In this document: piece after piece, positions 1-64,000 of the stretch | How positions within the stretch are numbered: the stretch's first letter is position 1 | How the letters are laid out: every line of letters begins with the position of its first letter | Assembly (NCBI RefSeq): GCF_004010195.1 | Contig: NC_057720.1 | Coordinates: 90,351,801 to 90,415,800 of the forward strand | DNA: 64,000 bases | DNA from: Chiloscyllium plagiosum | Lineage: Eukaryota | Reading direction: 5' to 3' | Notes under the pieces: generated by a model | The model's input: only the letters and a program-made list of their open reading frames with translations | What the model was told of the DNA's origin: nothing | The model's database searches: none | Position numbers and translations under genes: made by a program

Positions 1-265
1 AGGGGCAGTGTGTGTGATGGTGGTGGAGTGTGTGAGGGGTCGGCATGACGGTTAGGGTGGTGTGAGGCAGTGTGCGGTGGTGGTGGAGTGTATGGGGTGA
101 GCATGACAGTCGGGATGGTGTGGTGTGGTGCAGTGTTTGTGATGGTGGTGAAGTGTGTGGTGGTAAGCGTGATGGTGGCGTGGTGTGGGCAGTGTGTGTG
201 ATGGCTGTGGAGTGTGTGGAGTTGAGCGTGACGGTGGGGTGGTGTTTGGGAAATGTGTGTGAGAG
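1..265. repeat. GT-rich low-complexity tract
   Basis: Imperfect (GTG/GTGT)n sequence; the overlapping ORFs are compositional artefacts. Confidence 0.85.
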
Positions 266-872
266 TGGCGGCGACCCAGGTCTCTGGCGCTGTGAGGCAA
301 CAGTGCTAACCACTTGGAGGGTCGCCAACTTGGAGAAGGATGGGGGGGTGGGGAGCAATAAGGGCGAAGCGCAGCTGGGTAGTGGTAGAATACACTAAGA
401 AAAATTGGGTAATGTAGGAGTCAGGAGAGATGACCTCACGCAGCTCAAAGGTAAAACTGTGTAATAATTTGAATTTTCATAGCTAATTTGCTTCCGCAAT
501 TGATGCCCTTTCTTGCAAGATCGTAGAATAAATTGTCTTTTTTCCAGTTTTGGTGGTCTCGTCTAAATTTTATTGATTTTCTTTCCAACAGTCCGTCAGT
601 AACCCGCATCCATTCCATCCAGACTGAGTAAATATTCCCTTTTACTATGATATGAAATGTGATGTAAGGAAGGAGTTAACTGAACCTGTTCGTTCAGTGA
701 CTGTGGTTAATGTCAGTCTCCATGGATTGTAATTATTACAGTGGAGGGTTTCCATCTTTTACTGATAACTGGGCTCTGTCAACATGTTATTCCATGGTAT
801 GAGCGGGATCATCACCGACAGCACTAACAGGGGTCAGCAGGTCCAGAGAGAGGGGCAAGAGAGACCAGCATT

Positions 873-998
873 TGAGAACTTTAGACTGGAATTGTCCAAC
901 AATGGATCAGAATCTGAGAACCTTAAACTGGAATTTTCCAACAATGGATCAGAATCTGAGAACTTTAGACTGGAATGTTCGAACAACGGACAGGGGTT
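873..998 (+). repeat. 42-bp tandem repeat (about 3 copies) spanning the GPCR start codon
   Basis: TGAGAAC recurs at 873, 915 and 957; gives the 14-aa unit LRTL(D/N)WN(C/F)PTMDQN. Confidence 0.9.
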
Positions 999-1124
999 TA
1001 TCCAATTCTGTTTGGTATCTTTCCACAAATTATGATCGGATGTCGTTATCATGGCGGACCTATTTTTCTCTTCGCATTATTCAATATGTTTATTATCCTA
1101 TCCTGTCTATCGTTGGTGTCCCTG
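902..1124 (+). CDS. Exon 1 of a probable GPR139/GPR142-like class A GPCR (N-terminus to TM1)
   Basis: ATG at 902; open frame MDQNLRTL...SLRIIQYVYYPILSIVGVP then G|GTAAGT donor at 1125 (74 codons + 1 nt, phase 1). IQYVYYPILSIVGVP resembles TM1 of the GPR139-like family, whose next exon starts near the conserved TM1 Asn. Family call is from motif recognition only. Confidence 0.7.
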
Positions 1125-2729
1125 GTAAGTCTCACTGTCCAGATATTTTTTTCTTTTAACCAGTTATGACTGCATTTCTGTTCTTTCGTATAGTCTACAC
1201 TTCTTGCCACCAATAGTGTTCCTGTTAATATATTGAATCCAGTTCAATTTCTGTCTCCCACCTTGCTTCTTACAGTGTTACTCATGGGTGTCTACGTTGA
1301 CCTACTCAGTTTCAGATGTGAACCATTGTCTCTCTGCCCTTGTTATTTAAATATTCTGGGAATGGAGGTCATTGTCATCTATTATGTTACAAACTTTATT
1401 TCCTTCCTGGGATTCCACCCATCCCTGGCCAATATATTTTATTTTCCTTCATTTGTGGGACTTGAATGTTGCTGGCTGGCCAGCATTGATAGGCCATTCC
1501 TATTTGCCCTTGAGAAGGTGAGGGTGAGCTGCCTTCTTGAATCGCTGCAGTCCACTTGCTGTTGGTTGACCCACAATGCCAGTAGGAAGGGAATTCCAGG
1601 ATGTTGAGACAACGACCGTGAAGGAACAGCAGTATATTTCCAAATCGAGGTGGTGAGTGGCTTGGGTGGGGGTGGGGGTGGGGGGCGGGTAGGGAGGTGG
1701 GAGGTGAAACTTGCAGGTGTTGTTTGAAACAGATAATCATAAGTTCGGTGATCCCTTTGACCATGAGCTGATTCCTGACACCATGCCCTGACCATTATTA
1801 ACTTTGACTACTCACTGCTCCAGAAGATACTTCACTGGCTTAACTCACCTGCTGTTTGAACCTTGAGCTGTGAAATACAGACTTAATGATGACAACAATC
1901 TGCTGCTGACAATCTCGGGTTGAAACCTGCAGGAACAAATCTGATTCGAACTTATCCCAAAATCCCATCCATCTGACATTCCTGTGCACCATGATCTGTA
2001 TCGCTATTGTGTCTGGCAATGCCTTTATTTTAATATTCTTAAGCACTTTAACTCATCTGTCCATGAAACTTCCCTCAATCTCTCTGTGTCGATTATCCAA
2101 ATCCCGGCCAGTTGTTCCTATTTAATCTGGTTTCCTTCAAGTGCATTTTCTTTTCAGCAGTGATTTTCACATTCAACTACCCCAAATGCATGCCCGACCC
2201 ACCACCACCACCACCACCACCACCACACACACGCACACCTTATACTGGTCCAATGGAGGTAGAAACCTTCCCCTGCTGTGTGTATTTGATGTGTGTATTG
2301 TTACCATATGATAGTAAAGGTTAGCAATGCTCCTCTTGCTGGGCAGATAATCCAGGTTACTGAGTAATGCACTGGCACAGTCTGCACAGCTTTCCATGTT
2401 GGTCTGTCACCTTGTCCCAGCTTATGCTGCTTGACGTGTTCTGTGAAGCCGATTCAGAATTCGATGAAAAAAGGTATTTCAGCTGATCTGAAAATACTTT
2501 TATTTAATGTTCTCATTCTTGTAATTTTGCTCTACAAGGGTTCAATCCTACAGTTAGTCCCACTACCCAGTCTTTTTCTATATATTTTCACAACATCTTC
2601 TCAGTTAATCAACTGTCTGTTTCTGTCTTTAATGTGAATCTCTCTGTCCCTCTGTATCTTTCCCTGGCCTTGGTTTTTGGCTCCCTAGCATTGAGTGCTG
2701 GCATTGTGCAGCTCAGAAACAGTGAAATG

Positions 2730-2990
2730 GTGTGTGTCAGGCTTCTGTCCACTTCCCAGTGTGTCCCATGTGGTGCTCCATGGACGGAGGAGGGTGGCCT
2801 GTATCGGGCTGTTGTTCACTTTCCGGTGTGATCCATGTGGTGCTCCATGTTCAGGGGAGTGTGTGTCGGGCTGTTGTTCAATTCCCGGTGTGTCCCATAT
2901 GGTGCTCCATGATCGGGAGTGGGTGGGTGTGTTGGGCTGTTGTTCCTTCCCGGTGTGTGTGTCATATGCTGCTCCACATTGGATAGAGGT
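2730..2990. repeat. Minisatellite, 4 units of about 60-70 bp
   Basis: Core gtgtgtcgggctgttgttcacttcccggtgtgtcccatgtggtgctccatg at about 2730, 2801, 2861 and 2927, with variable purine-rich linkers. Confidence 0.85.
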
Positions 2991-3141
2991 TTCAGCAGCT
3001 TTGACTCACATCTTTTAAACTTGATCTGTGCCTGGCCACTGAATGTTTGACTTCTGTGTTTGTGCCTTTGAGCTGATCGTGTGGTCAGTAACACGAGGAA
3101 GCCCCTTGAATATTATTGTAAAGGAAAAGGTACCTAACATC

Positions 3142-3795
3142 TCTGACAATGCTGTCACTTTAAATAAAGGTTATTTGCTCCTTTTCTTTAAAGATATATC
3201 TTAAAGGCCGAACTACCTAATGCAAACGGCTGAAGTAAATAACTTAGGAGGCTTTCAGTGTTTTTTTTTATAAATAGTGATAACAATGGTCAGTTCGCAC
3301 AGACCAGGCTTTCCAGTTTTTATAAGCTGCAACAATCACCAGGTGCCTGGGCTGGGAGAAGGGTTGGATGCTTCAGTAAATGATCCCGAGCTGCTATTCT
3401 CTCTGAGATCTGTCTTGATGCTGTTTCCTCCTGGAATGGAGAACTGCATGCATGACCGACTGGTCTTGGGTGTGCCTTTTACTAATGGACGAGCTTATGG
3501 GATGATCGTACATAGGAACAGTCCATTAGTGGAAGGTACTATGTCTATTATTCTGTTAAGATTTCCAGTAGTTGTTATTCTATGTTCCTCTTCTTTTTGC
3601 ATGCATTTTTATAAGAGTGTTTAAATAAATTATGTTTTGCTTTAAGTTGAGTGGTTTGACCAGCTACATCACATCTGGAACACCCATTTCACATCTACCT
3701 TTACTAAAAGACAAAGTTAGCGTCCAGGCTGCCATCTTAATGCATCTTAAGGCAGTCTGGTCTGGTCCATAGTAAAGTGGGGACTCCTGTCCTTT
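3142..3795 (+). mobile_element. LTR with adjacent primer-binding-site remnant
   Basis: Similar along its length to 34010-34649 (gacaatgctg...ttatttt start, aaataaat signal, ...ggtccat end); followed by tggggactc, a PBS-like sequence, at about 3778. Confidence 0.6.
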
Positions 3796-3938
3796 TCGAA
3801 ATCGATAATTCTAAATTGGGTTCAAGTACAGAATACCTACAGTGTGCAATCAGGCCATTTGTCCCAACAAGTAACACCAATCCACCCAGACCCAGTCCCC
3901 TATTCTATTATTCCATATTACCATGACTAATGCACATA

Positions 3939-6900
3939 AGTACTGACCGTCTGACAGTGTGGCACTCCCTCAGTACTGATCCTCTGATAGTGCAGCACTA
4001 CCTCAGTACTGACCCACTGACAGTGCAGCAGTCCCTGAGTACTGACCCTCTGACAGTGCAGCACTCCCTCTATACTGACCCTTTGGCAGTGTCGCGCTCC
4101 CTCAGCACTGATCCTCTGAGAGAGCAGCACTCCATTAGAACTGACATTCTTACAGTGCGGCACTCCCTTCATATTGGCCCTGTGACAGCGCAGCCCTCCC
4201 TCAGTCGTGACACTCTGACAGCGCAGCCCTTCCTCAGTAATGACCCTCTGACAGTGCAGCACTCCCGCAGTGCTGAGTATCTGACAGTGCAGTTATCCCC
4301 CAGACTGACCCTCTGACAGTGCAGCACTCCCTCAGACTGACCCTCTGACAGTGCAGCACTCCCTCAGACTGGCCCTCTGACAGTGCAGCACCCCCTCAGT
4401 ACTGACCTCTCACATTGCAGCACTCCCTCAATACTGACCCTCTGAAAGTGCAGCGCTCCCTCAGTAGTGACCCTCTGACAGTGCAGCACTCCCTCAGTAC
4501 TGACATCTCACATTGCAGCACTCCCTCAGTACTGACCATTTGGCAGCGTAGCACTCCCTCGGTACTGACCTTCCAACAGTGCAGTGCTCCCTCGGTACTG
4601 ACCCTCTGGCAGGGTCGCGCTCCCTCAGTAGTGACCCTCTGAGAGAGCGGCACTCCCTTGGAAAAGACATTCTTGCAATGCCACACTCCCTCAGTACTGT
4701 CCCTCTGACATTGCAGCACTCCCTCAATACTGTCCCTCTGACATTGCAGCACTCCCTCAGTACTGAACATTTGGCAGTGTAGCACTCCCTCGGTACTGAC
4801 CTTCCAACAGTGCAGTGCTCCCTCGGTACTGACCCTCTGGCAGGGTCGCGCTCCCTCAGTAGTGACCCTCTAAGAGAGCGGCACTCCCTTGGAACAGACA
4901 TTCTTGCAGTGCCACACTCCCTCAGTACTGTCCCTCTGACATTGCAGCACACCCTCAATACTGTCCCTCTGACATTGCAGCACTCCCTCGGTACTGACAC
5001 TCTGACAGTGCAGCACTCCCTCAGTACTGACGCACTGACAGTGCGGCACTCCTGCAGTGCTGACTTTCTGACAGTGCAGTTGTCCCTCAGACTGACCCTG
5101 TGACAGTGCAGTTGTCCCTCAGATTGACCCTCTGACAGTGCAACACTCCCTCGGTACTGACGCTCTGACAGTGCGGCACTCCCTCAGTACTGACCCTCTG
5201 ACAGTGCAACACTCCCTCAGTACTGACGCACTGACAGTGCGGCACTCCTGCAGTGCTGACTTTCTGACAGTGCAGTTGTCCCTCAGACTGACCCTCTGAC
5301 AGTGCAGTTGTCCCTCAGACTGACCCTCTGACAGTGCAGCACTCCCTCAGTACTGACGTTCTGACAGTGCGGCACTCCCTCAGTACTGACCCACCGATAG
5401 TGCAGCACTCCCTCAGCTCTGACCCCCATGACAGTGCAGCACTGCCTCAGTACTAAACCTTTGACAGTGCAGCACTCCCTCAGTACTGACCCTCTGACAG
5501 TGCAGCACCCCCTCAGTACTGACCCTCTGACAGTGCAGCACTCCCTTAGTGCTGCCGCTCTGACAGTGCTGTACTCCCTCAGTACTGACCATCTGACGGT
5601 GCAGCACTCCCTCCACGCTGACCCTCTGACAGTGCATCACTTGGTCCTGCGCCCCTGACACTGCAGCGATCACTCTGTACTGATCCTCTGACCCTGCAGC
5701 ACTCCCTTAAAAGTGAGCCTCTGACGCCACAGCTCTCCCTCCGTACTGACACTCTGACTGTGCAGCACTCCCTCAGTACTGACCCTCTGACAGTGCTGCC
5801 CTCCAAACATACTGATCCACTGACAGTGCAGCACTCCCTCAGTTCTGACAGTCTGACAGTGAAGCTCTCCCTCAGAACTGACACGCTGACAGTGCAGCAA
5901 TCCCTTGGTCCTGCATCCCTGACAGTGCATCACTCCCTCAGTATAGATCCTCTGACAGTGCAGCACTCCCTCAGTACTAAACCTTTGACAGTGCAGCACT
6001 CCCTCAGTATTGACCCTCTGACAGTGCAGCACACCCTCTGTACTGACCCTCTGACAGTGCAGCAATCCCTCAGTACTAAACCTTTGACAGTGCAGCGCTC
6101 CCTCCTTACTGACCCTTTGACAGTGCAGCGTTCCCTCAATACTGACCCTCTGACATTGCAGCACTCCCTCAGTACAGACCCACTGACATTGCAGCACTCA
6201 GTACTGTCCCTCTGACATTGCAGCACTCCCTCAGTACTGACCCTCTGACAGTGCCGCACTGCCTCAGTTCTGACCCACTGACAGTGCGGCACTCCCTGAG
6301 CACTGGCCCTCTAACCCTCCCTTCATACTGGCACTCTGACAGCGCAGCCCTCCCTCAGCAGTGACCCTCTGACAGTGCTGCGCTCCCTCAGTGATGTCCC
6401 TCTGACAGTGCGGCTCACCCGCAGTGTTGACTCTCTGACAGTGAGTTATCCCTCAGACTGACCCTCTGACAGTGCAGCACTCCCTCAGTACTGACCATCT
6501 GACAGTGTGGCACTCCCTCAGTACTGACTCTCTGACAGTGCAACACTCCCTCAGTACTGACCCTCTAACCGTGCAGCACTCCCTCCGTACTGACCCTCTG
6601 ACAGTCCAGTGATCCCTCAGTCCTGATCCGCTGACAGCGCGACACTCCCGCAGTACTGCCCCACTGACAATGCAGCACTCCGTCAGTTCTGACACTCTGA
6701 CAGTGCAGCACTCCCTTAGTGCTGCCCCTCTGACAGCGTTGTACTCCCTCAGTACTGACTCTCTGTCGGTGCAGCACTCCCTCCATGCTGACCCTCTGAC
6801 AGTGCAGCACTCCCTTGGTCCTGCGCGTCTGACACTGCAGTGATCACTCTGTACTGACCCTTTGACACTGCAGCATTCCCTCAGAAGTGAGCCTCTGACA

Positions 6901-9900
6901 TCAGAACATGCCCTCAGTACTGATACTCTGACTGTGCAGCACTCCCACAATACTGTCCCTCTGAGAGTGCAGCGCTCCCTCAATACTGACCCTCTGACAT
7001 TGCCGCAGTCCCTCAGTATTGACCCTCTGCCAGTGCACGCTCCCTCAGTACTGACCCTCTGACAGTGCGGCGCTCCCTCAGTACTGACCCTCTCACAGTG
7101 TAGCACTTCCTTAGTACTTACCCTCTGACAGTGCAGCACTCCCGCAGTACTGACCGTCTGACAGTGCGGCATTCCTTCAGTACTGACCCTCTCACAGTGT
7201 AGCACTCTCTCAGTACTGCCATCTCAGTGCAACACTCACTCAGTACTGACCGTCTGACAGTGTGGCATTCCCTCAGTATTGACCCTCTGACAGTGCAGCA
7301 TCCCTTATTACTTACATCTCACTTTGCAGCACTCCCACAGTACTGTCCCACTGACAGAGAAGCACTCCCTCAGTACTGACATCTCACAGTGCAGCACTCA
7401 CTCAGTACTGACCCTCTGACAGTGTGGCACTCCCTCAATACTGACCTTCAAACATTGCAGTGCTCCCTCAGTACTGACCCCTTGGCAGGGTCGCACTGCC
7501 TCAGTAGTGACCCTCTGAGAGTACGGCACTCCCTTAGATCTGACATTCTTGCAGTGCGACACTCCCTCAGTACTGTCCCTCTCACAGTGCAGCACTCCCT
7601 CAGTACTGTCCCTCTGACATTGCAGCACTCCCTCAGTACTGACATCTCACAGTGCAGCACTCACTCAGTACTGACCCTTTGAAAGTGTAGCGCTCCCTCA
7701 GTACTGACCCTCTGAGAGTGCACCATTCCCTCAGTACTGACATCTCACAGTGCAGCACTCACTCAGTACTGACTTCTGACAGTGTAGCACTCACTCAATA
7801 CTGACCTTCAAACATTGCAGTACTCCCTCGGTACTGACCCCTTGGCAGAGTTGCGCTCCCTCAGTAGTGACCCTCTGAGAGTGTGGCACTCCTTTAGATC
7901 TGACATTCTTGCAGTGCGACACTCCCTCAGTACTGTCCCTATGACATTGCAGCACTCCCTCAGTACTGACCCTCTCACAGTGCAGCATTCCCTCAGTACT
8001 GTCCCTCTGACATTGCAGCAGTCCCTGAGTACTGACCCTCTGACAGTGCAGCGCAGCATTCCCTCAGTACTGTCCCTCTGACATTGCAGCACTCCCTCAG
8101 TACTGACCCTCTGACATTGCAGCACTCCCTCAGTACTGACCTTCACGCAGCATAGCACTCCCTCAGTACTGACCCACCGATAGTGCAGCACTCCCTCAGT
8201 TCTGACACTCTGACAGTGCAGCACTGCCACAGTACTGATCCACTGCCAGTTCAGCACTCCCTGAGTACTAACCCTCTGACAGTGCAGCACTCCCTCAGTA
8301 CTGATCGTCTGACAGTGCAGCACTGCCTCAGTCCTGACCCACTGACAGTTCTGCACTCCCTGAGTACTGACCCTCTGACAGTACAGCACTCCCTCTATAC
8401 TGACCCTTTTCAGTGTGGCGCTCGCTTAGTACTGATGCTCTGAGAGAGCAGGACTCCCTTAGAACTGGCATTCTTGCAGTGCGACACTCCCTCAGTACTG
8501 TCCCTATGACATTGCAGCACTCCCTCAGTACTGACCCTCTCACAGTGCAGCACTCCCTCAGTACTGTCCCTCTGACATTGCAGCACTCCCTCAGTACTGG
8601 CCCTCTCACAGTGCAGCACTCCCTCAGTACTGACCTTCTGACATTGCAGCACTCCCTCAGTACTGACCTTCACGCAGCATAGCATTCCCTCAGTACTGGC
8701 CCTCTCACAGTGCAGCACTCCCTCAGTACTGTCCCTCTGACATTGCAGCACTCCCTCAGTACTGACCCTCACACAGCGTAGCACTCCCTCAGTACTGACC
8801 TACCGACAGTGCAGCACTCCCTCATTTCTGACACTCTGACAGTGCAGCACTGCCTCAGTACTTATCCACTGATAGTTCAGCACTGCCTCAGTACTGACCC
8901 ACTGACAGTTCTGCACTCCCTGAGTACTGACCCTCTGACAGTACAGCACTGCCTCTATACTGACCCTTTTCAGTGTGGCGCTCGCTCAGTACTGATGCTC
9001 TGAGAGAGCAGGACTCCCTCAGAACTGGCATTCTTGCAGTACGACATTCCCTCAGTACTGTCCCTATGACATTGCAGCACTCCCTCAGTACTGACCTTCA
9101 CGCAGCATAGCACTCCCTCAGTACTGGCCCGCTCACAGTGCAGCACTCCCTCAGTACTGTCCCTCTGACATTGCAGCACTCCCTCAGTACTGACCCTCAC
9201 ACAGCGTAGCACTCCCTCAGTCCTGACCTACCGACAGTGCAGCACTCCCTCATTTCTGACACTCTGACAGTGCAGCACTGCCTCAGTACTTATCCACTGA
9301 CAGTTCAGCACTCCCTGAGTACTGACCCTCTGACAGTGCAGCACTCCCTCAGTACTGATCGTCTGACAGTGCAGCACTGCCTCAGTTCTGACACTCTGAC
9401 AGTGCAGCACTGCCTCAGTACTGACCCACTGACAGTTCTTCACTCCCTGAGCACTGATCCTCTGACAGCACAGCACTCCCTCTATACTGACCCTTTGGCA
9501 GTGTGGCGCTCCCTCAGTACTGATGCACTGAAAGAGCAGCACTCCCTTAGAACTGACATTCTTATAGTGCGGCACTCCCTTCATACTGGCCCTCTGACAG
9601 CGCAGCTCTCCCTCAGTACTGACCCTCTGACAGTGCTGCGTTCCCTCAGTAATGACCCTCTGACAGTGCAGCACTCTCGCAGTGCTGACTCTGACAGTGC
9701 AGTTGTCCCTCAGACTGACCATCTGACAGTGCAGCACTCCCTCAGTACTGACCCTCTGACAGTGCGGCACTCCCTCAGTACTGACCCTCTGATACTGCAG
9801 TGATCCCTCAGTCCTGATCCGCTGACAGTGCGACACTCCCGCAGTATTGACCCTCTGATGGCGCAGCACTCCCTACATGCTGACCCGCTGACAGTGCAGC

Positions 9901-10650
9901 ACTCCCTTGGTCCTGCGCCCCTGACACTGCTGCGATCACTCTGTACTGACCTTCTCACACTGCAGCATTCCCTCAGAGGTGAGCCTCTGACGCCAGAGCA
10001 TTACCTCAGCACTAACACTTTGTGCAGCACTCCCTTAGTACTAGCCCTCTGACCGTGCAGCACACCCTCAATACTGACCCTCTGACAGTGCCGCACTCCC
10101 TCAGCACTGACCATCTGCCAGTGCAACGCTCACTCAGTGCTGGCCCTCTGACAGTGCGGCGCTCCCGGAGTACTGACCCTCTCACAGTGCAGCACTTCCT
10201 TAGTGTATTGACCATCTAACAGTGCAGCTTCCCTCAGTACTGACTCTCTCACAGTGTAGCACTCTCTCAGTACTGACCCTCTGACATTGCAGCACTCCCT
10301 CAGTACTGACTCTCTCACAGTGTAGCACTCTCTCAGTACTGACCATCTCACAGTGCAGCGCTCCCTCAGTACTGACCCTCTGATAGGGCAGCACTCCCTC
10401 AGTAGTGACTCTCCGACAGAGCAGAAGTCCCTCGGTGCTGATCGTCTGACAGTGTGGCACTGTCTCGATCTTGTATCTCTGATAGTGCAGCAATGCCTCT
10501 GTATTGACCCTCTGACAGTGCAGTGTTGTCTCAGTACTGACCCTCTGATGGTGCATTTCTCTCTCAGTCCAGATCCTTTCATAATGTGGCATTCCCTCTG
10601 GACTGAACATCTGACAGTGCACTGCTCCGTCAGTACTGACCCTCTGACAG
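3939..10650. repeat. 33-bp tandem satellite, about 6.7 kb and about 200 monomers
   Basis: Consensus CTGACAGTGCAGCACTCCCTCAGTACTGACCCT; gives 11-aa periodic ORFs in several frames (EGVLHCQRVST / VQHSLSTDPLT). Confidence 0.97.
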
Positions 10651-10759
10651 GTTATATCATGTTATACTCCAAGGCCTTGCTTGATAATTTAATGTCTTGC
10701 TTATCACAGAGTCATCACCAAACGTAATTACAGTACATCTGTTCCATACTCCTGATCAT

Positions 10760-12060
10760 TGATATAGAATGCAAATAATTGAGGATCAAGCACTCGTCAT
10801 TGTGTGACTCAACTGGTGACGTTTTGTCAAACTGATATGCCTGCTTCCTGTTTGATAAACAGTCCTTTCCCATTCCTGTGTAACATATTCGAGAGGTTAA
10901 ATAAGAACAATGAACATCAGTCAGTAATTCAGCCGCTCCAGCATGCTCCACCACTGAATATAATCATGGCTGATGTCATCGTGGCCTCTCTTCCACTTTC
11001 CTGACGATCTCCATCCTGAAACTCTGGTCTGTTGTTGTAGATTGCTGCACATGAAAAAATATCCACTCCACATCTACACTGTCAATTACTTTAAGGATTT
11101 TACATACCCCAATGAGATCTCTTTTCATTATTATAAACATGAGGATATAGACCTGAACTGCTCAATCTCTCTTCATAAGACAAACCCCTCATCTCTGGAA
11201 TCAATCTAATGAACCCCTTCTGAATTACCTCCAATGCCAATGCGTCCTTTCACAAGTCAGGGTACCCAAACTGTGCGCCAGTTGCACCCTCACTAATGTC
11301 TTGTATAGCTACAGCAACACTGCCTACCTTTCTACTCCATCCTTTTACAAATGAAAACTGAGCCTACGCTTGCCTTTCCGATTACTTGCTGTAGCAGCAT
11401 GCAGGTTTGCTGTGAAATGCACGTGAACACATAGACCCCTCTGCACCTGAGCACTTTAAAGTTTCTCTCCATTTAGATAATAATTTATCTTTCTACTTCG
11501 CTGGCCAAATTGAATAATCTCATAGTTATCCATTTTAATTTTTAATGTCAAATTTTAGCCCATTCACCCAAACTATTCATATTCATTTTTAAAATTCTTA
11601 CATCTCCATTCCGAAGTAATTTCCCACCGATGATAGTGTCATCTGAAAAAATGGTTATAGTATTTTCTATCCTGTCAACCGAGTAATAATATTGATGAAA
11701 AAAAGTTAAGGCATGAGAACTGAAATCTGTGGCACCCCACACGGTGCATTTGCCAGAAGAAAATGGCACATTTATTCCATCTGACTCAATTTTGTTGGTT
11801 CACTAATCCTCCAACCAAGTTAATAAATTACCCCTAAACCCATGTTGTCTGATCTTAACACTTGCTCTTTGGAGAAGCAACATATCCAATCCCTTCTGGA
11901 AGACCAAATATATTTCATCCCCAGGATTCCCACGATCCACCATGTTAGTGACATCTTCAAATGACTCAAGCAAACAATTCAAACACGATTTAGCCTTCGA
12001 TAAACCATACTGACTCTGACTGATTGTGGTTTAACTTTGCAAATATCTTGAACAATGTAC
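10760..12060 (-). mobile_element. Decayed CR1-type LINE RT fragment
   Basis: Minus-strand remnant TIFSDDTIIGG...LGEWAK matches the CR1 FADDTK.GG region; many stops. Confidence 0.75.
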
Positions 12061-12159
12061 TCTAACAATTTTCCTTAAATTACATTAGTTTATTGTTACA
12101 CTTTAGTCCCTAATGTATACCATTATTATAAGTTCTTCCCGTTCGAAAACCTTTACGTT

Positions 12160-12960
12160 TTCTTTGAATTCCTGTTAATGGGCACAAGGCTTTAAGAGAT
12201 CTGCTCCAATTGCTGTGTAAGAGGCATGTGTGGCTGAATGGACTCATCGTTCTGCTGTGTACAAAATCGATAGGCTGACGACTTTCTGGTGATCCGATAT
12301 TGTCTTCTCCAAGGACAGAATGACCTCCTCCTGCTGATGTGTTACGGGATTGGGGATTTTGGAATCTTCCTGCTGCTGTGTAACAGCTCTAGGGGCTGAT
12401 GGGCCTTCTCATAATCCTGCATCATAGGCTGGAGATACTGACCGATCTCCTCATGCATCGCTGAGATGGGAACAAGGGAGTGATTGATCTTCTTATTATC
12501 CCTTACAATAGACACCTGTCTGAATTACCTCGTCCTTTCTTATGAGAAAAGGCTCAGATAGTTTATATCATAATCCAATTCACTTGCAATCGGCTCAGTG
12601 GGACTGAATTGGCTCCTGTTATCCCAGCATAACAATCTCCAGTCACTGTGTGGCCTCTTCCAGTTCCTGTGTAACAGATTTGATGGGGCTGAATGGACTG
12701 ATCCTGTTGCTGTGTAATAGGATACTGGTCAGTTATACCCTACGCTGGGTCCAGGATTATAGGCTCAAGGTGCTAAGTGGCTTCCTCCTGTAACTGTATA
12801 CCAGGCCCCAGGGGCTAAACAGCCTGGTCCTGTTCTGGTGTAACAGAGTTGAAGGCCTGAATATCCTTCTATTGTTCCTGTGTAACAGGTTGGAGAATGA
12901 CTTGGATTTCTCCATTATGTGTGTAATTGGCTTCTGTGGCTGACTCCTTGTGGTCATCTA
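12160..12960. repeat. Degenerate ~33-34-bp minisatellite (cctgttcctgtgtaacagg...ggggctgaatggcct)
   Basis: Recurring ctgtgtaacag and ggctgaatgg motifs; related arrays at about 33820-34000, 34660-34790, 35780-35900 and 40360-40510. Confidence 0.75.
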
Positions 12961-13254
12961 TGTTGAAATAAGATCATCTTTCATACTTGTAAAGTCCAAT
13001 GTGTATTGATCAACCTGACTATCCTTTCCTTATAAACTAACAGCTTCATGACACGAATCAGTTGAGGAAACCGTCTCTGAGCTGCTTCCAATGTAACAAT
13101 ATACTTTCTTCAGTGAGGGGATTAAATCTGTACACACTACTCCAGATGTGATCTCACTAAGATCCTGTACAGCAGCAGCAATGCTTCACCAGCCTGCTGT
13201 AAGGTTCCCAACGAGGTTACAGCAGGCTCAGCTCTCGCAGGGATACACAGGGTG

Positions 13255-13472
13255 AAAGTGAGGACTGCAGATGCTGGAAACCAGATTTTAGATCAGAGTG
13301 GTGCTGGAAAAGCACAGCGGGTCAGGCAGCATCAGAGAAGCAGGAAAATCGATGTTTCGTGCAAAAGTCCTTCATCAAGAATTGATGATGAATGGCTTTT
13401 GCCCGAAACGTCGATTTTCCTGCTCTCCGGATGCTGCCTGACCTGCTGTGCTTTTCAAGCGCCACTTTGATC
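13255..13472. mobile_element. Fold-back Penelope-derived element with degenerate hammerhead cores
   Basis: Inverted arms gtgctggaaaagcacagc...ccttcatcaag and gatgaatggcttttgcccgaaacgtcg...gctgtgcttttc. Confidence 0.8.
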
Positions 13473-14027
13473 AAAATGCACGGAATAGACAGCATTGTTG
13501 AAAGATCATTGTCTTTCTCTACTCCATGTACATAATGGGAGATCTGGAGAAAATCTCACAATAAAGCTTGCGAAGACCATAGGTGATGTGGTGAGCTGGT
13601 TTCTACCATTAATCTCCCCAGAACCCACTTCACTAAGATTTCACTGAATCATATAAGGTGGAGCTCAGAAACAGCAAGGAGGAGCAAACATTGATGGGAG
13701 TTTTATGCCAAAGTGAAAGCTTCAATACATATTTTGGGCATGTTATAAAACAGGAAATGGGATATATACGTATCTGTGTACTGCAGTAACAATGTACTGT
13801 TTAAATTATATCGAAGCTGTGCAAATCCAACTGAATGTTAATGCTCGGAAAAAATGGATTTCATGAGCACGTGTGAGATGGCTTGCATTAACATTATTTC
13901 GAGCACCGAGCTCGAGATCAGGTTATTTAGGAATTGGTGTTGAATGATCAGAAGAGCTAATTGAAACCTTTGCTGTAAAGGACCATTTGGGAACAGTGAC
14001 CGCAACTTTTTAGTTGAGATTCGATTT

Positions 14028-14330
14028 CCCACAGTATGGAAACAGGCCCTTCGGACCAGCAAGTCCACATCAACCCTCCAAAGCATAATCCACCCAGATC
14101 GTTTTCCCTCTGATTAATGCACCTGCCACTTTGAACAGTTCAATATGGTCAATTCACCTGACTTGCACATCTTTGGACTGTGGGAGGAACTGGAGCACCC
14201 GGAGGAAACCCACGTAGACGTGGGGAGAATGTGAAAACTCCATACAGATAGTCGCATGTGGCTGGAATCAAATAGGGGTCCCTGTTGTTGTGAGGGCAGC
14301 AGTGCGCGACAATGAGCAACGGTACTGCCT
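14028..14330 (-). mobile_element. tRNA-derived SINE (HE1-like)
   Basis: Reverse complement of the SINE at 59599-59938 (gcacatctttggactgtgggagg...ggaggaaacccacg). Confidence 0.8.
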
Positions 14331-14429
14331 GTATTGGTTTTCTTTTATGCTGTTTGAGTACACAACAGTTTTTGTTTTATTTGAAGTAACGGTTATGAAT
14401 CTGAGTCAGGCAAGCCATGAAGGTGTAAG

Positions 14430-15140
14430 GAGAAAGTGAGGACTGCAGATGTTGGAGATCAGAGACGAAGAATGTGGTGCTGGAAAAGTACAGCCGGTCA
14501 GCCAGCATATTAGTAGCATGAGCATCGACGAGTTGGGCAGAAGCCCTTCATCAGGAATGAGGCTTGCGGGCCAAGTGGGCTGAGAGATAAATGGGTTGGG
14601 GGTGTGGCGGGAGTACGTAGTCACGATGTGATAGGTAGATGAAGGAGGGGTTGAAAGTGATAGGTGATGAAGGGAGACACAACACTTCATCTACTGCATC
14701 CATTCAACCCGATGTGGTCTCCTCAACATCGGCGAGATAGGACATCAACTTGTGGATCGTTTCAGAGACACACTCTGGTACAGCCACACTGACCAACTTC
14801 ACCACCTTGAGGCTGAACACTTTAACTCCCCCTCCCAAACCACCAAGGACATGCAGGTCCTGGGCCTCCTCCATCGCCAAACCGTAACCACCTGACACAT
14901 GAAGGAAGAAAGCCTCATCGTCCGCCATTGGACCCTCCAACCACAGGGGATCAATGTGGATTTCACCAGTTTCACCATTTCCTCTCCTCCCACCTTATCC
15001 CAGTCCAAACTTCCAACTCAGCACCTCCCTCTTGAATGTTCCTGTATGTCCATCTTCCTTTCCAACTATTCACTCGACCCTCCTCTCCGACCTATCACTT
15101 TCACAATCACCTCCCCGCCCCCCCCTGCCCCCAATTACCT
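14430..15140 (+). mobile_element. Penelope-like element 3' fragment (GIY-YIG) with inverted terminal repeat upstream
   Basis: From about 14685 the + strand gives remnants of IYCI..RCGLL.IGE.G.QL.DRFR, a GIY-YIG signature; 14430-14670 is the terminal repeat in reverse orientation. Confidence 0.75.
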
Positions 15141-15299
15141 TTTACATCAAAGGAAGCAGATTAGAAAAATGACAAGTATTGTAGTAAGCTAATGGATTCA
15201 GAGTAATGACGTACCCAGCAATGGAGGACAAAGAAACAGAGAAAAAAAAACAAAAAGAGAAAAAGTATGCCAACAAAAAAACAACGTAAAAACTGCTTA

Positions 15300-18090
15300 A
15301 AAGCTTCTATCAATATATGAAACAACAATAAAAACAAGGTCAAATGTGGAACAGTGAGTGTGCGGACAGGGTAATTTATTGTAGAGAACAGGGACATTAC
15401 AGGGAAAATAAACAGTTTCTTTGTGCCTGCCTTCATGGAAGAATATCCAGAAGTTCTCCCAGAAATACCAAGTGACCAGTGCACTCGTGTAAATAAAGAC
15501 TATGATCATTCATATCTGTGATGAGGTAATATTTGAAAAGATAACTGGATTGAGTGTTGATAAATCTGACAGACCAGATTTACTTCATACAAAAATTTCA
15601 GTGGAAAAAGTAATAGTCATATTGTTGCATTACGGATTTTCATATTATTTTCCGACCCATTCCCGAAAGACAGGTAACCAATCGGGATAAGGGACGGTTA
15701 TAAATATTATCCGCCAGTTTAAGTAAGGAGAGTGGTGAACTACAGACCAGTAGCTTGTCATCCGTAGTTGAGTGTCTGTTGGACTCGATTACAAAGAACA
15801 TGCGACTAGATATATAGAAGATAATGGGAAAACTGGGGAGTATGATATTGCATCGATGAAAGGAAAACCATAAGTGGCAAACATTTTTTGGAATGGTTTG
15901 AAGATGGTTCTTGTCGATATTAGCAATGAGGAACCAATGGATAACGTATAGTTGGATATTCAAGAGCATTGTTTTCAGAACACACATATTAATATCATAA
16001 GAAAAGTTAAAGCAAAAAGTATTGTGCAGATGGGACAGTGAAAAGTAGGTTTACATCCATGTGGATTTAATTGGACTATAGAAGATGTCGTGCACCCGTT
16101 GTATAGCGTGTTGCTGAGAAAAAACTGAGAGTATTGTGTACTGTTGTGCAGTCTCCATCTAAGAAAGAATATACTGAATACAGAGGATCTGCAAAAGGCA
16201 TTCTCCACATTAATCCCTAAGACGGCAAGATTGTCTGACTGGGAAACCCAGCCTGTGATCTCGAATTTCAAATAATGAGACGTGATCGTAGTGCATCTTA
16301 GAAATTAAGAAACGTACAGGGGACTGAATAAGACTGGGACACGGAGAACTGCAAGCAGGCGCAATTAGGGAGAATCCCATGATATTCTATACAGACAACA
16401 AGTAGAACAGAATAATCAGTGAACAGTTTGTGACCATTAGAAACCATACGGGGCAATCTGTGTGTGAAGCTGGAGAACATTGAGAGATTGTGACATGAGA
16501 GCTTCACATCTGTTTTACTTGGGAGAAGGAGGAGACAGGAACAGAATTCGAGAAGATGGATGGGGAAGGTCTTGAACAGATTGATGTAAAATGCGAGCAG
16601 GAATTTGAGGATTTGGCTGATAGAAAATTGGACTGATTGCCAGGTCTGACTGAGTTGTATCACAAGCTGTTGTGGGAGACATGGAGGAAAGACCCTGACT
16701 GAAAAAGTTAATTAGAATCTGATCATAGGGGAGGTGTCAGAGGACTGGAGATCAGCTAATGCAATTCCACTTTCCAGTAAGGATGGAAGAGATAGACCGG
16801 GAAGTATAGACAAGAAAGTATTAGATCACTGCTCGGGAAACTACTGGAGAAAATAGGGAAGGAGAAAATTGAACCCCAATCAGAATGGCAAGGCTTGATC
16901 AGGGATAATAATCATAACTTTATCAGAGGGAAGTCACACCTACCGAATGTGAATTAGTTTGAGGAGGTCGCTGAATTAGTTTTGCAGCAAGGCCTTTGAC
17001 AAAGCTCCACATGGGAAAATGAAAAATAAAGTAAAATCCCATGGAATCAAGGATAACTTGATAAGTTACAATGAAAATTGCCTCAGTGGCAGGAGTCAGA
17101 GTGTGGTGGGAGAAGGCTGTTTGTGTGACTGGAGACCAGTGACCCTGGCGTAGCACAGGGATCAGTGCTGTGTCCCTTATTGTTTGTGGTATTCATAAAA
17201 TGTGCAGATGTGAATATGGGGGGTGGGTGAAGGGGGTGGGGGTTGTGATAAGTAACTTTGTGTTTGCCTGGTAGTGGGGAGGACGGTCTTATGTTACAGA
17301 AAGATACACATGGATCGGTCAGATGGGCAGATCAATGGCAGATGGAACATAAACCTAATAAATATGAAGTGATACACTTTGGAAGAAGGAACGAGACAGG
17401 GGAGGACTCAATGAATGGCAGCACACTAGGGAGCTCAGAGGGTGCTTCTCCACACATCCCTGAGTGTGACTGGACAATGTAATACGTTAGTTAAGAAGTG
17501 GATTTTGGGTGTAGCAATTATTAAGCGGTGCATGGATTATAAGAGCTATGCACGTCTTTGGTGAGGCCAATATGGAGTACTGTGTAATTCTGGGAGCCAC
17601 ATTACAGCAAGGACGTGATGGCACAGGAGGGTGTGCTGAGGAGATTCACCAGGATGTTCCCTGGGATAGAACATAACAGCTATGGAGAGAGGCTGGATAA
17701 GCTCGGGTTGTTTAGTTTGGAGCAGAGGTGGCTGAGGGAGATGTGATTCAGAAGGACAGGATGATGAGGGGCATGGAGAGGGTGGATAGACAGCAGCTGT
17801 TCCCCTTAGACAGAGATTCAAGAACAAGTGAGCACACTTGTAAAGTGAAGGGTTTGAGGGTTAGTGAGGATTAAAAGATAGTTTTCTTTCACCCAGGGGG
17901 TGTTGGGATCAGGAATTTAATTCCTGAGAGGAGAGTTATCACGGGTATCCTCACAGCCATTAAAAAGTGCTTTGATGAGCAATTGGAAGTGTCATAATAT
18001 TCCAGGCTATGGGCCTGGTGTAGGAAAGTGAGACTACTGTAGATCGTGCAGTATTTCTGACAGTACAGAATATATGCTCCTGTGAGTGTA
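15300..18090 (+). mobile_element. Cluster of decayed CR1-type LINE ORF2 fragments (at least two copies)
   Basis: Remnants such as DKSDRPDLLH, WADQWQME...EVIHFGR and gagtattgtgta (EYCV); many frameshifts. Confidence 0.75.
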
Positions 18091-18559
18091 TGGCTGTGCA
18101 AGATCAGTCATTGAGCACCCTAAGGCAGGAATTGATGGGTTCCTGAGAAGTATATTCACAAGGGTTATAAGAGTGAACTGTAATAGCTTGTTAAATCATG
18201 TCAATGTGAGAAGTATGAGAAAACAAGTGCAGTTTCCTTACAATCTGAAACCAGAGAAAAGGAATGGGGAACAAGGAAATGGCAGAACTATGAAGTCACT
18301 ACCTCAGTTCTGCCTTCACAGAACTTTCTAACAATACTAGGAAAACGAAGTCTGGTGTGGAAAATTATACCGTACATGGAACATAGAGCATGGGAAGTAA
18401 ATGGTTTTGGAGAAATTATTGGGAGTGAAAGTAATGGTCATAAACAACGCTAACATAGATTTATGAAATGGGAATTATGTTTGAGAAGCAGACTGGGAGA
18501 CAAATGAAACAGAAGCAATGGATATAAAACATTTGCATTTTCAGAAAAAAATTGGATGC

Positions 18560-20400
18560 AAGATGTACTCTGCGTGGGGAATTTCAATGTCCACCACCAA
18601 GAGTGGCTCTGCAGCAGCATTACTGATCGAGCTGGTCGGCTCCTAAAGGATATAACTGTTAGGCTGGGTCTACGGTAGGTGATGAAGGAACCAACAAGAG
18701 GAAAATACATACTTGACTACATCCTTACTAATCTGCCAGGTGCAGAAATATTTGTCCATGACAGTATCGGTAAGAGTGAACACTGCATAGTCATTGTAGA
18801 AATAAAGTCACACCTTCACATTGAGAATAACCTGCATCATTTTAAGTGGCACTGACCCCGTGCTCAATAAGACTGACTTCAAGCAGATGTATCAGCTCAA
18901 GTCTGAGTTTCCATAATGCGCTGTGGCTCAGCAATAGCAGCAGAATTGTACTCCAGCACAATCTCATGGCCTGGCATATCCCCCTCACAATAATTACCAT
19001 CAAGCCAGAGGATCAACTTTGGTTCAATGGAGAGTGCAGGAGGGCAGGAGCAGCAACGGGCATACCTGAAAATGAGGTGTCAGCCTGGTGAAGTTACCAA
19101 CCAGGACAACGTGTGTGCCAAACAGCATAAGCAGTAAGTGATGGACAGAGCTAAGTGATCCTACAAACAACGGTTCAGATCTAAGCTCTGCATTCCTTCC
19201 ACTTCTAGTTGAGAATAGTTGTGGACAATTAAACAAGTTGTGGAGGAGGAGATTCCACAAGTATCCCCATCCTTAATGATGGAAGAGCCCAGCACTTCAG
19301 TGCAAAAGATAAGGTTGATGCATTCGCAACAATCTTCAGTCAGAAGTGCTGAGTGGATGATCCATCTCGACCTCCTTCAGTGCTCGTCAGCAATTCAGTT
19401 AACAGTCATCAGCCAATTTGATTCAGTCCACGCGATATCCAGATTCAGTTCGAGACACTGGATACTCCAAAGGGTACATACCCTGACAACACTCTGGCAA
19501 TAGTACTGAAAACTTGTGCTGCAGAACTTGTCACTGCCCTAACTAAGCTGTTTCAATATCATGACAACAAAATTTCCCCGATTACGTGAAAATTGCCCAA
19601 GTATCTCCTAAACATAAAAAGCAGAACAAATCCAATCCGGCCAATTACCAACCCTTCAGTAAAGTGGTGGAAGGTGTCAGTGCTTTCAAGCAGCACCTGC
19701 TCAGCAATAACCAGGTCAATGACACTCAGTTTGGGCTCCACCAGGGTCACTCAGCTCCTGATCTCATTAGCTTGGTTCAAACATGGATAAAAGAGATGAA
19801 TTCCAGAGGTGGGGTGAGAGTGACAGCCCTTTAAATCAAGGCTGCCTTTTGCCAAGTGTGGCATCAAGGGGCCTTAGCAAAACTGGGATCAATGGGTACC
19901 AGGGGCAAACTCCCCGCTGGTTAGAATCATACCTGACACGTAAGAAGATGTTCATGGTTGATAAAGGTCAGTCAACTCAGCTCCAGAACAAGTCTGTAGG
20001 AGTCCCTCGGGCAGTGGCCTCGGCCCAAACATCTTCAGGGCTGCTTCATCAATGAGCTTCCCTCCATTTTAACGTCAGAAGTGGGAACGTTCGCCAATGA
20101 TTGCACAATGTTCAGCAACATTTGTGGCTCCTCAGATACTGAAGCAGTCCATGTCCAAATACGACAAGATCGAGACAGTATCCAGGCTGACAAGTGGTAA
20201 GTAATAGTCAGACCACACAAAGACCCTGACCATCATCACAAAAATGCAACCGAAACACGGACCGCTCCTGAGTATTCAATGGTGCTACCATCACTGAATC
20301 CACAGTTGACTGCAACGGTTCAACAAGGCAGCTCACCACCACCTTCTCAAGGGGAAAATAGGGACAGGTAATAAATGCTGGCCCAGCCAGTCACACACAG
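18560..20400 (+). mobile_element. Non-LTR retrotransposon (CR1/L2 group), endonuclease end plus RT, decayed
   Basis: G.FNVHHQEWL, SNPANYQP, QFGLHQGHSAPDLI, GVPR, FA.DC remnants. Reverse-strand pieces of the same family at about 1450-1640, 22900-23040, 23820-24200, 34860-35200 and 43330-43640. Confidence 0.75.
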
Positions 20401-20429
20401 ATTCAGGAAATTTTTTTTTATATATACTT

Positions 20430-21420
20430 AACAGAGAAGGTTGCTTAGTTATCATAGGGATCGGTGCTCAGGCCTCAGCTGTTCACAATACCCATTAACC
20501 ATTTGGTTGTGGGAATCAAATACAATATATCCCAACCTGCTGACAGCACTAAAGGGTGTTGGATTGTGAGTGGGTGAGGAGGTTGCAAAAAAGCTTCAAG
20601 GTGACTAAGACAAGTGGTGTGAATGGGCAAATAAGTGTCAGTTGGAGAGCAAGGTGGGTAGAGGTGACGGTGTGCCCTTTGGTGGGAACAATAGACTAGA
20701 AGCCTGTTGTTTGAAAAGGTATTGTTTGAAACATGTTGATCTACAAAGGGACGTATGCTCATGTTTGTTGTTTCCTTCTGAGCAGCCCTCCGAGGTCCCT
20801 GCAGCACAGTGAGGTCTGACCCAAAAGTCAATACTGGGAATTGCATTAGCACGCTAACCAGTGTACATAGACCCACCAAGTGGGGAGCTGTAACATTGTA
20901 AAGCATCTTTATCTCCTTGTACACCAGTTACTGAAAGCAATATTGAAGGAAATAAAACAGTTAGGAAGATCCATGGTGTGCTGACCTTCATTTCAGGGAC
21001 ATTTGAGTCCAGGAGTAAGGGCGTCTTACTGCAGCTGTACAGGGCCTTAGTAAGACCCCATCTCGAAAATTGTGCAATATTGTGTGCAGTTTTGATCTCT
21101 GTACCTAACAAAGGACAAACCTGACATTGAGGGAGAGCAGAGAAAGATTACCAGACCGATCTCTAGGATGACAGGCTTGTTGTGAGAGCAGTGTCTGGGG
21201 CGACTGGGCCTATATTCCATTGAGTTTAGGAAAATGGGTGGAGATCTCAGTGAGATATATAAAACTCTGACAGGGTGAGACAGATTGGAAGCAGGGATGA
21301 TAATTCCCCAGGCTGTGGTGTCTAAAACAAGGGGCCACAGTATTAGGTAGAGACAGGCCATTCTGCATTGAGATGACAATAAATGTCTGCACTCAGAGAC
21401 TGGTGAACCTGGGGAATGCG
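20430..21420 (+). mobile_element. Decayed CR1-type LINE 3' fragment
   Basis: ctgcagctgtacagggccttagtaagaccccatctcgaa encodes LQLYRALVRPHLE. Confidence 0.7.
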
Positions 21421-22143
21421 CTGGAACCTGGAAGCCAACACACTGAATTGCCCGTAGTGTTAGGTAAGAGGTACACGTATGGGTGGGTTGCACTTCGGCG
21501 GGGCGGTGTGGACTTGTTGGGCCGAAGGGCCTGTTTCCACACTGTAAGTAATCTAATCTAAAGGGATAGTGGGAGAACAGGAGAAAGGGCCAACAAATGC
21601 TATATTGAATTGGGTAGCAAACTCGATGGGCCAAAGGGACTACTGCACTTCCTATTTTATAGCTTCCCAAGGTTAATTACGTGAACGTATATATTCATTG
21701 TGTGGGATAAGTGCATTGCGGAGATGTTTGAACATGAACGACAATGAGGAAGGCTCAATGTGTTGTATGGCCTACTCCATTCCTGATGTTTCTGTGCAGT
21801 CTGTGGGAAAGCTCTGTAAATGCTGTCACAAGCTCTCAAATGTTAGAAAGGAGGTCTCTGCAGTGTCGACAGGTCTGTGTTTCCCGTTACTTTTCCGTTA
21901 CTGAGGCTGGGGCCGGGTGTTCTGTCCGGTTTTATCCTTTAAGACCTCGAAACAGTTTAATACAATAGAGTGTCATGCTTGGCCGATTCAGAGACCATTG
22001 AAGAGTTTATCACATGTCTGTGTGTCTGCAGTCACATTTAGGCCAGACGAGGAAAGCATGGAGATTCACTTCCTGAAAGTACATTGGGGAAAGAAATTGG
22101 TGTGTACAATCGACATTGGCTTCAAGGGCGCTATTACCGACAG

Positions 22144-22725
22144 AGAAAGTGAGGGCTGCAGATGCTGGAGATCAGAGCTGAAAATGTGTTGCTGGAAAAG
22201 CGCAGCAGGTCAGGCAGCATCCAAGGAACAGTAGAATCGACGTTTCGGGCATAAGCCCTTCTTCAGGAATGAGGAAAGTGTGTCCAGCAGGCTAAGATAA
22301 AAGGTAGGGAGAAGGGACTTGGGGGAGGGGCGTTGGAGATGCGATAGGTGGAGAGATGTCTGTGCAGAGGAGATGACTTGGGATCTCCAGCATCTGCAGT
22401 CCTCACTTTCTCCTCGAAGATTTTAACCTACTGCGAATCCTCTTACAAGGATGCCTTCCTTGAAGAAGCTCTCTTCCTCCCTCTACAAGGATTTCAATGA
22501 GTCCCTCTCTCACTGCACACCCCAGGTCATCTCCTCTGCACAGACCACCCTCCACCGATCGCATTTCCAACGCCCCTCCCCCAAGTCCCTCCTCCCTACC
22601 TTTTATCTTAGCCTGCTGGACACACTTTCCTCATTCCTGAAGAAGGGCTTATGCCCGAAACGTCGTCTCCTGTTCCTTGGATGCTGCCGGACCTGCTGTG
22701 CTTTTCCAGCAACACATCTTCAGCA
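22144..22725. mobile_element. Fold-back Penelope-derived element (~580 bp) with TSD and two hammerhead cores
   Basis: About 200-bp inverted arms; flanking ctattaccgacag (22131-22143) and ctattactgacag (22726-22738). Confidence 0.85.
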
Positions 22726-23047
22726 CTATTACTGACAGCAGATTTTGCAGCTAATTATTTTGTCAATTGTTTTTAACTTCCAGAGTATTAACCTCGTCTG
22801 GATTAGTAATCCAGTGACATTTCCACAACAACACCATCTCCACATGGGGACCTATCAGAAACCTGGTTATTTTTGTGCTGCTCCGTCAAAACTATCTCCC
22901 ACCAATTTGACTGCTGTGATGGGACGGAAGGGGTGGCAAATGATCAGATTGTAGTTATTCTCCTCTGAGGGGACTGGACATAGCTGAGTAATTTTCCACA
23001 TTGCTAGGGATATGTCAGAGTTGGAGCTGGAATGAAACAGCTTCCCC

Positions 23048-23820
23048 AACGCCACACTCACAGGAATCCGATTCACAAGAGAAGAAGAAAAGGATAGCCA
23101 ACTCCCATTCCTAGACGTGATGGTACAGAGAACATCAAACGGAAAATTCACTACAAGGGTATTCAGGAAAGCCACACAAACAGACCAAGTCCTAAACTAT
23201 GAAAGTAATCACCCCAACACACACAAACGAAGCTGCATCAGGACACTATTCAGAAGGGCCACAACACATTGCAGTACACCAGAACTGCAAAAAGAAGAAG
23301 AGGAACACCTATACAAGGTATTCGCCAAAAACGGATACCCGCGCAACTTCATCAACAGATGCCTAAGAGAAAGACCACGGAACAAGGACATACCACAACC
23401 AAAAGGACTAGCCAAACTACCATCCATCAGGAGCATCTCAGAACTGACAGCCAGACTACTGCGACCCCTAGGACTCATAACAGCACACAAACCAACAGCC
23501 ACGCTCAGACAACAACTCACCAGAACGAAGGACCCAATACCCAACATGAGCAANNNNNNNNNNNNNNNNNNNNNNNNNNNNNNNNNNNNNNNNNNNNNNN
23601 NNNNNNNNNNNNNNNNNNNNNNNNNNNNNNNNNNNNNNNNNNNNNNNNNNNNNNNNNNTATAAACACCGGAGGAAACATCAAAGAAGCGCTTCGCAGGAG
23701 GCTCCCAAGCACTGAAGATGTCGCCTAGCCAGGGGACGAAACGTTTGCAACAAAAACTTCCAGCTCGGCGAAGAGAACCACAACAACGAGCACCCAAGCT
23801 ACAAATCTTCGAACAAACTT
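23048..23820 (+). mobile_element. Young 5'-truncated Penelope-like element (RT C-terminus, gap, 3' terminal repeat)
   Basis: Open frame IRFTREEEKDSQLPFLDVMV...VFRKATQTDQVLNYESNHP...LFRRA...KNGYP, the typical PLE RT thumb. The GIY-YIG part would fall in the N gap 23554-23658. Confidence 0.9.
23709..23748 (+). ncRNA. Minimal type I hammerhead ribozyme motif
   Basis: GCA-CUGAAGA-U-GUC(...)GAC-GAAAC-GUU-UGC: conserved core, helix II, 3-bp helix I and palindromic AACGUU in place of helix III. Confidence 0.75.
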
Positions 23821-25684
23821 TGGACACGGCTTGTTGTGCAGCACAAGTCTTCAGTGCTATTGCAGGAATGAGGTCAGGGCCCATTGCCTTTGTCGTACCT
23901 ACTGTGTTCAGCATTTTCTTCATGTCACAAGCAGTAAATCGAATTGGTTGAAGACTGGCAAAACTGATTCTGTGGGCGAGGGTGAGGTTGGTCATCAACT
24001 CTACACTTCTGGCTGAGGATGGTGCAGATGCCACATCCTGGTCTTTTACACTGATTTACAGGACTGTTCGATTATTTAGGATGGGGATATTTGTGCATCC
24101 CTTTCCTCCAGTCATTTGTTTAATCGTCCATCACCATTTATAACTGAACGTGGCAGGATTGCGGAGCTTCGATCACATCTGTTGGTCAAGTGTGGTAACT
24201 TTAATGGGTTAGCATCAGGTTTAGGTTCACGTGGTTCTGACCCTAACATGTTCACAATCACTCGTCACTCAGCCATAGATCTTTTTGATGGTAATGGCAG
24301 ACTGAGGAGATTATCCCAGGCAAAATGTTAAAGTTGTGGTTGAATGCTGTTCTGCTTCTCCTGCTGCTGTGGTCTACAGCACTACATAAAATTGCATTTT
24401 TGAGCTGCAATATCTGCAATGCAATTCTGCTCTTTGTCCCTTCATGCACATCGAGACCCATTCACCCATCAGCCCTGTACTCAGTGACCTACTCTGATTT
24501 CTGATATGGAAATACTTCCACTTTCATACTTTCACTCTGCTGAGGGTCTCTCCCCGGGTCATGCTTCCAATCTGACACATTCAGCAAAACCAATTAACTG
24601 ATTTTAATTCAATTGTTTAATTCATCTGAATCTTTTTTTTTTATTAATACCATCTTCTGTGTTTAAAATGAATGTCTTTCCCTCTGTTTCTCTTCCTGAC
24701 CGTGATTAAGAGCTCTGTAGTATCAGCCTTATGTAGTTTCAGAGCCAATGAATTCTCTGGAGTCCCAATTATCTTCACCACATTGTATGTATTCTCTTTT
24801 GGTTTGATGCCTTATCACTCATGGCTGCCTTCTCCTCCCATGAGTATGTTTAATCTCCTTTGGGATGAATTTCTGATATCCTTCGAATTTTCCACAGAAA
24901 TTCCTACCTTTGCTGCTCCATGGTCTTTCCTGCTCGGCTCCTCTTCCAATTAACTCTGGCCAGCTCCTCCCGCATGTCATTGTAGTTACATTGCTCACTT
25001 ATAATCACATTACACCGAGAAGAGAGCAATAGATATAAACCGAAAGAAGGAGTTTTGAGAGCAGGCACGCGAAGAATAATTGGTAAATGTTTTAACTAGC
25101 CACAAAGAGTGAAAGAGAGAGAGAATATAGATGAGGAAATGTGAAAAATAAGAAAACTAGATTATTGAAAGAATTAGATGTACATTCCTCAATATTTTGG
25201 CAATTCCAGTGTGCTGCGATCCTTTGTACAGTGCAATACAACAGACTAATGTGTTCCAATGCTAGGTCTGATGCCAGAATATTTATCTCCAATAATACAA
25301 CAGACACTAGGTTTGGAAAGAACCGAGCAGGCCAACATATTTAATTCCTGGTAGAAAGGGGATTAACTGAAATAAGTTGGGACACCAGAAGCAAGAATTT
25401 ATAACACACATCCTGATAAGAATGAGAGGTTAGAGTAGTGAATTCCAGAAGGGGAGGGAACGTTGAGAGAAGGGGAACATATCACTTTAGATGAGCATCA
25501 AATAATGTTTTAATATTTTATAAATTTTATACATCATAGGCACCATTTTTCGTTAACTGGGTCTCTGTTGTTCATTCAGAATGTTGCGCACATATGAAAA
25601 ATATTCCTTATCTGCACACACACATTGATTAAACAGTGTATATAAAATCATTTTTCCACCATTGTAATGCTACCAGGATACCAG

Positions 25685-26000
25685 GATAGCTGTTGTCGTG
25701 CTACCAGGATACATGAACCCCAACTGGCCACCAAAAGACACGACTCACTATGCTCCTTACATACAGAGAAAGAAGGGGACCACTTTCACTGGGACAACAC
25801 ACACACATGCTAAGACACGCAAGGACCTTCTTAGAGGAATGGCATTCTAACCAGAAGTCCATCAATAAACACATTAATTTAGATCCTATCTACATTCTCT
25901 TGTTAAAAAAAGAAGCGGAAATGACATCACTCACTTTAAGAAGCCAAGAGCTATAAATAGAGAGGCAGGGCATATCACCAGCGCTTCAGCGAGCCAACTT
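25685..26000 (+). mobile_element. Decayed Penelope-like GIY-YIG C-terminal fragment
   Basis: Remnants IHE.QLATKRHD...HF.WDN...FLEEWHSNQKSINKHINLDPIY. Confidence 0.75.
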
Positions 26001-26009
26001 GCAAACATA

Positions 26010-29000
26010 TAAATTGTCATTTTTCGTTTATCAGTGGAATTTAGGAAATCTCTGTCATTCACGTTTTAACAGATTATGATATGAGGTGAGCTTTTCTGGG
26101 TGTGTTGTTTTAATTAACAGGGGGATTCAACATTGATGTCATCAAATTTGAAGCCTTGCCGTATGGGATTTGAACAGATTTGGGGTACAAAAGGTCCCAG
26201 CAAATCTCAACACCTAGATCTTCAAATAAAACCGGTGAGAAAATTCGTTTAATTTTGCTCATTTTGGTTGGTTAAATTAAAAGTGCGGGAAATGGCTTTT
26301 AACATTACTGAAGAGGTTCACAAATTTGCCAAGGAAGTTTAGAAAGACAGAAGAAGGAATATTTTTAGAATTAGCAAATAGTTTGAATTGGGATTAACCA
26401 GGGAAAAAAAGAAAGCTGAAATTGTAATGGAGTTGGTCAAGCACTTTGGAGTATCAGAGAAACAGACAAGTGCATTAGAGTTAGAAAAAACTTAAATTGC
26501 AAATATGGCGACTGAATTAGAAGGTGAAAAAAGGGACGGAAACAGAGAGAGAACAAAGAGAAAGGGAAAGAGAGGAAAGAGAGATAGAGAATTTGAAATT
26601 TGGAAGTTGGGAATTAGACAAGAAAGTTAAATTGACAGGATAGAGATGAAGGGAGAACATAGGGATGTATTCAGCTATGTTAATACATTGCTATATTTCG
26701 GTGACCAAAATGTCAAAATCTGTTTTTATTTCATTTGGAAAAAAATGGCTTGGCAGATGGTGTGTCCAGTGAACTTGTGGGTAATACTCATTCAGACTAA
26801 GCTGGTGGACACAGCTAGGGAGGTATGGGCGGCGCTGTCAGATGAGGGGTCAAGAGATTATGTAGATGTTAAACCGGCTATTTTGAGTAGTTGTGCATTG
26901 GTACTAGAAGCATATAGACAGAGGTTCAGAAATATAGAGATGGAACCAGGTCAGACATAAGTTGCGTTTGAAAGAATTAAACACAGTTATTTTGATAGTT
27001 GGGTGCTGGCCTTAAAAATGGATACGACTTGTGAGGCTCTAAGGGAGGTTATTCTGCTGGAGGAATTTAAAGACTCACTTCCAGAGATTTTAAGAATTCA
27101 TGTGAATGAACAGAAATTGCAAGAAGTGAGAAGCGTGACAGAAATGGCAGGTAAATATACATTGGCGCATGAGATGAAATTTGGCTTCTGGGAGGACTTT
27201 CATCCTGTGAGGGATAGAAATTGGGAGAAGGGGAGATCCTACACTACAAAACAAATAGTAGAGCACACTGACAATAGTTTACCACAGGTGAAAAAAGAAG
27301 CCCAAAGGGGTTGAAAGGTGGTGAAAGGCCTCAGATGTTCTCACTATAAGGGAGTGAATCAAATAAAATTACAATGTCGATGGTTTAAGAAGGGCACTGG
27401 GAAAAAGGTGTTTTCACTGCAGCAAGCTGGGACACACAGGGCTGGGCTTTGAAGGAAGACACTTTGGAAAAAGATGTGTAGAAGAGGTTCAGCCAGTGGC
27501 ATCAGTGAAACTGGTAAAGGAGACCCCAAGTGGAGCCGAGGAGCTGCAGGAGAGTGTACAGCCGAGGCAGGGGCTGGTTGTGGATTCAGTGCCTGATCTC
27601 TACAAAGAATCTGCCTTTGTGGATGAAATTTACTCAGAAAGAACAGGGGAAGAAGGGCAAGATGTCGTAATTTTGTGAGATCTGGAATCTACTCAGTCTC
27701 TAAATGTTGAGAAGTGGGGCACTGGAAAAGCACAACAGATCAAGCAGCATTTGAAGAGAAGGACAATCGACACATCAGACATAAGCCCATCATCAGGTAC
27801 ATGGCGGGTGGACAAGGGGGCTGAAAGATAAAGAGGAGGGTAGGAGCTGGGCTGATGGGAAGGTCCCTGGTAGTGCAATAGGAAGATGTAGGTGGGAGTG
27901 ATAGTGATATGTCGGAGGGAAGGGTGGAGTAGATAGGTAAGAAGGAAGATGGACAATTAAGACAGTTCAAGAGGTCAGTGGTAAATTCAACGGTTGGATC
28001 TGGGATGAGGTTGGGGGAGGGGAAATTTGTAAATTGGTGAAGTTGATGTTTATGCTGTGTAGTTTGAGGGTTCCAGCTGTCCTACCACCCATCCACTTCA
28101 CCCTCCTCACCAACCTGTCACCATCACCCCCCACCTGCATCTACCTATCGCCTTCCAATCTACTGACCACCCAGCTCCACCCCCATCCTCCTATTTATTT
28201 CTCAACCCCTTCCCTCTCCATTACGCTCCACTTTCCTGATGAAGGACTTGTGCCTGAAATGTCGATTCTCCTGCTACTCGGATCCTGCCTGACATGCTGT
28301 GCGTTTCCAGCCCCACACATTTCAACTCTGATCTCCAGCATCTGCAGTGCTCACTTTCTCTCAGCTTCTAGTAGTAAAAGATGGAAGTATTTTCACTCTT
28401 TCTGACATGTTACTCAAGAAAGAGTGATAATTTGTGGAATGGGGACAGAAATTAAGCATTCCATTGTGAAATATGAGGTTGGAGTGCCAAATCAAGATTG
28501 GGGAAGTAACAGTGAGAGTGAGTGACAGAGTGTCAGTTCCAGGATGACAGTTTGTTCTCTGGAATGATTTAATAGAATCCAAAGTGGGAGTGACACCTCT
28601 TGTGGTGGAGAAGCCAATGGAAGGAACTGGGGAGTTAAAAGAAAAATACCCAGGATATATTTTCGACTCTGTAGTAACTGAATCCCACTGTCATAAGTTA
28701 CAGCAAGAAAGGAAAACTAAAGAAAAAGACAAACGAGCTGATGTTGAGTTAACTGACACCCTGTTTCATGTGACGGTGCAGGAAAAACTTGACCAGACAG
28801 AGGGTCAGGCAGAGGGGTTTAGTCCTGAAAGGATAATGGATTTACAAAAGATGCACACACACACACAGAAAAGGAATCCGAATATATTGTCGAACTTTAT
28901 TAACTTAAAGATAGAATCCTAAAATTAAAATGGAGACCACAACAGGTTAGTGCAGAAGGGAAATGGGCTGAAGTGCACCAGATTGTTTTACCGGTAGCAT

Positions 29001-31588
29001 AGTGTTACGGGTAGTAGGTGAACTACTTGTAGGAGGTTCCCTGGGTGTATGGAAGACTCAGGCTAAGGTACAGAAGCATTTCTAGTGGCCTGGAATGCAG
29101 AAGGACGTGGTTAATTTTTGTTGTACATGTCAATCATGACAAAGGGTAGGGAAGTCACAGGCAATAATAAAATCAGCACCTTTGTTGGCAATCACTGCAT
29201 TCGAAGAACATTACACATGGGTTATGATTAATTGTGTAGCTCCCCTTTTTAAAGTAAAAGTGGAAACCATTATTTGCTGACCATAATGGACGTGTCTGCC
29301 AGATTTCCAGAGGCAATTCCATTAGGGAATGTTAAGGCAAAGAGGGAGATAGAAAAGTTGGTAGCTTTCTTTATTCACTGTGGGCTACACAGAGAGATTC
29401 AGTCAGACCAAGGGTCTTATTGTACCGCTCAGCTGTTTAAGCAATTCATGGACCGAAGTCGGAGATCTCAGACTTGGATTATGTATGTGAGGTGAGGGCG
29501 AGATTAGATGGAGTAGGTGAGTTAGCTAAACAGCACCTGAAGAGGACACAGCATAGAATGAAGCAGGTGGCAGATAAAAACTCTGAAACTTTGACGATTT
29601 CCTGTGGAGATGACGTATTAGTGTTGCCAGCAGTGGTCGTAAATCCCTTCAAAGCCAAGTTTAGTGGCCCCTTTCAAATTAAATAAAAATGTGTCAGTTA
29701 AACTATTTGGTAAAGATGTCAGAAATGACAAAAACGTTATCGAGTATGTCATGTGAATGAATAATGCTCCAGCCACATTTAATACTCAGGAACAGAGTTG
29801 TGGCCAGATGGACAAATTGTGCAGCTTATCTGAATGATGTAGTGATCTCTTGCAAGTGATTGAAAGCTCCCATGTTACAGTTGGCAGAGCATATTGAACG
29901 ATTACAAGAAGCAAACTTGGTAATAAACTTAAAGAAAACAGAATTCACGAAGGCAGAGGTGACATTCTTGGGACATTACATTGGACGTGGAAGGTCGACC
30001 CCATGGAACACAAAGACAAAGGGCTTTGAGGAATTTCCACGACCATCCTCGAAGAAAAATGTGCTTCGATTTTTGGAACTGAGTGGATTCAATCGGAATT
30101 TTGTTCCAAACTTCAGCAGCGTATTGGCACCACTGCTGGATTTATTAAAGAAGAATACAGAATTGTGGTGGGCAGAACAATGTCAGGAGGCATTTGAGAA
30201 TTTTAAAGCAGGATTAATCATCGCACCAGTTTTAGCTGCACCAAATATTTTGAAAACCTTTGAAAATTGTATTTGATGCTAGGGATATAGGGGTCGGAGA
30301 TGTATTGATACAGAAAGATGATGATGGAATTGAATGACCAATTAGCTACTTGTTGCAAAAACTCAACATTCCCCAGAAAAAAAAAAATCTCCATTATTGA
30401 AAAAGAATGATTGAGTTTGGTACTGGCCTGACAATATTTTAATGTTTATATGACCAACAAACTGTTGGAGCTGGTTGTGGAAAACAACGACAAACCTCTC
30501 GCATGTTTTGGAATATTTAAAGACCAGAATATCAAACTATTTCATTGGAGTCTTATGTTACTGACTTTAAACTTACAAAATGTACATGCTGTGGGTCCTA
30601 AAAATGTGATAGCAGATGTGTTATCGTGGATTTAAAGGAAATAATGTAGGTAAGATTTTACTCATTCCAGTGTTATATATGTGTGCAGAATTAATATGAA
30701 TGGTATAACTGAGATTAATACTTCTGTATTTCATAATAATGGGATTAAGAATTAGAGAAAAAGAAATGAACCCATCTTTTCATTCTGATGGTTGTTTTTT
30801 TGCCTGAAGGGGGACGGTGTTATGAAGCCGAAAGCATGTCCGGTTGCTTTAAAACAGAACGGGTTTTGCTGAATAGAAAGTACAGCCACAGATGCCAGCT
30901 AAAGATCAGAGTGTTCCACATGCCACCATTAGCTGGGAAAAGGATACCTGAGTTTTGGTTGCTGTTTTGACAGCAATTCAAATATAACCAGAGTTTAAAT
31001 AACTCTCAGGACACCAGAAGCCAACGGGATTTGAATATTATTGTTTGGACACCTGGTAAGCAATCAAATTATGAGAATTATTGTATCATGGGGAGTATAT
31101 AAACCCAGCATTTTAAACACTAGAAGGAGAGGTACTGCCATCCAACAGCAGAGTAACTGCTGTAGAGCAGGAGTGCTAACTGGCCATCTCAAACACTCTC
31201 TATCAAAGATACATGTTCATTTAAGACCTCCTTGCAGTAAAAAAAAAACAAAAACCAGGGAGATCAGCAGCTGGAAGAATGAACACAGCGGGGAAGATGG
31301 AGACTGTGTGGTCTTGAGGTTGCACTGTTCAATATGTGGGTTGTTGGAACAACATATTTTTATACAGTTGGAGTCAGATAGTAAGTAGTTAAAAAAGAGG
31401 GACTTGTATTTGTGAATAGTTGTTGTTTAGTGTCCCCTATTTAAGTTACGAAATTAATTTGTTATTTTTGTTTAAATATTGGAATTTAGGAGATCTGTGT
31501 CACTCATATTTTAACAGATTACGAGATGAGGCGAGCTTTTCTGGATGTTTGGTTTTAATTAACAGAGGGGTTCGACCCCGCCTTGTAA
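26010..31588 (+). mobile_element. Decayed Gmr1-like Gypsy LTR retrotransposon (gag/SCAN-like, PR, IN, RT, RH)
   Basis: 5' LTR remnant about 26035-26145 matches 31480-31588. Gag EAYRQRFR...EVILLEEFKDSLP; integrase LTIMDVSARFPEAIPL...IQSDQGS at 29274; RT NLVINLKK...VTFLGH at 29860; RNase H to about 30635; polypurine tract 30806-30817; 3' LTR starts TGT at 30818. Confidence 0.88.
27700..28360. mobile_element. Older fold-back Penelope-derived element nested in the Gypsy protease region
   Basis: Same arms as 22144 and 54163 copies; degenerate core cctgatgaaggacttgtgcctgaaatgtcg near 28235. Confidence 0.75.
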
Positions 31589-31589
31589 A

Positions 31590-32752
31590 TTCCATCCACG
31601 CTAACCCCATTTCCCTGCAGTTGGTCTATATCCTTCTAGTCCTTTCCTGTCCACATATTTATCCAAATGCTTTTGAAATGTTGTTAATGTACCCCCTCAA
31701 AAACATCTGCTGGCAGCTCATCCACATCCTCTGTTTGAAGAAGTGGCCCCTCAGGTTCCATTTATTCATTCCCCTTTAACCTTAAACGAATCCCCTCTTG
31801 TCCTCGAATCTCTAAACCTGGGAAAAAGACTGAGAGCATTCACCCTATCTATACTCCTCATGACCTAATACAGCTGTTTAAGGTCCATCCTCTAAAAAAG
31901 GGACCTAGCTTGTCCAACGTCTCCCTATATCTAAGATGATTGGTCCTGGCAATGACCTTGTAAATTTCTTCTGCACTCTTTCTAATTTCATAACACCCTC
32001 CCTATAACAAGGTGACAAAAACTGAACACAATACTCCAAGTGCAGCCTTACCAAAGTCCTGGGTAACTGCAACATAAATTCCCAACTTCTATACTCAATG
32101 TCCTGCTTGATGAAGGCCAGTGTGCTAAAAGCCGTCTTCACTGTCCTGTCTACATGTGACTCCACTCTCAGAGAACCGCACACCTGGACGCCAAGAACTC
32201 TCTGCCCACTATACCCCTTAAGGCCCTCCCATTCACCATGAAACTCCTACCTTGATTTGAGTTTCCAAAATGCAAGACCTCACGCTTGTATATTAAATCC
32301 CATTTGCCATTTCCCAGCCCACTTCCCCACCTGATTAAGGTCCTGCTGCAATTTCTGATAAACGTCCTCACTGATCACGCTACCACTCGTTTTAGTGTCA
32401 TCTGCAAACTTAATAACCATGCCTTGTACATTCTCAACCAAATCATTGATAACAAAAAGCAATGGACCCAAGCTCCAGTCGGACAAGCATCCTTCCACTA
32501 AACCCTCTGCTTCCCCCGTCAAGCAAACTCTGTATCCAATTGGCAATTTCCCCAGCATTCCACGTGATGTAACATTCCAGAGCAGCCTGCCATGTGGAAC
32601 CGTAACAAAGGCCTTACTGAAATCTATAGAGACTATGTCTACCGCTCTGCCCTCGTCAACCTTCTTGGTCACTTCATTAAAGAACTCTAACAAATTTGAG
32701 AAGGATGATCGCCCACTCACAACTCTATGCTGACCAGTCCGAATCAAACCCT
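31590..32752 (-). mobile_element. CR1-type LINE 3' RT fragment
   Basis: NLLEFFNEVTKKVDEGRAVD...DFSKAF...KFADDTK and LEYCVQF on the minus strand. Confidence 0.9.
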
Positions 32753-34009
32753 GTGTAAGTAATGGTTGCAATAAATGGTAAGCTTTCTGTCATTGTAAGA
32801 TAATTCAAGTTCGTAACTAATGCCATCTTCCTGCAGTTGAGGATCCTTTCTGAGAAATCATTTGGGGCACTCTCTACAGATTTGATCTCCTTACCACAGA
32901 CACGGGTGATGGTTTCATGTGGAGACAGAGTGAAGAAGCTGAGTGTTTAATCTGTAGAGCAGTGAGACGAAGAAATGGAGACGCTAAACACGATGAGTGG
33001 CAGCGAACACTTATTCTAAACGAGACATTGAAAGGGTGAGAAATTCCATACATTACCCAGGATTGATTGGTTTGATTTATTGTCACGTGTACCTCAGTAC
33101 AGGGAAACACTTTATTTATGAGCAGTGGAGACAGATCATAGTCAGCATGGCCAGACAGATTATAGGGTGGAAATAGGCTTGGACAGAATATGGCATGCAG
33201 GTTACACTGCACAGGACGTGCACTCGACAAGACCAACAGGAGCAAGAAGCATTATGTGAACTTAGAGAGTCCATTCATCAGTCTAACGTGGCTTTCCTAA
33301 TGGTTCATAAGCCTAAATTAACTCTCCCCATGTTATTGTGCAGTCTGCGTGTGAACCCTTATTGAACATCCGGTTGTTCACAATCCCCAACAGCAGCCAC
33401 AATACCTTCCATCTGAAACAGTTAGCCATTCCCATCCACTTCCTCCCTACAAAGATAACACAAGGCTGGCTTCTCGGAGATAGAAGATGCTTTCTTGAGA
33501 CTTCACACGAGACATATGGCCTCCTAGAAAACACTAGAACTAGAAAACCATGTCAAAGTCCCACGTGGTTATCATGAGCAAAGGAGCCAGGAGGAACAAC
33601 GTGGAGCAATCTGTCTGTGCAGCCTCTGCTCCACTTGGTCATCATGTTAGCGCATCAATTAGGAGACAGTGAGGATTGCCCATGCTGGAGATTGGAGTAG
33701 AAAGTGGATTGCTAGAAAAGCACAGCAGGTCAGGCAGCATCCGAGGATCAGGAGAATCGACATTTTGGGCAGCAGCCATTCATCAGGAATCAGCATCAAT
33801 TACCTCATTCTGTCCCTTTGTAAGTGCGTTGAGGGGGAATGGCCTCCTCCTGTTCCTGTATAAGTGACTTAAGGAGCTGAATGGCCTCATCCTGTTTCTG
33901 TGTAAGAGACTCAAGGGACTGAATGGCTTCTTCCTCGTCCGATTGGACAGGACCAAGGGATTGACTGGTTACCGCTAGTTCCTGTTTAAGAGGTCGATGT
34001 GCTGACAAG

Positions 34010-34649
34010 TGTGATAATGCTGCAGCTTTAAGAGGTTATTTTTGTCGCGGTTTCTTTTCAGAGAGAGATTGAACGATCGTTACCAAACTGGTCAGTTAAG
34101 ACCACTTGAGTAAACAGATAGGGAGGCCTTAGGTTAATTTTAATGCAGCCTGAATGGATGTGGCCAGCTCTCACAGATGAGGATCTCTGGGATTTGGTTT
34201 CTCAGTAACATCAGAAACTATTGGGGTCTCAACAGAGTTGGAAGCTTCAGTGAATTTCTCGTGGCTGCTAATCTCTCTGAATTTTCTCTTGACTCAGTTT
34301 TTAATTCCTGGATTGGAGAAATGTGACATTCTGTGTCTGAATTTTCCTTTTTGCCAAGGGCTGTGTTTATGGGATTTCCCTATATTGGAACAGTTCATGA
34401 GTAATAGTTCCTAGATCTATTATTCTGTTAAGTTTTCCAATAGAATTATGTTATTCTAAATACCTCTTTCTTTGGTTTCATTTTATCTTTCGTGTTTAAA
34501 TAAATGGTATTTCGCTTCGCACCGAGTAGTTTGGCCAGTCACATTGCATCTGGAACAGGCACTTTAAATTTCCTTTAAAATAAGAAAAAAATAGAGTCTC
34601 GGCTACCACCTTCAGATATTTTCGAGGGGCTCTGATGTGGTCCATCACA
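34010..34649 (+). mobile_element. Solo LTR
   Basis: Begins TGTGA and ends TCACA, has an internal AATAAA, resembles 3142-3774 and interrupts a minisatellite; no clear TSD. Confidence 0.7.
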
Positions 34650-36549
34650 CTGCACTCCTTCTCTTCCTGAGTAATAGGCTGGAGGCACTGAATGGGCTGT
34701 CCTTGTTCTTCTCCAATAATGTCAATGGGCTCAATGACTTCCTCATATTCCTGTGAAACCAGCGTGAAGTGCTGAATTAACCCTTATTTTACTGTGGCAA
34801 TGTGCAGTGTCAGGCAGTACTGTTACATGAATGTTACTGACCCTTTAACAACACAAGCCTGAATGGTGTCTGGGTCTTGCTGCACATGGACACAGACTAG
34901 TCCAGGAGCTGACGGGGGAAAAATGTTCTGAACATTGTGGAATCTTCAGTGACTATCCTCACTTCTGATCTTTTGGTGGGGAGGGTGAGGGTGGGGAGAT
35001 ATTGATGAAGCAGCTGCAGGTCTTTGTGAAGAGGAAGCTAACCTGAGGATCTCCCACAGAGGTGACCCAGGACTGAGATGATGAACATCTTCCTTTGACA
35101 CCAAACACTGGACAGTTCACTCTGATTCCCATTAAGTCCAGTTTTGTTCAGCTTCTTGATATCAATAAAAGTCAACTGCCTTCATATCAGGGCCATTCAG
35201 TTTTACCTGAACCCTTGAGTCAACCTCATTTACTCATATCAATAAGCCATGATATAGGAGCAGCAAGTGTTTTCTTCAAACAGGTGGTGTTGAATGGCAA
35301 GATTTCTCTTCTCAAGACTGTTCAGGGAGCTAGATGACTGAACGTCTTTGAAGACGAGGTAGATGGAAATTGACCTGTCAGAGAGTTGAGGGCAACCAAG
35401 AATTGGGTATGAAAGAAGATTTGAGACCAAGAGCAGATCAGTCATGATCTTAGTGAAGGGTTAAGGCAGGCTTCGGGATGAACAGCATGTCCCTGTTTAT
35501 GATGTTCTCACATTCTGTTATTGGAAAGTTAGTGGGTGTTATTTTCATGAATGTTCTGTTATTGAATGTTGCAGTCAGGGAGACCAGAGGATTTTGTGAG
35601 CCATTGCTGGGTGAGGTTTGGGGGCTGTATTCAGTGATTCTGGGTAAACAACAAGACCAACAAATGAAGCACAAGTTGCAGAGAGGGGAAACTCTGTAAA
35701 GAGCGATGAGGGGCCTCTTTCATACCCAGCCTGGGATTTCAAATTACATTTCCAAAATCACCTCAAATTGTGTTGGACAGTCTTGAAGGGCTGAATGGTC
35801 TCCTCTGTTTCTGTGCACCAGGTTATAGCAGTAAGTAGCCTCCAACTGCTCCTGTCTAGTAGGTATGAGGGGCTGAATGGAACACAGAAACTTGGGACTG
35901 AGGAGCAGGAGTGGGTCATTAGACACTTTGACTCTTCTCCATCAGGCACTAAGATTGTGGCTGATCAGGTTGTGGTCTCAGCCCCACTTTCCTGTCTGTG
36001 TTCCATTATGCATGACTCAATTCCCTGTCGAATATTTAACTAACGCAGTTTTCAATCAATGTGAACATAGAGGCACGAGAAACTTCCAGTGAAGAGAATT
36101 CAGACTTGAAAGGTCCATTCAGAATTATTCATCATCCCTCTTATAGAATCAAAGAATCATGCAGAATGGAAACAGGCCCTCTTTCTCTTAACTGTTTATT
36201 ACCCGACACCAGCTCTATAGCAATATACTGTTTCCAGGTCTGCCATCCTCTCATAACCACAGGTGCTTGTAAGCTCTCAGTTCAAAACAGCATTCACCCT
36301 CTCTTAAAGGTACAGTACACGCTTTCAACTTCATCACATTTTACCCTGATGAACATAGATAAGTGGAGTCTATCCGGATTTCTTTTGCTCTGTGGTTTGT
36401 CGATATTTGATCTACTCTGTCTCGTATGTGTCAGGATTTTTGTTGCCATTATTCGACCCCGTCCATGGGAATATATTAGGACATCACTTGCTCACACTCG
36501 TTTGTGTGGGGCAGGATTTCAGTTGTTTCATGGCGACTGTGATGCTATG

Positions 36550-36845
36550 ACAATCTCAATGTTTGCAGATGGCACCAAACCTGGAAGAATTGTAAAGTCT
36601 ATGGAGGACAGTGTGGAACTCCAACAGGACAATCAGACATTCGTGTCGTGTTCAGGTTTATGGCAGATGGGGATCAGTGCAGAGCTGTGAGAGGTGATGC
36701 ACTTTGGTAGGTAAGCCAATGAAAGACAGTTTAAAACAGGCTGTGCCATTATAAAGGGGGTGCAGGAAGAAAGAGCGCTGTGTGTATATGAGCACAGATT
36801 GATGAAGATATCAGGATAAATGAGGAGAGCAGTAACTATCACAGA
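36550..36845 (+). mobile_element. CR1-type RT fragment
   Basis: ISMFADGTKPG...ELQQD...WQM and EVMHFG remnants. Confidence 0.7.
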
Positions 36846-37611
36846 TTAGTTTCAGTTTCTGAGCTGTTTACAGGAGGAGGTGTAGGAGGGAGCCTCCGTG
36901 TTCCCTTCCTGGGAGATGGTGGTGACAATGTGTTGTGAGCCCGCCCTCCTGCTCACCGAGACCGTGGGGATTCCATTTGTACCAGCTCAACACAAAATGG
37001 AGATGGCATCAGGGCCATGGCTTCTAAGTTGTGCGGGGGAAACTGAACTGCCAGTGGATTTAAAGTGAGAATTGCCCTTCACTGAACATTGCTCCTTACT
37101 CGGTCGGTGGGATGTGGATGTTCCAGAATCACCACACGAGGCATCCCAGTCTTCTCCGGCTCCTACCAGGGTCCTCTCCACATGGCGGGGGGAGAGGGGT
37201 TGAGAGGGAACGAATATCGGGCACTCCACCACCCGGCTTAGCCCTTTCTGTCCTATTCCAGGCTGTTTCTCCTAGAATGGGACAAAACGAGGGTGGGTGG
37301 GAGTGGGTGGCCCTGCTGTTAGTGCTGGTGTAGGTGGGGAGGGTGGAGATATGATGAGGGGTCCGGAGGCAGTCAGTCCACAGTATTGTATCCATGCTGT
37401 GTTATTAATGTGAGGGTGTTAAATGGACGGGGTTAGAGAGAGAGAGAGAGACAGAGACCAAGACAGAGACCAAGACAGAGAGAGAGTGGAGAGAGAGAAA
37501 TTGCTGCATGCAGCAGTGACATAGGTGGACCATGAGCCTTGTCCTGGGGTCGGTGCTATAACAGATATACAGTGAGTGTGAGGGAGCAGGGAGAACACAG
37601 AGACCCTTATC

Positions 37612-37835
37612 CTGACAGAGCGGGGAAGGTTATTGATGCTTGTCCTATATTGCTGGGCATTTCTTCAGACTGCAGACACTGAACTGAGCTGGCTGGTGAG
37701 CCCAGACCATGCTCGGTAGGTCTGGTGGTGTGGTCCCCTCTAGGCAGAGAATAGTCCCCCTCTGTACTAGCCCATCCACCAGGACATCTGTGCCCCTGTC
37801 GACAAACCGTGGTGTAATTGCCCCTTATCTGCCAT
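37612..37835 (-). pseudogene. Frameshifted Myb/SANT-like exon, probable Harbinger/PIF ORF2 remnant
   Basis: With two frameshifts the minus strand reads MADKGQL-PRFVDRGTDVLVDGLVQRGTIL...PHHQTYRAWSGLTSQLSSVSAV*RNAQQYRTSINNLPRSVR, fitting the PRF...LV...W......S.....R...Q.R...N.L pattern. Confidence 0.6.
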
Positions 37836-38579
37836 GCTCGGGGTAAACTGTGCAGGGCAGCTCCAAACAGAGAAAGCTCAACCGTGTGCCCATTGGCTTG
37901 TTTAAGATGGCACCAGTGCCAGGGATCACAGAATATCCAGGGACATCTGGGCAACGGTGAGTACCTCCAGCCATGATGGGTGGGAAAATCGAGCTGGTAT
38001 TGAATGAGAGGGATACCATGAGGTTGGGTGGGTAGTTCATGAGGTGAGTTCGATAAGTCAGCACCAGGAGACTAGCTCAGCCTCATACAGACAATCCCTC
38101 TGTGACACTCAATGAAAATGTCACTGAGACATATTATTGTTAGATTCAGCTCAATGAGTGAAAGACTCTGCTGACCCTGCTCCCAGTTACAAAGCTGCAG
38201 AACAAATGTTCATCCAATATTCCCCATCGTCTGAACTCCCACCCATATCCTGTTCGCCCATCATTCCTGGAAACACTGGCTCATGTTACCGGATTCTTTC
38301 ATATTTCATTTCACCATTCTGAAACCTGGGAATGCATCCTTCGATGACATTCTCTCAGTCTCCCCCTCTCTGTCTATTTCTCATACCCCTCCCATTTGTT
38401 ATTGTTTAAACTGATTCCCCCTCCATCTCTCTGCGGCAGTGATGTTCACACCCACAGCACCCCCTTGTCAGGGCACAATGGAGATATGGAGCTGTGAAAT
38501 GGACGGGAGCTGTGCATCCTATCACTGTCAGCATGGACTGCAAGTTTCCCCATGCTGGGCAGTGATCTAACACAGTGTT

Positions 38580-38870
38580 CCTGAACAATGCACTGGGGTG
38601 GGGTACACATTCCTAGATGCTGGGTGGTTAATTGGGCCTGGTTAACAGATCAATGCACCGGGGTGGTGTACACAGTCCTACATACTGGGAGGGTAACTGC
38701 TCCTGGTTTACAGATCAATGCACTGGGCTGGTATACACAGTCCTACACGAGGGGAGGTTAACTGCTCCAGGTTACAAATTGGTGATCACTGCACAGCTCC
38801 CGGTGCTGGACAGATATTTAATCCGGGTTTATCGATCAATGCATGGGTGTGGTCTCCACTGCTTCCCACA
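38580..38870. repeat. ~63-bp minisatellite, about 4 degenerate units
   Basis: Recurring caatgcactgggg...tacacagtcctaca...taactgctcc. Confidence 0.75.
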
Positions 38871-38883
38871 TTGAACAGACGGG

Positions 38884-39080
38884 GGAACACAGCAAGTCAG
38901 GCAGCATCAGGAGGTGTGGAATTTTACATTTCCGGTGTAAACCTTCTTCAGGACTCCTGCAGAAGGGTTACTCCTGAAACGTCGACTACTCCACCTCCTG
39001 ATGCTGCCTGGCTTGCTGTGTTCTTCCAGCCTCCCACCTGTCAACTTTGGATTCCAGCATCTGCAGGTTTTTTTTGTCTC
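38884..39080. mobile_element. Fold-back Penelope-derived element, second subfamily
   Basis: Inverted arms around ccttcttcagg-actc-ctgcagaagggttactcctgaaacgtcg. Confidence 0.7.
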
Positions 39081-39629
39081 TATCCCAGCTTCGCATACTC
39101 GACAGATGGTTTAAAATAAATGCTCTGACATGATCTGTGCAGTGTTCCACTCTGGCCAGATTGCTTGGTTGTACTGAGCAGTGCAATGGATGAATCTGGA
39201 AAGATTTCTGGGTTGTACTGTGCAGGACACTGGCCTGATCTACACAGTCTTCCACGGTGAACAGATATCTCCTCTGGGTTGATTGTGTCTGATCTGGTTC
39301 TGTGAGATGGATTGAGAATGTGGTAAATCTAACCATTTCAGCTGATCTGGTAATGCCTTTAGTTCCCATTCTTGTGACTAGACCATCCGTCTCTCACCCC
39401 ATTAATGTTACAGTGTGCCCAGGTATAGTACATCATGTTGGTGAATACCCATTTTCCTGGCAGCAGGCACAGCCTCTTCATTCAGAAGCAGGCAGCCATT
39501 CCCACTGTCATTGGTTTCTCCACGGAGAAAGGAATGATGGCCTTTCAGATAAAGGCTGTCCCTATGGTACAGGGGTCAAAACATCCTCCCCCTCACCAAG
39601 TCCCACCACCAACCAACCACATCAAAATA

Positions 39630-39890
39630 TCCACGTGTCTGCGTGGGTTTCCTCCGGGTTCTCCGGTTTCCTCCCACAGTCCAAAGATGTGCAGGTCAGG
39701 TGAATTGGCCATGCTAAATTGCCCGTAGTATTAGGTAAGGGGTAAATGTAGGGGTATGGGTGGGTTGCGCTTCGGCGGGGCGGTGTGGACTTGTTGGGCC
39801 GAAGGGCCTGTTTCCACACTGTAAGTAATCTAATCTAATCTAATCTAATCTAATCTAATCTAATCTAATCTAATCTAATCTAATCTAATC
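39630..39890 (+). mobile_element. 5'-truncated HE1-like SINE with (CTAAT)n tail
   Basis: Body matches 59700-59930; near-identical tail at 21445-21560; about 12 CTAAT units at 39826-39890. Confidence 0.85.
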
Positions 39891-40554
39891 CTATGTATAC
39901 TGCGAGTAATGAGGCCACTGGGAACATCAGGGAGCAGACTATCAGAGAGATGGAGCCACACTTCCCATGTCTGGACAGGTCAGAGTGAGCCCTCCAGTAC
40001 ACATGGTATCACTAAGTCCCGTAATCCCTCTCCATCTTTGTAATACACAGCCTGTTATTCTCCCTGAAAAAAAATCACAGGTTCACAGTTACCCACATTA
40101 TATTCAATTTACCAAGTTGTTGTCCATTACGTATCCATTTACAGATTCTCTACCTCCTCTTGATAACTTCAGTTTCTCTCAATTTTAGTGTCAGTTTAAA
40201 TTTAGTTAGAACATGTTTGTTCCATTTCTGGAATCCATTTATATAATTTGCAAATAGTTGAGGTCACAGCACTGGTCACTGTGTCACTGCAGTCGTCAAT
40301 TTGTGTTAAACTGATAGAGACTAATTTCTCCCTAATTTATTCCTGCTCCTGGCTCAGTAACCCGCCTTCCCGTATTCCTGTATAGCAGGTTTAAAGGACT
40401 GTAGCTTCCCTCCATTTCATGTGTGACAGGTATGAGAGATTAAAAGATCTGTTCCAATTGCTGATTAACAGCCTCCAATGGCCGAATGGCCTCATTCTGT
40501 TCCTGTTTAAAACTCTTGATTTTTTTTTAAGTGAACATGATGTCTGACATTTCA

Positions 40555-42820
40555 GGTTTTTTTTAGTGCCTATTTTTCCCCAGCATCCATGTTGTGTGTG
40601 TTCAGGTGTGAGACACAGTGAAAGACACAAGGTGCATGAATCTTTATTCAATTTCCACCACCAGGAAGAAAAGAAACACCCGAGTGGCCAGTGACAAGCA
40701 CTGCCCTTCACATCGAAGGGCAATGCTGTGTGATCAAACAGTGAAGGGGAGAGCAGGGACTAAATCAAAATAGAGTTGGAGAGGGAAATAATGCACTCCA
40801 CTCCCTGTAGCACCCACCTCTCCCTGAACAACTCCAGGGTGTTGGTCGACACCGCGTGCTCCTTCTCCAAACACACCCGGGCTCTAACATAACCGCAGAA
40901 GGGGGCAGGCAGTCGGCCCGAATGACCCCCTCCACGGACCACTGCCTGGACCTGTTTATGGCCAGTTTGGCCAGGCCCAGGAGCAGAGCCACAAGGAGAT
41001 GTTCAGACCTGCCCTCCCTCCTCTGTACCGGGTGCCCGAAGATCAGGAGCGTGGGACTGAAGTGCAACCAAAAGCAGAGGAGGAGGTTTTTATGAAAATC
41101 AAACCCACACCCAATATACACATTGTCCACGGACTCTACAGCGCCACAGAACAAGCGGTTGGGCTGGGAGTCCGTGAACCACCGCAATCTGCTGTTGTCG
41201 GGGACCGCTGCGTGCAGCACCCTCCACAAGATCCCCGAGAGAAAGGGGGAGGAGCCCCCGGAGAGAGCCCTCTACTGGGGATCCCCACCGCCCGGTGGCA
41301 AATGGGCACGCCAAGGCCCGCCTTTTAACATCCTTAAATTAAAATTCCAGAGGTAGCTCAGATTGTGGGGCACAGGCTGCCGCGGGAAGTACGGGGCCTT
41401 GGGGCCAATGTGAGATTCCGTCCGGGCTGGGGTGAGCGCGGACGGGATCCCACTGCACACCTGAGCATCCTTCAACTGGTGCACTACGTCGGGTCGGAGC
41501 AATGCCGTTTTAAGGCATCGGATGGCGGAGGCCACGTACCAGACATTGGCCGCTGCCCTGCTCGCTATGTCCTGCGGCAGCGTCCAGCCCAGGCCCCCAG
41601 CACCCAGCATGTCCCCGACCCTGGTCACCCTCACTGCCATGGCCCTCCCCTCCGACAGCCACTCGAACCCACGAGTACGGAGATGCGGATTCCTGAGCAA
41701 CGGCTCCCTGAAGACAGCTGCTACTCCTGCCAGAGGATAGGCGCAACGTGATTCGACCATGTTTCAGACAGTGATCACGTCCGGGTAAAAGACAGGCAGC
41801 GTCTTGACGGCGACCTCCACGATGAACAGGAGCTGCATGTCGTAGTTGAGGTTACGCACCTGGCGGAAAAGTTACGTTGCCAGAGCACACCACCTCGGAG
41901 GAGGCTCGACATAAAGTTATCGCTGCAAGGTCTGAAGGCGGAATGTCACGCCCACCAGCGACTGACCATCCTACTCAATAGGGAGACTCCAAACCTGCAC
42001 AGCGACCCAGTGTATCTTTTTGTCCCAGAAGAAGTCGACCAACGTTCTCTGGATGTCAGCGACAAAGTCAGGAGGAGGGACCAAAGTGACCAGCCGCTAC
42101 CACAGCATTGCGGCCACCAGCTGGTTTATGACCAGCACTCGACTCCTGTAAGATAGCACTCGGAGCAGTCCTGTCCAGTGGTCTAGGAGAGCCGAGACTT
42201 TGACCTCCAGCTCCTGTGTTGGCCAGCCAGGATTCCTCAGCCAGGCTGAGGTAGACCCCCAGGTAGAGGAATTGGGTGGTACTCCAGCTGAACCCCTGGA
42301 ACTCCTCCAGCAGAGAGTCCACCCGCCACGGACAGACCAGTATTCCGGAGCATTTGGCCCAGTTGATCCTGGCAGTCGCGCCTGGCCTGGCAGTCGCACA
42401 TCCTCCTCAGGTCAGCCGGGTCGGTGAAAATGGGGAGCACGTTGTAGGCCGAGAGGACCACCCCCGTGCCTGCGCCACGCAGAACCAGCCTCAACAACCT
42501 CCTCCGCAAGAGGCGCAGGAATAGCTCCACGCACAGGGAATACAGCTGGCTGGACAGGGGGCAGCCTTGACGCACTCGCCTCCTGAAGCGAAGGGGCGCC
42601 GTCAGGGACCCGTTAACTTTAACCAGACACTCTGTGGCGGTGTACAAAAGTCGGATCCGGGCGACGAACTGCGTCCTGAACCCGAATGCCCGCAGAGTCC
42701 CGAGCAGGTACTCGTGATTGACCCTGTGGAATGCCTTCTCCTGGTCGAGAGATAGGAAGGCGCTCGGCAGACCAGCCTGTCGACAGAAATGGATCAGGTC
42801 CTGGTGGATGTTGTCATTTA
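40555..42820 (-). mobile_element. Tx1-like L1-clade LINE, RT to 3' end, frameshifted
   Basis: CLVKVNGSLTAPLRF...VRQGCPLS, YLGV, GRVLVINQL-like, WRVLHAAV (zinc-knuckle region), ELFRERW; T-run marks the poly(A) end. Confidence 0.85.
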
Positions 42821-43644
42821 TAAAGCTCTAGATGGGCTGAATACCTTCAGTACAGGTGTAGTTGGGAATGGTGCAGAACGTTTTGGAACCATCAGTGAAC
42901 AGTCCACTTGTGACTTTATGATGGAGGGAAGGCCATTGATGCTGCAGCTACTGGTAGCCCACAGTGCCTCATGGATGGCCAGCTTCCATGTGCTCCGTCC
43001 TTCAGAAGTATGTCCTACTTCAGAGGAGGGAGAGCCACATAACACAATGGGCAGGGTCTTCAATAAGAGGCTGAGAGTTCCCCTCTACCAGGACTGTGTG
43101 CTGGCTGCTCCCACAGATATTGTCAGGGACAGATCCATCTGGGACAAGGGGTTTGGTGAGAATGTTTCCTTCTTGTTGGTTCCCCCATCACTTCTTCCAG
43201 TCTGGCTGCTGTGTATGTGAGGTCTCTCCCTGGTCAGTCAGGGGTGGGCCAGTGGGAACACTCTTGGTAATGGACATTGGAATCCCACACCCAGGGGTCA
43301 GTCTGTGTCCTTATCTCCCTCAGTACTTCCTCTGATTTGTTTTCAACATCGAGGGGAACTGAGTTATCACAGAGGAGCAGGTGAGGGGCAGGAGATATCC
43401 ATCCTCAGGCGATTTCCTTGACCATCCGTGGCCTGTTACCATAAGTCTTCCCAGGTTCTGGAATCAATGTTGGTGAATTACAGGGTAAATCCTTCCCTGA
43501 CTGTATCCCACACAGTCCCCACCGCTGGTGGGTCTGTCCTGCCGGTGGAACAGGATGTACCCAGGGATGGTGATGGGGCTTCATGAAACATGATCCATCA
43601 GGCCTGATCCCGTGAGTATGATGGTGTCAGACTGTTTCCTGATT

Positions 43645-43891
43645 GAGAGTGTGGTGCTGGAAAAGCACAGCATCGAGGAGCAGGGGAATGAATGTTTTGG
43701 GCATAGTCCCTTAATCAGGAATGAGGCTTGTGGGCTGGGGGGCTGAGAGATAAATGGGAGGGGGATAGGGCTGTGGCTGGGGGGAAGAAAAATGGGAATG
43801 TGATCGGAAGATGGAGGTGGGGGAGAAGTGATATGTCAGCGAGGAGAGTGGAGTGGATGGGGGAAAAGATGATGGAAAGGTCAAGGTGTTC
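43645..43891 (-). mobile_element. Penelope-type terminal repeat arm cut by the assembly gap
   Basis: gtggtgctggaaaagcacagc...aggaatgagg followed by a purine-rich tract as at 14430-14670. Confidence 0.65.
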
Positions 43892-44391
43892 NNNNNNNNN
43901 NNNNNNNNNNNNNNNNNNNNNNNNNNNNNNNNNNNNNNNNNNNNNNNNNNNNNNNNNNNNNNNNNNNNNNNNNNNNNNNNNNNNNNNNNNNNNNNNNNNN
44001 NNNNNNNNNNNNNNNNNNNNNNNNNNNNNNNNNNNNNNNNNNNNNNNNNNNNNNNNNNNNNNNNNNNNNNNNNNNNNNNNNNNNNNNNNNNNNNNNNNNN
44101 NNNNNNNNNNNNNNNNNNNNNNNNNNNNNNNNNNNNNNNNNNNNNNNNNNNNNNNNNNNNNNNNNNNNNNNNNNNNNNNNNNNNNNNNNNNNNNNNNNNN
44201 NNNNNNNNNNNNNNNNNNNNNNNNNNNNNNNNNNNNNNNNNNNNNNNNNNNNNNNNNNNNNNNNNNNNNNNNNNNNNNNNNNNNNNNNNNNNNNNNNNNN
44301 NNNNNNNNNNNNNNNNNNNNNNNNNNNNNNNNNNNNNNNNNNNNNNNNNNNNNNNNNNNNNNNNNNNNNNNNNNNNNNNNNNNNNNNNNNN
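43892..44391. other. 500-N scaffolding gap
   Basis: Exactly 500 N. Confidence 0.99.
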
Positions 44392-44482
44392 AGCTACCTT
44401 TTTGAAGGCCTGCCATCTTGCTTGGCTAATTATTATTGATCTTTCTTAAGAAGCTTTATTACAACCAAATGGCTTCTCAGTC

Positions 44483-44700
44483 GAGACTGTAGTGCTGGAA
44501 AAGTACAGCAGGTCAGGCAGCATCTGAGGAGCAATAGAATCGACATTTCGGGAAAAAGGCCTTCATTAGGATACCTGATGCAGGGGTTATGCCTGGAATG
44601 TTGATTTTCCTGCTCCTCAGATGCTGCCTGACCTGCTGTGCTTTTCCAGCACCGCACTCCCAACTCTGATCTCCAGGACTTGCAGCCCTCACTTTCTCCT
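44483..44700. mobile_element. Fold-back Penelope-derived element, degenerate
   Basis: Inverted arms plus ...cctcactttctcc tail; imperfect flanking duplication atggcttctcagtc / atgggtttcttagtc. Confidence 0.75.
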
Positions 44701-46769
44701 GATGGGTTTCTTAGTCAGGTTCGGCACAGGAAAGAAACCATCGCCTTATTGTTGAACAGGTAGGGCAGGCCAGGTAGGAAGTTCAGATGTCCTCCTCTGA
44801 AGGACAATACTGAACCATGTAACATACTTCATAACTTTGGTAGGTCTATGATTATTGTTCATTACTCCAGCATTTTCATTTCATATTCTTTCATTAATTG
44901 AAGCTACCATGGTAGGGATTGATTCTGGAACTTTACTCCAAACCTTTCGATTGCTTATTACATACTCATAATGCGTCCTCAACCACTTTATCAAACTGTC
45001 ATATTAGCTTCAATGATTTTTTTTATTTACTCATGGAACACGGTGGTTGCTTTTAGTTATCTGTAAGTGTCCTTCAGAAGATGGCAGTAAGCTGCCTTTC
45101 TGAAATAACATGTTCCAAAATGCCCTAAGGAAGGCAATTCCAGATGTCACATTGGCTTTCCTTCTCATTAATTGCAAAATCAAACATTTTTCACCTCATC
45201 TTTGAACTTACTGATCAAAATTGCTAGATCGTTCATATACACTGCAAACAGCAAAGGATCCAGCACCAAGTCTTAGAGTAAGCCACTGGACACAAGATGT
45301 CTTCACAAAGACTACCTTCGACCATTACCAAATAAACATTCAAAGCATTTGCCAAACTACAACAGATCCCATGAACACATACCTTATTCAAGGTGAAAGA
45401 TCTTTTCAATAACCTGGTTTGATGTCAATAAGCATTACATCCATTTTTTTACACTCAATGACACATCTCATTGCCTGTTCAGAAAACAGTATCAGCCATG
45501 TCCGATATGATATCACTTCCACCAAAGCCATGCTGAATTTTATTGCTTAAACCTTACAATTTCAACTTTTAATCAATGTTGTCTCTTAGATTTATTTACT
45601 AACTTCCCTCAAGCTTTCTACTTTTAAACATACGTTTATGAGCAAAACTACATATTGTCATTTTGCTCCTTTCGCCCGGTGATAACTCTTTTTATCTCAT
45701 TGACAGATAATTTACTCTAGCTGAAATAATCTTGTGTCTCTTCTGCTTCATTCTGGAAAATGGGAATGGAATTGAATACAATGTTTAGACCAACAACAAT
45801 CTGTCTGTTTGTTCTTGATGCTGTCAGTGCGTGTTCACCCTCAGAGGCAGGAAGACTATTTGTGCTGATAATACAGAAAGTAGTGTCTGGTTCATCATTC
45901 TCAGCTGGCACACAACTTCCTGTTTCTATGTGCCAGCAGCAAGCCATACATCTCACTTCTGATCAGAAAATACACCCACGGGACGCAATCTGATGGAAAC
46001 ATCTGCCAAAATTGCCTATATCAGGACACAGAGTGTGAAGCGATTACATTGACATCACATTTGTAAATCGACCTTTCAATCTCTGTTTCACGGTCTGATT
46101 CCTGGACATCATTGGACGTGTCTCTCGACCATGTAACAAGCTCATTCGATTCACTAACGTCTGGGACATATCGACTGCACCTTTTCATGTCTTTGATCAT
46201 GTACTGCTTGTTACTCTCTCTTCAGATTTAATGTTCCTGGTTTTAGATTCTGTCTTCTGTATCCATCACCTCCCCAGCTGAATACATTCTGTTTGATCTA
46301 TTTCCTAGATTTTGATCAACGTAAACAAATAATACAGTTTTGTACAGACAGGTATGTCGGTGTGTCAGATTAACAGAATCAATATATGGAGAGATCACCT
46401 TGGCTGTATCTAATTCTGACCGACATTGAATTCAAATAAAGCACAGCACTGTATGGTTTCAAAGTTTGCAAATCCTCTCCCTTTGAAAGAGCTTGTTCTA
46501 ACGGATAATTATTTTCTTGATTCTATCAGAAACTATGACTAAAAATCCCTATTTTAACAAAGTTTCAAATATTATTAAAAGTTGCAACACTGGCATTTCC
46601 TACAGTGAGCTTTGTGGTGTTTAAATGTTCTGATCAAAAAGAAGACTTAAACATTGGTTTCTCCGAGTGCCCAGCCGTTGCCCTTGCAGTTCCATAATAA
46701 CTGCAAGCTATTGATAAGCCCCAGAATGAACAGAATGTCCAGGTTCTGTAAACATCCAAACACCATGAT

Positions 46770-47810
46770 GTAGGCCTTGAAGCTCTCCGTTTCCTCCTGT
46801 CACGCCAACCCAAGCAGTACCCTTCCACTCACACTCTCATTCATTTGGCTGAACTGCTCAACCCTCAACTACATTTCCTTCCAATCCTCCTACTTCCTCC
46901 AAAGAAAAGGGGTGCCATGGACACCTGTATGGACCCCAGCTATGCCTGCCTCTTCGTCAGATATATGGAACAGTCAATCATCCACAGCTACACCGGTATC
47001 ATTGCCCACGTTTACCTCTGCTACATTGATGTCTGTATCAATGTCACCTCATGCTACCACTAGGAGGTTGGACAGTTCATTAACTTCACTAAAACCTTCC
47101 ACCCTGATCTAAACTTCACAGGGACCATCTCAGACACCTCTGTCCCTTTCCTAGACCTCTCCACCTCAATCTTCAGTGACTGACTAAACATATACTGCAA
47201 GTCCACTGACTCCCACAGCTACCTGGACTACACCTCCTCCCACCCGACCTCCTGTAAAAATGCCATCCCTTTTTGTCAATTCCTCTGCCTCCACTGCATC
47301 TGCTCCCAGGAGGACCAGTTCCACCTTAAAACATCCCAGATAATCTCCTTTTTCAAAGACAGCAATTTCCACCCCCACGTGGTTGACGATGCACTTGAAC
47401 CCCACCCCTACAATTGCAACAGGGAGCCCTCCTGGTCCTCACCTTCCACCGCACCAACCTTGTCCCTCCGCGACTCCCTCGTCAGGCCCATGCCCCTCCA
47501 TCAGCCCACTCCCCACCCCTGTCACCTTCCCCTGCCACCACAGGAAGTGCAGAACCTGCGCCCACACCTCCCCCCCTCACCTCCGACAAAGCCCCAGATG
47601 ATCCTTCCACATCCCAGAGAAATTTACCTATACGTCCACAAATGTCATCCACTGTGTCTGTTCCACCTGATGTGGTCTCCTCTACATCAGGGAGACAGAA
47701 CACTTACTTGCGGATCATTTCAGAGAACATCTCTGGGACACCCGCGCCAACCAACCCCACGGCCCCGTGGCTGAACACTTTAACTCCCTCTCCCACTCCA
47801 CCAAGAACAG
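46770..47810 (+). mobile_element. Decayed Penelope-like RT plus GIY-YIG
   Basis: GAMDTCMDPSYACLFVRYMEQS (G.AMG..M.PSYA motif), YIDV, PFLDL, YTSSHP and CGLLYI.ET remnants. Confidence 0.85.
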
Positions 47811-47901
47811 GATGGTCATATTCTGTTCATTTCCAAAGAATAAATACAAACTAACCGAGCCTGAATTTGGGATGATATTAACAGGAAGGGGAAGCCCTAA
47901 A

Positions 47902-49494
47902 TTAGTTTTTTGATTCTGTCTTTACAAAAGAAACGAACTTTGTAGTGAATGAAACCTTTGAAGAGCAGGTGTGCATGCTGGAATGGATAGAGATAGAGGA
48001 AGCTGATGGGCTGAAAATTTTGTCAAACATTAAGATTGACAAGTCGCCAGGCCCGGATAAGATTTGTCCTCGGCTGCTTTGGGAAACGAGAAATGCAATT
48101 GCTTCGCCGCTTGTGAAGAACTTTGCATCCTCGCTCTCCACTGGAGTTGTACCTGAGGACTGGAGAGAGGCAAATGTAATTCCTCTCTTCAAGAAAGGAA
48201 ATAGTGAAATCCCGGCAATTACAGACTAGTAAGTCCCACATCAGTCATCTGCAAGGTGTTAGAAAGGATTCTGAGGGATAGGATTTATGACCATCTGGAA
48301 GAGCATGGCTTGATTAAATGCAGTCAACACGCCTTTGTGAGGTGCAGGTCATGCCTCACAAACCTTATCGAGTTCTTTGAGGATGTGACAAGAAAAGTTG
48401 ATGAGGGTCGAGCTGTGGATGTGGTGTATATGGCATTTATTAAGGTTCCCCATGGTAGGCTCATTCAGAAGGTCAGGAGGAATGGGATACAGGGGAACTT
48501 AGCTGTATGGATACCGAATTGGCTGGCCAACAGAAGACAGCGAGTGGTAGTAGAAGGAAAATATTCTGCCTGGAAGTGGTGAGTGGTGTTCCACAGTGGT
48601 GTCCTTGGGCCTCTACTGTTTGTAATTTTTGTAATGACTTGGATGAGGGTATTGAAGGATGGGTCAGCAAGTTTGCAGACAACAAAAATTGTTGGAGGTG
48701 TCGTTGACAGCTGTTGTAGGCTGCAGCGGGACATTGACAGGTTGCAGAGATCGGCTGAGAGGTGGCAGTTGGAGTTCAACCTGGATAAATGCGAGATGAT
48801 TCATTTTGGAAGGTCGAATTTGAAAGCTGAGTACAGGATTAAGGATAGGATTCTTGGCAGTGTGGAGGAACAGAGGGATCTTGGTGTGCAAGTACATAGA
48901 TCCCTTAAAATGGCCACCCGAGTGGACAGTGTTGTTAAGAAAGCATACGGTGTTTTGTCTTTCATTAACAGGGGGATTGAGTTTAAGAGTCATGAGATCT
49001 TGTTGCAGCTCTATAAAACATTGGTTAGACCACACTTGGAATACTGTGTCCAGTTCTGTTCGCCCTATTACAGTAAAAATGTGGATGCTTTGGAGAGGGT
49101 TCAGAGGCGATTTACAAGGATGTGCCTGGACTGGAGGGTTTATCTTATGAAGAGAAGTTGACTGAGCCTGGACGTTTTTCTTTAGAGAAAAGGAGGAGGA
49201 GGAGAGGGGACCTAATTGAGATATACAAGATAATGAGAGGCATAGATAGAGTCGATAGCCAGAGACGGAGGAAAGTATAGAGGGGATGTCAGAGGAGGGT
49301 TCTTTACACAGAGAGTTGTGAGAGCATGGAATGCGTTGCCAGCAGCAGTTGTGGAAGCAAGGTCACTGGGGATATTTAAGAGACTACTGGACATGCATAT
49401 GTCACAGAATGTGAGGGTGCATACATGAGGATCAGTGGTTGGCACAACATCGTGGGCTGAAGGGCCTGTTCTGTGCTGTATTGTTCTATGTTCT
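47902..49494 (+). mobile_element. CR1-type LINE (HER1-like), RT and 3' end
   Basis: KSPGPD, WREANVIPLFKKG, SCLTNLIEFFEDVT, KFAD, RPHLEYCVQF; ends in (ttctatg)n. Confidence 0.93.
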
Positions 49495-49969
49495 ATCACT
49501 ATGGCTCTTCCTTGAGGCCAAAAAAAATTGACACTTTGATCAATGATTTCTAAAATTTGCTCGCATATCTGTTGTGAAGGACATTTTCAAATAACTTGAA
49601 GTGCAAATGGTTGACATCAATCGGAATACAGTAACATTTCATGTCTTACCCCACACAAAAAAATCAAGCAAGTTTGTTGTCACGAGTTGCTCTAAGCAAG
49701 TCTATGATGGACTGTTTTATCAAACAAAATCATTTCCAGTGTTGTGAGGGCTCGTCTATCTTCTGTGCAATGGTCTGAATTATGTGATTGACTGCAGATG
49801 AAACTGGCTGCTCTGGATAAAAGTACAGTTTGTGCCTTTCACATTGTTAATGTATATTGCTGACTTTAATTGAATAAAGTGATGTTGTCCCAGGCATTGT
49901 CTGGCACCATTAACTAGACCATTAATTTCCACATCACTAGCCGGAGTGTCAGGTGGAGTTTATTGATAT
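49494..49969 (+). repeat. Left arm of ~480-bp inverted duplication (partner 52314-52799)
   Basis: ccattaatttccacatcactagccggagtgtcaggtggagtttatt is the exact reverse complement of part of the right arm, and similarity continues across the arm. Confidence 0.9.
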
Positions 49970-50277
49970 CATTGAAACGAAGGCTTGGAATATTTCCAGT
50001 ATGAATCATGTGAATTAGAGCCTCAGAACGAGACAAAGTAGGAAAGATGAATTTAGAGTAGTAGAAAGTTTTCACGACAGAGAGAGATCACTTCAGCCAT
50101 CGCACCTGTATCACGTGAAAACAGAGCCTTCCAGCCAACATCCACTTCATAGCATGTTGTCCATAATCCTGGAGGTGATAGCACTTGAAGTAAACATTCG
50201 GGAACATTGTGTAGGGTATAATCTATTATTAACATAGATATGATCTCCAATGCTGTAAATCCTGGATTTTGGGGGAA

Positions 50278-51535
50278 ATGTCAGCACAGTTTTGTGAAGG
50301 GTAGGTCGTGCCTAACGAATCCTGTTGACTTTTTTGACAAAGTGACCAAACAGGTAGATGAGAGTAAACCGGTTGATGTGGTGTATATGGATTTCAGCAA
50401 GGCGTTCAATAAGTTTCCCCACAGTAGGCTATTATACAAAATGCTGAGGAATGGGATTGTGGGAACCATAGCAGTTTGAATCAGTAATTGGCTTGCTGAC
50501 AGAAAACAGAGGGTTGTAGTTGATGGAACATGTTTATCTTGGTATCCAGTTACTAGCGATGTACCGCAAGGGTCGGTATTGGGTCCACTGTTGTTCGTCA
50601 TTTTTATAAATGACCTGGATGAGGGATGAGAAGGGTGGGTTAGTAAATTTGCGGACAACACTAAGTTCAGTGGAGTTGTGGATAGTGATGTAGGTTGTAG
50701 TAGGTTGCAGAGAGACATAGATAGGATGCAGAGCTGGGCTGAGAGGCGGCAAATGGAGTTTAATGTGGAGGTGATACACTTTGGACGGAGTAATTGGAAT
50801 GCAAAATACTGGGCGAATGGTAAGATTCTTGGGAGTGCAGATGAGCAGCGAGATCTCGGTATCCATGTACACAGATCCCTGAAAGTTGCCACCCAGATTG
50901 ACAGGGTTGTTAAGAAGGCAATAAGTGTTTTGGCCTTTATTAATAGAGGGATTGAGTTCCGGAACCAGGAGGTTATGCTGCAGCTGTACAAAGCTCTGGT
51001 ATGGCCACACTTGGAGTATTGTGTACAGTTCTGGTCACTGCATTATAAGAAGGATGTGGAAGCTTTGGAAAGGGTGCAGAGGAGATTTACTAGGATGTTG
51101 CCTGGTATGGAAGGAATATCTTACGAGGAAAGGCTGAGGGCCTTGAGGCTGTTCTCGTTAGAGAGAAGAAGGTTCAGAGGTGACTTAATAGAGATATATA
51201 AGATAATCAGAGGGTTAGATAGGGTGGACAGGGAGAGCCTTTTTCCAAGCATGGGAACGGCAAACACGAGGGGACACGACTTTAAAGTGAGGGGAGATAG
51301 GTATAAGACAGATGTCAAAGGTAGTTTCTTTGCTCAGAGAGTACTAAGGATGTGGAATGCTTTGCCTGCAACGGCAGTGGATTCGCCAAGTTTAAGTGCA
51401 TTTAAGTCGTCATTGGACAGGCAAATGGACGTACATGGAATATTGTAGGTGGGATGGGCTTCAGATTAGTATGACAGGGCGGCGCAATATCGAGGGCTGA
51501 AGGGCCTGTACTGTGCTGTAATGTTCTATGTTCTA
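50278..51535 (+). mobile_element. CR1-type LINE (HER1-like), 5'-truncated
   Basis: QHSFVKGRSCLTN, DFSKAF, KFADN and a 256-aa open C-terminal stretch; ends in (ttctatg)n. Confidence 0.93.
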
Positions 51536-52313
51536 AGTAGGGGCAGAACTGTATAAATATTCAAACAGTTGGTGCAGCCCGGAGGAGCTGATAGGCCCAT
51601 TTCTAAACGCTGTTTCTCAGGACATTTTGACTATTCTTGACTTAATATCATTATAAACTGACATGGAAAAATGCAAACATGTTCCCCAGAAATGCTGTCA
51701 GCAATATACTTTTATTCAGCCAAGATCAGTAACATGAATTAAGAAAGTTTAAAGAAAAACTTTCTTTTAACTAATTATTGACAACATGGATTTCACAAAG
51801 TGCAAAGTACGGGAGGGAAGGGTGGGGGGTGGGGTTGGGTGATGTTCACTATTCCCTGATGTCTGGTTGCGTTTGTGAGCAACAGGTAAACCTGTGAACC
51901 AGATTCAGGATGCCACTGCAGGTATTTCAGCAGATACTGTGTACACGGCATTCTCCTATAAATCAGCAATGTCATGAACATTTATTTTTTATGGTGTTTG
52001 AAGCCGAATAAAATTGAACAATATGTTGGCACAACTTGCTTTCATTTCTTTGAACTAGTATCAAGGGACGCTCTCTGTGGACCAGGGGTGGCAGGAGGAT
52101 CTTTAACAGCAGAATGTGAGGGAACAGAATCACGGTTGGAAATCCAGATAGACTGGAACTTTTTTTCACTGGAGGGGGAGAGTTCGCGGGGCGGGGTGGG
52201 GGGGGGGGGGTGACCTCATATAAGTTTATAAAGCCCTGAGTGGAAAGGTGAATGGCTCTAATTGACATGATTCATACTGGAAATGTACGAAGCTTTTGTT
52301 TCAAAAATATCAC

Positions 52314-52799
52314 ATATTAATAAACTCCACCTGACACTCCGGCTAGTGATGTGGAAATTAATGGTCTAATTAATGGTGCCAGATGATGCCTGGGACAACA
52401 TCTTTTATTCAACTAAAGTCAGCAGTTTCCATTAACAATGTGAAAGGCACAAACAGTACTTTTACCCAGATCAGCCAGTTTCATCTGCAGTCAGACACAA
52501 CTTAAAATTCAGACCATTGCACAAAAGATAGACGAACCCTCACAACATTGGAAATGATTTTGTTTGATAAAAGAATCCATCGTCGACTTCCTCAGAGCAA
52601 CTCGTGTCAACAAACGTGCTTGTTTCTTTTGTGTGGGGTAACACATGAAATGTTACTTTAATCCGATTGATGTGAATCATTTGCACTTCAGAGGTTATTT
52701 GAAAACATCCTTCACAACAGATATGTGAGTAAATTTTAGAAATCATTGATCAAAGAGGGCAATCTTTTTTTTTAACTCAATGATGATCCATAGTGATAT
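52314..52799 (-). repeat. Right arm of ~480-bp inverted duplication
   Basis: Reverse complement of 49494-49969 with scattered substitutions and small indels. Confidence 0.9.
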
Positions 52800-54162
52800 T
52801 TTGTAAATGTTTGGAGCTGGGATTGTTTTCAATTTTTGACTAAGACATTGGCGTATTTCCCCTATGGTGGGGGATTTCAATAATAGGGAACATGTTTTTA
52901 CAGTGAGAAGAGAAAAAAGTTTTTAAAATTGTACCAGTGACAACCTTTTACACAGAGAATGGTTTGTGTGTGGGATGATTTAAGGTGGATACTTCCAACC
53001 TTTAGAAGACATTTGGATAAGTGAATGAATATCAAATGTTTGGAAGGATATGGGCCAAGTACACACAGGTTGGATTAGTTTAGTTTGGGATAATGACTGA
53101 CATGGACTGGTTGGACCGAAGTGTCTGTTTCCATGCTGTATCACTCCATGACTCTATGACTATTTATCATTTTTTCTCAATATTAAACAGTGCTGTCGTG
53201 ATGCTCGAATGAACTGTTGATGTTTAGGTTGTGTTTGAGACTCTGCGAATATTTCCTTCAATGAGAGGAGGGACTAGTTCTCCAAGTTGCCCAACTAAAA
53301 AAATAAACTTTTCTCCAGCAATGTTGCTGAGTAGAGTTGTTTCTGCTGAGGCAGTGGTTATGGTTTGCAGTTGGCTTTCCACCAACTGGTCAACAGTGAG
53401 ACGAAATATCTTTAATCCACTGTAGAAACTCCACCTCCTTCCAGTAAATGAAACTGGGTGCTCAAGGACCTTTTCTGCAGTCAGCTTAATTGCTGCCAAC
53501 TATTGTATCTGGCCGATTAAAGGGAAAATGAATCGACTAAAGTAAAATCCTACCACACAAGCTATATTTTCCCATTTACTCACAATGGACACATTTCACT
53601 TGGCATTTCTTCGTTAAAAAGGAAAGTCACTGAATACAGCATTCACTGTATGACTATCAGAAAACAGGACATTGAATGCAATGACATTCTGGTTAGTTCA
53701 GCCTGTTTATTGAGTATCTTTAAAGCTCCTGAATATGAAGTTAATGGATCCAAAATCCCATATTGCAGGAACATTTGTTATCATCTCAAAGTAAATTAAC
53801 AAACTTGAATTGGTTCAAACTCGCATCACTTGTTGCACTATTCTCTGATTCATGCATCTCGTTAAAACTGAGTGGCCCTTTATACATGATTAATACTAGT
53901 GTAGAGAAACCGCAAATTTTTGCTGATTTTTATGATTTACCTGCCCCTGTCAGAGCTATCAGTGAGCAGAGAAATGTACTGTTTATGACCTACATTCGTG
54001 GTAATGATTATTGTAATACTCTTTAATTTAACCAAACACTCCTGATGTACCCAGACAGTTACCTGCAATGGTTTAGATGTTGATGATTAAAAAAAAACGT
54101 ATGGACTGTTCTGTTCTAGTTCATTAGATGCTCTTTCAAAAGTTTACCTAGGTGTTATGTAT

Positions 54163-54393
54163 GGAAATGTGTTGCTGGAAAAGCACAGCAGGTCAGGCAG
54201 CATCCAGGGAACAGGAGAATCGACGTTTCGGGCATGAGCCCTTCTTCAGGAATGAGGCCCTCATTCCTGAAGAAGGGCTTATGCCCGAAACGTCGATTCT
54301 CCTGTTCCCTGAATGCTGCCTGACCTGCTGCGCTTTTCCAGCAACACATTTCCAGCTCTGATCTCCAGCAATCTGCAACACCTCACTTTCTCC
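54163..54393. mobile_element. Young 231-bp fold-back Penelope-derived element with perfect 16-bp TSD
   Basis: cctaggtgttatgtat at 54147-54162 and 54394-54409; about 95-bp near-perfect inverted arms plus a ~40-bp unpaired tail. Confidence 0.92.
54267..54294 (+). ncRNA. Minimal hammerhead ribozyme core (mirror copy on minus strand 54222-54249)
   Basis: CUGAAGA-A-GGGC-UUAU-GCCC-GAAAC-GUC; helix I is weak (2 bp, then a mismatch). Confidence 0.65.
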
Positions 54394-54733
54394 CCTAGGT
54401 GTTATGTATCACTGCCAACTCACTTTTTGTTTCTCAGGCACACACTTTTCCTTTACTATGCATTTTGAAAAAAAAAAGATGCAAGGAGAGACATTCTGCA
54501 ATGTAAGGAGATGCTTCTAATGTCCGGATCGAAACTGCTTAGGGACATACACTCACATTCTGAACATAATCACTTTAGACATGCTCCATATTATGCTGCC
54601 TAAATTGAATTTAGAAACACAGATTAGAAAAATGGTATATTATTTTGTAATGTGAGAGAGACTTTGAGTGACAGCAAAAATAAAGTCACTAATTTTGTTG
54701 GCTAATAATATTATTGAAGTTCTTTTTAGCTTT

Positions 54734-55488
54734 ATTTATTTATTTTTTAACCCCCGCACTACCACCTAAGTGCAGTAGTGCTTATTTTTTTCCCCAGCAA
54801 CCATGGTGTGTGTGTGCAGGTGTGAGACACAGTGAATGACACAAAGTGCACGAATCTGTATTCAATTTCCACCACCAGGAAGATAGGAAAACACCCGGGT
54901 GGCCAGTGACAAACACTGCCCTTCACATCAAAGGACAGTGCTGTGTGATCAAAACAGTGAAGGGGAGGGTAAGGACTAAATCAAAATAGAGTTGGAGGGA
55001 GAAATGATGCACTCCACTCCCTGCGGCGCCCACCTCTCCCTGAACAACTCCAGGGTGTTGGTCGACACCGCGTGCTCCTTCTCCAAGGACTCTTTTTAGC
55101 TTTTTTTTTCAAAGGGCAGTGACACTCCTGTTTTTTTTTCTTTTAACCCCCACACTACCACCTAAGTGCGGTAGTGCTTATTTTTTCCCCCAGCACCCAT
55201 GGTGTGTGTGTGTGCAGGTGTGAGACACAGTGAAAGACACAAAGTACACAAATCTTTATTCAAATTCCACCACCAGGAAGATAGGAAAACACCCGGGTGG
55301 CCAGTGACAAACACTGCCCTTCACATCGAAGGGCAGTGCTGTGTGATCAAAACAGTGAAGGGGAGGGTAGGGACTAAATCAAAATAGAGTTGGAGGGAGA
55401 AATGATGCACTCCACTCCCTGCGGCACCCACCTCTCCCTGAACAACTCCAGGGTGTTGGTCGACACCGCGTGCTCCTTCTCCAAGGAC
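54734..55488 (-). mobile_element. Two tandem 3'-end copies of the Tx1-like LINE
   Basis: Each matches 40565-40870; both end at ...ctccaagga; tctttttagcttt at 54721, 55091 and 55489. Confidence 0.9.
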
Positions 55489-56036
55489 TCTTTTTAGCTT
55501 TATTCTGCTTGTGTTTGAAAGTAGGATTAAAGGGAGTTAACTTCTAATTGAATATTCTAAATATAATCACTTTGGACGCGCTCTGTATTCTGTTGCTTAA
55601 ATTGAATTTTGAAATGTTTAGTAAAAATTACATGTAATTTTGTAGTGCGACAGAGACTGGCAGTGTCCACGGAAAAAAAGCTCAATTGTTTTATTAGCTA
55701 GTAATATGTTTGAATTTTGATTTTAGTTTTATCTGCTTGTGAATGAATGTAGAATAAAGGGAGTTAACTTCCAACTGATTTTGTTTTGTTTTGTTTGAAG
55801 AAAATACTTGCAACTATCATCAGAAACAGACCTGAAACTACTCAAATTTACTTCCAAAGAAGGTATTCAGCAAAACAAATATCCCAAGATGTGTATATAT
55901 CCATGTTTAAACATAACCTCATGTAAATATACGAGCCCATGTGTTCGGGCTGTACAAGCTGATACCAGGATCCAGTCTCAGCCTCCAGCAGGACACCAAC
56001 AGGCGGAAGCTGTAAGTCTGCCCCTTCCGATGACCA

Positions 56037-56043
56037 TATAAAT
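56037..56043 (+). promoter_or_regulatory. Candidate TATA box of the VH promoter
   Basis: TATAAAT about 90 bp before the leader ATG; ETS-like GCGGAAG near 56003; no ATGCAAAT octamer nearby, consistent with shark IgH promoters. Confidence 0.55.
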
Positions 56044-56129
56044 CCTGGGCACTAGACCATATATCAACACTCCTGGGTCGGTTTTGTTTAGAAAGATGTT
56101 GACAGAAACATTTCCCACAAGTTATCAGA

Positions 56130-56178
56130 ATGATTGTGTCGACAATTTTTCTCAGTTTGTTACTGACTTTCTTATCAT
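56130..56178 (+). CDS. IGHV: Ig heavy chain leader exon
   Basis: MIVSTIFLSLLLTFLS + 1 nt, then GTGAGT donor at 56179; intron ends in ttttctttttaaAG at 56306. Confidence 0.93.
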
Positions 56179-56306
56179 GTGAGTGTTTTTTGTTCAAGTC
56201 TCTCTTTGTTACTGTCTCAATGTTAGTCTACCCACAGGAATGTAAAAGACACAGCCATCATTTCATCAGCATTATTGCTCAAGGTTTATTTGTTTTCTTT
56301 TTAAAG

Positions 56307-56611
56307 GTGTCCACTCGGAGGTTGCTTTGTTTCAGCCAGAGGCAGAGACTGGCCATCGCGGAGGCAGCCTGAGACTGACCTGTAAAACCAACGGGTTCGA
56401 TCTTAACAGCAGCTACATGCACTGTGTCCGACAGGTTCCGGGAAAGGGCCTGGAGTGGTTGCTTTGGTACAATAGTCCATACAGCAATAACTATGCACCA
56501 ATGATTAGGGGTCGATTTACTGCGTTCAAAGACACTTCAGCCAAAATTTTCTTGTTGAACATGGTGGACCTGAGGATCGAAGACACTGCCATCTATTACT
56601 GTGCAAGAGAC
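56307..56611 (+). CDS. IGHV: IgM-type VH exon; open frame but probably non-functional
   Basis: (C)[32 protein letters not shown]...[15 protein letters not shown]...RFTAFKDTS...[11 protein letters not shown]. Both canonical Cys present; the FR2 Trp is replaced by Cys. Confidence 0.95.
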
Positions 56612-56649
56612 CATAGCGAGACGAACCAGGCTGGACCCGTTCAAAAACA
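56612..56649 (+). other. V-segment RSS (22-bp spacer) with mutated heptamer
   Basis: CATAGCG (56612-56618), 22 nt, TCAAAAACA (56641-56649); consensus is CACAGTG / ACAAAAACC. Confidence 0.85.
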
Positions 56650-57012
56650 GCTCGAGGGAACATTTTAGCAATTCCATCGTAAATTGGTGGTAAGCACGTG
56701 TTTTAAATACAATTATACCAACTGCGATCTCAAGCAGACCTCAGGCTGCCTCTTACAAAGCTATCAAAGAGGAAATGTGCAATTTAAACGAGCAAACTAG
56801 GTGATACAATGGGACAATGTTTTGGGCATGTCATATGTACTGCTAACACTTCCATCAATTAAATGCTTGGACAAAATGTTAGTTTTAATACATCTGACAG
56901 CTCAGGAAATCACTGCTAATTGTGTTATGTAAACTATGTCATTAATTCTAATCATGATCAGTACTAAATGGCTATCTCAAATGAAAATTGAGACCTAGAG
57001 TATAGAACAGAG

Positions 57013-57040
57013 AATGAGTGTACTGGTCTATATCATTGTG
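57013..57040 (-). other. Candidate 12-spacer RSS 5' of the D/J block
   Basis: Heptamer CATTGTG (57034-57040; consensus CACTGTG); 12 nt upstream is AATGAGTGT, a weak nonamer (4/9 match). Nothing nonamer-like at 22-23 nt. Confidence 0.6.
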
Positions 57041-57102
57041 ATACCAGTTGGAGTGATCTCTTTATTACTGGGGCCAAGGGAGCATGGTGACAGTGACTTC
57101 AC
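57041..57102 (+). pseudogene. IGHJ: JH segment with a fused D-like 5' extension
   Basis: YYWGQGSMVTVTS then GTAAG donor at 57103; 5' part ATACCAGTTGGAGTGATCT carries an in-frame TGA at 57054-57056. Confidence 0.88.
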
Positions 57103-57699
57103 GTAAGAACTTTGAACTTTCTTCGTGACTTTTTTAAAAACGCTCTATTCGTGTGAATAATTTGTGAATTAAATGAAACTCAGATTCTGTGCTGAGTTTG
57201 GGTTGGTTCGGATTGATGTTTGTTCAGACTGATTATAGACTTCAGTTAAGATTCAGCAAATAGTTAATATGGTGATGATGGAGTTAGTTGCTCGGTGTAT
57301 CTCTTTTTTATGGATCAGATGCGCATTCTGTGCGCCTGGGTAAAAACAATGACTGCAGATGCTGGAAACCAGATTCTGGATCAATAGTGCTGGAAGAGCA
57401 TAGCAGAAGGGTTACTTGAAACACCTAATGTCTCTTAATCAGTCAGCTATAAATATTGTTTAATGTCAGTGACAACCTGACTGTGAGTTTTATTATCAAC
57501 AACAAATGCTAAGAATTTAAAGATGTTCGAAATATTACCAAACGTGATTAAAATATGCTAAAATATCATTATTCATTTCTTGAATATATTCCCCGTATAC
57601 ATAATGTTATTACCATTATTATATTTTCTCATTTATTTTGTTAATGTTGTTGATGACAAGCAGGTTAGAAACTGTCATAAAATTTTCTTTCGGTGCTAT

Positions 57700-58010
57700 A
57701 TTTCATTCTGTTGATTAGATTCTGAGTTTGTTTTACTTGATTCTGTTGAATTGAGTTGATTGGAGTTTGGCTTTGTTTTAGTTGATTTGGTTTGAACTGA
57801 GTTGATTGGATTCTGACTTTGTTTTTACTTGGTTTTGTTGAATTGCGTTGATTGGATTTTGAAATTGTTTTATTTGATTCTGTTGAATTGAATTGGTTGA
57901 ATTCTGATTATCTTTCATTTAAATCTGTTCTTTTGAGTTAATTGGATTCTGATTTATATTTTATGATTCTGTTGAATTGTGTTGATTGGATTCTTATTCA
58001 GTTTGTGGAA
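57700..58010. repeat. 45-bp T/G-rich tandem repeat (about 6-7 units) in the J-C intron
   Basis: Unit gattctgagtttgttttacttgattctgttgaattgagttgattg. Confidence 0.85.
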
Positions 58011-59598
58011 TTGATCTGCCTTTTCATGCTTTCTGTAATTGGTGTTTTCTTTCTGGTGAGGAGATTGACTCTCTGGATTACATTTCATTACCAATATTTG
58101 TGAAGTTCTTTGTTTTTCATGAATCATTTCTGCATTTGTTAAACTCATATGACATATTTATCTCTGCTTGATTGAATACATTACATCCGTTTGTAACTGT
58201 CTGAAAACCAACTTAAGGCAGAAACCCGGAAGTGTGAAAAATGAAAAAGAAACAAGTTTTTAATGCATTGACTTTTTTAAAAAAATCTGAGGTCTAATTG
58301 TGAGCTAACTCCATTTTTTGTTTTGAGTAGCCTCATTCAAAATAAAATTTGGGACTAAAATCTGAAACTGCAGAATTGATCAGATCACGTAATTGAAACT
58401 AACTTAAAATTATAATTTGGTAATATTTGTCCATTCAAGTAATTTTGTTTTGACCTTGAAGTGATTAATCAATATATGCCTTCAATTGCTCTCCTGTGCA
58501 CTGCACAAGATTGTCATGATCAGGAAGGGTGTACAAGTTGGAAATAAATTGAACTGTTGCCGGAAGCGTTACAGCTTTAAGTGTTAAATCCCCTCACAAA
58601 CAAGGCTGCTTTCATGACTTGTTATTTCTGTTCAATTTAATCATTAGTTTGCTTGATTCTAAGCAGTTTTGTTGGATTTCAATTTGGGTTTTTTTTTCAG
58701 AGGTTACATCATGTTCTTGGTTCTGTTGAACATGTTTGCAGAGCTAATTCTGCTGCAAACACACCGTGTTGTGATTTGGTGATCTTTGATCTGTTGTGAG
58801 GGTAACATTAAATGTGTGATGTTTTGGAAACATTTTCTGCTTTCTACATTGTTTTTGCAATGTTAACATGGTGACAGTGAACTGCTCCAGGTTCTTCGTT
58901 CAATGCAATCAGCATGCCAGTTGAAATTTCATAAAGCCTAATATTAAGTGAAAGGCAAATCGCAAAGTTTTTGGAAATGAAGGGAAAACAGATACCTTCG
59001 GGCGCCATTTTTATTTAGAAGTAATAATTAAGGATTAATCTAATCCATGCTTTACAATCCAAATTCAGAACTCAACTATCTAGTTCATTCACAAGGTCTG
59101 TCTTTAAACAGATTACAAATCATAGAGAAATCTAAATAGAATTTCAAAAGTATAATGTTCTAATAGTTTTTGCTCTTGAGCAAAATGCCATGACTGTGTT
59201 ATAATTGATCAAGAAACACCTTTCAATTCCGTTGTACACTACATACAATTTTTCTGACTGGAAAAGATCATTGGTGAAGACCATTTGGAAGTTCTGCTCA
59301 ATTCTATGAAGAACAGATCAGTTTCATTGCTTTGATCAGTTTTACAAGTAACTTGAGTTAATTCATTGTTATGTCCCTGATTAAACTGGATTTGCAGGAT
59401 AAAAATAAAACATTAACTGAATTATTTAATCTGCACAGTGCTTTAGGTGTTCCCAATCCGTGCGTTTTAAATAAATAGTTACATTTTACAACAAAATATC
59501 AGCTGAAGAGTCATTCTTATGGAATCAACTGCTGTAGTGAATTATGTGACCAAGGCCAAATTTTGAATTAATTAAAATAATCCACTCATGAACTCGCA

Positions 59599-59938
59599 GG
59601 GCAGCATGGTGGCTTAGTGGTTGGCACTGCTGCCTCACAGCGTCAGGGTCCCAAATTCAATTCCACCCTTGGGTGACTGCCTGTGTGGAGTTTGCACATT
59701 CTCCCTGTGTCTGCGTGGGTTTCCTTCGGGCGCTCTGGTTTCCTACCACAGTCCAAAAGATGTGCAGGTCAGGTGATTGTGCTAAATTGCACATAGTGTT
59801 CAGTGATGTAAGGGTTAGGGTGCACTAGTCAGGGGCAAATATACGTTGGGGGAATGGGTCTGGGTGGGCTACTTACTGTTCAGAGGGTCATCGTTGAATT
59901 GTTGAGCCGAATGGCCTGTTTCCATACTGTCGGAACTC
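59599..59938 (+). mobile_element. Full-length tRNA-derived SINE (HE1-like)
   Basis: A box TGGCTTAGTGG (59610-59620), degenerate B box near 59653-59664, CR1-like tail ggcctgtttccatactgt. Confidence 0.88.
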
Positions 59939-60177
59939 TACTCTTAAAACCATGGGAGTACTTGCTGCAAACGCAGAGAATTCATTTTACCTCCATGTGT
60001 GCAGATGTATGCAGAGTTTACAAATTTGCAGAAGACATGCACTAGAGGATAACAGAGCACGTTGTTTATTCAAACACTAAAAATAGGGTAATATTTATTT
60101 TAATTAATATACTTGACTGATTTGTTGCAATGTAGCGATCGGAAGGAATCTGCTCACGTTAGTTAAGTGTGACAATT

Positions 60178-60492
60178 ATTTAGATTAGATTTCCTGCGGT
60201 ATGTATCGGGCCATTTGGCCCAACACGTCCACACCGATCTGCTGAAGAGTAACCCACCCAGATCCATTCCCCTACCCTATATTTACCCCTGACTAATGCA
60301 CATATCTTTATGGACAATATAACATGACCACTTCACCTGACCTGCACATCTTTGGATTGTGGGAGGAAATCCACACAGACACAGGTGAGAATGTGTGAAA
60401 TCCACACATCCAGTCGCCCGAGGCTGGAACCGAGCCCAGGTACCTGGCGCTGTGACGCAGCTGTGCTCTCCACTCAGCCACTGCGCTGCCCA
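60178..60492 (-). mobile_element. Full-length tRNA-derived SINE (HE1-like), reverse orientation
   Basis: Minus strand starts gggcagcgcagtggctgagtgg and ends in (ctaat) units. Confidence 0.88.
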
Positions 60493-63400
60493 CATTTACT
60501 GAGACATCCGTTAAACCGAGCAACTCCAGACAGAAGCATGTTTTCAATTCATACCATCCTTAAACATTTTCATACATTAAAAGCAGCAAACAAGAAAATG
60601 AACTTGCCCTAATTTTTTCAACAGAAATGCATTTCCGCACTCGAATGCAGTATTGGCTTTATGCAGTGCATGCAAAATCTCCACAGTTCAAGGAATGTTG
60701 TAAGAATATGTAAAAAAAAATAGCGAATAATCCATTTCCTCTGGGGCTGTGCTTTAATTGGCGATATGTCCCACCTCAATAATTTTGTTAAATACAATGA
60801 CTTATTAAGTTTATTAACTCAGTGGTTATTTATGTTCATTGTGAACACATTCTCGTTCACATTAATCCTCTGGTTAGTTCCTCTGATGAATGTTCAATTA
60901 CATAATATATTTGACGTGAGGAGTTAAGGAATGTATCTGCTAGGATTAAGTCTGTTGTACAGTTTGTTTCAGAGCTATCTCCGACTAACTTGTCAACGGT
61001 CCTGACCATTTGTAAACTGTCCAGTTCGGATACCTGAATCTCAGACAGTTTAATTTCATCTCGCGCTTCAAAACCACTTTTATCAGCCAGAAATGCAATA
61101 TTCGATTAGGTGCCTTAGAATTGAGAGTCCTGACGAAGTTGTACCAATCAGAACGAACGTTTCAGGAACAACAGGCAGATAACAAGAGTTTTGAAATTGG
61201 TTGTTGGCAACAAGAGATATTTGATTGAGCGAGGCGGAGGGAAATATGCTGCATATTTTCTTTATTCCTCAGTTGTGCAGGACATGTTTAGTGACACAAT
61301 GTAGAATCAGATATTATTTTGCATCTTATTATTTGAAAACCTATCATCAGCTTTTAATGTCACTGGCGATGGTCATAATATACTTCAATACATTTTAATC
61401 TATTTCAGACTAAGTAGACGATCTGGTGCAGCAACATTCACAGGGGAAAGAGGAAGGGAGTTCTAGGTTGAAATCCAGTGACAGTGAATTGATGGCAATG
61501 CAATTCCCAGTTTTATTCCTCTGTAGTTCCCATAGAGTTTGAACAAATCTGAGCTGTTGTCAAAGTATTCTTGAATCAATGTTGAAATGTTACTTACATT
61601 GTACAAAGATTCTGGAACAATCCCTGGTTGTTCGAAGGTGTTAATAACTAACATGGTTTATGCACTGTCAAACAGGTGGGCTTTGTTCTCCGTGATAGTG
61701 TCGAGCTCATTGTGTTCATGTCTGTTGTGATGTTGTAGTAGTGTCCCTGATCCTGAGCCAGGTGGCCTGTGTTCTCTTACAACCTGTGAGGGAGGTATGT
61801 AACACCATCTCTTATCAGGTTACTTCAGTGCAAGAAAGCAGATGTTTAGGTGTTTGTTGGAATTCCACTCAGAGGCCAATGAAATCTTTTCAGTTGCTGT
61901 CCTGACTTGTGTCTCTTAGATATTAAACAGAATTTTGGCGGTTAGCAGCTTTTTCCAGATCAGTATTTGTTCCCAATTTTTTGGGCATTGCTCGCTGGGG
62001 TTAGTGGAGTAAGTGCTCAAATAAATCCCAGCTTTTGACTTACTGTTCTAACAATATCATTTATAACTAATCTAGAATGAATCATTCTCGAAGCATATTT
62101 GATGAGATTATGCTTAGGCTGTTTTACTTTATGTAAACCAGTGCTGTAGCTGAATTTGATGTTCAGTACGATGGGGATTCCGCTGAATACAACACTTGCT
62201 AGCAGATGGTGATAGCTTTTCAACTGGTCTTCAATTGCTATCTCCGACCATCCAGTACCTCTGCTAAGAATCCTTGTTCCAACAGGAGTCAAGCAAACGT
62301 AATCACTGTTTATCTCAACGGGTGTGAGTTCTTGTGCCAAAAACATGAAAACAATTTGCTGACGAGGGGGGGTCTCTGGATGCGAAAGGTTAACCTTGCT
62401 TTCTCTCCACAGGAGCTGCCAGACCTGCAGAGTTTCTTCAGAAATTTCTGTCTTTATTTTGGTTTTCTAGCATTTAAAGTTTGTTGGTTCATTGAAAAAT
62501 GTTCTGTTCGATGAAACACGTTCTTCAGAGAAAAGATGCATTTGAACAAATTGCAAATGTTCAGAGATATTACATATCAGAGAATCATTGAATTTGAGCG
62601 CCCTGATCTCAAGCTGTAGTTTCACAAGAAACTATTATGAAGTAACAACACACTCCAGAGTGCAGTGGCTGCTGTAATTGGGTGGAAGTTATTTTGATCA
62701 CTCAAATATGGAATGTCAATGATCCTGTTCCAAATAATCAACAGAAGTTTTTTTTTAAAAGCATGTGTGAAACAATTAACTTTTTGAAATATTTTAACAA
62801 AAAGTGTTCACCACCATTGCTAGCTTAATGAATGACACAATGATAGGAAGGTGGGAGCAGAGGAGGGCACTCAGCCACTCGAGCTGTTCCACCAATTACT
62901 TAGATCATGGTGCATCTGTGAGCTAAATCCACAGGTCTCCCTTTGGCTAAAACTCTTAAATACCTTTGATTAACAAGCAAAAACTATCCCGGATTTACTG
63001 ATTCGACTGCCCATAACAAAGGGAGGCACCCTTTCTGAAATACATTTCTGTGGGTATTTAAAGGTACAAAATGAGACTGGAATTAATTGCTCATGAAAGT
63101 AAGCTTTAAATCTCTGACAATTTCCAATTGAAACATCCCAATAATCATATTCCATTAATTTAACACTATACTCCCCTGGAATAAAGAAATATAATGTGTG
63201 ATTGCCTTGCTAAAAATGAGGGAAGCTTCATTCCTATTATATGATTAAGAAATAGCTCTGTTCATTCAGTGAAGACACAGACAAATCACACAAAAGGAAA
63301 CCATGTCATCTTGTGGAGACACACAAGTGCCTCAAATAATTTTTAATTCTTCTAGTGGTTGTTTGAATCTCTAGACAAGTGTGGAAGTGTCAGACCTTTT

Positions 63401-64000
63401 ATATCGCCTTGAGAAGCCAGTCGTCATCAGCATATTTGAATTGCTGAAGTTTGTGTGGTATTAGCACATTCACAGCGCTGTTAGGAAGTGAGTCCCATGG
63501 CTGTGATTGAGGAACAGGAAACAGGCAGGGAAATAGTTAGAGTCAAGTTGAAGTCTGATTTGGAGGAAAGCTTTCAGGAGAAGCATTGACATGCATGTGC
63601 GCCCTTATCCTCAAGGATCACAGTTTTGGAACATACTGCCGAAGGGACATGTCAGCATGCAAAATGGAAGCTGAACAGGGCACCTCGGCCCCTCTGGAAT
63701 GCTATCCCATTCATGGGATCATCATTAATCTTGCTGCTCGTCGGTCATCCCAACACATTGATAACATTGAACCTGATTGTTTACTCTTCAACAAAAGAAT
63801 GGTGAACCTTTGGAATTCTCCGCCGCAGAAATTGATTGAGGTCAAAACATTAAATGATTTCAATAAGGAGATGAATTCCTTCAATCCTTAAAAAATGCTA
63901 CGGATATGTGGGAGAAAGGCAAACAGGCTACAATATTGGTTGAAATCCATGAAAACATTGAATGGGACATGGTTTGTAAGTTTGCACGTAACGCCAAAAT

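Follow-up and report, generated by a model that had tools for sequence, protein, structure and literature searches.

Penelope-like elements (PLEs) have been described, in the portions of the literature available, as carrying an inverted pseudo-LTR (pLTR), a one-sided tail, and a TSD (PMC8557442, PMC3846280, PMC8969392). In EN+ PLEs with inverted pLTRs (Craig et al. 2021, PMC8557442; Arkhipova et al. 2013, PMC3846280), a 5'-truncated inverted copy lies directly 5' of the direct copy, accompanied by a tail of 30 to 40 bp on one side and by a TSD; the junction is palindromic, and the pLTR contains motifs resembling an Inr and a TATA box. The short shark insertions analyzed here, which we call stubs, have the same arrangement. 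They differ in lacking any ORF, in that the ORF-less form is the commonest, and in that both arms end at one boundary, whereas the accessible text of those two papers describes no fixed boundary and derives the junctions from self-priming on an antisense template. The family pattern bears on how PLE pLTRs and inverted repeats form, for which current proposals, as far as the available text goes, are self-priming on antisense RNA or circular templates.

The stubs also resemble three ribozyme-bearing systems. Metazoan minimal hammerheads (min-HHRs; Cervera and De la Pena 2014, PMC4209133) have, in the sections available, the same features as the shark cores: the core bases CUGANGA/GAAA/UH, an extra base at 9-10.1, the G10.1-C11.1 pair, and a palindromic 15.2-16.2. 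In Schistosoma, min-HHRs occur in pairs on opposite strands, 100 to 700 bp apart, and are ascribed to truncated PLEs, and the two-sided form is thus in print for other animals (PMC4209133, same sections). The shark insert differs in its helix II of 4 bp (7 to 8 in Schistosoma), its helix I of 2 bp (like D. virilis), and the spacing of its cores, just 17 nt; the available text does not list sharks among the min-HHR hosts. The Anolis element Poseidon PAc, studied in vitro (Frangieh et al. 2024, PMC11167929), parallels what we propose for the shark family: in the accessible part of that study, both strands are nicked and extended, two RT starts bound the tail, a hammerhead lies just upstream, uncleaved RNA is used, and the template 5' end sets the product length. 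The PAc ORF begins within the hammerhead and the PAc tail is coding, whereas the main ATG of the shark element lies past the tail, and genomic run-off stubs and cap marks are not described in that part of the study. Non-LTR retrozymes (bioRxiv 10.64898/2026.07.22.740005) are likewise non-coding, PLE derived, and equipped with type I hammerheads, with one chondrichthyan case reported in the text available; however, they are head-to-tail tandems with at least two same-strand cores, and the insert, which is head-to-head with one core per strand, falls outside that class.

Two further processes invite comparison, strong-stop synthesis in LTR retroelements and twin priming in L1. In the former, minus-strand strong-stop DNA is primed by a tRNA near the RNA 5' end, runs off, and undergoes template transfer; PLE priming differs in that the primer is target DNA. 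In L1 twin priming, two primers are supplied by two target nicks; compared with L1 inversions, the arms of a PLE stub are distinct in that both copy the same stretch.

Here, we analyzed a hairpin insertion in a 64-kb stretch of shark DNA (the window). The insert consists of two terminal copies of an abundant PLE in head-to-head orientation, and in our judgment it probably goes back to one abortive insertion that produced two run-off cDNAs from the capped leader of the element's mRNA. A literature search, light on subscription papers and excluding repeat databases and supplements, found no paper on short shark PLE hairpins, on Penelope together with pLTR and strong-stop, on twin priming in PLEs, or on the run-off reading.

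Layout and parentage of the insert

The insert spans 54163-54393 (231 bp; coordinates are window positions, and family positions are counted back from the element 3' end, -1) between two identical 16-bp repeats (Table 1), as originally predicted. In an unselected sample of the family, described below, the TSD mode was 15 to 16 bp. The arms, 54163-54257 and 54259-54353, are reverse complementary to each other at all but 3 of 95 positions and are separated by one base, which bears out the ~95-bp inverted arms with almost no loop of the original prediction; the unpaired 40-nt tail was absent from that description. Of the mismatches, one is a CpG change, another is an A at -80 that none of 82 sampled forward arms carried, and the third, at -112, is a common variant. 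Since these changes have no single direction, ADAR or APOBEC editing was rejected as their source. As RNA, the insert has a predicted folding energy of -200.7 kcal/mol (z = -24.5), and 0 of 200 shuffled sequences folded equally well. The tail corresponds to the stretch between two putative RT start sites, placed with the help of the available portions of PMC8557442 and PMC11167929. The description of the insert as young holds only in a relative sense: it belongs to the least diverged subfamily, whose copies average 1.6% non-CpG divergence, and older relatives in the window are 69 to 87% identical.

Table 1. Positions of the hairpin's parts and of a longer relative in the window
Feature	Position	Strand	Remarks
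Left TSD, 16 bp	54147..54162	+	CCTAGGTGTTATGTAT; 100% identical to right copy
Inverted arm	54163..54257	-	Element -38 to -133; without tail
Minimal type I hammerhead core	54222..54249	-	Loop II variant CUCAUG
Single untemplated C between arms	54258..54258		Possibly the base copied opposite the cap
Forward arm plus tail	54259..54393	+	Element -133 to -1; putative 5' leader of the PLE mRNA, through tail end
Initiator-like TCATTCC	54261..54267	+	A at 54263 (family -129), putative main transcription start
Minimal type I hammerhead core	54267..54294	+	Predicted cleavage 54294/54295
One-sided tail, unpaired, 40 nt	54354..54393	+	Family tail of ~38 nt plus two private 1-nt insertions
Right TSD, 16 bp	54394..54409	+	CCTAGGTGTTATGTAT
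Longer relative, same subfamily	22143..22727		Upstream pyrimidine-rich region and AT-rich box; tail continues to ORF start, ATG 22451

The parent element is abundant. A 25-mer from the tail had 49,529 exact genome matches (control, 0), a lower bound on the number of tails that amounts to about one per 70 kb across the 3.56 Gb, and a 14-mer from the core had 92,358; the window alone holds ~10 relatives. The locus itself is an ordinary one, one among thousands of similar stubs in the shark genome. In longer copies the sequence upstream is a pyrimidine-rich region, preceded by the terminal part of a GIY-YIG endonuclease ORF, in agreement with the Penelope origin that had been proposed. The frame in these long copies reads ...YIGETGR...REH... 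(Pfam GIY-YIG, E = 0.001, below the cut-off). Homologs numbered 5 among 57 candidates, the named ones being from Chiloscyllium punctatum and Rhincodon typus; the whale-shark homolog (P0005) has a weak RVT_1 match (E = 9e-5, below the cut-off) followed by GIY-YIG above the cut-off. In this genome no full RT-EN frame was readable, because the middle of the ORF is N in every long locus fetched; apparent long open frames proved to be runs of N in 8 of 8 loci fetched and were discarded. Past the tail, the sequence leads into an ATG-initiated frame in 28 of 30 loci, with the ATG ~38 nt on in longer copies. With a GIY-YIG frame upstream and an ATG frame downstream, the insert corresponds to the pLTR region of an EN-bearing PLE and to the 5' leader of its ORF, and, as partial tandem logic would have it, the pLTR and the beginning of the transcription unit overlap. 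At one locus (L222; G000:C11:80511011-80511853), units of ~58 bp from the PLE ORF start form a tandem array.

The mode of insertion also agrees with the original prediction. TSDs flank 51 of 85 sampled copies, 47 of them with lengths of 13 to 19 bp, as is fitting for target-primed retro-insertion, and the 40-nt one-sided tail together with TSDs of 9 to 19 bp (mostly 13 to 16) argues against a DNA MITE.

The 5' boundary and the putative transcription start

We sampled the family without selection by taking the first 93 of 100 listed tail matches, which lie in one 5-Mb stretch of contig C1. Ninety-two were recorded, and 7 of the 92 tails were set aside for N at their 5' edge, leaving 85 copies. 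More than half of these (44/85) start at -133 to -124, with a mode at -128, at a density of 4.4 per nt versus 0.07 per nt at -200 to -140. One of 85 copies starts at the cleavage site (-97), and 9 of 85 reach past -140. Genome-wide, 17,744 core matches extend to -136, versus 92,358 core 14-mers. An adjoining inverted arm was present in 47/85 copies, 44 of which are short hairpins. The outer ends of the inverted arms fall at -27 to -43 in 37 of 47 cases and their inner ends cluster at -121 to -133. The inverted 5' copy without the 30- to 40-bp tail thus holds for the family, and the inverted arm of the insert itself ends at -38. Both arms of the insert reach -133, 4 nt upstream of the putative start. 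Given the sharp boundary in this sample, an inversion point placed at random was rejected. Three older hairpin stubs of the family in the window (13,251-13,468; 38,888-39,030; 44,493-44,699) are 69 to 77% identical and have arms that meet just before the hammerhead core, which shows the boundary to be old.

An initiator-like A lies four bases ahead of the core, and in long copies an AT-rich box lies ~30 nt upstream of it. The initiator consensus is YYANWYY, which we take the TCATTCC of the insert to fit. An untemplated G is a known trace of RT copying the cap. Genome-wide, G precedes the initiator A at 10,476 places, versus 7,267 for A plus T and ~2,950 G expected from flank composition (the template base is C); this G count is an upper bound, as part of it is templated by inverted arms at hairpin junctions or by TSDs. 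Among fetched loci without a recognized inverted arm, G preceded the A in 10 of 15, versus 5 of 28 neighboring starts (P = 0.002); some of the local cases are part of a TSD or a short arm. The central C of the hairpin is not diagnostic for this copy, given that its weak control found 7 places with a C/G center versus 4 with an A/T center.

In one poly-A single-cell run, a library ill-suited to this purpose of which ~2% was read, 2,202 reads aligned, and neither starts nor ends of molecules accumulated, the predicted cleavage site included. In these reads the family appears on both strands, read depth is some ten times greater past the boundary than before it, and 16 reads contain a hairpin junction, a pattern that fits copies embedded in host transcripts. 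The family pattern also implies thousands of near-perfect 95-bp inverted repeats that may be sources of double-stranded RNA in shark transcripts.

Segments that include the ORF start behave similarly at their 5' ends: 7 of 27 begin at -133 to -124, and 6 of 27 extend upstream past -133. At 23 of 30 ORF-start loci the piece is followed by a terminal unit, 10 of which begin at -126 to -133, suggesting that a run-off end can jump to another template. Chimeras of this kind, an ORF-start piece followed by a terminal unit, were recorded at L038, L150, L008, L211, L217-L220, L223, L229, L231, L232, and L235. These chimeric insertions would be template jumps from the run-off end.

Hammerhead cores and predicted folding

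Each strand carries a core of the form CUGAAGA-A-GGGC-loop-GCCC-GAAACGUC. On the plus strand, its parts are CUGAAGA, an extra A, a 4-bp helix II, GAAA, a CG palindrome, and UC; C3 of the core lies at family position -125, and cleavage is predicted at -98/-97. Helix I consists of two pairs (C-G and U-A), then a U.U, plus one A-U. The cores had been called intact, which is right for their positions and conserved core bases, but helix I has only 2 pairs. By comparison, helix I of min-HHRs is mostly 4 to 5 bp, and 2 bp in D. virilis (PMC4209133, sections available). An Rfam search, proposed earlier as a check, returned 13 matches at E <= 5, none of them to a hammerhead family; these matches, mostly to microRNA hairpin models, all lie far below gathering scores and were taken as shape artefacts. 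Cleavage at the boundary by a type III hammerhead was ruled out on inspection, as only 4 nt separate the boundary from C3.

The ATG in loop II of the plus-strand core opens a frame at 54285-54362 (+; MPETSILLF..., 26 codons in the majority form) that stops in the tail and is a possible upstream ORF; the main ORF of the anole element begins at a similar place. Elsewhere in the window, hammerhead-like cores with other helix II sequences lie at 23,712-23,745 and 62,359-62,391 and probably belong to other PLE families.

In the folding model, forming the hammerhead within the full insert costs 61 kcal/mol (+) or 56 kcal/mol (-), versus ~2 kcal/mol in a lone arm. Either strand transcribes the antisense arm ahead of its core, and the two cores, being on opposite strands, cannot meet within one transcript. 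The ribozyme cores of the stub are passengers, which the hairpin would silence. Core conservation, set beforehand as part of the refuting test, was no higher than elsewhere (14/697 substitutions in the core versus 73/4281 in the rest; P = 0.53). The core mutates at the same rate as the rest, as dead copies should, and this does not count against selection acting on the motif where elements are active. Only 5 of 92 sampled tails had an intact core in each arm.

Proposed formation of the stubs and the VH gene near the insert

In the DNA the initiator-like A is followed by the hammerhead core and the tail, and longer copies add the ORF ATG ~38 nt on. This order suggests a mechanism in which the source element would be transcribed from the initiator A, 4 nt ahead of the core, and the GIY-YIG endonuclease would nick both target strands ~16 nt apart. 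RT would then prime at the far end of the tail from one nick and at its near end from the other; each cDNA would run off the 5' end of the uncleaved RNA after ~95 to 130 nt, often copying the cap, and the two cDNA ends would be joined and filled in. Lacking the upstream promoter region and the ORF, the resulting stub would be a dead end. We lean, with modest confidence, toward a general form of this reading, in which PLEs start replication as retroviruses do, only without a tRNA primer: strong-stop cDNA would be made at both nicks and a template jump would be needed for more, and most shark events would abort. The cap-marked leader copies and head-to-head hairpins left behind, in their tens of thousands, would show where transcription began and from which two sites RT started, and also that the hammerhead had stayed uncut. 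If cap-marked run-off cDNAs do arise from both nicks, the shark genome is a natural archive of PLE intermediates on a very large scale.

The main competitor to two cDNAs is a single one, or an antisense template as in Arkhipova et al. (2013), that snaps back and is copied into the inverted arm. Self-priming is already published for palindromic PLE junctions (PMC3846280, available text), and the arms of one hairpin usually agree, with discordance at diagnostic sites of 3/31, 9/39, and 4/40 versus 30 to 49% expected if the arms were independent. Rare variants are sometimes common to both arms (nine in L239, and three shared rare sites elsewhere); those of L239 point to one RNA or one source locus and are compatible with fold-back for some copies. 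Several junctions also look like a snap-back via TTC/GAA that leaves a 5-nt loop, or contain helix II fillers such as AGCCC or GGGC. However, among 42 short hairpins the inverted arm extends beyond the forward arm in 20, falls short of it in 12, and matches it in 10 (of 47 hairpin rows, 5 were left out, namely 3 long ones and 2 from one two-tailed locus, and the ends of six overlapping junctions were placed by hand), and a single fold-back of a tail-primed cDNA cannot yield an inverted arm that extends further than the forward one. Mirror-image junctions and helix II fillers are found on either side; a few hairpins, such as L141 and L145, have arms that differ at two diagnostic sites; and the 1-nt center of the present hairpin is not a snap-back loop. 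Moreover, a cDNA primed at the near end of the tail has no tail template, and a second priming is required anyway. We consider fold-back an unlikely but still appreciable source of the paired arms. Far less probable is that the 5' boundary reflects hammerhead cleavage or splicing rather than a transcription start: a few ends do fall at -97 to -102 (forward, 2/85; inner, 4/47), and an intron end in D. virilis maps to helix I (PMC4209133, available text), but the end peak lies 30 nt upstream of the cleavage site, the boundary has no AG, the copies have no common upstream exon, and the G excess indicates a cap.

It is also quite improbable that the stubs propagate separately, as a non-autonomous hairpin or a ~130-nt SINE-like unit mobilized in trans by PLE protein. 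Such a unit, self-propagating and minimal, was part of the original prediction, and it would account for the sharp 5' end, the majority of ORF-less units (44/85 sampled copies are short hairpins), and the ~4,406 matches in which both arms reach -128 within 16 nt, which make the two-core form common. The haplotype with A at -112, too, occurs in 8 of 45 long copies but in none of 60 short ones, a difference that may reflect escape of its differing tail from the sampling pattern. Yet junctions vary widely, even among the best whole-hairpin matches, and the exact center of this hairpin recurs at 7 places among which haplotype, outer end, and age all vary, indicating that it arose repeatedly. The 60 short and 45 long copies have the same three common haplotypes in like proportions (P = 0.60) and an equal divergence of 1.6%, so that stubs share the sources of coding copies rather than forming a lineage of their own, and a stub has no sequence upstream of the initiator. 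SINE- or MITE-like families would have ends, junction, and lineage variants shared across many copies, a combination not seen here. As improbable as cleavage or splicing is a functional RNA switch, toggling between double-stranded RNA and a self-cleaving dimer, or a regulatory element of the VH gene. Conserved bases are kept in both cores, and the poly-A RNA reads contain family copies from both strands, some of them with a hairpin junction. The proposed switch nevertheless founders on the 56 to 61 kcal/mol by which the full hairpin buries each core, on the ordinary conservation of the core among copies, and on the rarity of intact cores on both arms. Published min-HHR monomers showed no cleavage and dimers cleaved weakly (PMC4209133), and the anole PLE ribozyme requires protein (PMC11167929), in the portions of both papers available; with this many copies, a position near a gene is to be expected. 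Two run-off cDNAs joined head-to-head remain the preferred origin of the insert. At one further locus (L028:1253-1501), ~250 bp of unrelated DNA was captured between inverted arms, inside a 15-bp TSD.

The leader ATG of the VH gene lies at 56130, 1,721 nt downstream, in line with the 1.7 kb given originally, and the V exon matches Pfam V-set (E = 1.4e-12). With about one tail per 70 kb genome-wide, a special link to the VH gene is not supported. The VH segment (56130-56650, with leader and intron) has Cys at the framework 2 Trp position (MHCVRQ) and an RSS heptamer that starts CAT. Framework 2 of VH segments has a conserved Trp, and the RSS heptamer begins CAC; the Cys and the CAT suggest that the segment may be non-functional. 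Between the hairpin and the VH promoter, a block of ~370 bp is tandemly duplicated (95% identical; about 54,760-55,500), and a third copy (91%) lies at 40,564-40,870.

What the first reader, a model, noticed from the sequence alone, without database searches (positions are those of the whole stretch)
56612..57107. IgH cluster appears germline-joined as V-[D(D)J]
Established: shark IgM clusters are normally V-D1-D2-J with three RSS-flanked gaps of a few hundred bp, and some clusters are pre-joined in the germline by RAG. Seen: only one ~360-bp gap follows V; then a heptamer with a 12-spacer-type signal leads directly into ATACCAGTTGGAGTGATCT and the JH, with no RSS in between and no J-type 22/23 RSS. 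Inference: D1(-D2)-J were joined in a germ cell, leaving V unjoined. The join has TGA in the J frame, but restoring one G (TTT GAT TAC) gives an open TSWSDLFDYWGQG, so an in-frame join may have decayed later. The joined forms I recall mostly include V, so a V-last form would bear on rearrangement order.
Basis: partly seen in the sequence, partly recalled or inferred. Interest (0 to 1): 0.8.

Follow-up and report, generated by a model that had tools for sequence, protein, structure and literature searches.

The report
Shark antibody gene part-joined, V last
A shark antibody heavy-chain gene cluster in which the D and J pieces are already fused in the assembled genome while the V piece is still separate, a part-joined layout that the reviews read here do not list, though this copy is a dead gene.

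Summary
On the + strand there is a leader and a VH exon (56130-56611). A V signal follows, with heptamer CATAGCG, a 22-nt spacer and nonamer TCAAAAACA. After one 363-bp intersegment stretch comes heptamer CATTGTG (57034-57040), abutting about 18 D-like bases fused to a JH that ends at a GTAAG donor (57103). No recombination signal lies between D and J.

Contigs of related clusters in public runs match the gap up to 57044 and match J from 57059. In between they carry at least 382 and at least 115 other letters. So the missing DNA ends at signal borders, as a RAG join would leave it.

The best reading is a germline V-DDJ cluster that is now a pseudogene. The V heptamer reads CAT where relatives have CAC, Trp41 is Cys, TGA lies in the J frame, and the D-side nonamer matches only 4 of 9.

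Three things are not shown. No run carries this locus's own D-J junction, so germline status rests on the assembly. D1, D2 and N letters could not be assigned. The "lost G" idea has no support.

Reviews read in passages list VD-J, VDD-J, VD1-D2J and VDJ. V-DDJ appears there only as a somatic intermediate. Unchecked first-stage notes report V-DDJ clusters elsewhere in this genome.

The parts
55921..56042 (+). Promoter-like motifs: octamer-like ATGTAAAT at 55921 and TATAAA at 56037
   Evidence: Pattern scan. Motif matches only; function not tested.
56130..56178 (+). Leader exon (MIVSTIFLSLLLTFLS + first base of Cys codon)
   Evidence: same leader as P0002. table 5 shows a spliced contig joining 56178 to 56307.
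56179..56306 (+). Leader intron, 128 nt, GT..AG
   Evidence: table 5 (X2, skips 128, ends GT..AG).
56307..56611 (+). VH exon, open, but with Cys for the invariant Trp (MHCVRQ) and five further changes at positions invariant in four shark relatives
56612..56649 (+). V recombination signal: heptamer CATAGCG, 22-nt spacer, nonamer TCAAAAACA. Related clusters have C at 56614 and one more G after 56628.
   Evidence: tables 3 and 4. The window's own letters are kept by contigs of depth 8.75 (X1) and 6.05 (X2).
56650..57012 (+). Single intersegment stretch (V-D1 type), 363 bp. Related contigs match it at 90-95 %.
   Evidence: table 8 (X5 record 30, X12 record 14, X2 record 22) and the depth bins of table 2.
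56690..56695 (+). GTAAGC, likely cryptic splice donor used by this locus's own V transcript
   Evidence: X2 record 21 (1 difference in 181) leaves the window right of 56689 with 122 unlike letters. Strand convention checked with X12 record 16. Splicing is inferred.
57013..57040 (+). D-type 5' signal: nonamer-like AATGAGTGT (4 of 9), 12-nt spacer, heptamer CATTGTG (6 of 7)
   Evidence: A related contig matches through it to 57044 (X2 record 22).
57041..57058 (+). D-derived and junction letters ATACCAGTTGGAGTGATC. TGA at 57054-57056 is in the J frame.
   Evidence: Bounds come from where related contigs stop (57044) and resume (57059).
57059..57102 (+). JH coding part (..LYYWGQGSMVTVTS). The start is a lower bound. 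The last base is C where all laid contigs have G.
   Evidence: tables 3 and 8. V-to-J joints of related transcripts enter at 57067.
57103..57108 (+). J splice donor GTAAGA
57310..57408 (+). Stretch in the J-C intron holding a very abundant repeat. Related clusters have 26-27 other letters here.
   Evidence: tables 2, 5 and 5c (X2 and X12 skip 57309 to 57409).
57710..57994 (+). 45-bp tandem repeat, 6.3 copies, in the J-C intron

Best explanation
This is a shark IgM-type heavy-chain minilocus fixed in the V-DDJ state.

How it arose (inferred):
- An ancestral V-D1-D2-J cluster lost the D1-D2 and D2-J intersegment DNA, together with four recombination signals, by RAG-type coding joins in the germ line.
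- V, its 22/23-type signal, the V-D1 intersegment DNA and the 5' signal of D1 stayed in place.
- Whether D2 contributed any letters is open.

What it could do: on paper, one further V-to-DJ join would complete the gene.

What it is now: a relic.
- The V heptamer reads CAT where relatives have CAC. By the established rule that the first three heptamer bases are needed for RAG cutting, that should block cutting.
- The D-side nonamer has decayed.
- TGA sits in the J frame.
- The invariant Trp of framework 2 is Cys.

Shown: the anatomy, the defects, and the fact that related clusters hold other DNA exactly between the D1 start and the J start.

Inferred: RAG as the agent, the germ line as the place, the ancestral four-segment state, and low-level transcription of V with splicing from a cryptic donor at 56690.
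For: - Anatomy and measurements.
- V identity.
- J is unique in the window.
- Borders (table 8):
  - X2 record 22 matches 56802-57044 and is then unlike for 382 letters.
  - X12 record 14 matches 56797-57021 and is then unlike for 123 letters.
  - X2 record 23 is unlike for 115 letters and then matches 57059-57309.
  - No joint from about 57044 is listed in table 5, so the run-on DNA is not the window's J region.
- Spacing: the 422-bp V-to-heptamer distance fits the roughly 400 bp between segments in nurse shark, and the 2R V-DDJ product described there (PMC2435157, passages read).
- Age: this locus carries private changes on both sides of the junction.
  - 56614 T, 56622 C and a missing G after 56628 are confirmed in X1 and X2 contigs.
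  - 57102 is C against G in all laid contigs.
  - Six V residues differ at positions where the four shark relatives all agree (the invariant Trp and five more).
  - These argue for an old germline locus, not a fresh somatic product.
- Leads only: unchecked first-stage notes report other V-DDJ clusters on other pieces of this genome.
Against: - No contig in the four runs laid carries the window's own J letter at 57102. All read G: X1 461.4 of 461.4, X2 11.1 of 11.1, X5 670.2 of 670.2, X12 306 of 306. No listed piece bridges 57041-57059. The junction therefore rests on one assembly.
- The runs behave like RNA (spliced leader, V-J joints), so none tests germline DNA.
- Only 32 of 16,401 laid pieces are listed, so bridging pieces could be hidden.
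- The nonamer at 12-bp spacing matches 4 of 9, and such heptamers occur 1.6 per kb.
- D1, D2, N and P letters could not be assigned, so the hallmark of a RAG coding joint (trimming, P letters) is untested.
- No C exon is seen in the 6.9 kb after J. Only the 5 longest open pieces were tested with Pfam; the rest were checked by eye.
Confidence: 0.65

Rival explanations
1. An ordinary deletion (replication slippage or end joining unrelated to RAG) removed D1's 3' part through the J signal in a cluster that was already a pseudogene.
For: The cluster carries many disabling changes. No N/P or trimming pattern could be scored. The D-side nonamer is unrecognisable.
Against: Both ends fall within a few bases of signal/coding borders. 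Related contigs stop at heptamer + 4 and resume at the J start. The 5' heptamer is left intact and abutting. For a random deletion in about 800 bp this is unlikely.
Confidence: 0.12
2. The junction is not germline. Either a somatic V-DDJ intermediate from lymphocyte DNA was taken into the assembly, or reads of different clusters were joined wrongly.
For: V-DDJ is a real somatic intermediate in shark thymocytes and B cells (PMC2435157). The window is a scaffold with two N runs. IgM clusters are multi-copy. No independent run shows the junction.
Against: Each somatic junction is rare in bulk DNA, so an assembler should not prefer it. The J side has a private letter at 57102 not seen in any expressed relative in four runs. 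The locus's private V-signal letters are confirmed in two runs. Neither fits a copy of an active cluster.
Confidence: 0.1
3. The layout is native: a cluster type that always had V, one gap and a long J-like segment with a 12-type signal, and never had free D segments.
For: V(23)-(12)J is a legal pair and is the lambda-type layout (general knowledge).
Against: Related clusters share the gap and the J but hold hundreds of other letters between them. The letters after the heptamer begin like the relatives' D1 (ATAC).
Confidence: 0.03

Closest known systems
Germline-joined and part-joined IgM clusters of horned shark and little skate (VD-J, VDD-J, VD1-D2J, VDJ)
   Same: Both are miniloci in which intersegment DNA and signals are missing in the germ line, ascribed to RAG acting in germ cells. 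Many are not expressed. Sources: passages of PMC2193153, PMC2193156, PMC5192425, PMC3308330 and PMC4279169.
   Different: All forms listed in those passages have V joined to D. Here V is the one segment left free and D-D-J is fused. The original description (Kokubu 1988, PMC454840) was not held, so its full catalogue was not seen.
Somatic V-DDJ ('2R') intermediates of nurse shark IgM genes
   Same: Same configuration: V and the V-D1 intersegment DNA are kept and D1, D2 and J are fused. It is prominent in Group 5 genes (PMC2435157).
   Different: Those arise in thymocytes and B cells and are absent from erythrocyte DNA. Here the state is in the genome assembly and carries old private mutations.
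Mouse and human DJH intermediate
   Same: A D-J fusion with a 5' 12-type signal waiting for a V with a 23-type signal (general knowledge; Figure 1 legend of PMC2435157).
   Different: That one is somatic, transient, and part of a translocon locus. It is not a heritable minilocus.
IgNAR type with germline-fused D segments
   Different: It is a different isotype, and J stays free there.

Membership tests
Cartilaginous-fish IgM-type heavy-chain minilocus | Leader plus VH exon of the shark VH family | tested here: met
   Pfam V-set E 4.1e-12. 59-73 % identity to four shark VH-like proteins, depending on the call. Leader nearly identical to P0002.
Cartilaginous-fish IgM-type heavy-chain minilocus | V followed by a 23-type signal | tested here: met
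   Heptamer, 22-nt spacer and nonamer at 56612-56649. The heptamer is defective (CAT).
Cartilaginous-fish IgM-type heavy-chain minilocus | Two free D segments, each flanked by signals | tested here: not met
   No D with two signals lies between 56650 and 57102. This is the point of the finding.
Cartilaginous-fish IgM-type heavy-chain minilocus | JH with WGQG..VTVTS and a splice donor | tested here: met
   Related V-J transcripts enter at 57067.
Cartilaginous-fish IgM-type heavy-chain minilocus | C-mu exons downstream | tested here: inconclusive
   None is seen from 57107 to 64000 (by eye; 5 open pieces, no Ig domain). In nurse shark the first C-mu exon lies 6.3-6.8 kb after J (PMC2435157), and this intron holds repeat insertions. 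The exon may lie beyond the window. The isotype is therefore not shown.
Germline-joined Ig clusters (RAG joins in germ cells) | Intersegment DNA is missing relative to unjoined relatives, with ends at signal/coding borders | tested here: met
   related contigs stop at 57044 or 57021 and resume at 57059, with 382, 123 and 115 other letters.
Germline-joined Ig clusters (RAG joins in germ cells) | Junctions show trimming and N or P letters when compared with germline D and J ends | not testable with these tools
Supplementary junction figures of PMC2435157 are closed.
Germline-joined Ig clusters (RAG joins in germ cells) | The junction is present in non-lymphoid or germ-cell DNA and in several animals | tested here: inconclusive
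   The four runs laid behave as RNA and none shows this locus's J. The one read-laying run is used.
Germline-joined Ig clusters (RAG joins in germ cells) | The remaining signals form a legal 12/23 pair | tested here: inconclusive
   V side: 22-nt spacer. D side: good heptamer, but the nonamer at 12 bp matches only 4 of 9.

The most novel reading that the evidence does not exclude
V-DDJ clusters form a small heritable class in this shark, and each is frozen because its V signal was already dead when RAG acted in a germ cell. The recombinase then made every legal join on the open minilocus and stopped only at the broken heptamer. Germ-line joining would then follow the same 'any order, run to completion' logic as in shark lymphocytes, and the class would record germ-cell RAG activity independent of V.
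Probability: 0.2. Interest if true: 0.6.

Novelty: new variant of a known kind. Interest (0 to 1): 0.45.

Why it matters
Part-joined antibody genes in sharks are the main natural evidence that RAG has acted in germ cells and reshaped antigen-receptor loci.

The forms named in the reviews read here all include a V-D join. Lee et al. 2000 (PMC2193156) used the V-D and V-D-D germline forms to argue that germ-cell joining differs from the lymphocyte programme.

A heritable V-last form would show that D-to-J-first joins also reach the germ line. That would match the lack of a fixed order in shark lymphocytes (PMC2435157).

This copy is a pseudogene, so it matters as a historical record and not as a working receptor. 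If the other V-DDJ clusters noted in this genome hold up, comparing their junctions could tell one old event followed by duplication from repeated germ-line events.

Tried and rejected
- Fetching unjoined clusters. The other collections hold no shark genomes. D1, D2, N and P letters were therefore not assigned.
- Reading D letters from elsewhere. I looked at the tails of P0001 and P0004 and at the 16 and 26 letters between V and J in two related transcripts (table 5c). They share short runs with the window's junction but give no firm germline D. Dropped.
- GATC at 57055-57058 could be a 2-letter palindromic addition at the J end. A 4-letter palindrome is expected by chance about 1 time in 16, and the J end is not known. 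It is a lead only.
- A second signal-like site at 56911-56917 lacks the three coding-side bases and is one of about 25 equally weak hits in 3.5 kb. Rejected.
- The 'lost G' in J is not supported (table 4).
- Search for C exons: 5 of the 28 open + strand pieces of 45 aa or more after 57000 were tested with Pfam and none had an Ig domain. The rest were read by eye only.
- Rfam on 53000-64000: no family.
- Earlier findings searched by sequence: blank.
- Claim 'V-DDJ germline form not in print'. It rests on searches, and on passages of PMC5192425, PMC2435157, PMC2193156, PMC2193153, PMC3308330, PMC4279169, PMC8355894 and PMC12227049. No whole paper was read. Kokubu 1988 and Hsu 2016 were not held. 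Supplements are closed. Subscription papers are not covered.
- The order of 12- and 23-type signals around shark D1 and D2 is recalled from memory, not taken from a call.

Full report
WHAT IS THERE

The finding lies in a 64-kb window with a single VH gene (tblastn of the V against the window). All features are on the + strand.
- An octamer-like ATGTAAAT (55921) and a TATAAA (56037) precede an ATG at 56130.
- The leader exon ends at 56178. A 128-nt GT..AG intron follows, and the V exon runs 56307-56611.
- A contig in run X2 joins 56178 to 56307, so this splice is used in related genes (table 5).
- The V translation is a Pfam V-set domain, E 4.1e-12.
- Its best named relatives are four shark proteins: three from Chiloscyllium punctatum (73, 69 and 62 % identity) and one from Scyliorhinus torazame (67 %). 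The next hits are mammalian VH at 48 % or less.
- Earlier follow-up notes of this scan call the genome a bamboo shark. My protein hits fit that but do not prove the species.

THE TWO SIGNALS AND THE GAP

- After ..TACTGTGCAAGAGAC comes CATAGCG, a 22-nt spacer, and TCAAAAACA.
- 363 bp further on lie AATGAGTGT, a 12-nt spacer, and CATTGTG (57034-57040).
- The heptamer keeps the three bases next to the coding side. The nonamer matches only 4 of 9, and no other spacing does better.
- The heptamer abuts ATACCAGTTGGAGTGATC. That runs without any signal into a JH reading LYYWGQGSMVTVTS and then C|GTAAG.
- In the J frame the stretch reads YQLE*SLYYWGQG.., with TGA at 57054.
- The J core is unique in the window, and 0 matches are expected in shuffles.

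The one overstated point is the '12-spacer-type signal', which is a heptamer with a decayed nonamer.

IS D-J REALLY FUSED RELATIVE TO OTHER CLUSTERS?

The one read-laying run put contigs of four public runs on 55400-57650 at 90 % likeness: three runs of organism A from three studies, and one run of organism B.

The runs behave like RNA of lymphoid tissue. They show the spliced leader, and V-to-J joints 56608/56610 to 57067 with 16 and 26 letters between. They also hold unspliced contigs of related clusters:
- X2 record 22 (623 letters) matches 56802-57044 with 14 differences and 2 gaps, which is through the heptamer plus ATAC. It then runs on for 382 letters that fit nowhere in the stretch.
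- X12 record 14 matches 56797-57021 and runs on for 123 letters.
- X2 record 23 has 115 unfitting letters and then matches 57059-57309.
- No joint starting near 57044 is listed in table 5.

Related clusters therefore share the gap up to the start of D1 and share J from about 57059, but hold other DNA between. The deletion ends in the window coincide with signal/coding borders.

The 422 bp from the V end to the heptamer fit the roughly 400-bp segment spacing of nurse shark genes (PMC2435157, passage).

WHAT THE READS DO NOT SHOW

- At 57102 every contig of all four runs reads G where the window has C.
- No listed piece bridges 57041-57059.
- Only 32 of 16,401 laid pieces are printed.
- The D-J junction of this locus therefore has no support outside the assembly, and none of the runs tests non-lymphoid DNA.

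The V side of this locus, in contrast, is seen:
- X1 record 6 (56362-56652) and X2 records 20 and 21 (56309-56689) differ from the window by one letter each.
- They keep its private T at 56614, its C at 56622, and the missing G after 56628. Related contigs have C, G and an extra G at those places (tables 3 and 4).
- So the CAT heptamer and the 22-nt spacer are real in at least two samples, unless one of them is the assembly's own source.

STATE OF THE GENE: A PSEUDOGENE BY FOUR SIGNS

1. The V heptamer is CAT. Related contigs have CAC, and the read-through tail DHSE of P0002 implies CAC in that relative too. The first three heptamer bases are essential for RAG cutting (established knowledge).
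2. The invariant Trp of framework 2 is Cys, and five more residues differ where all four shark relatives agree.
3. TGA lies in the J frame.
4. The D-side nonamer has decayed.

The last J base is C where relatives have G. A very abundant repeat sits in the J-C intron at 57310-57408, where relatives have 26-27 other letters.

No C exon is seen before the window ends, 6.9 kb after J. In nurse shark that distance is 6.3-6.8 kb, so the exon may lie just outside the window. The isotype is inferred from the V family only.

THE 'LOST G'

But X2 record 23 covers 57059-57309 with a single gap, and that gap is at 57130 (table 4). I see no sign of a lost base. The stop may date from the join itself, as in many out-of-frame or stop-bearing somatic joins.

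MECHANISM

I think the most likely course is as follows.
- A V-D1-D2-J cluster underwent D1-to-D2 and D2-to-J coding joins by RAG in a germ-line cell.
- V stayed free, and the locus has drifted since.
- Whether the V heptamer broke before the joining (and so prevented the last join) or after it cannot be told here.

Rivals are a non-RAG deletion, a somatic intermediate or chimeric assembly, and a native D-less layout. Their weights are given in the Rival explanations section.

COMPARISON WITH WHAT IS KNOWN

- Passages of five reviews or commentaries list VD-J, VDD-J, VD1-D2J and VDJ as germline forms.
- V-DDJ appears only as a somatic two-step intermediate in nurse shark, prominent in Group 5 genes (PMC2435157).
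- Seven full-text searches found no paper describing a germline V-DDJ cluster.
- The library lacks most subscription papers. The original horned-shark paper and a 2016 review were not held. Supplements were closed.
- Within this scan, unchecked first-reader notes report V-DDJ clusters on other pieces of the same genome (s1-883605; s1-886154, 'behind a broken heptamer'; s1-885821). They also report V-D-DJ clusters (s1-885859, s1-885946). I could not test them. They are leads, and they suggest this copy is not unique.

VERDICT

The join relative to related clusters is supported. Germ-line origin is likely but not shown. Later decay of an in-frame join is not supported.
- This is a new variant of a known kind, in a dead gene. 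Interest is moderate.

Noticed in passing
window 56689-56695: A contig of run X2 that is this locus's own V (1 difference in 181 letters) leaves the window exactly before GTAAGC, 78 nt after the V end, and continues with 122 unfitting letters. This looks like a sterile V transcript spliced from a cryptic donor to an exon outside 55400-57650.
   Followed up: partly
window 56420-56426: The Trp-to-Cys change (TGG to TGT) creates a perfect CACTGTG heptamer inside framework 2 of the V exon.
   Followed up: no
window 53930-54010 and protein P0001: The predicted first exon of the closest bamboo-shark protein (P0001, MFADCYELTVPVRAISQQRNVLFMTDIR) resembles a + frame stretch about 2.3 kb upstream of this V (..FADFYDLPAPVRAISEQRNVLFMTYIR). 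No Pfam family matches it. The tail of P0001 after the V (..AVGSWIVTAIMIDTKTF) could be back-read as D letters plus a heptamer, 12-nt spacer and nonamer, i.e. a VDD-J gene. That is inferred from the protein only.
   Followed up: partly
window 3939-10650: A 33-bp minisatellite of 204.6 copies, 76 % matches, G+C about 55 %, open in several frames.
   Followed up: partly
window 54745-55501: A 398-bp unit repeated 1.9 times at 95 % identity just upstream of the V promoter. Its end at 55400-55488 belongs to a repeat with summed contig depth in the hundreds of thousands in all four runs.
   Followed up: partly
window 57710-57994: A 45-bp tandem repeat, 6.3 copies, in the J-C intron. Role unknown.
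   Followed up: no
window 57310-57408: A very abundant repeat fragment present here but replaced by 26-27 letters in related clusters of two organisms (tables 5 and 5c). Its letters resemble the element noted earlier at 54147-54409 (s1-883891). No Rfam family reached threshold in 53000-64000.
   Followed up: partly
window 42240-42827 (-) and 48208-48579 (+): Reverse-transcriptase fragments: Pfam RVT_1, E 3.7e-14 and 5.6e-08. Neighbouring open pieces at 48583-51445 had no Pfam match.
   Followed up: partly
window 23554-23658 and 43892-44391: Two N runs of 105 and 500 letters, so the window is a scaffold. They were left untouched.
   Followed up: no
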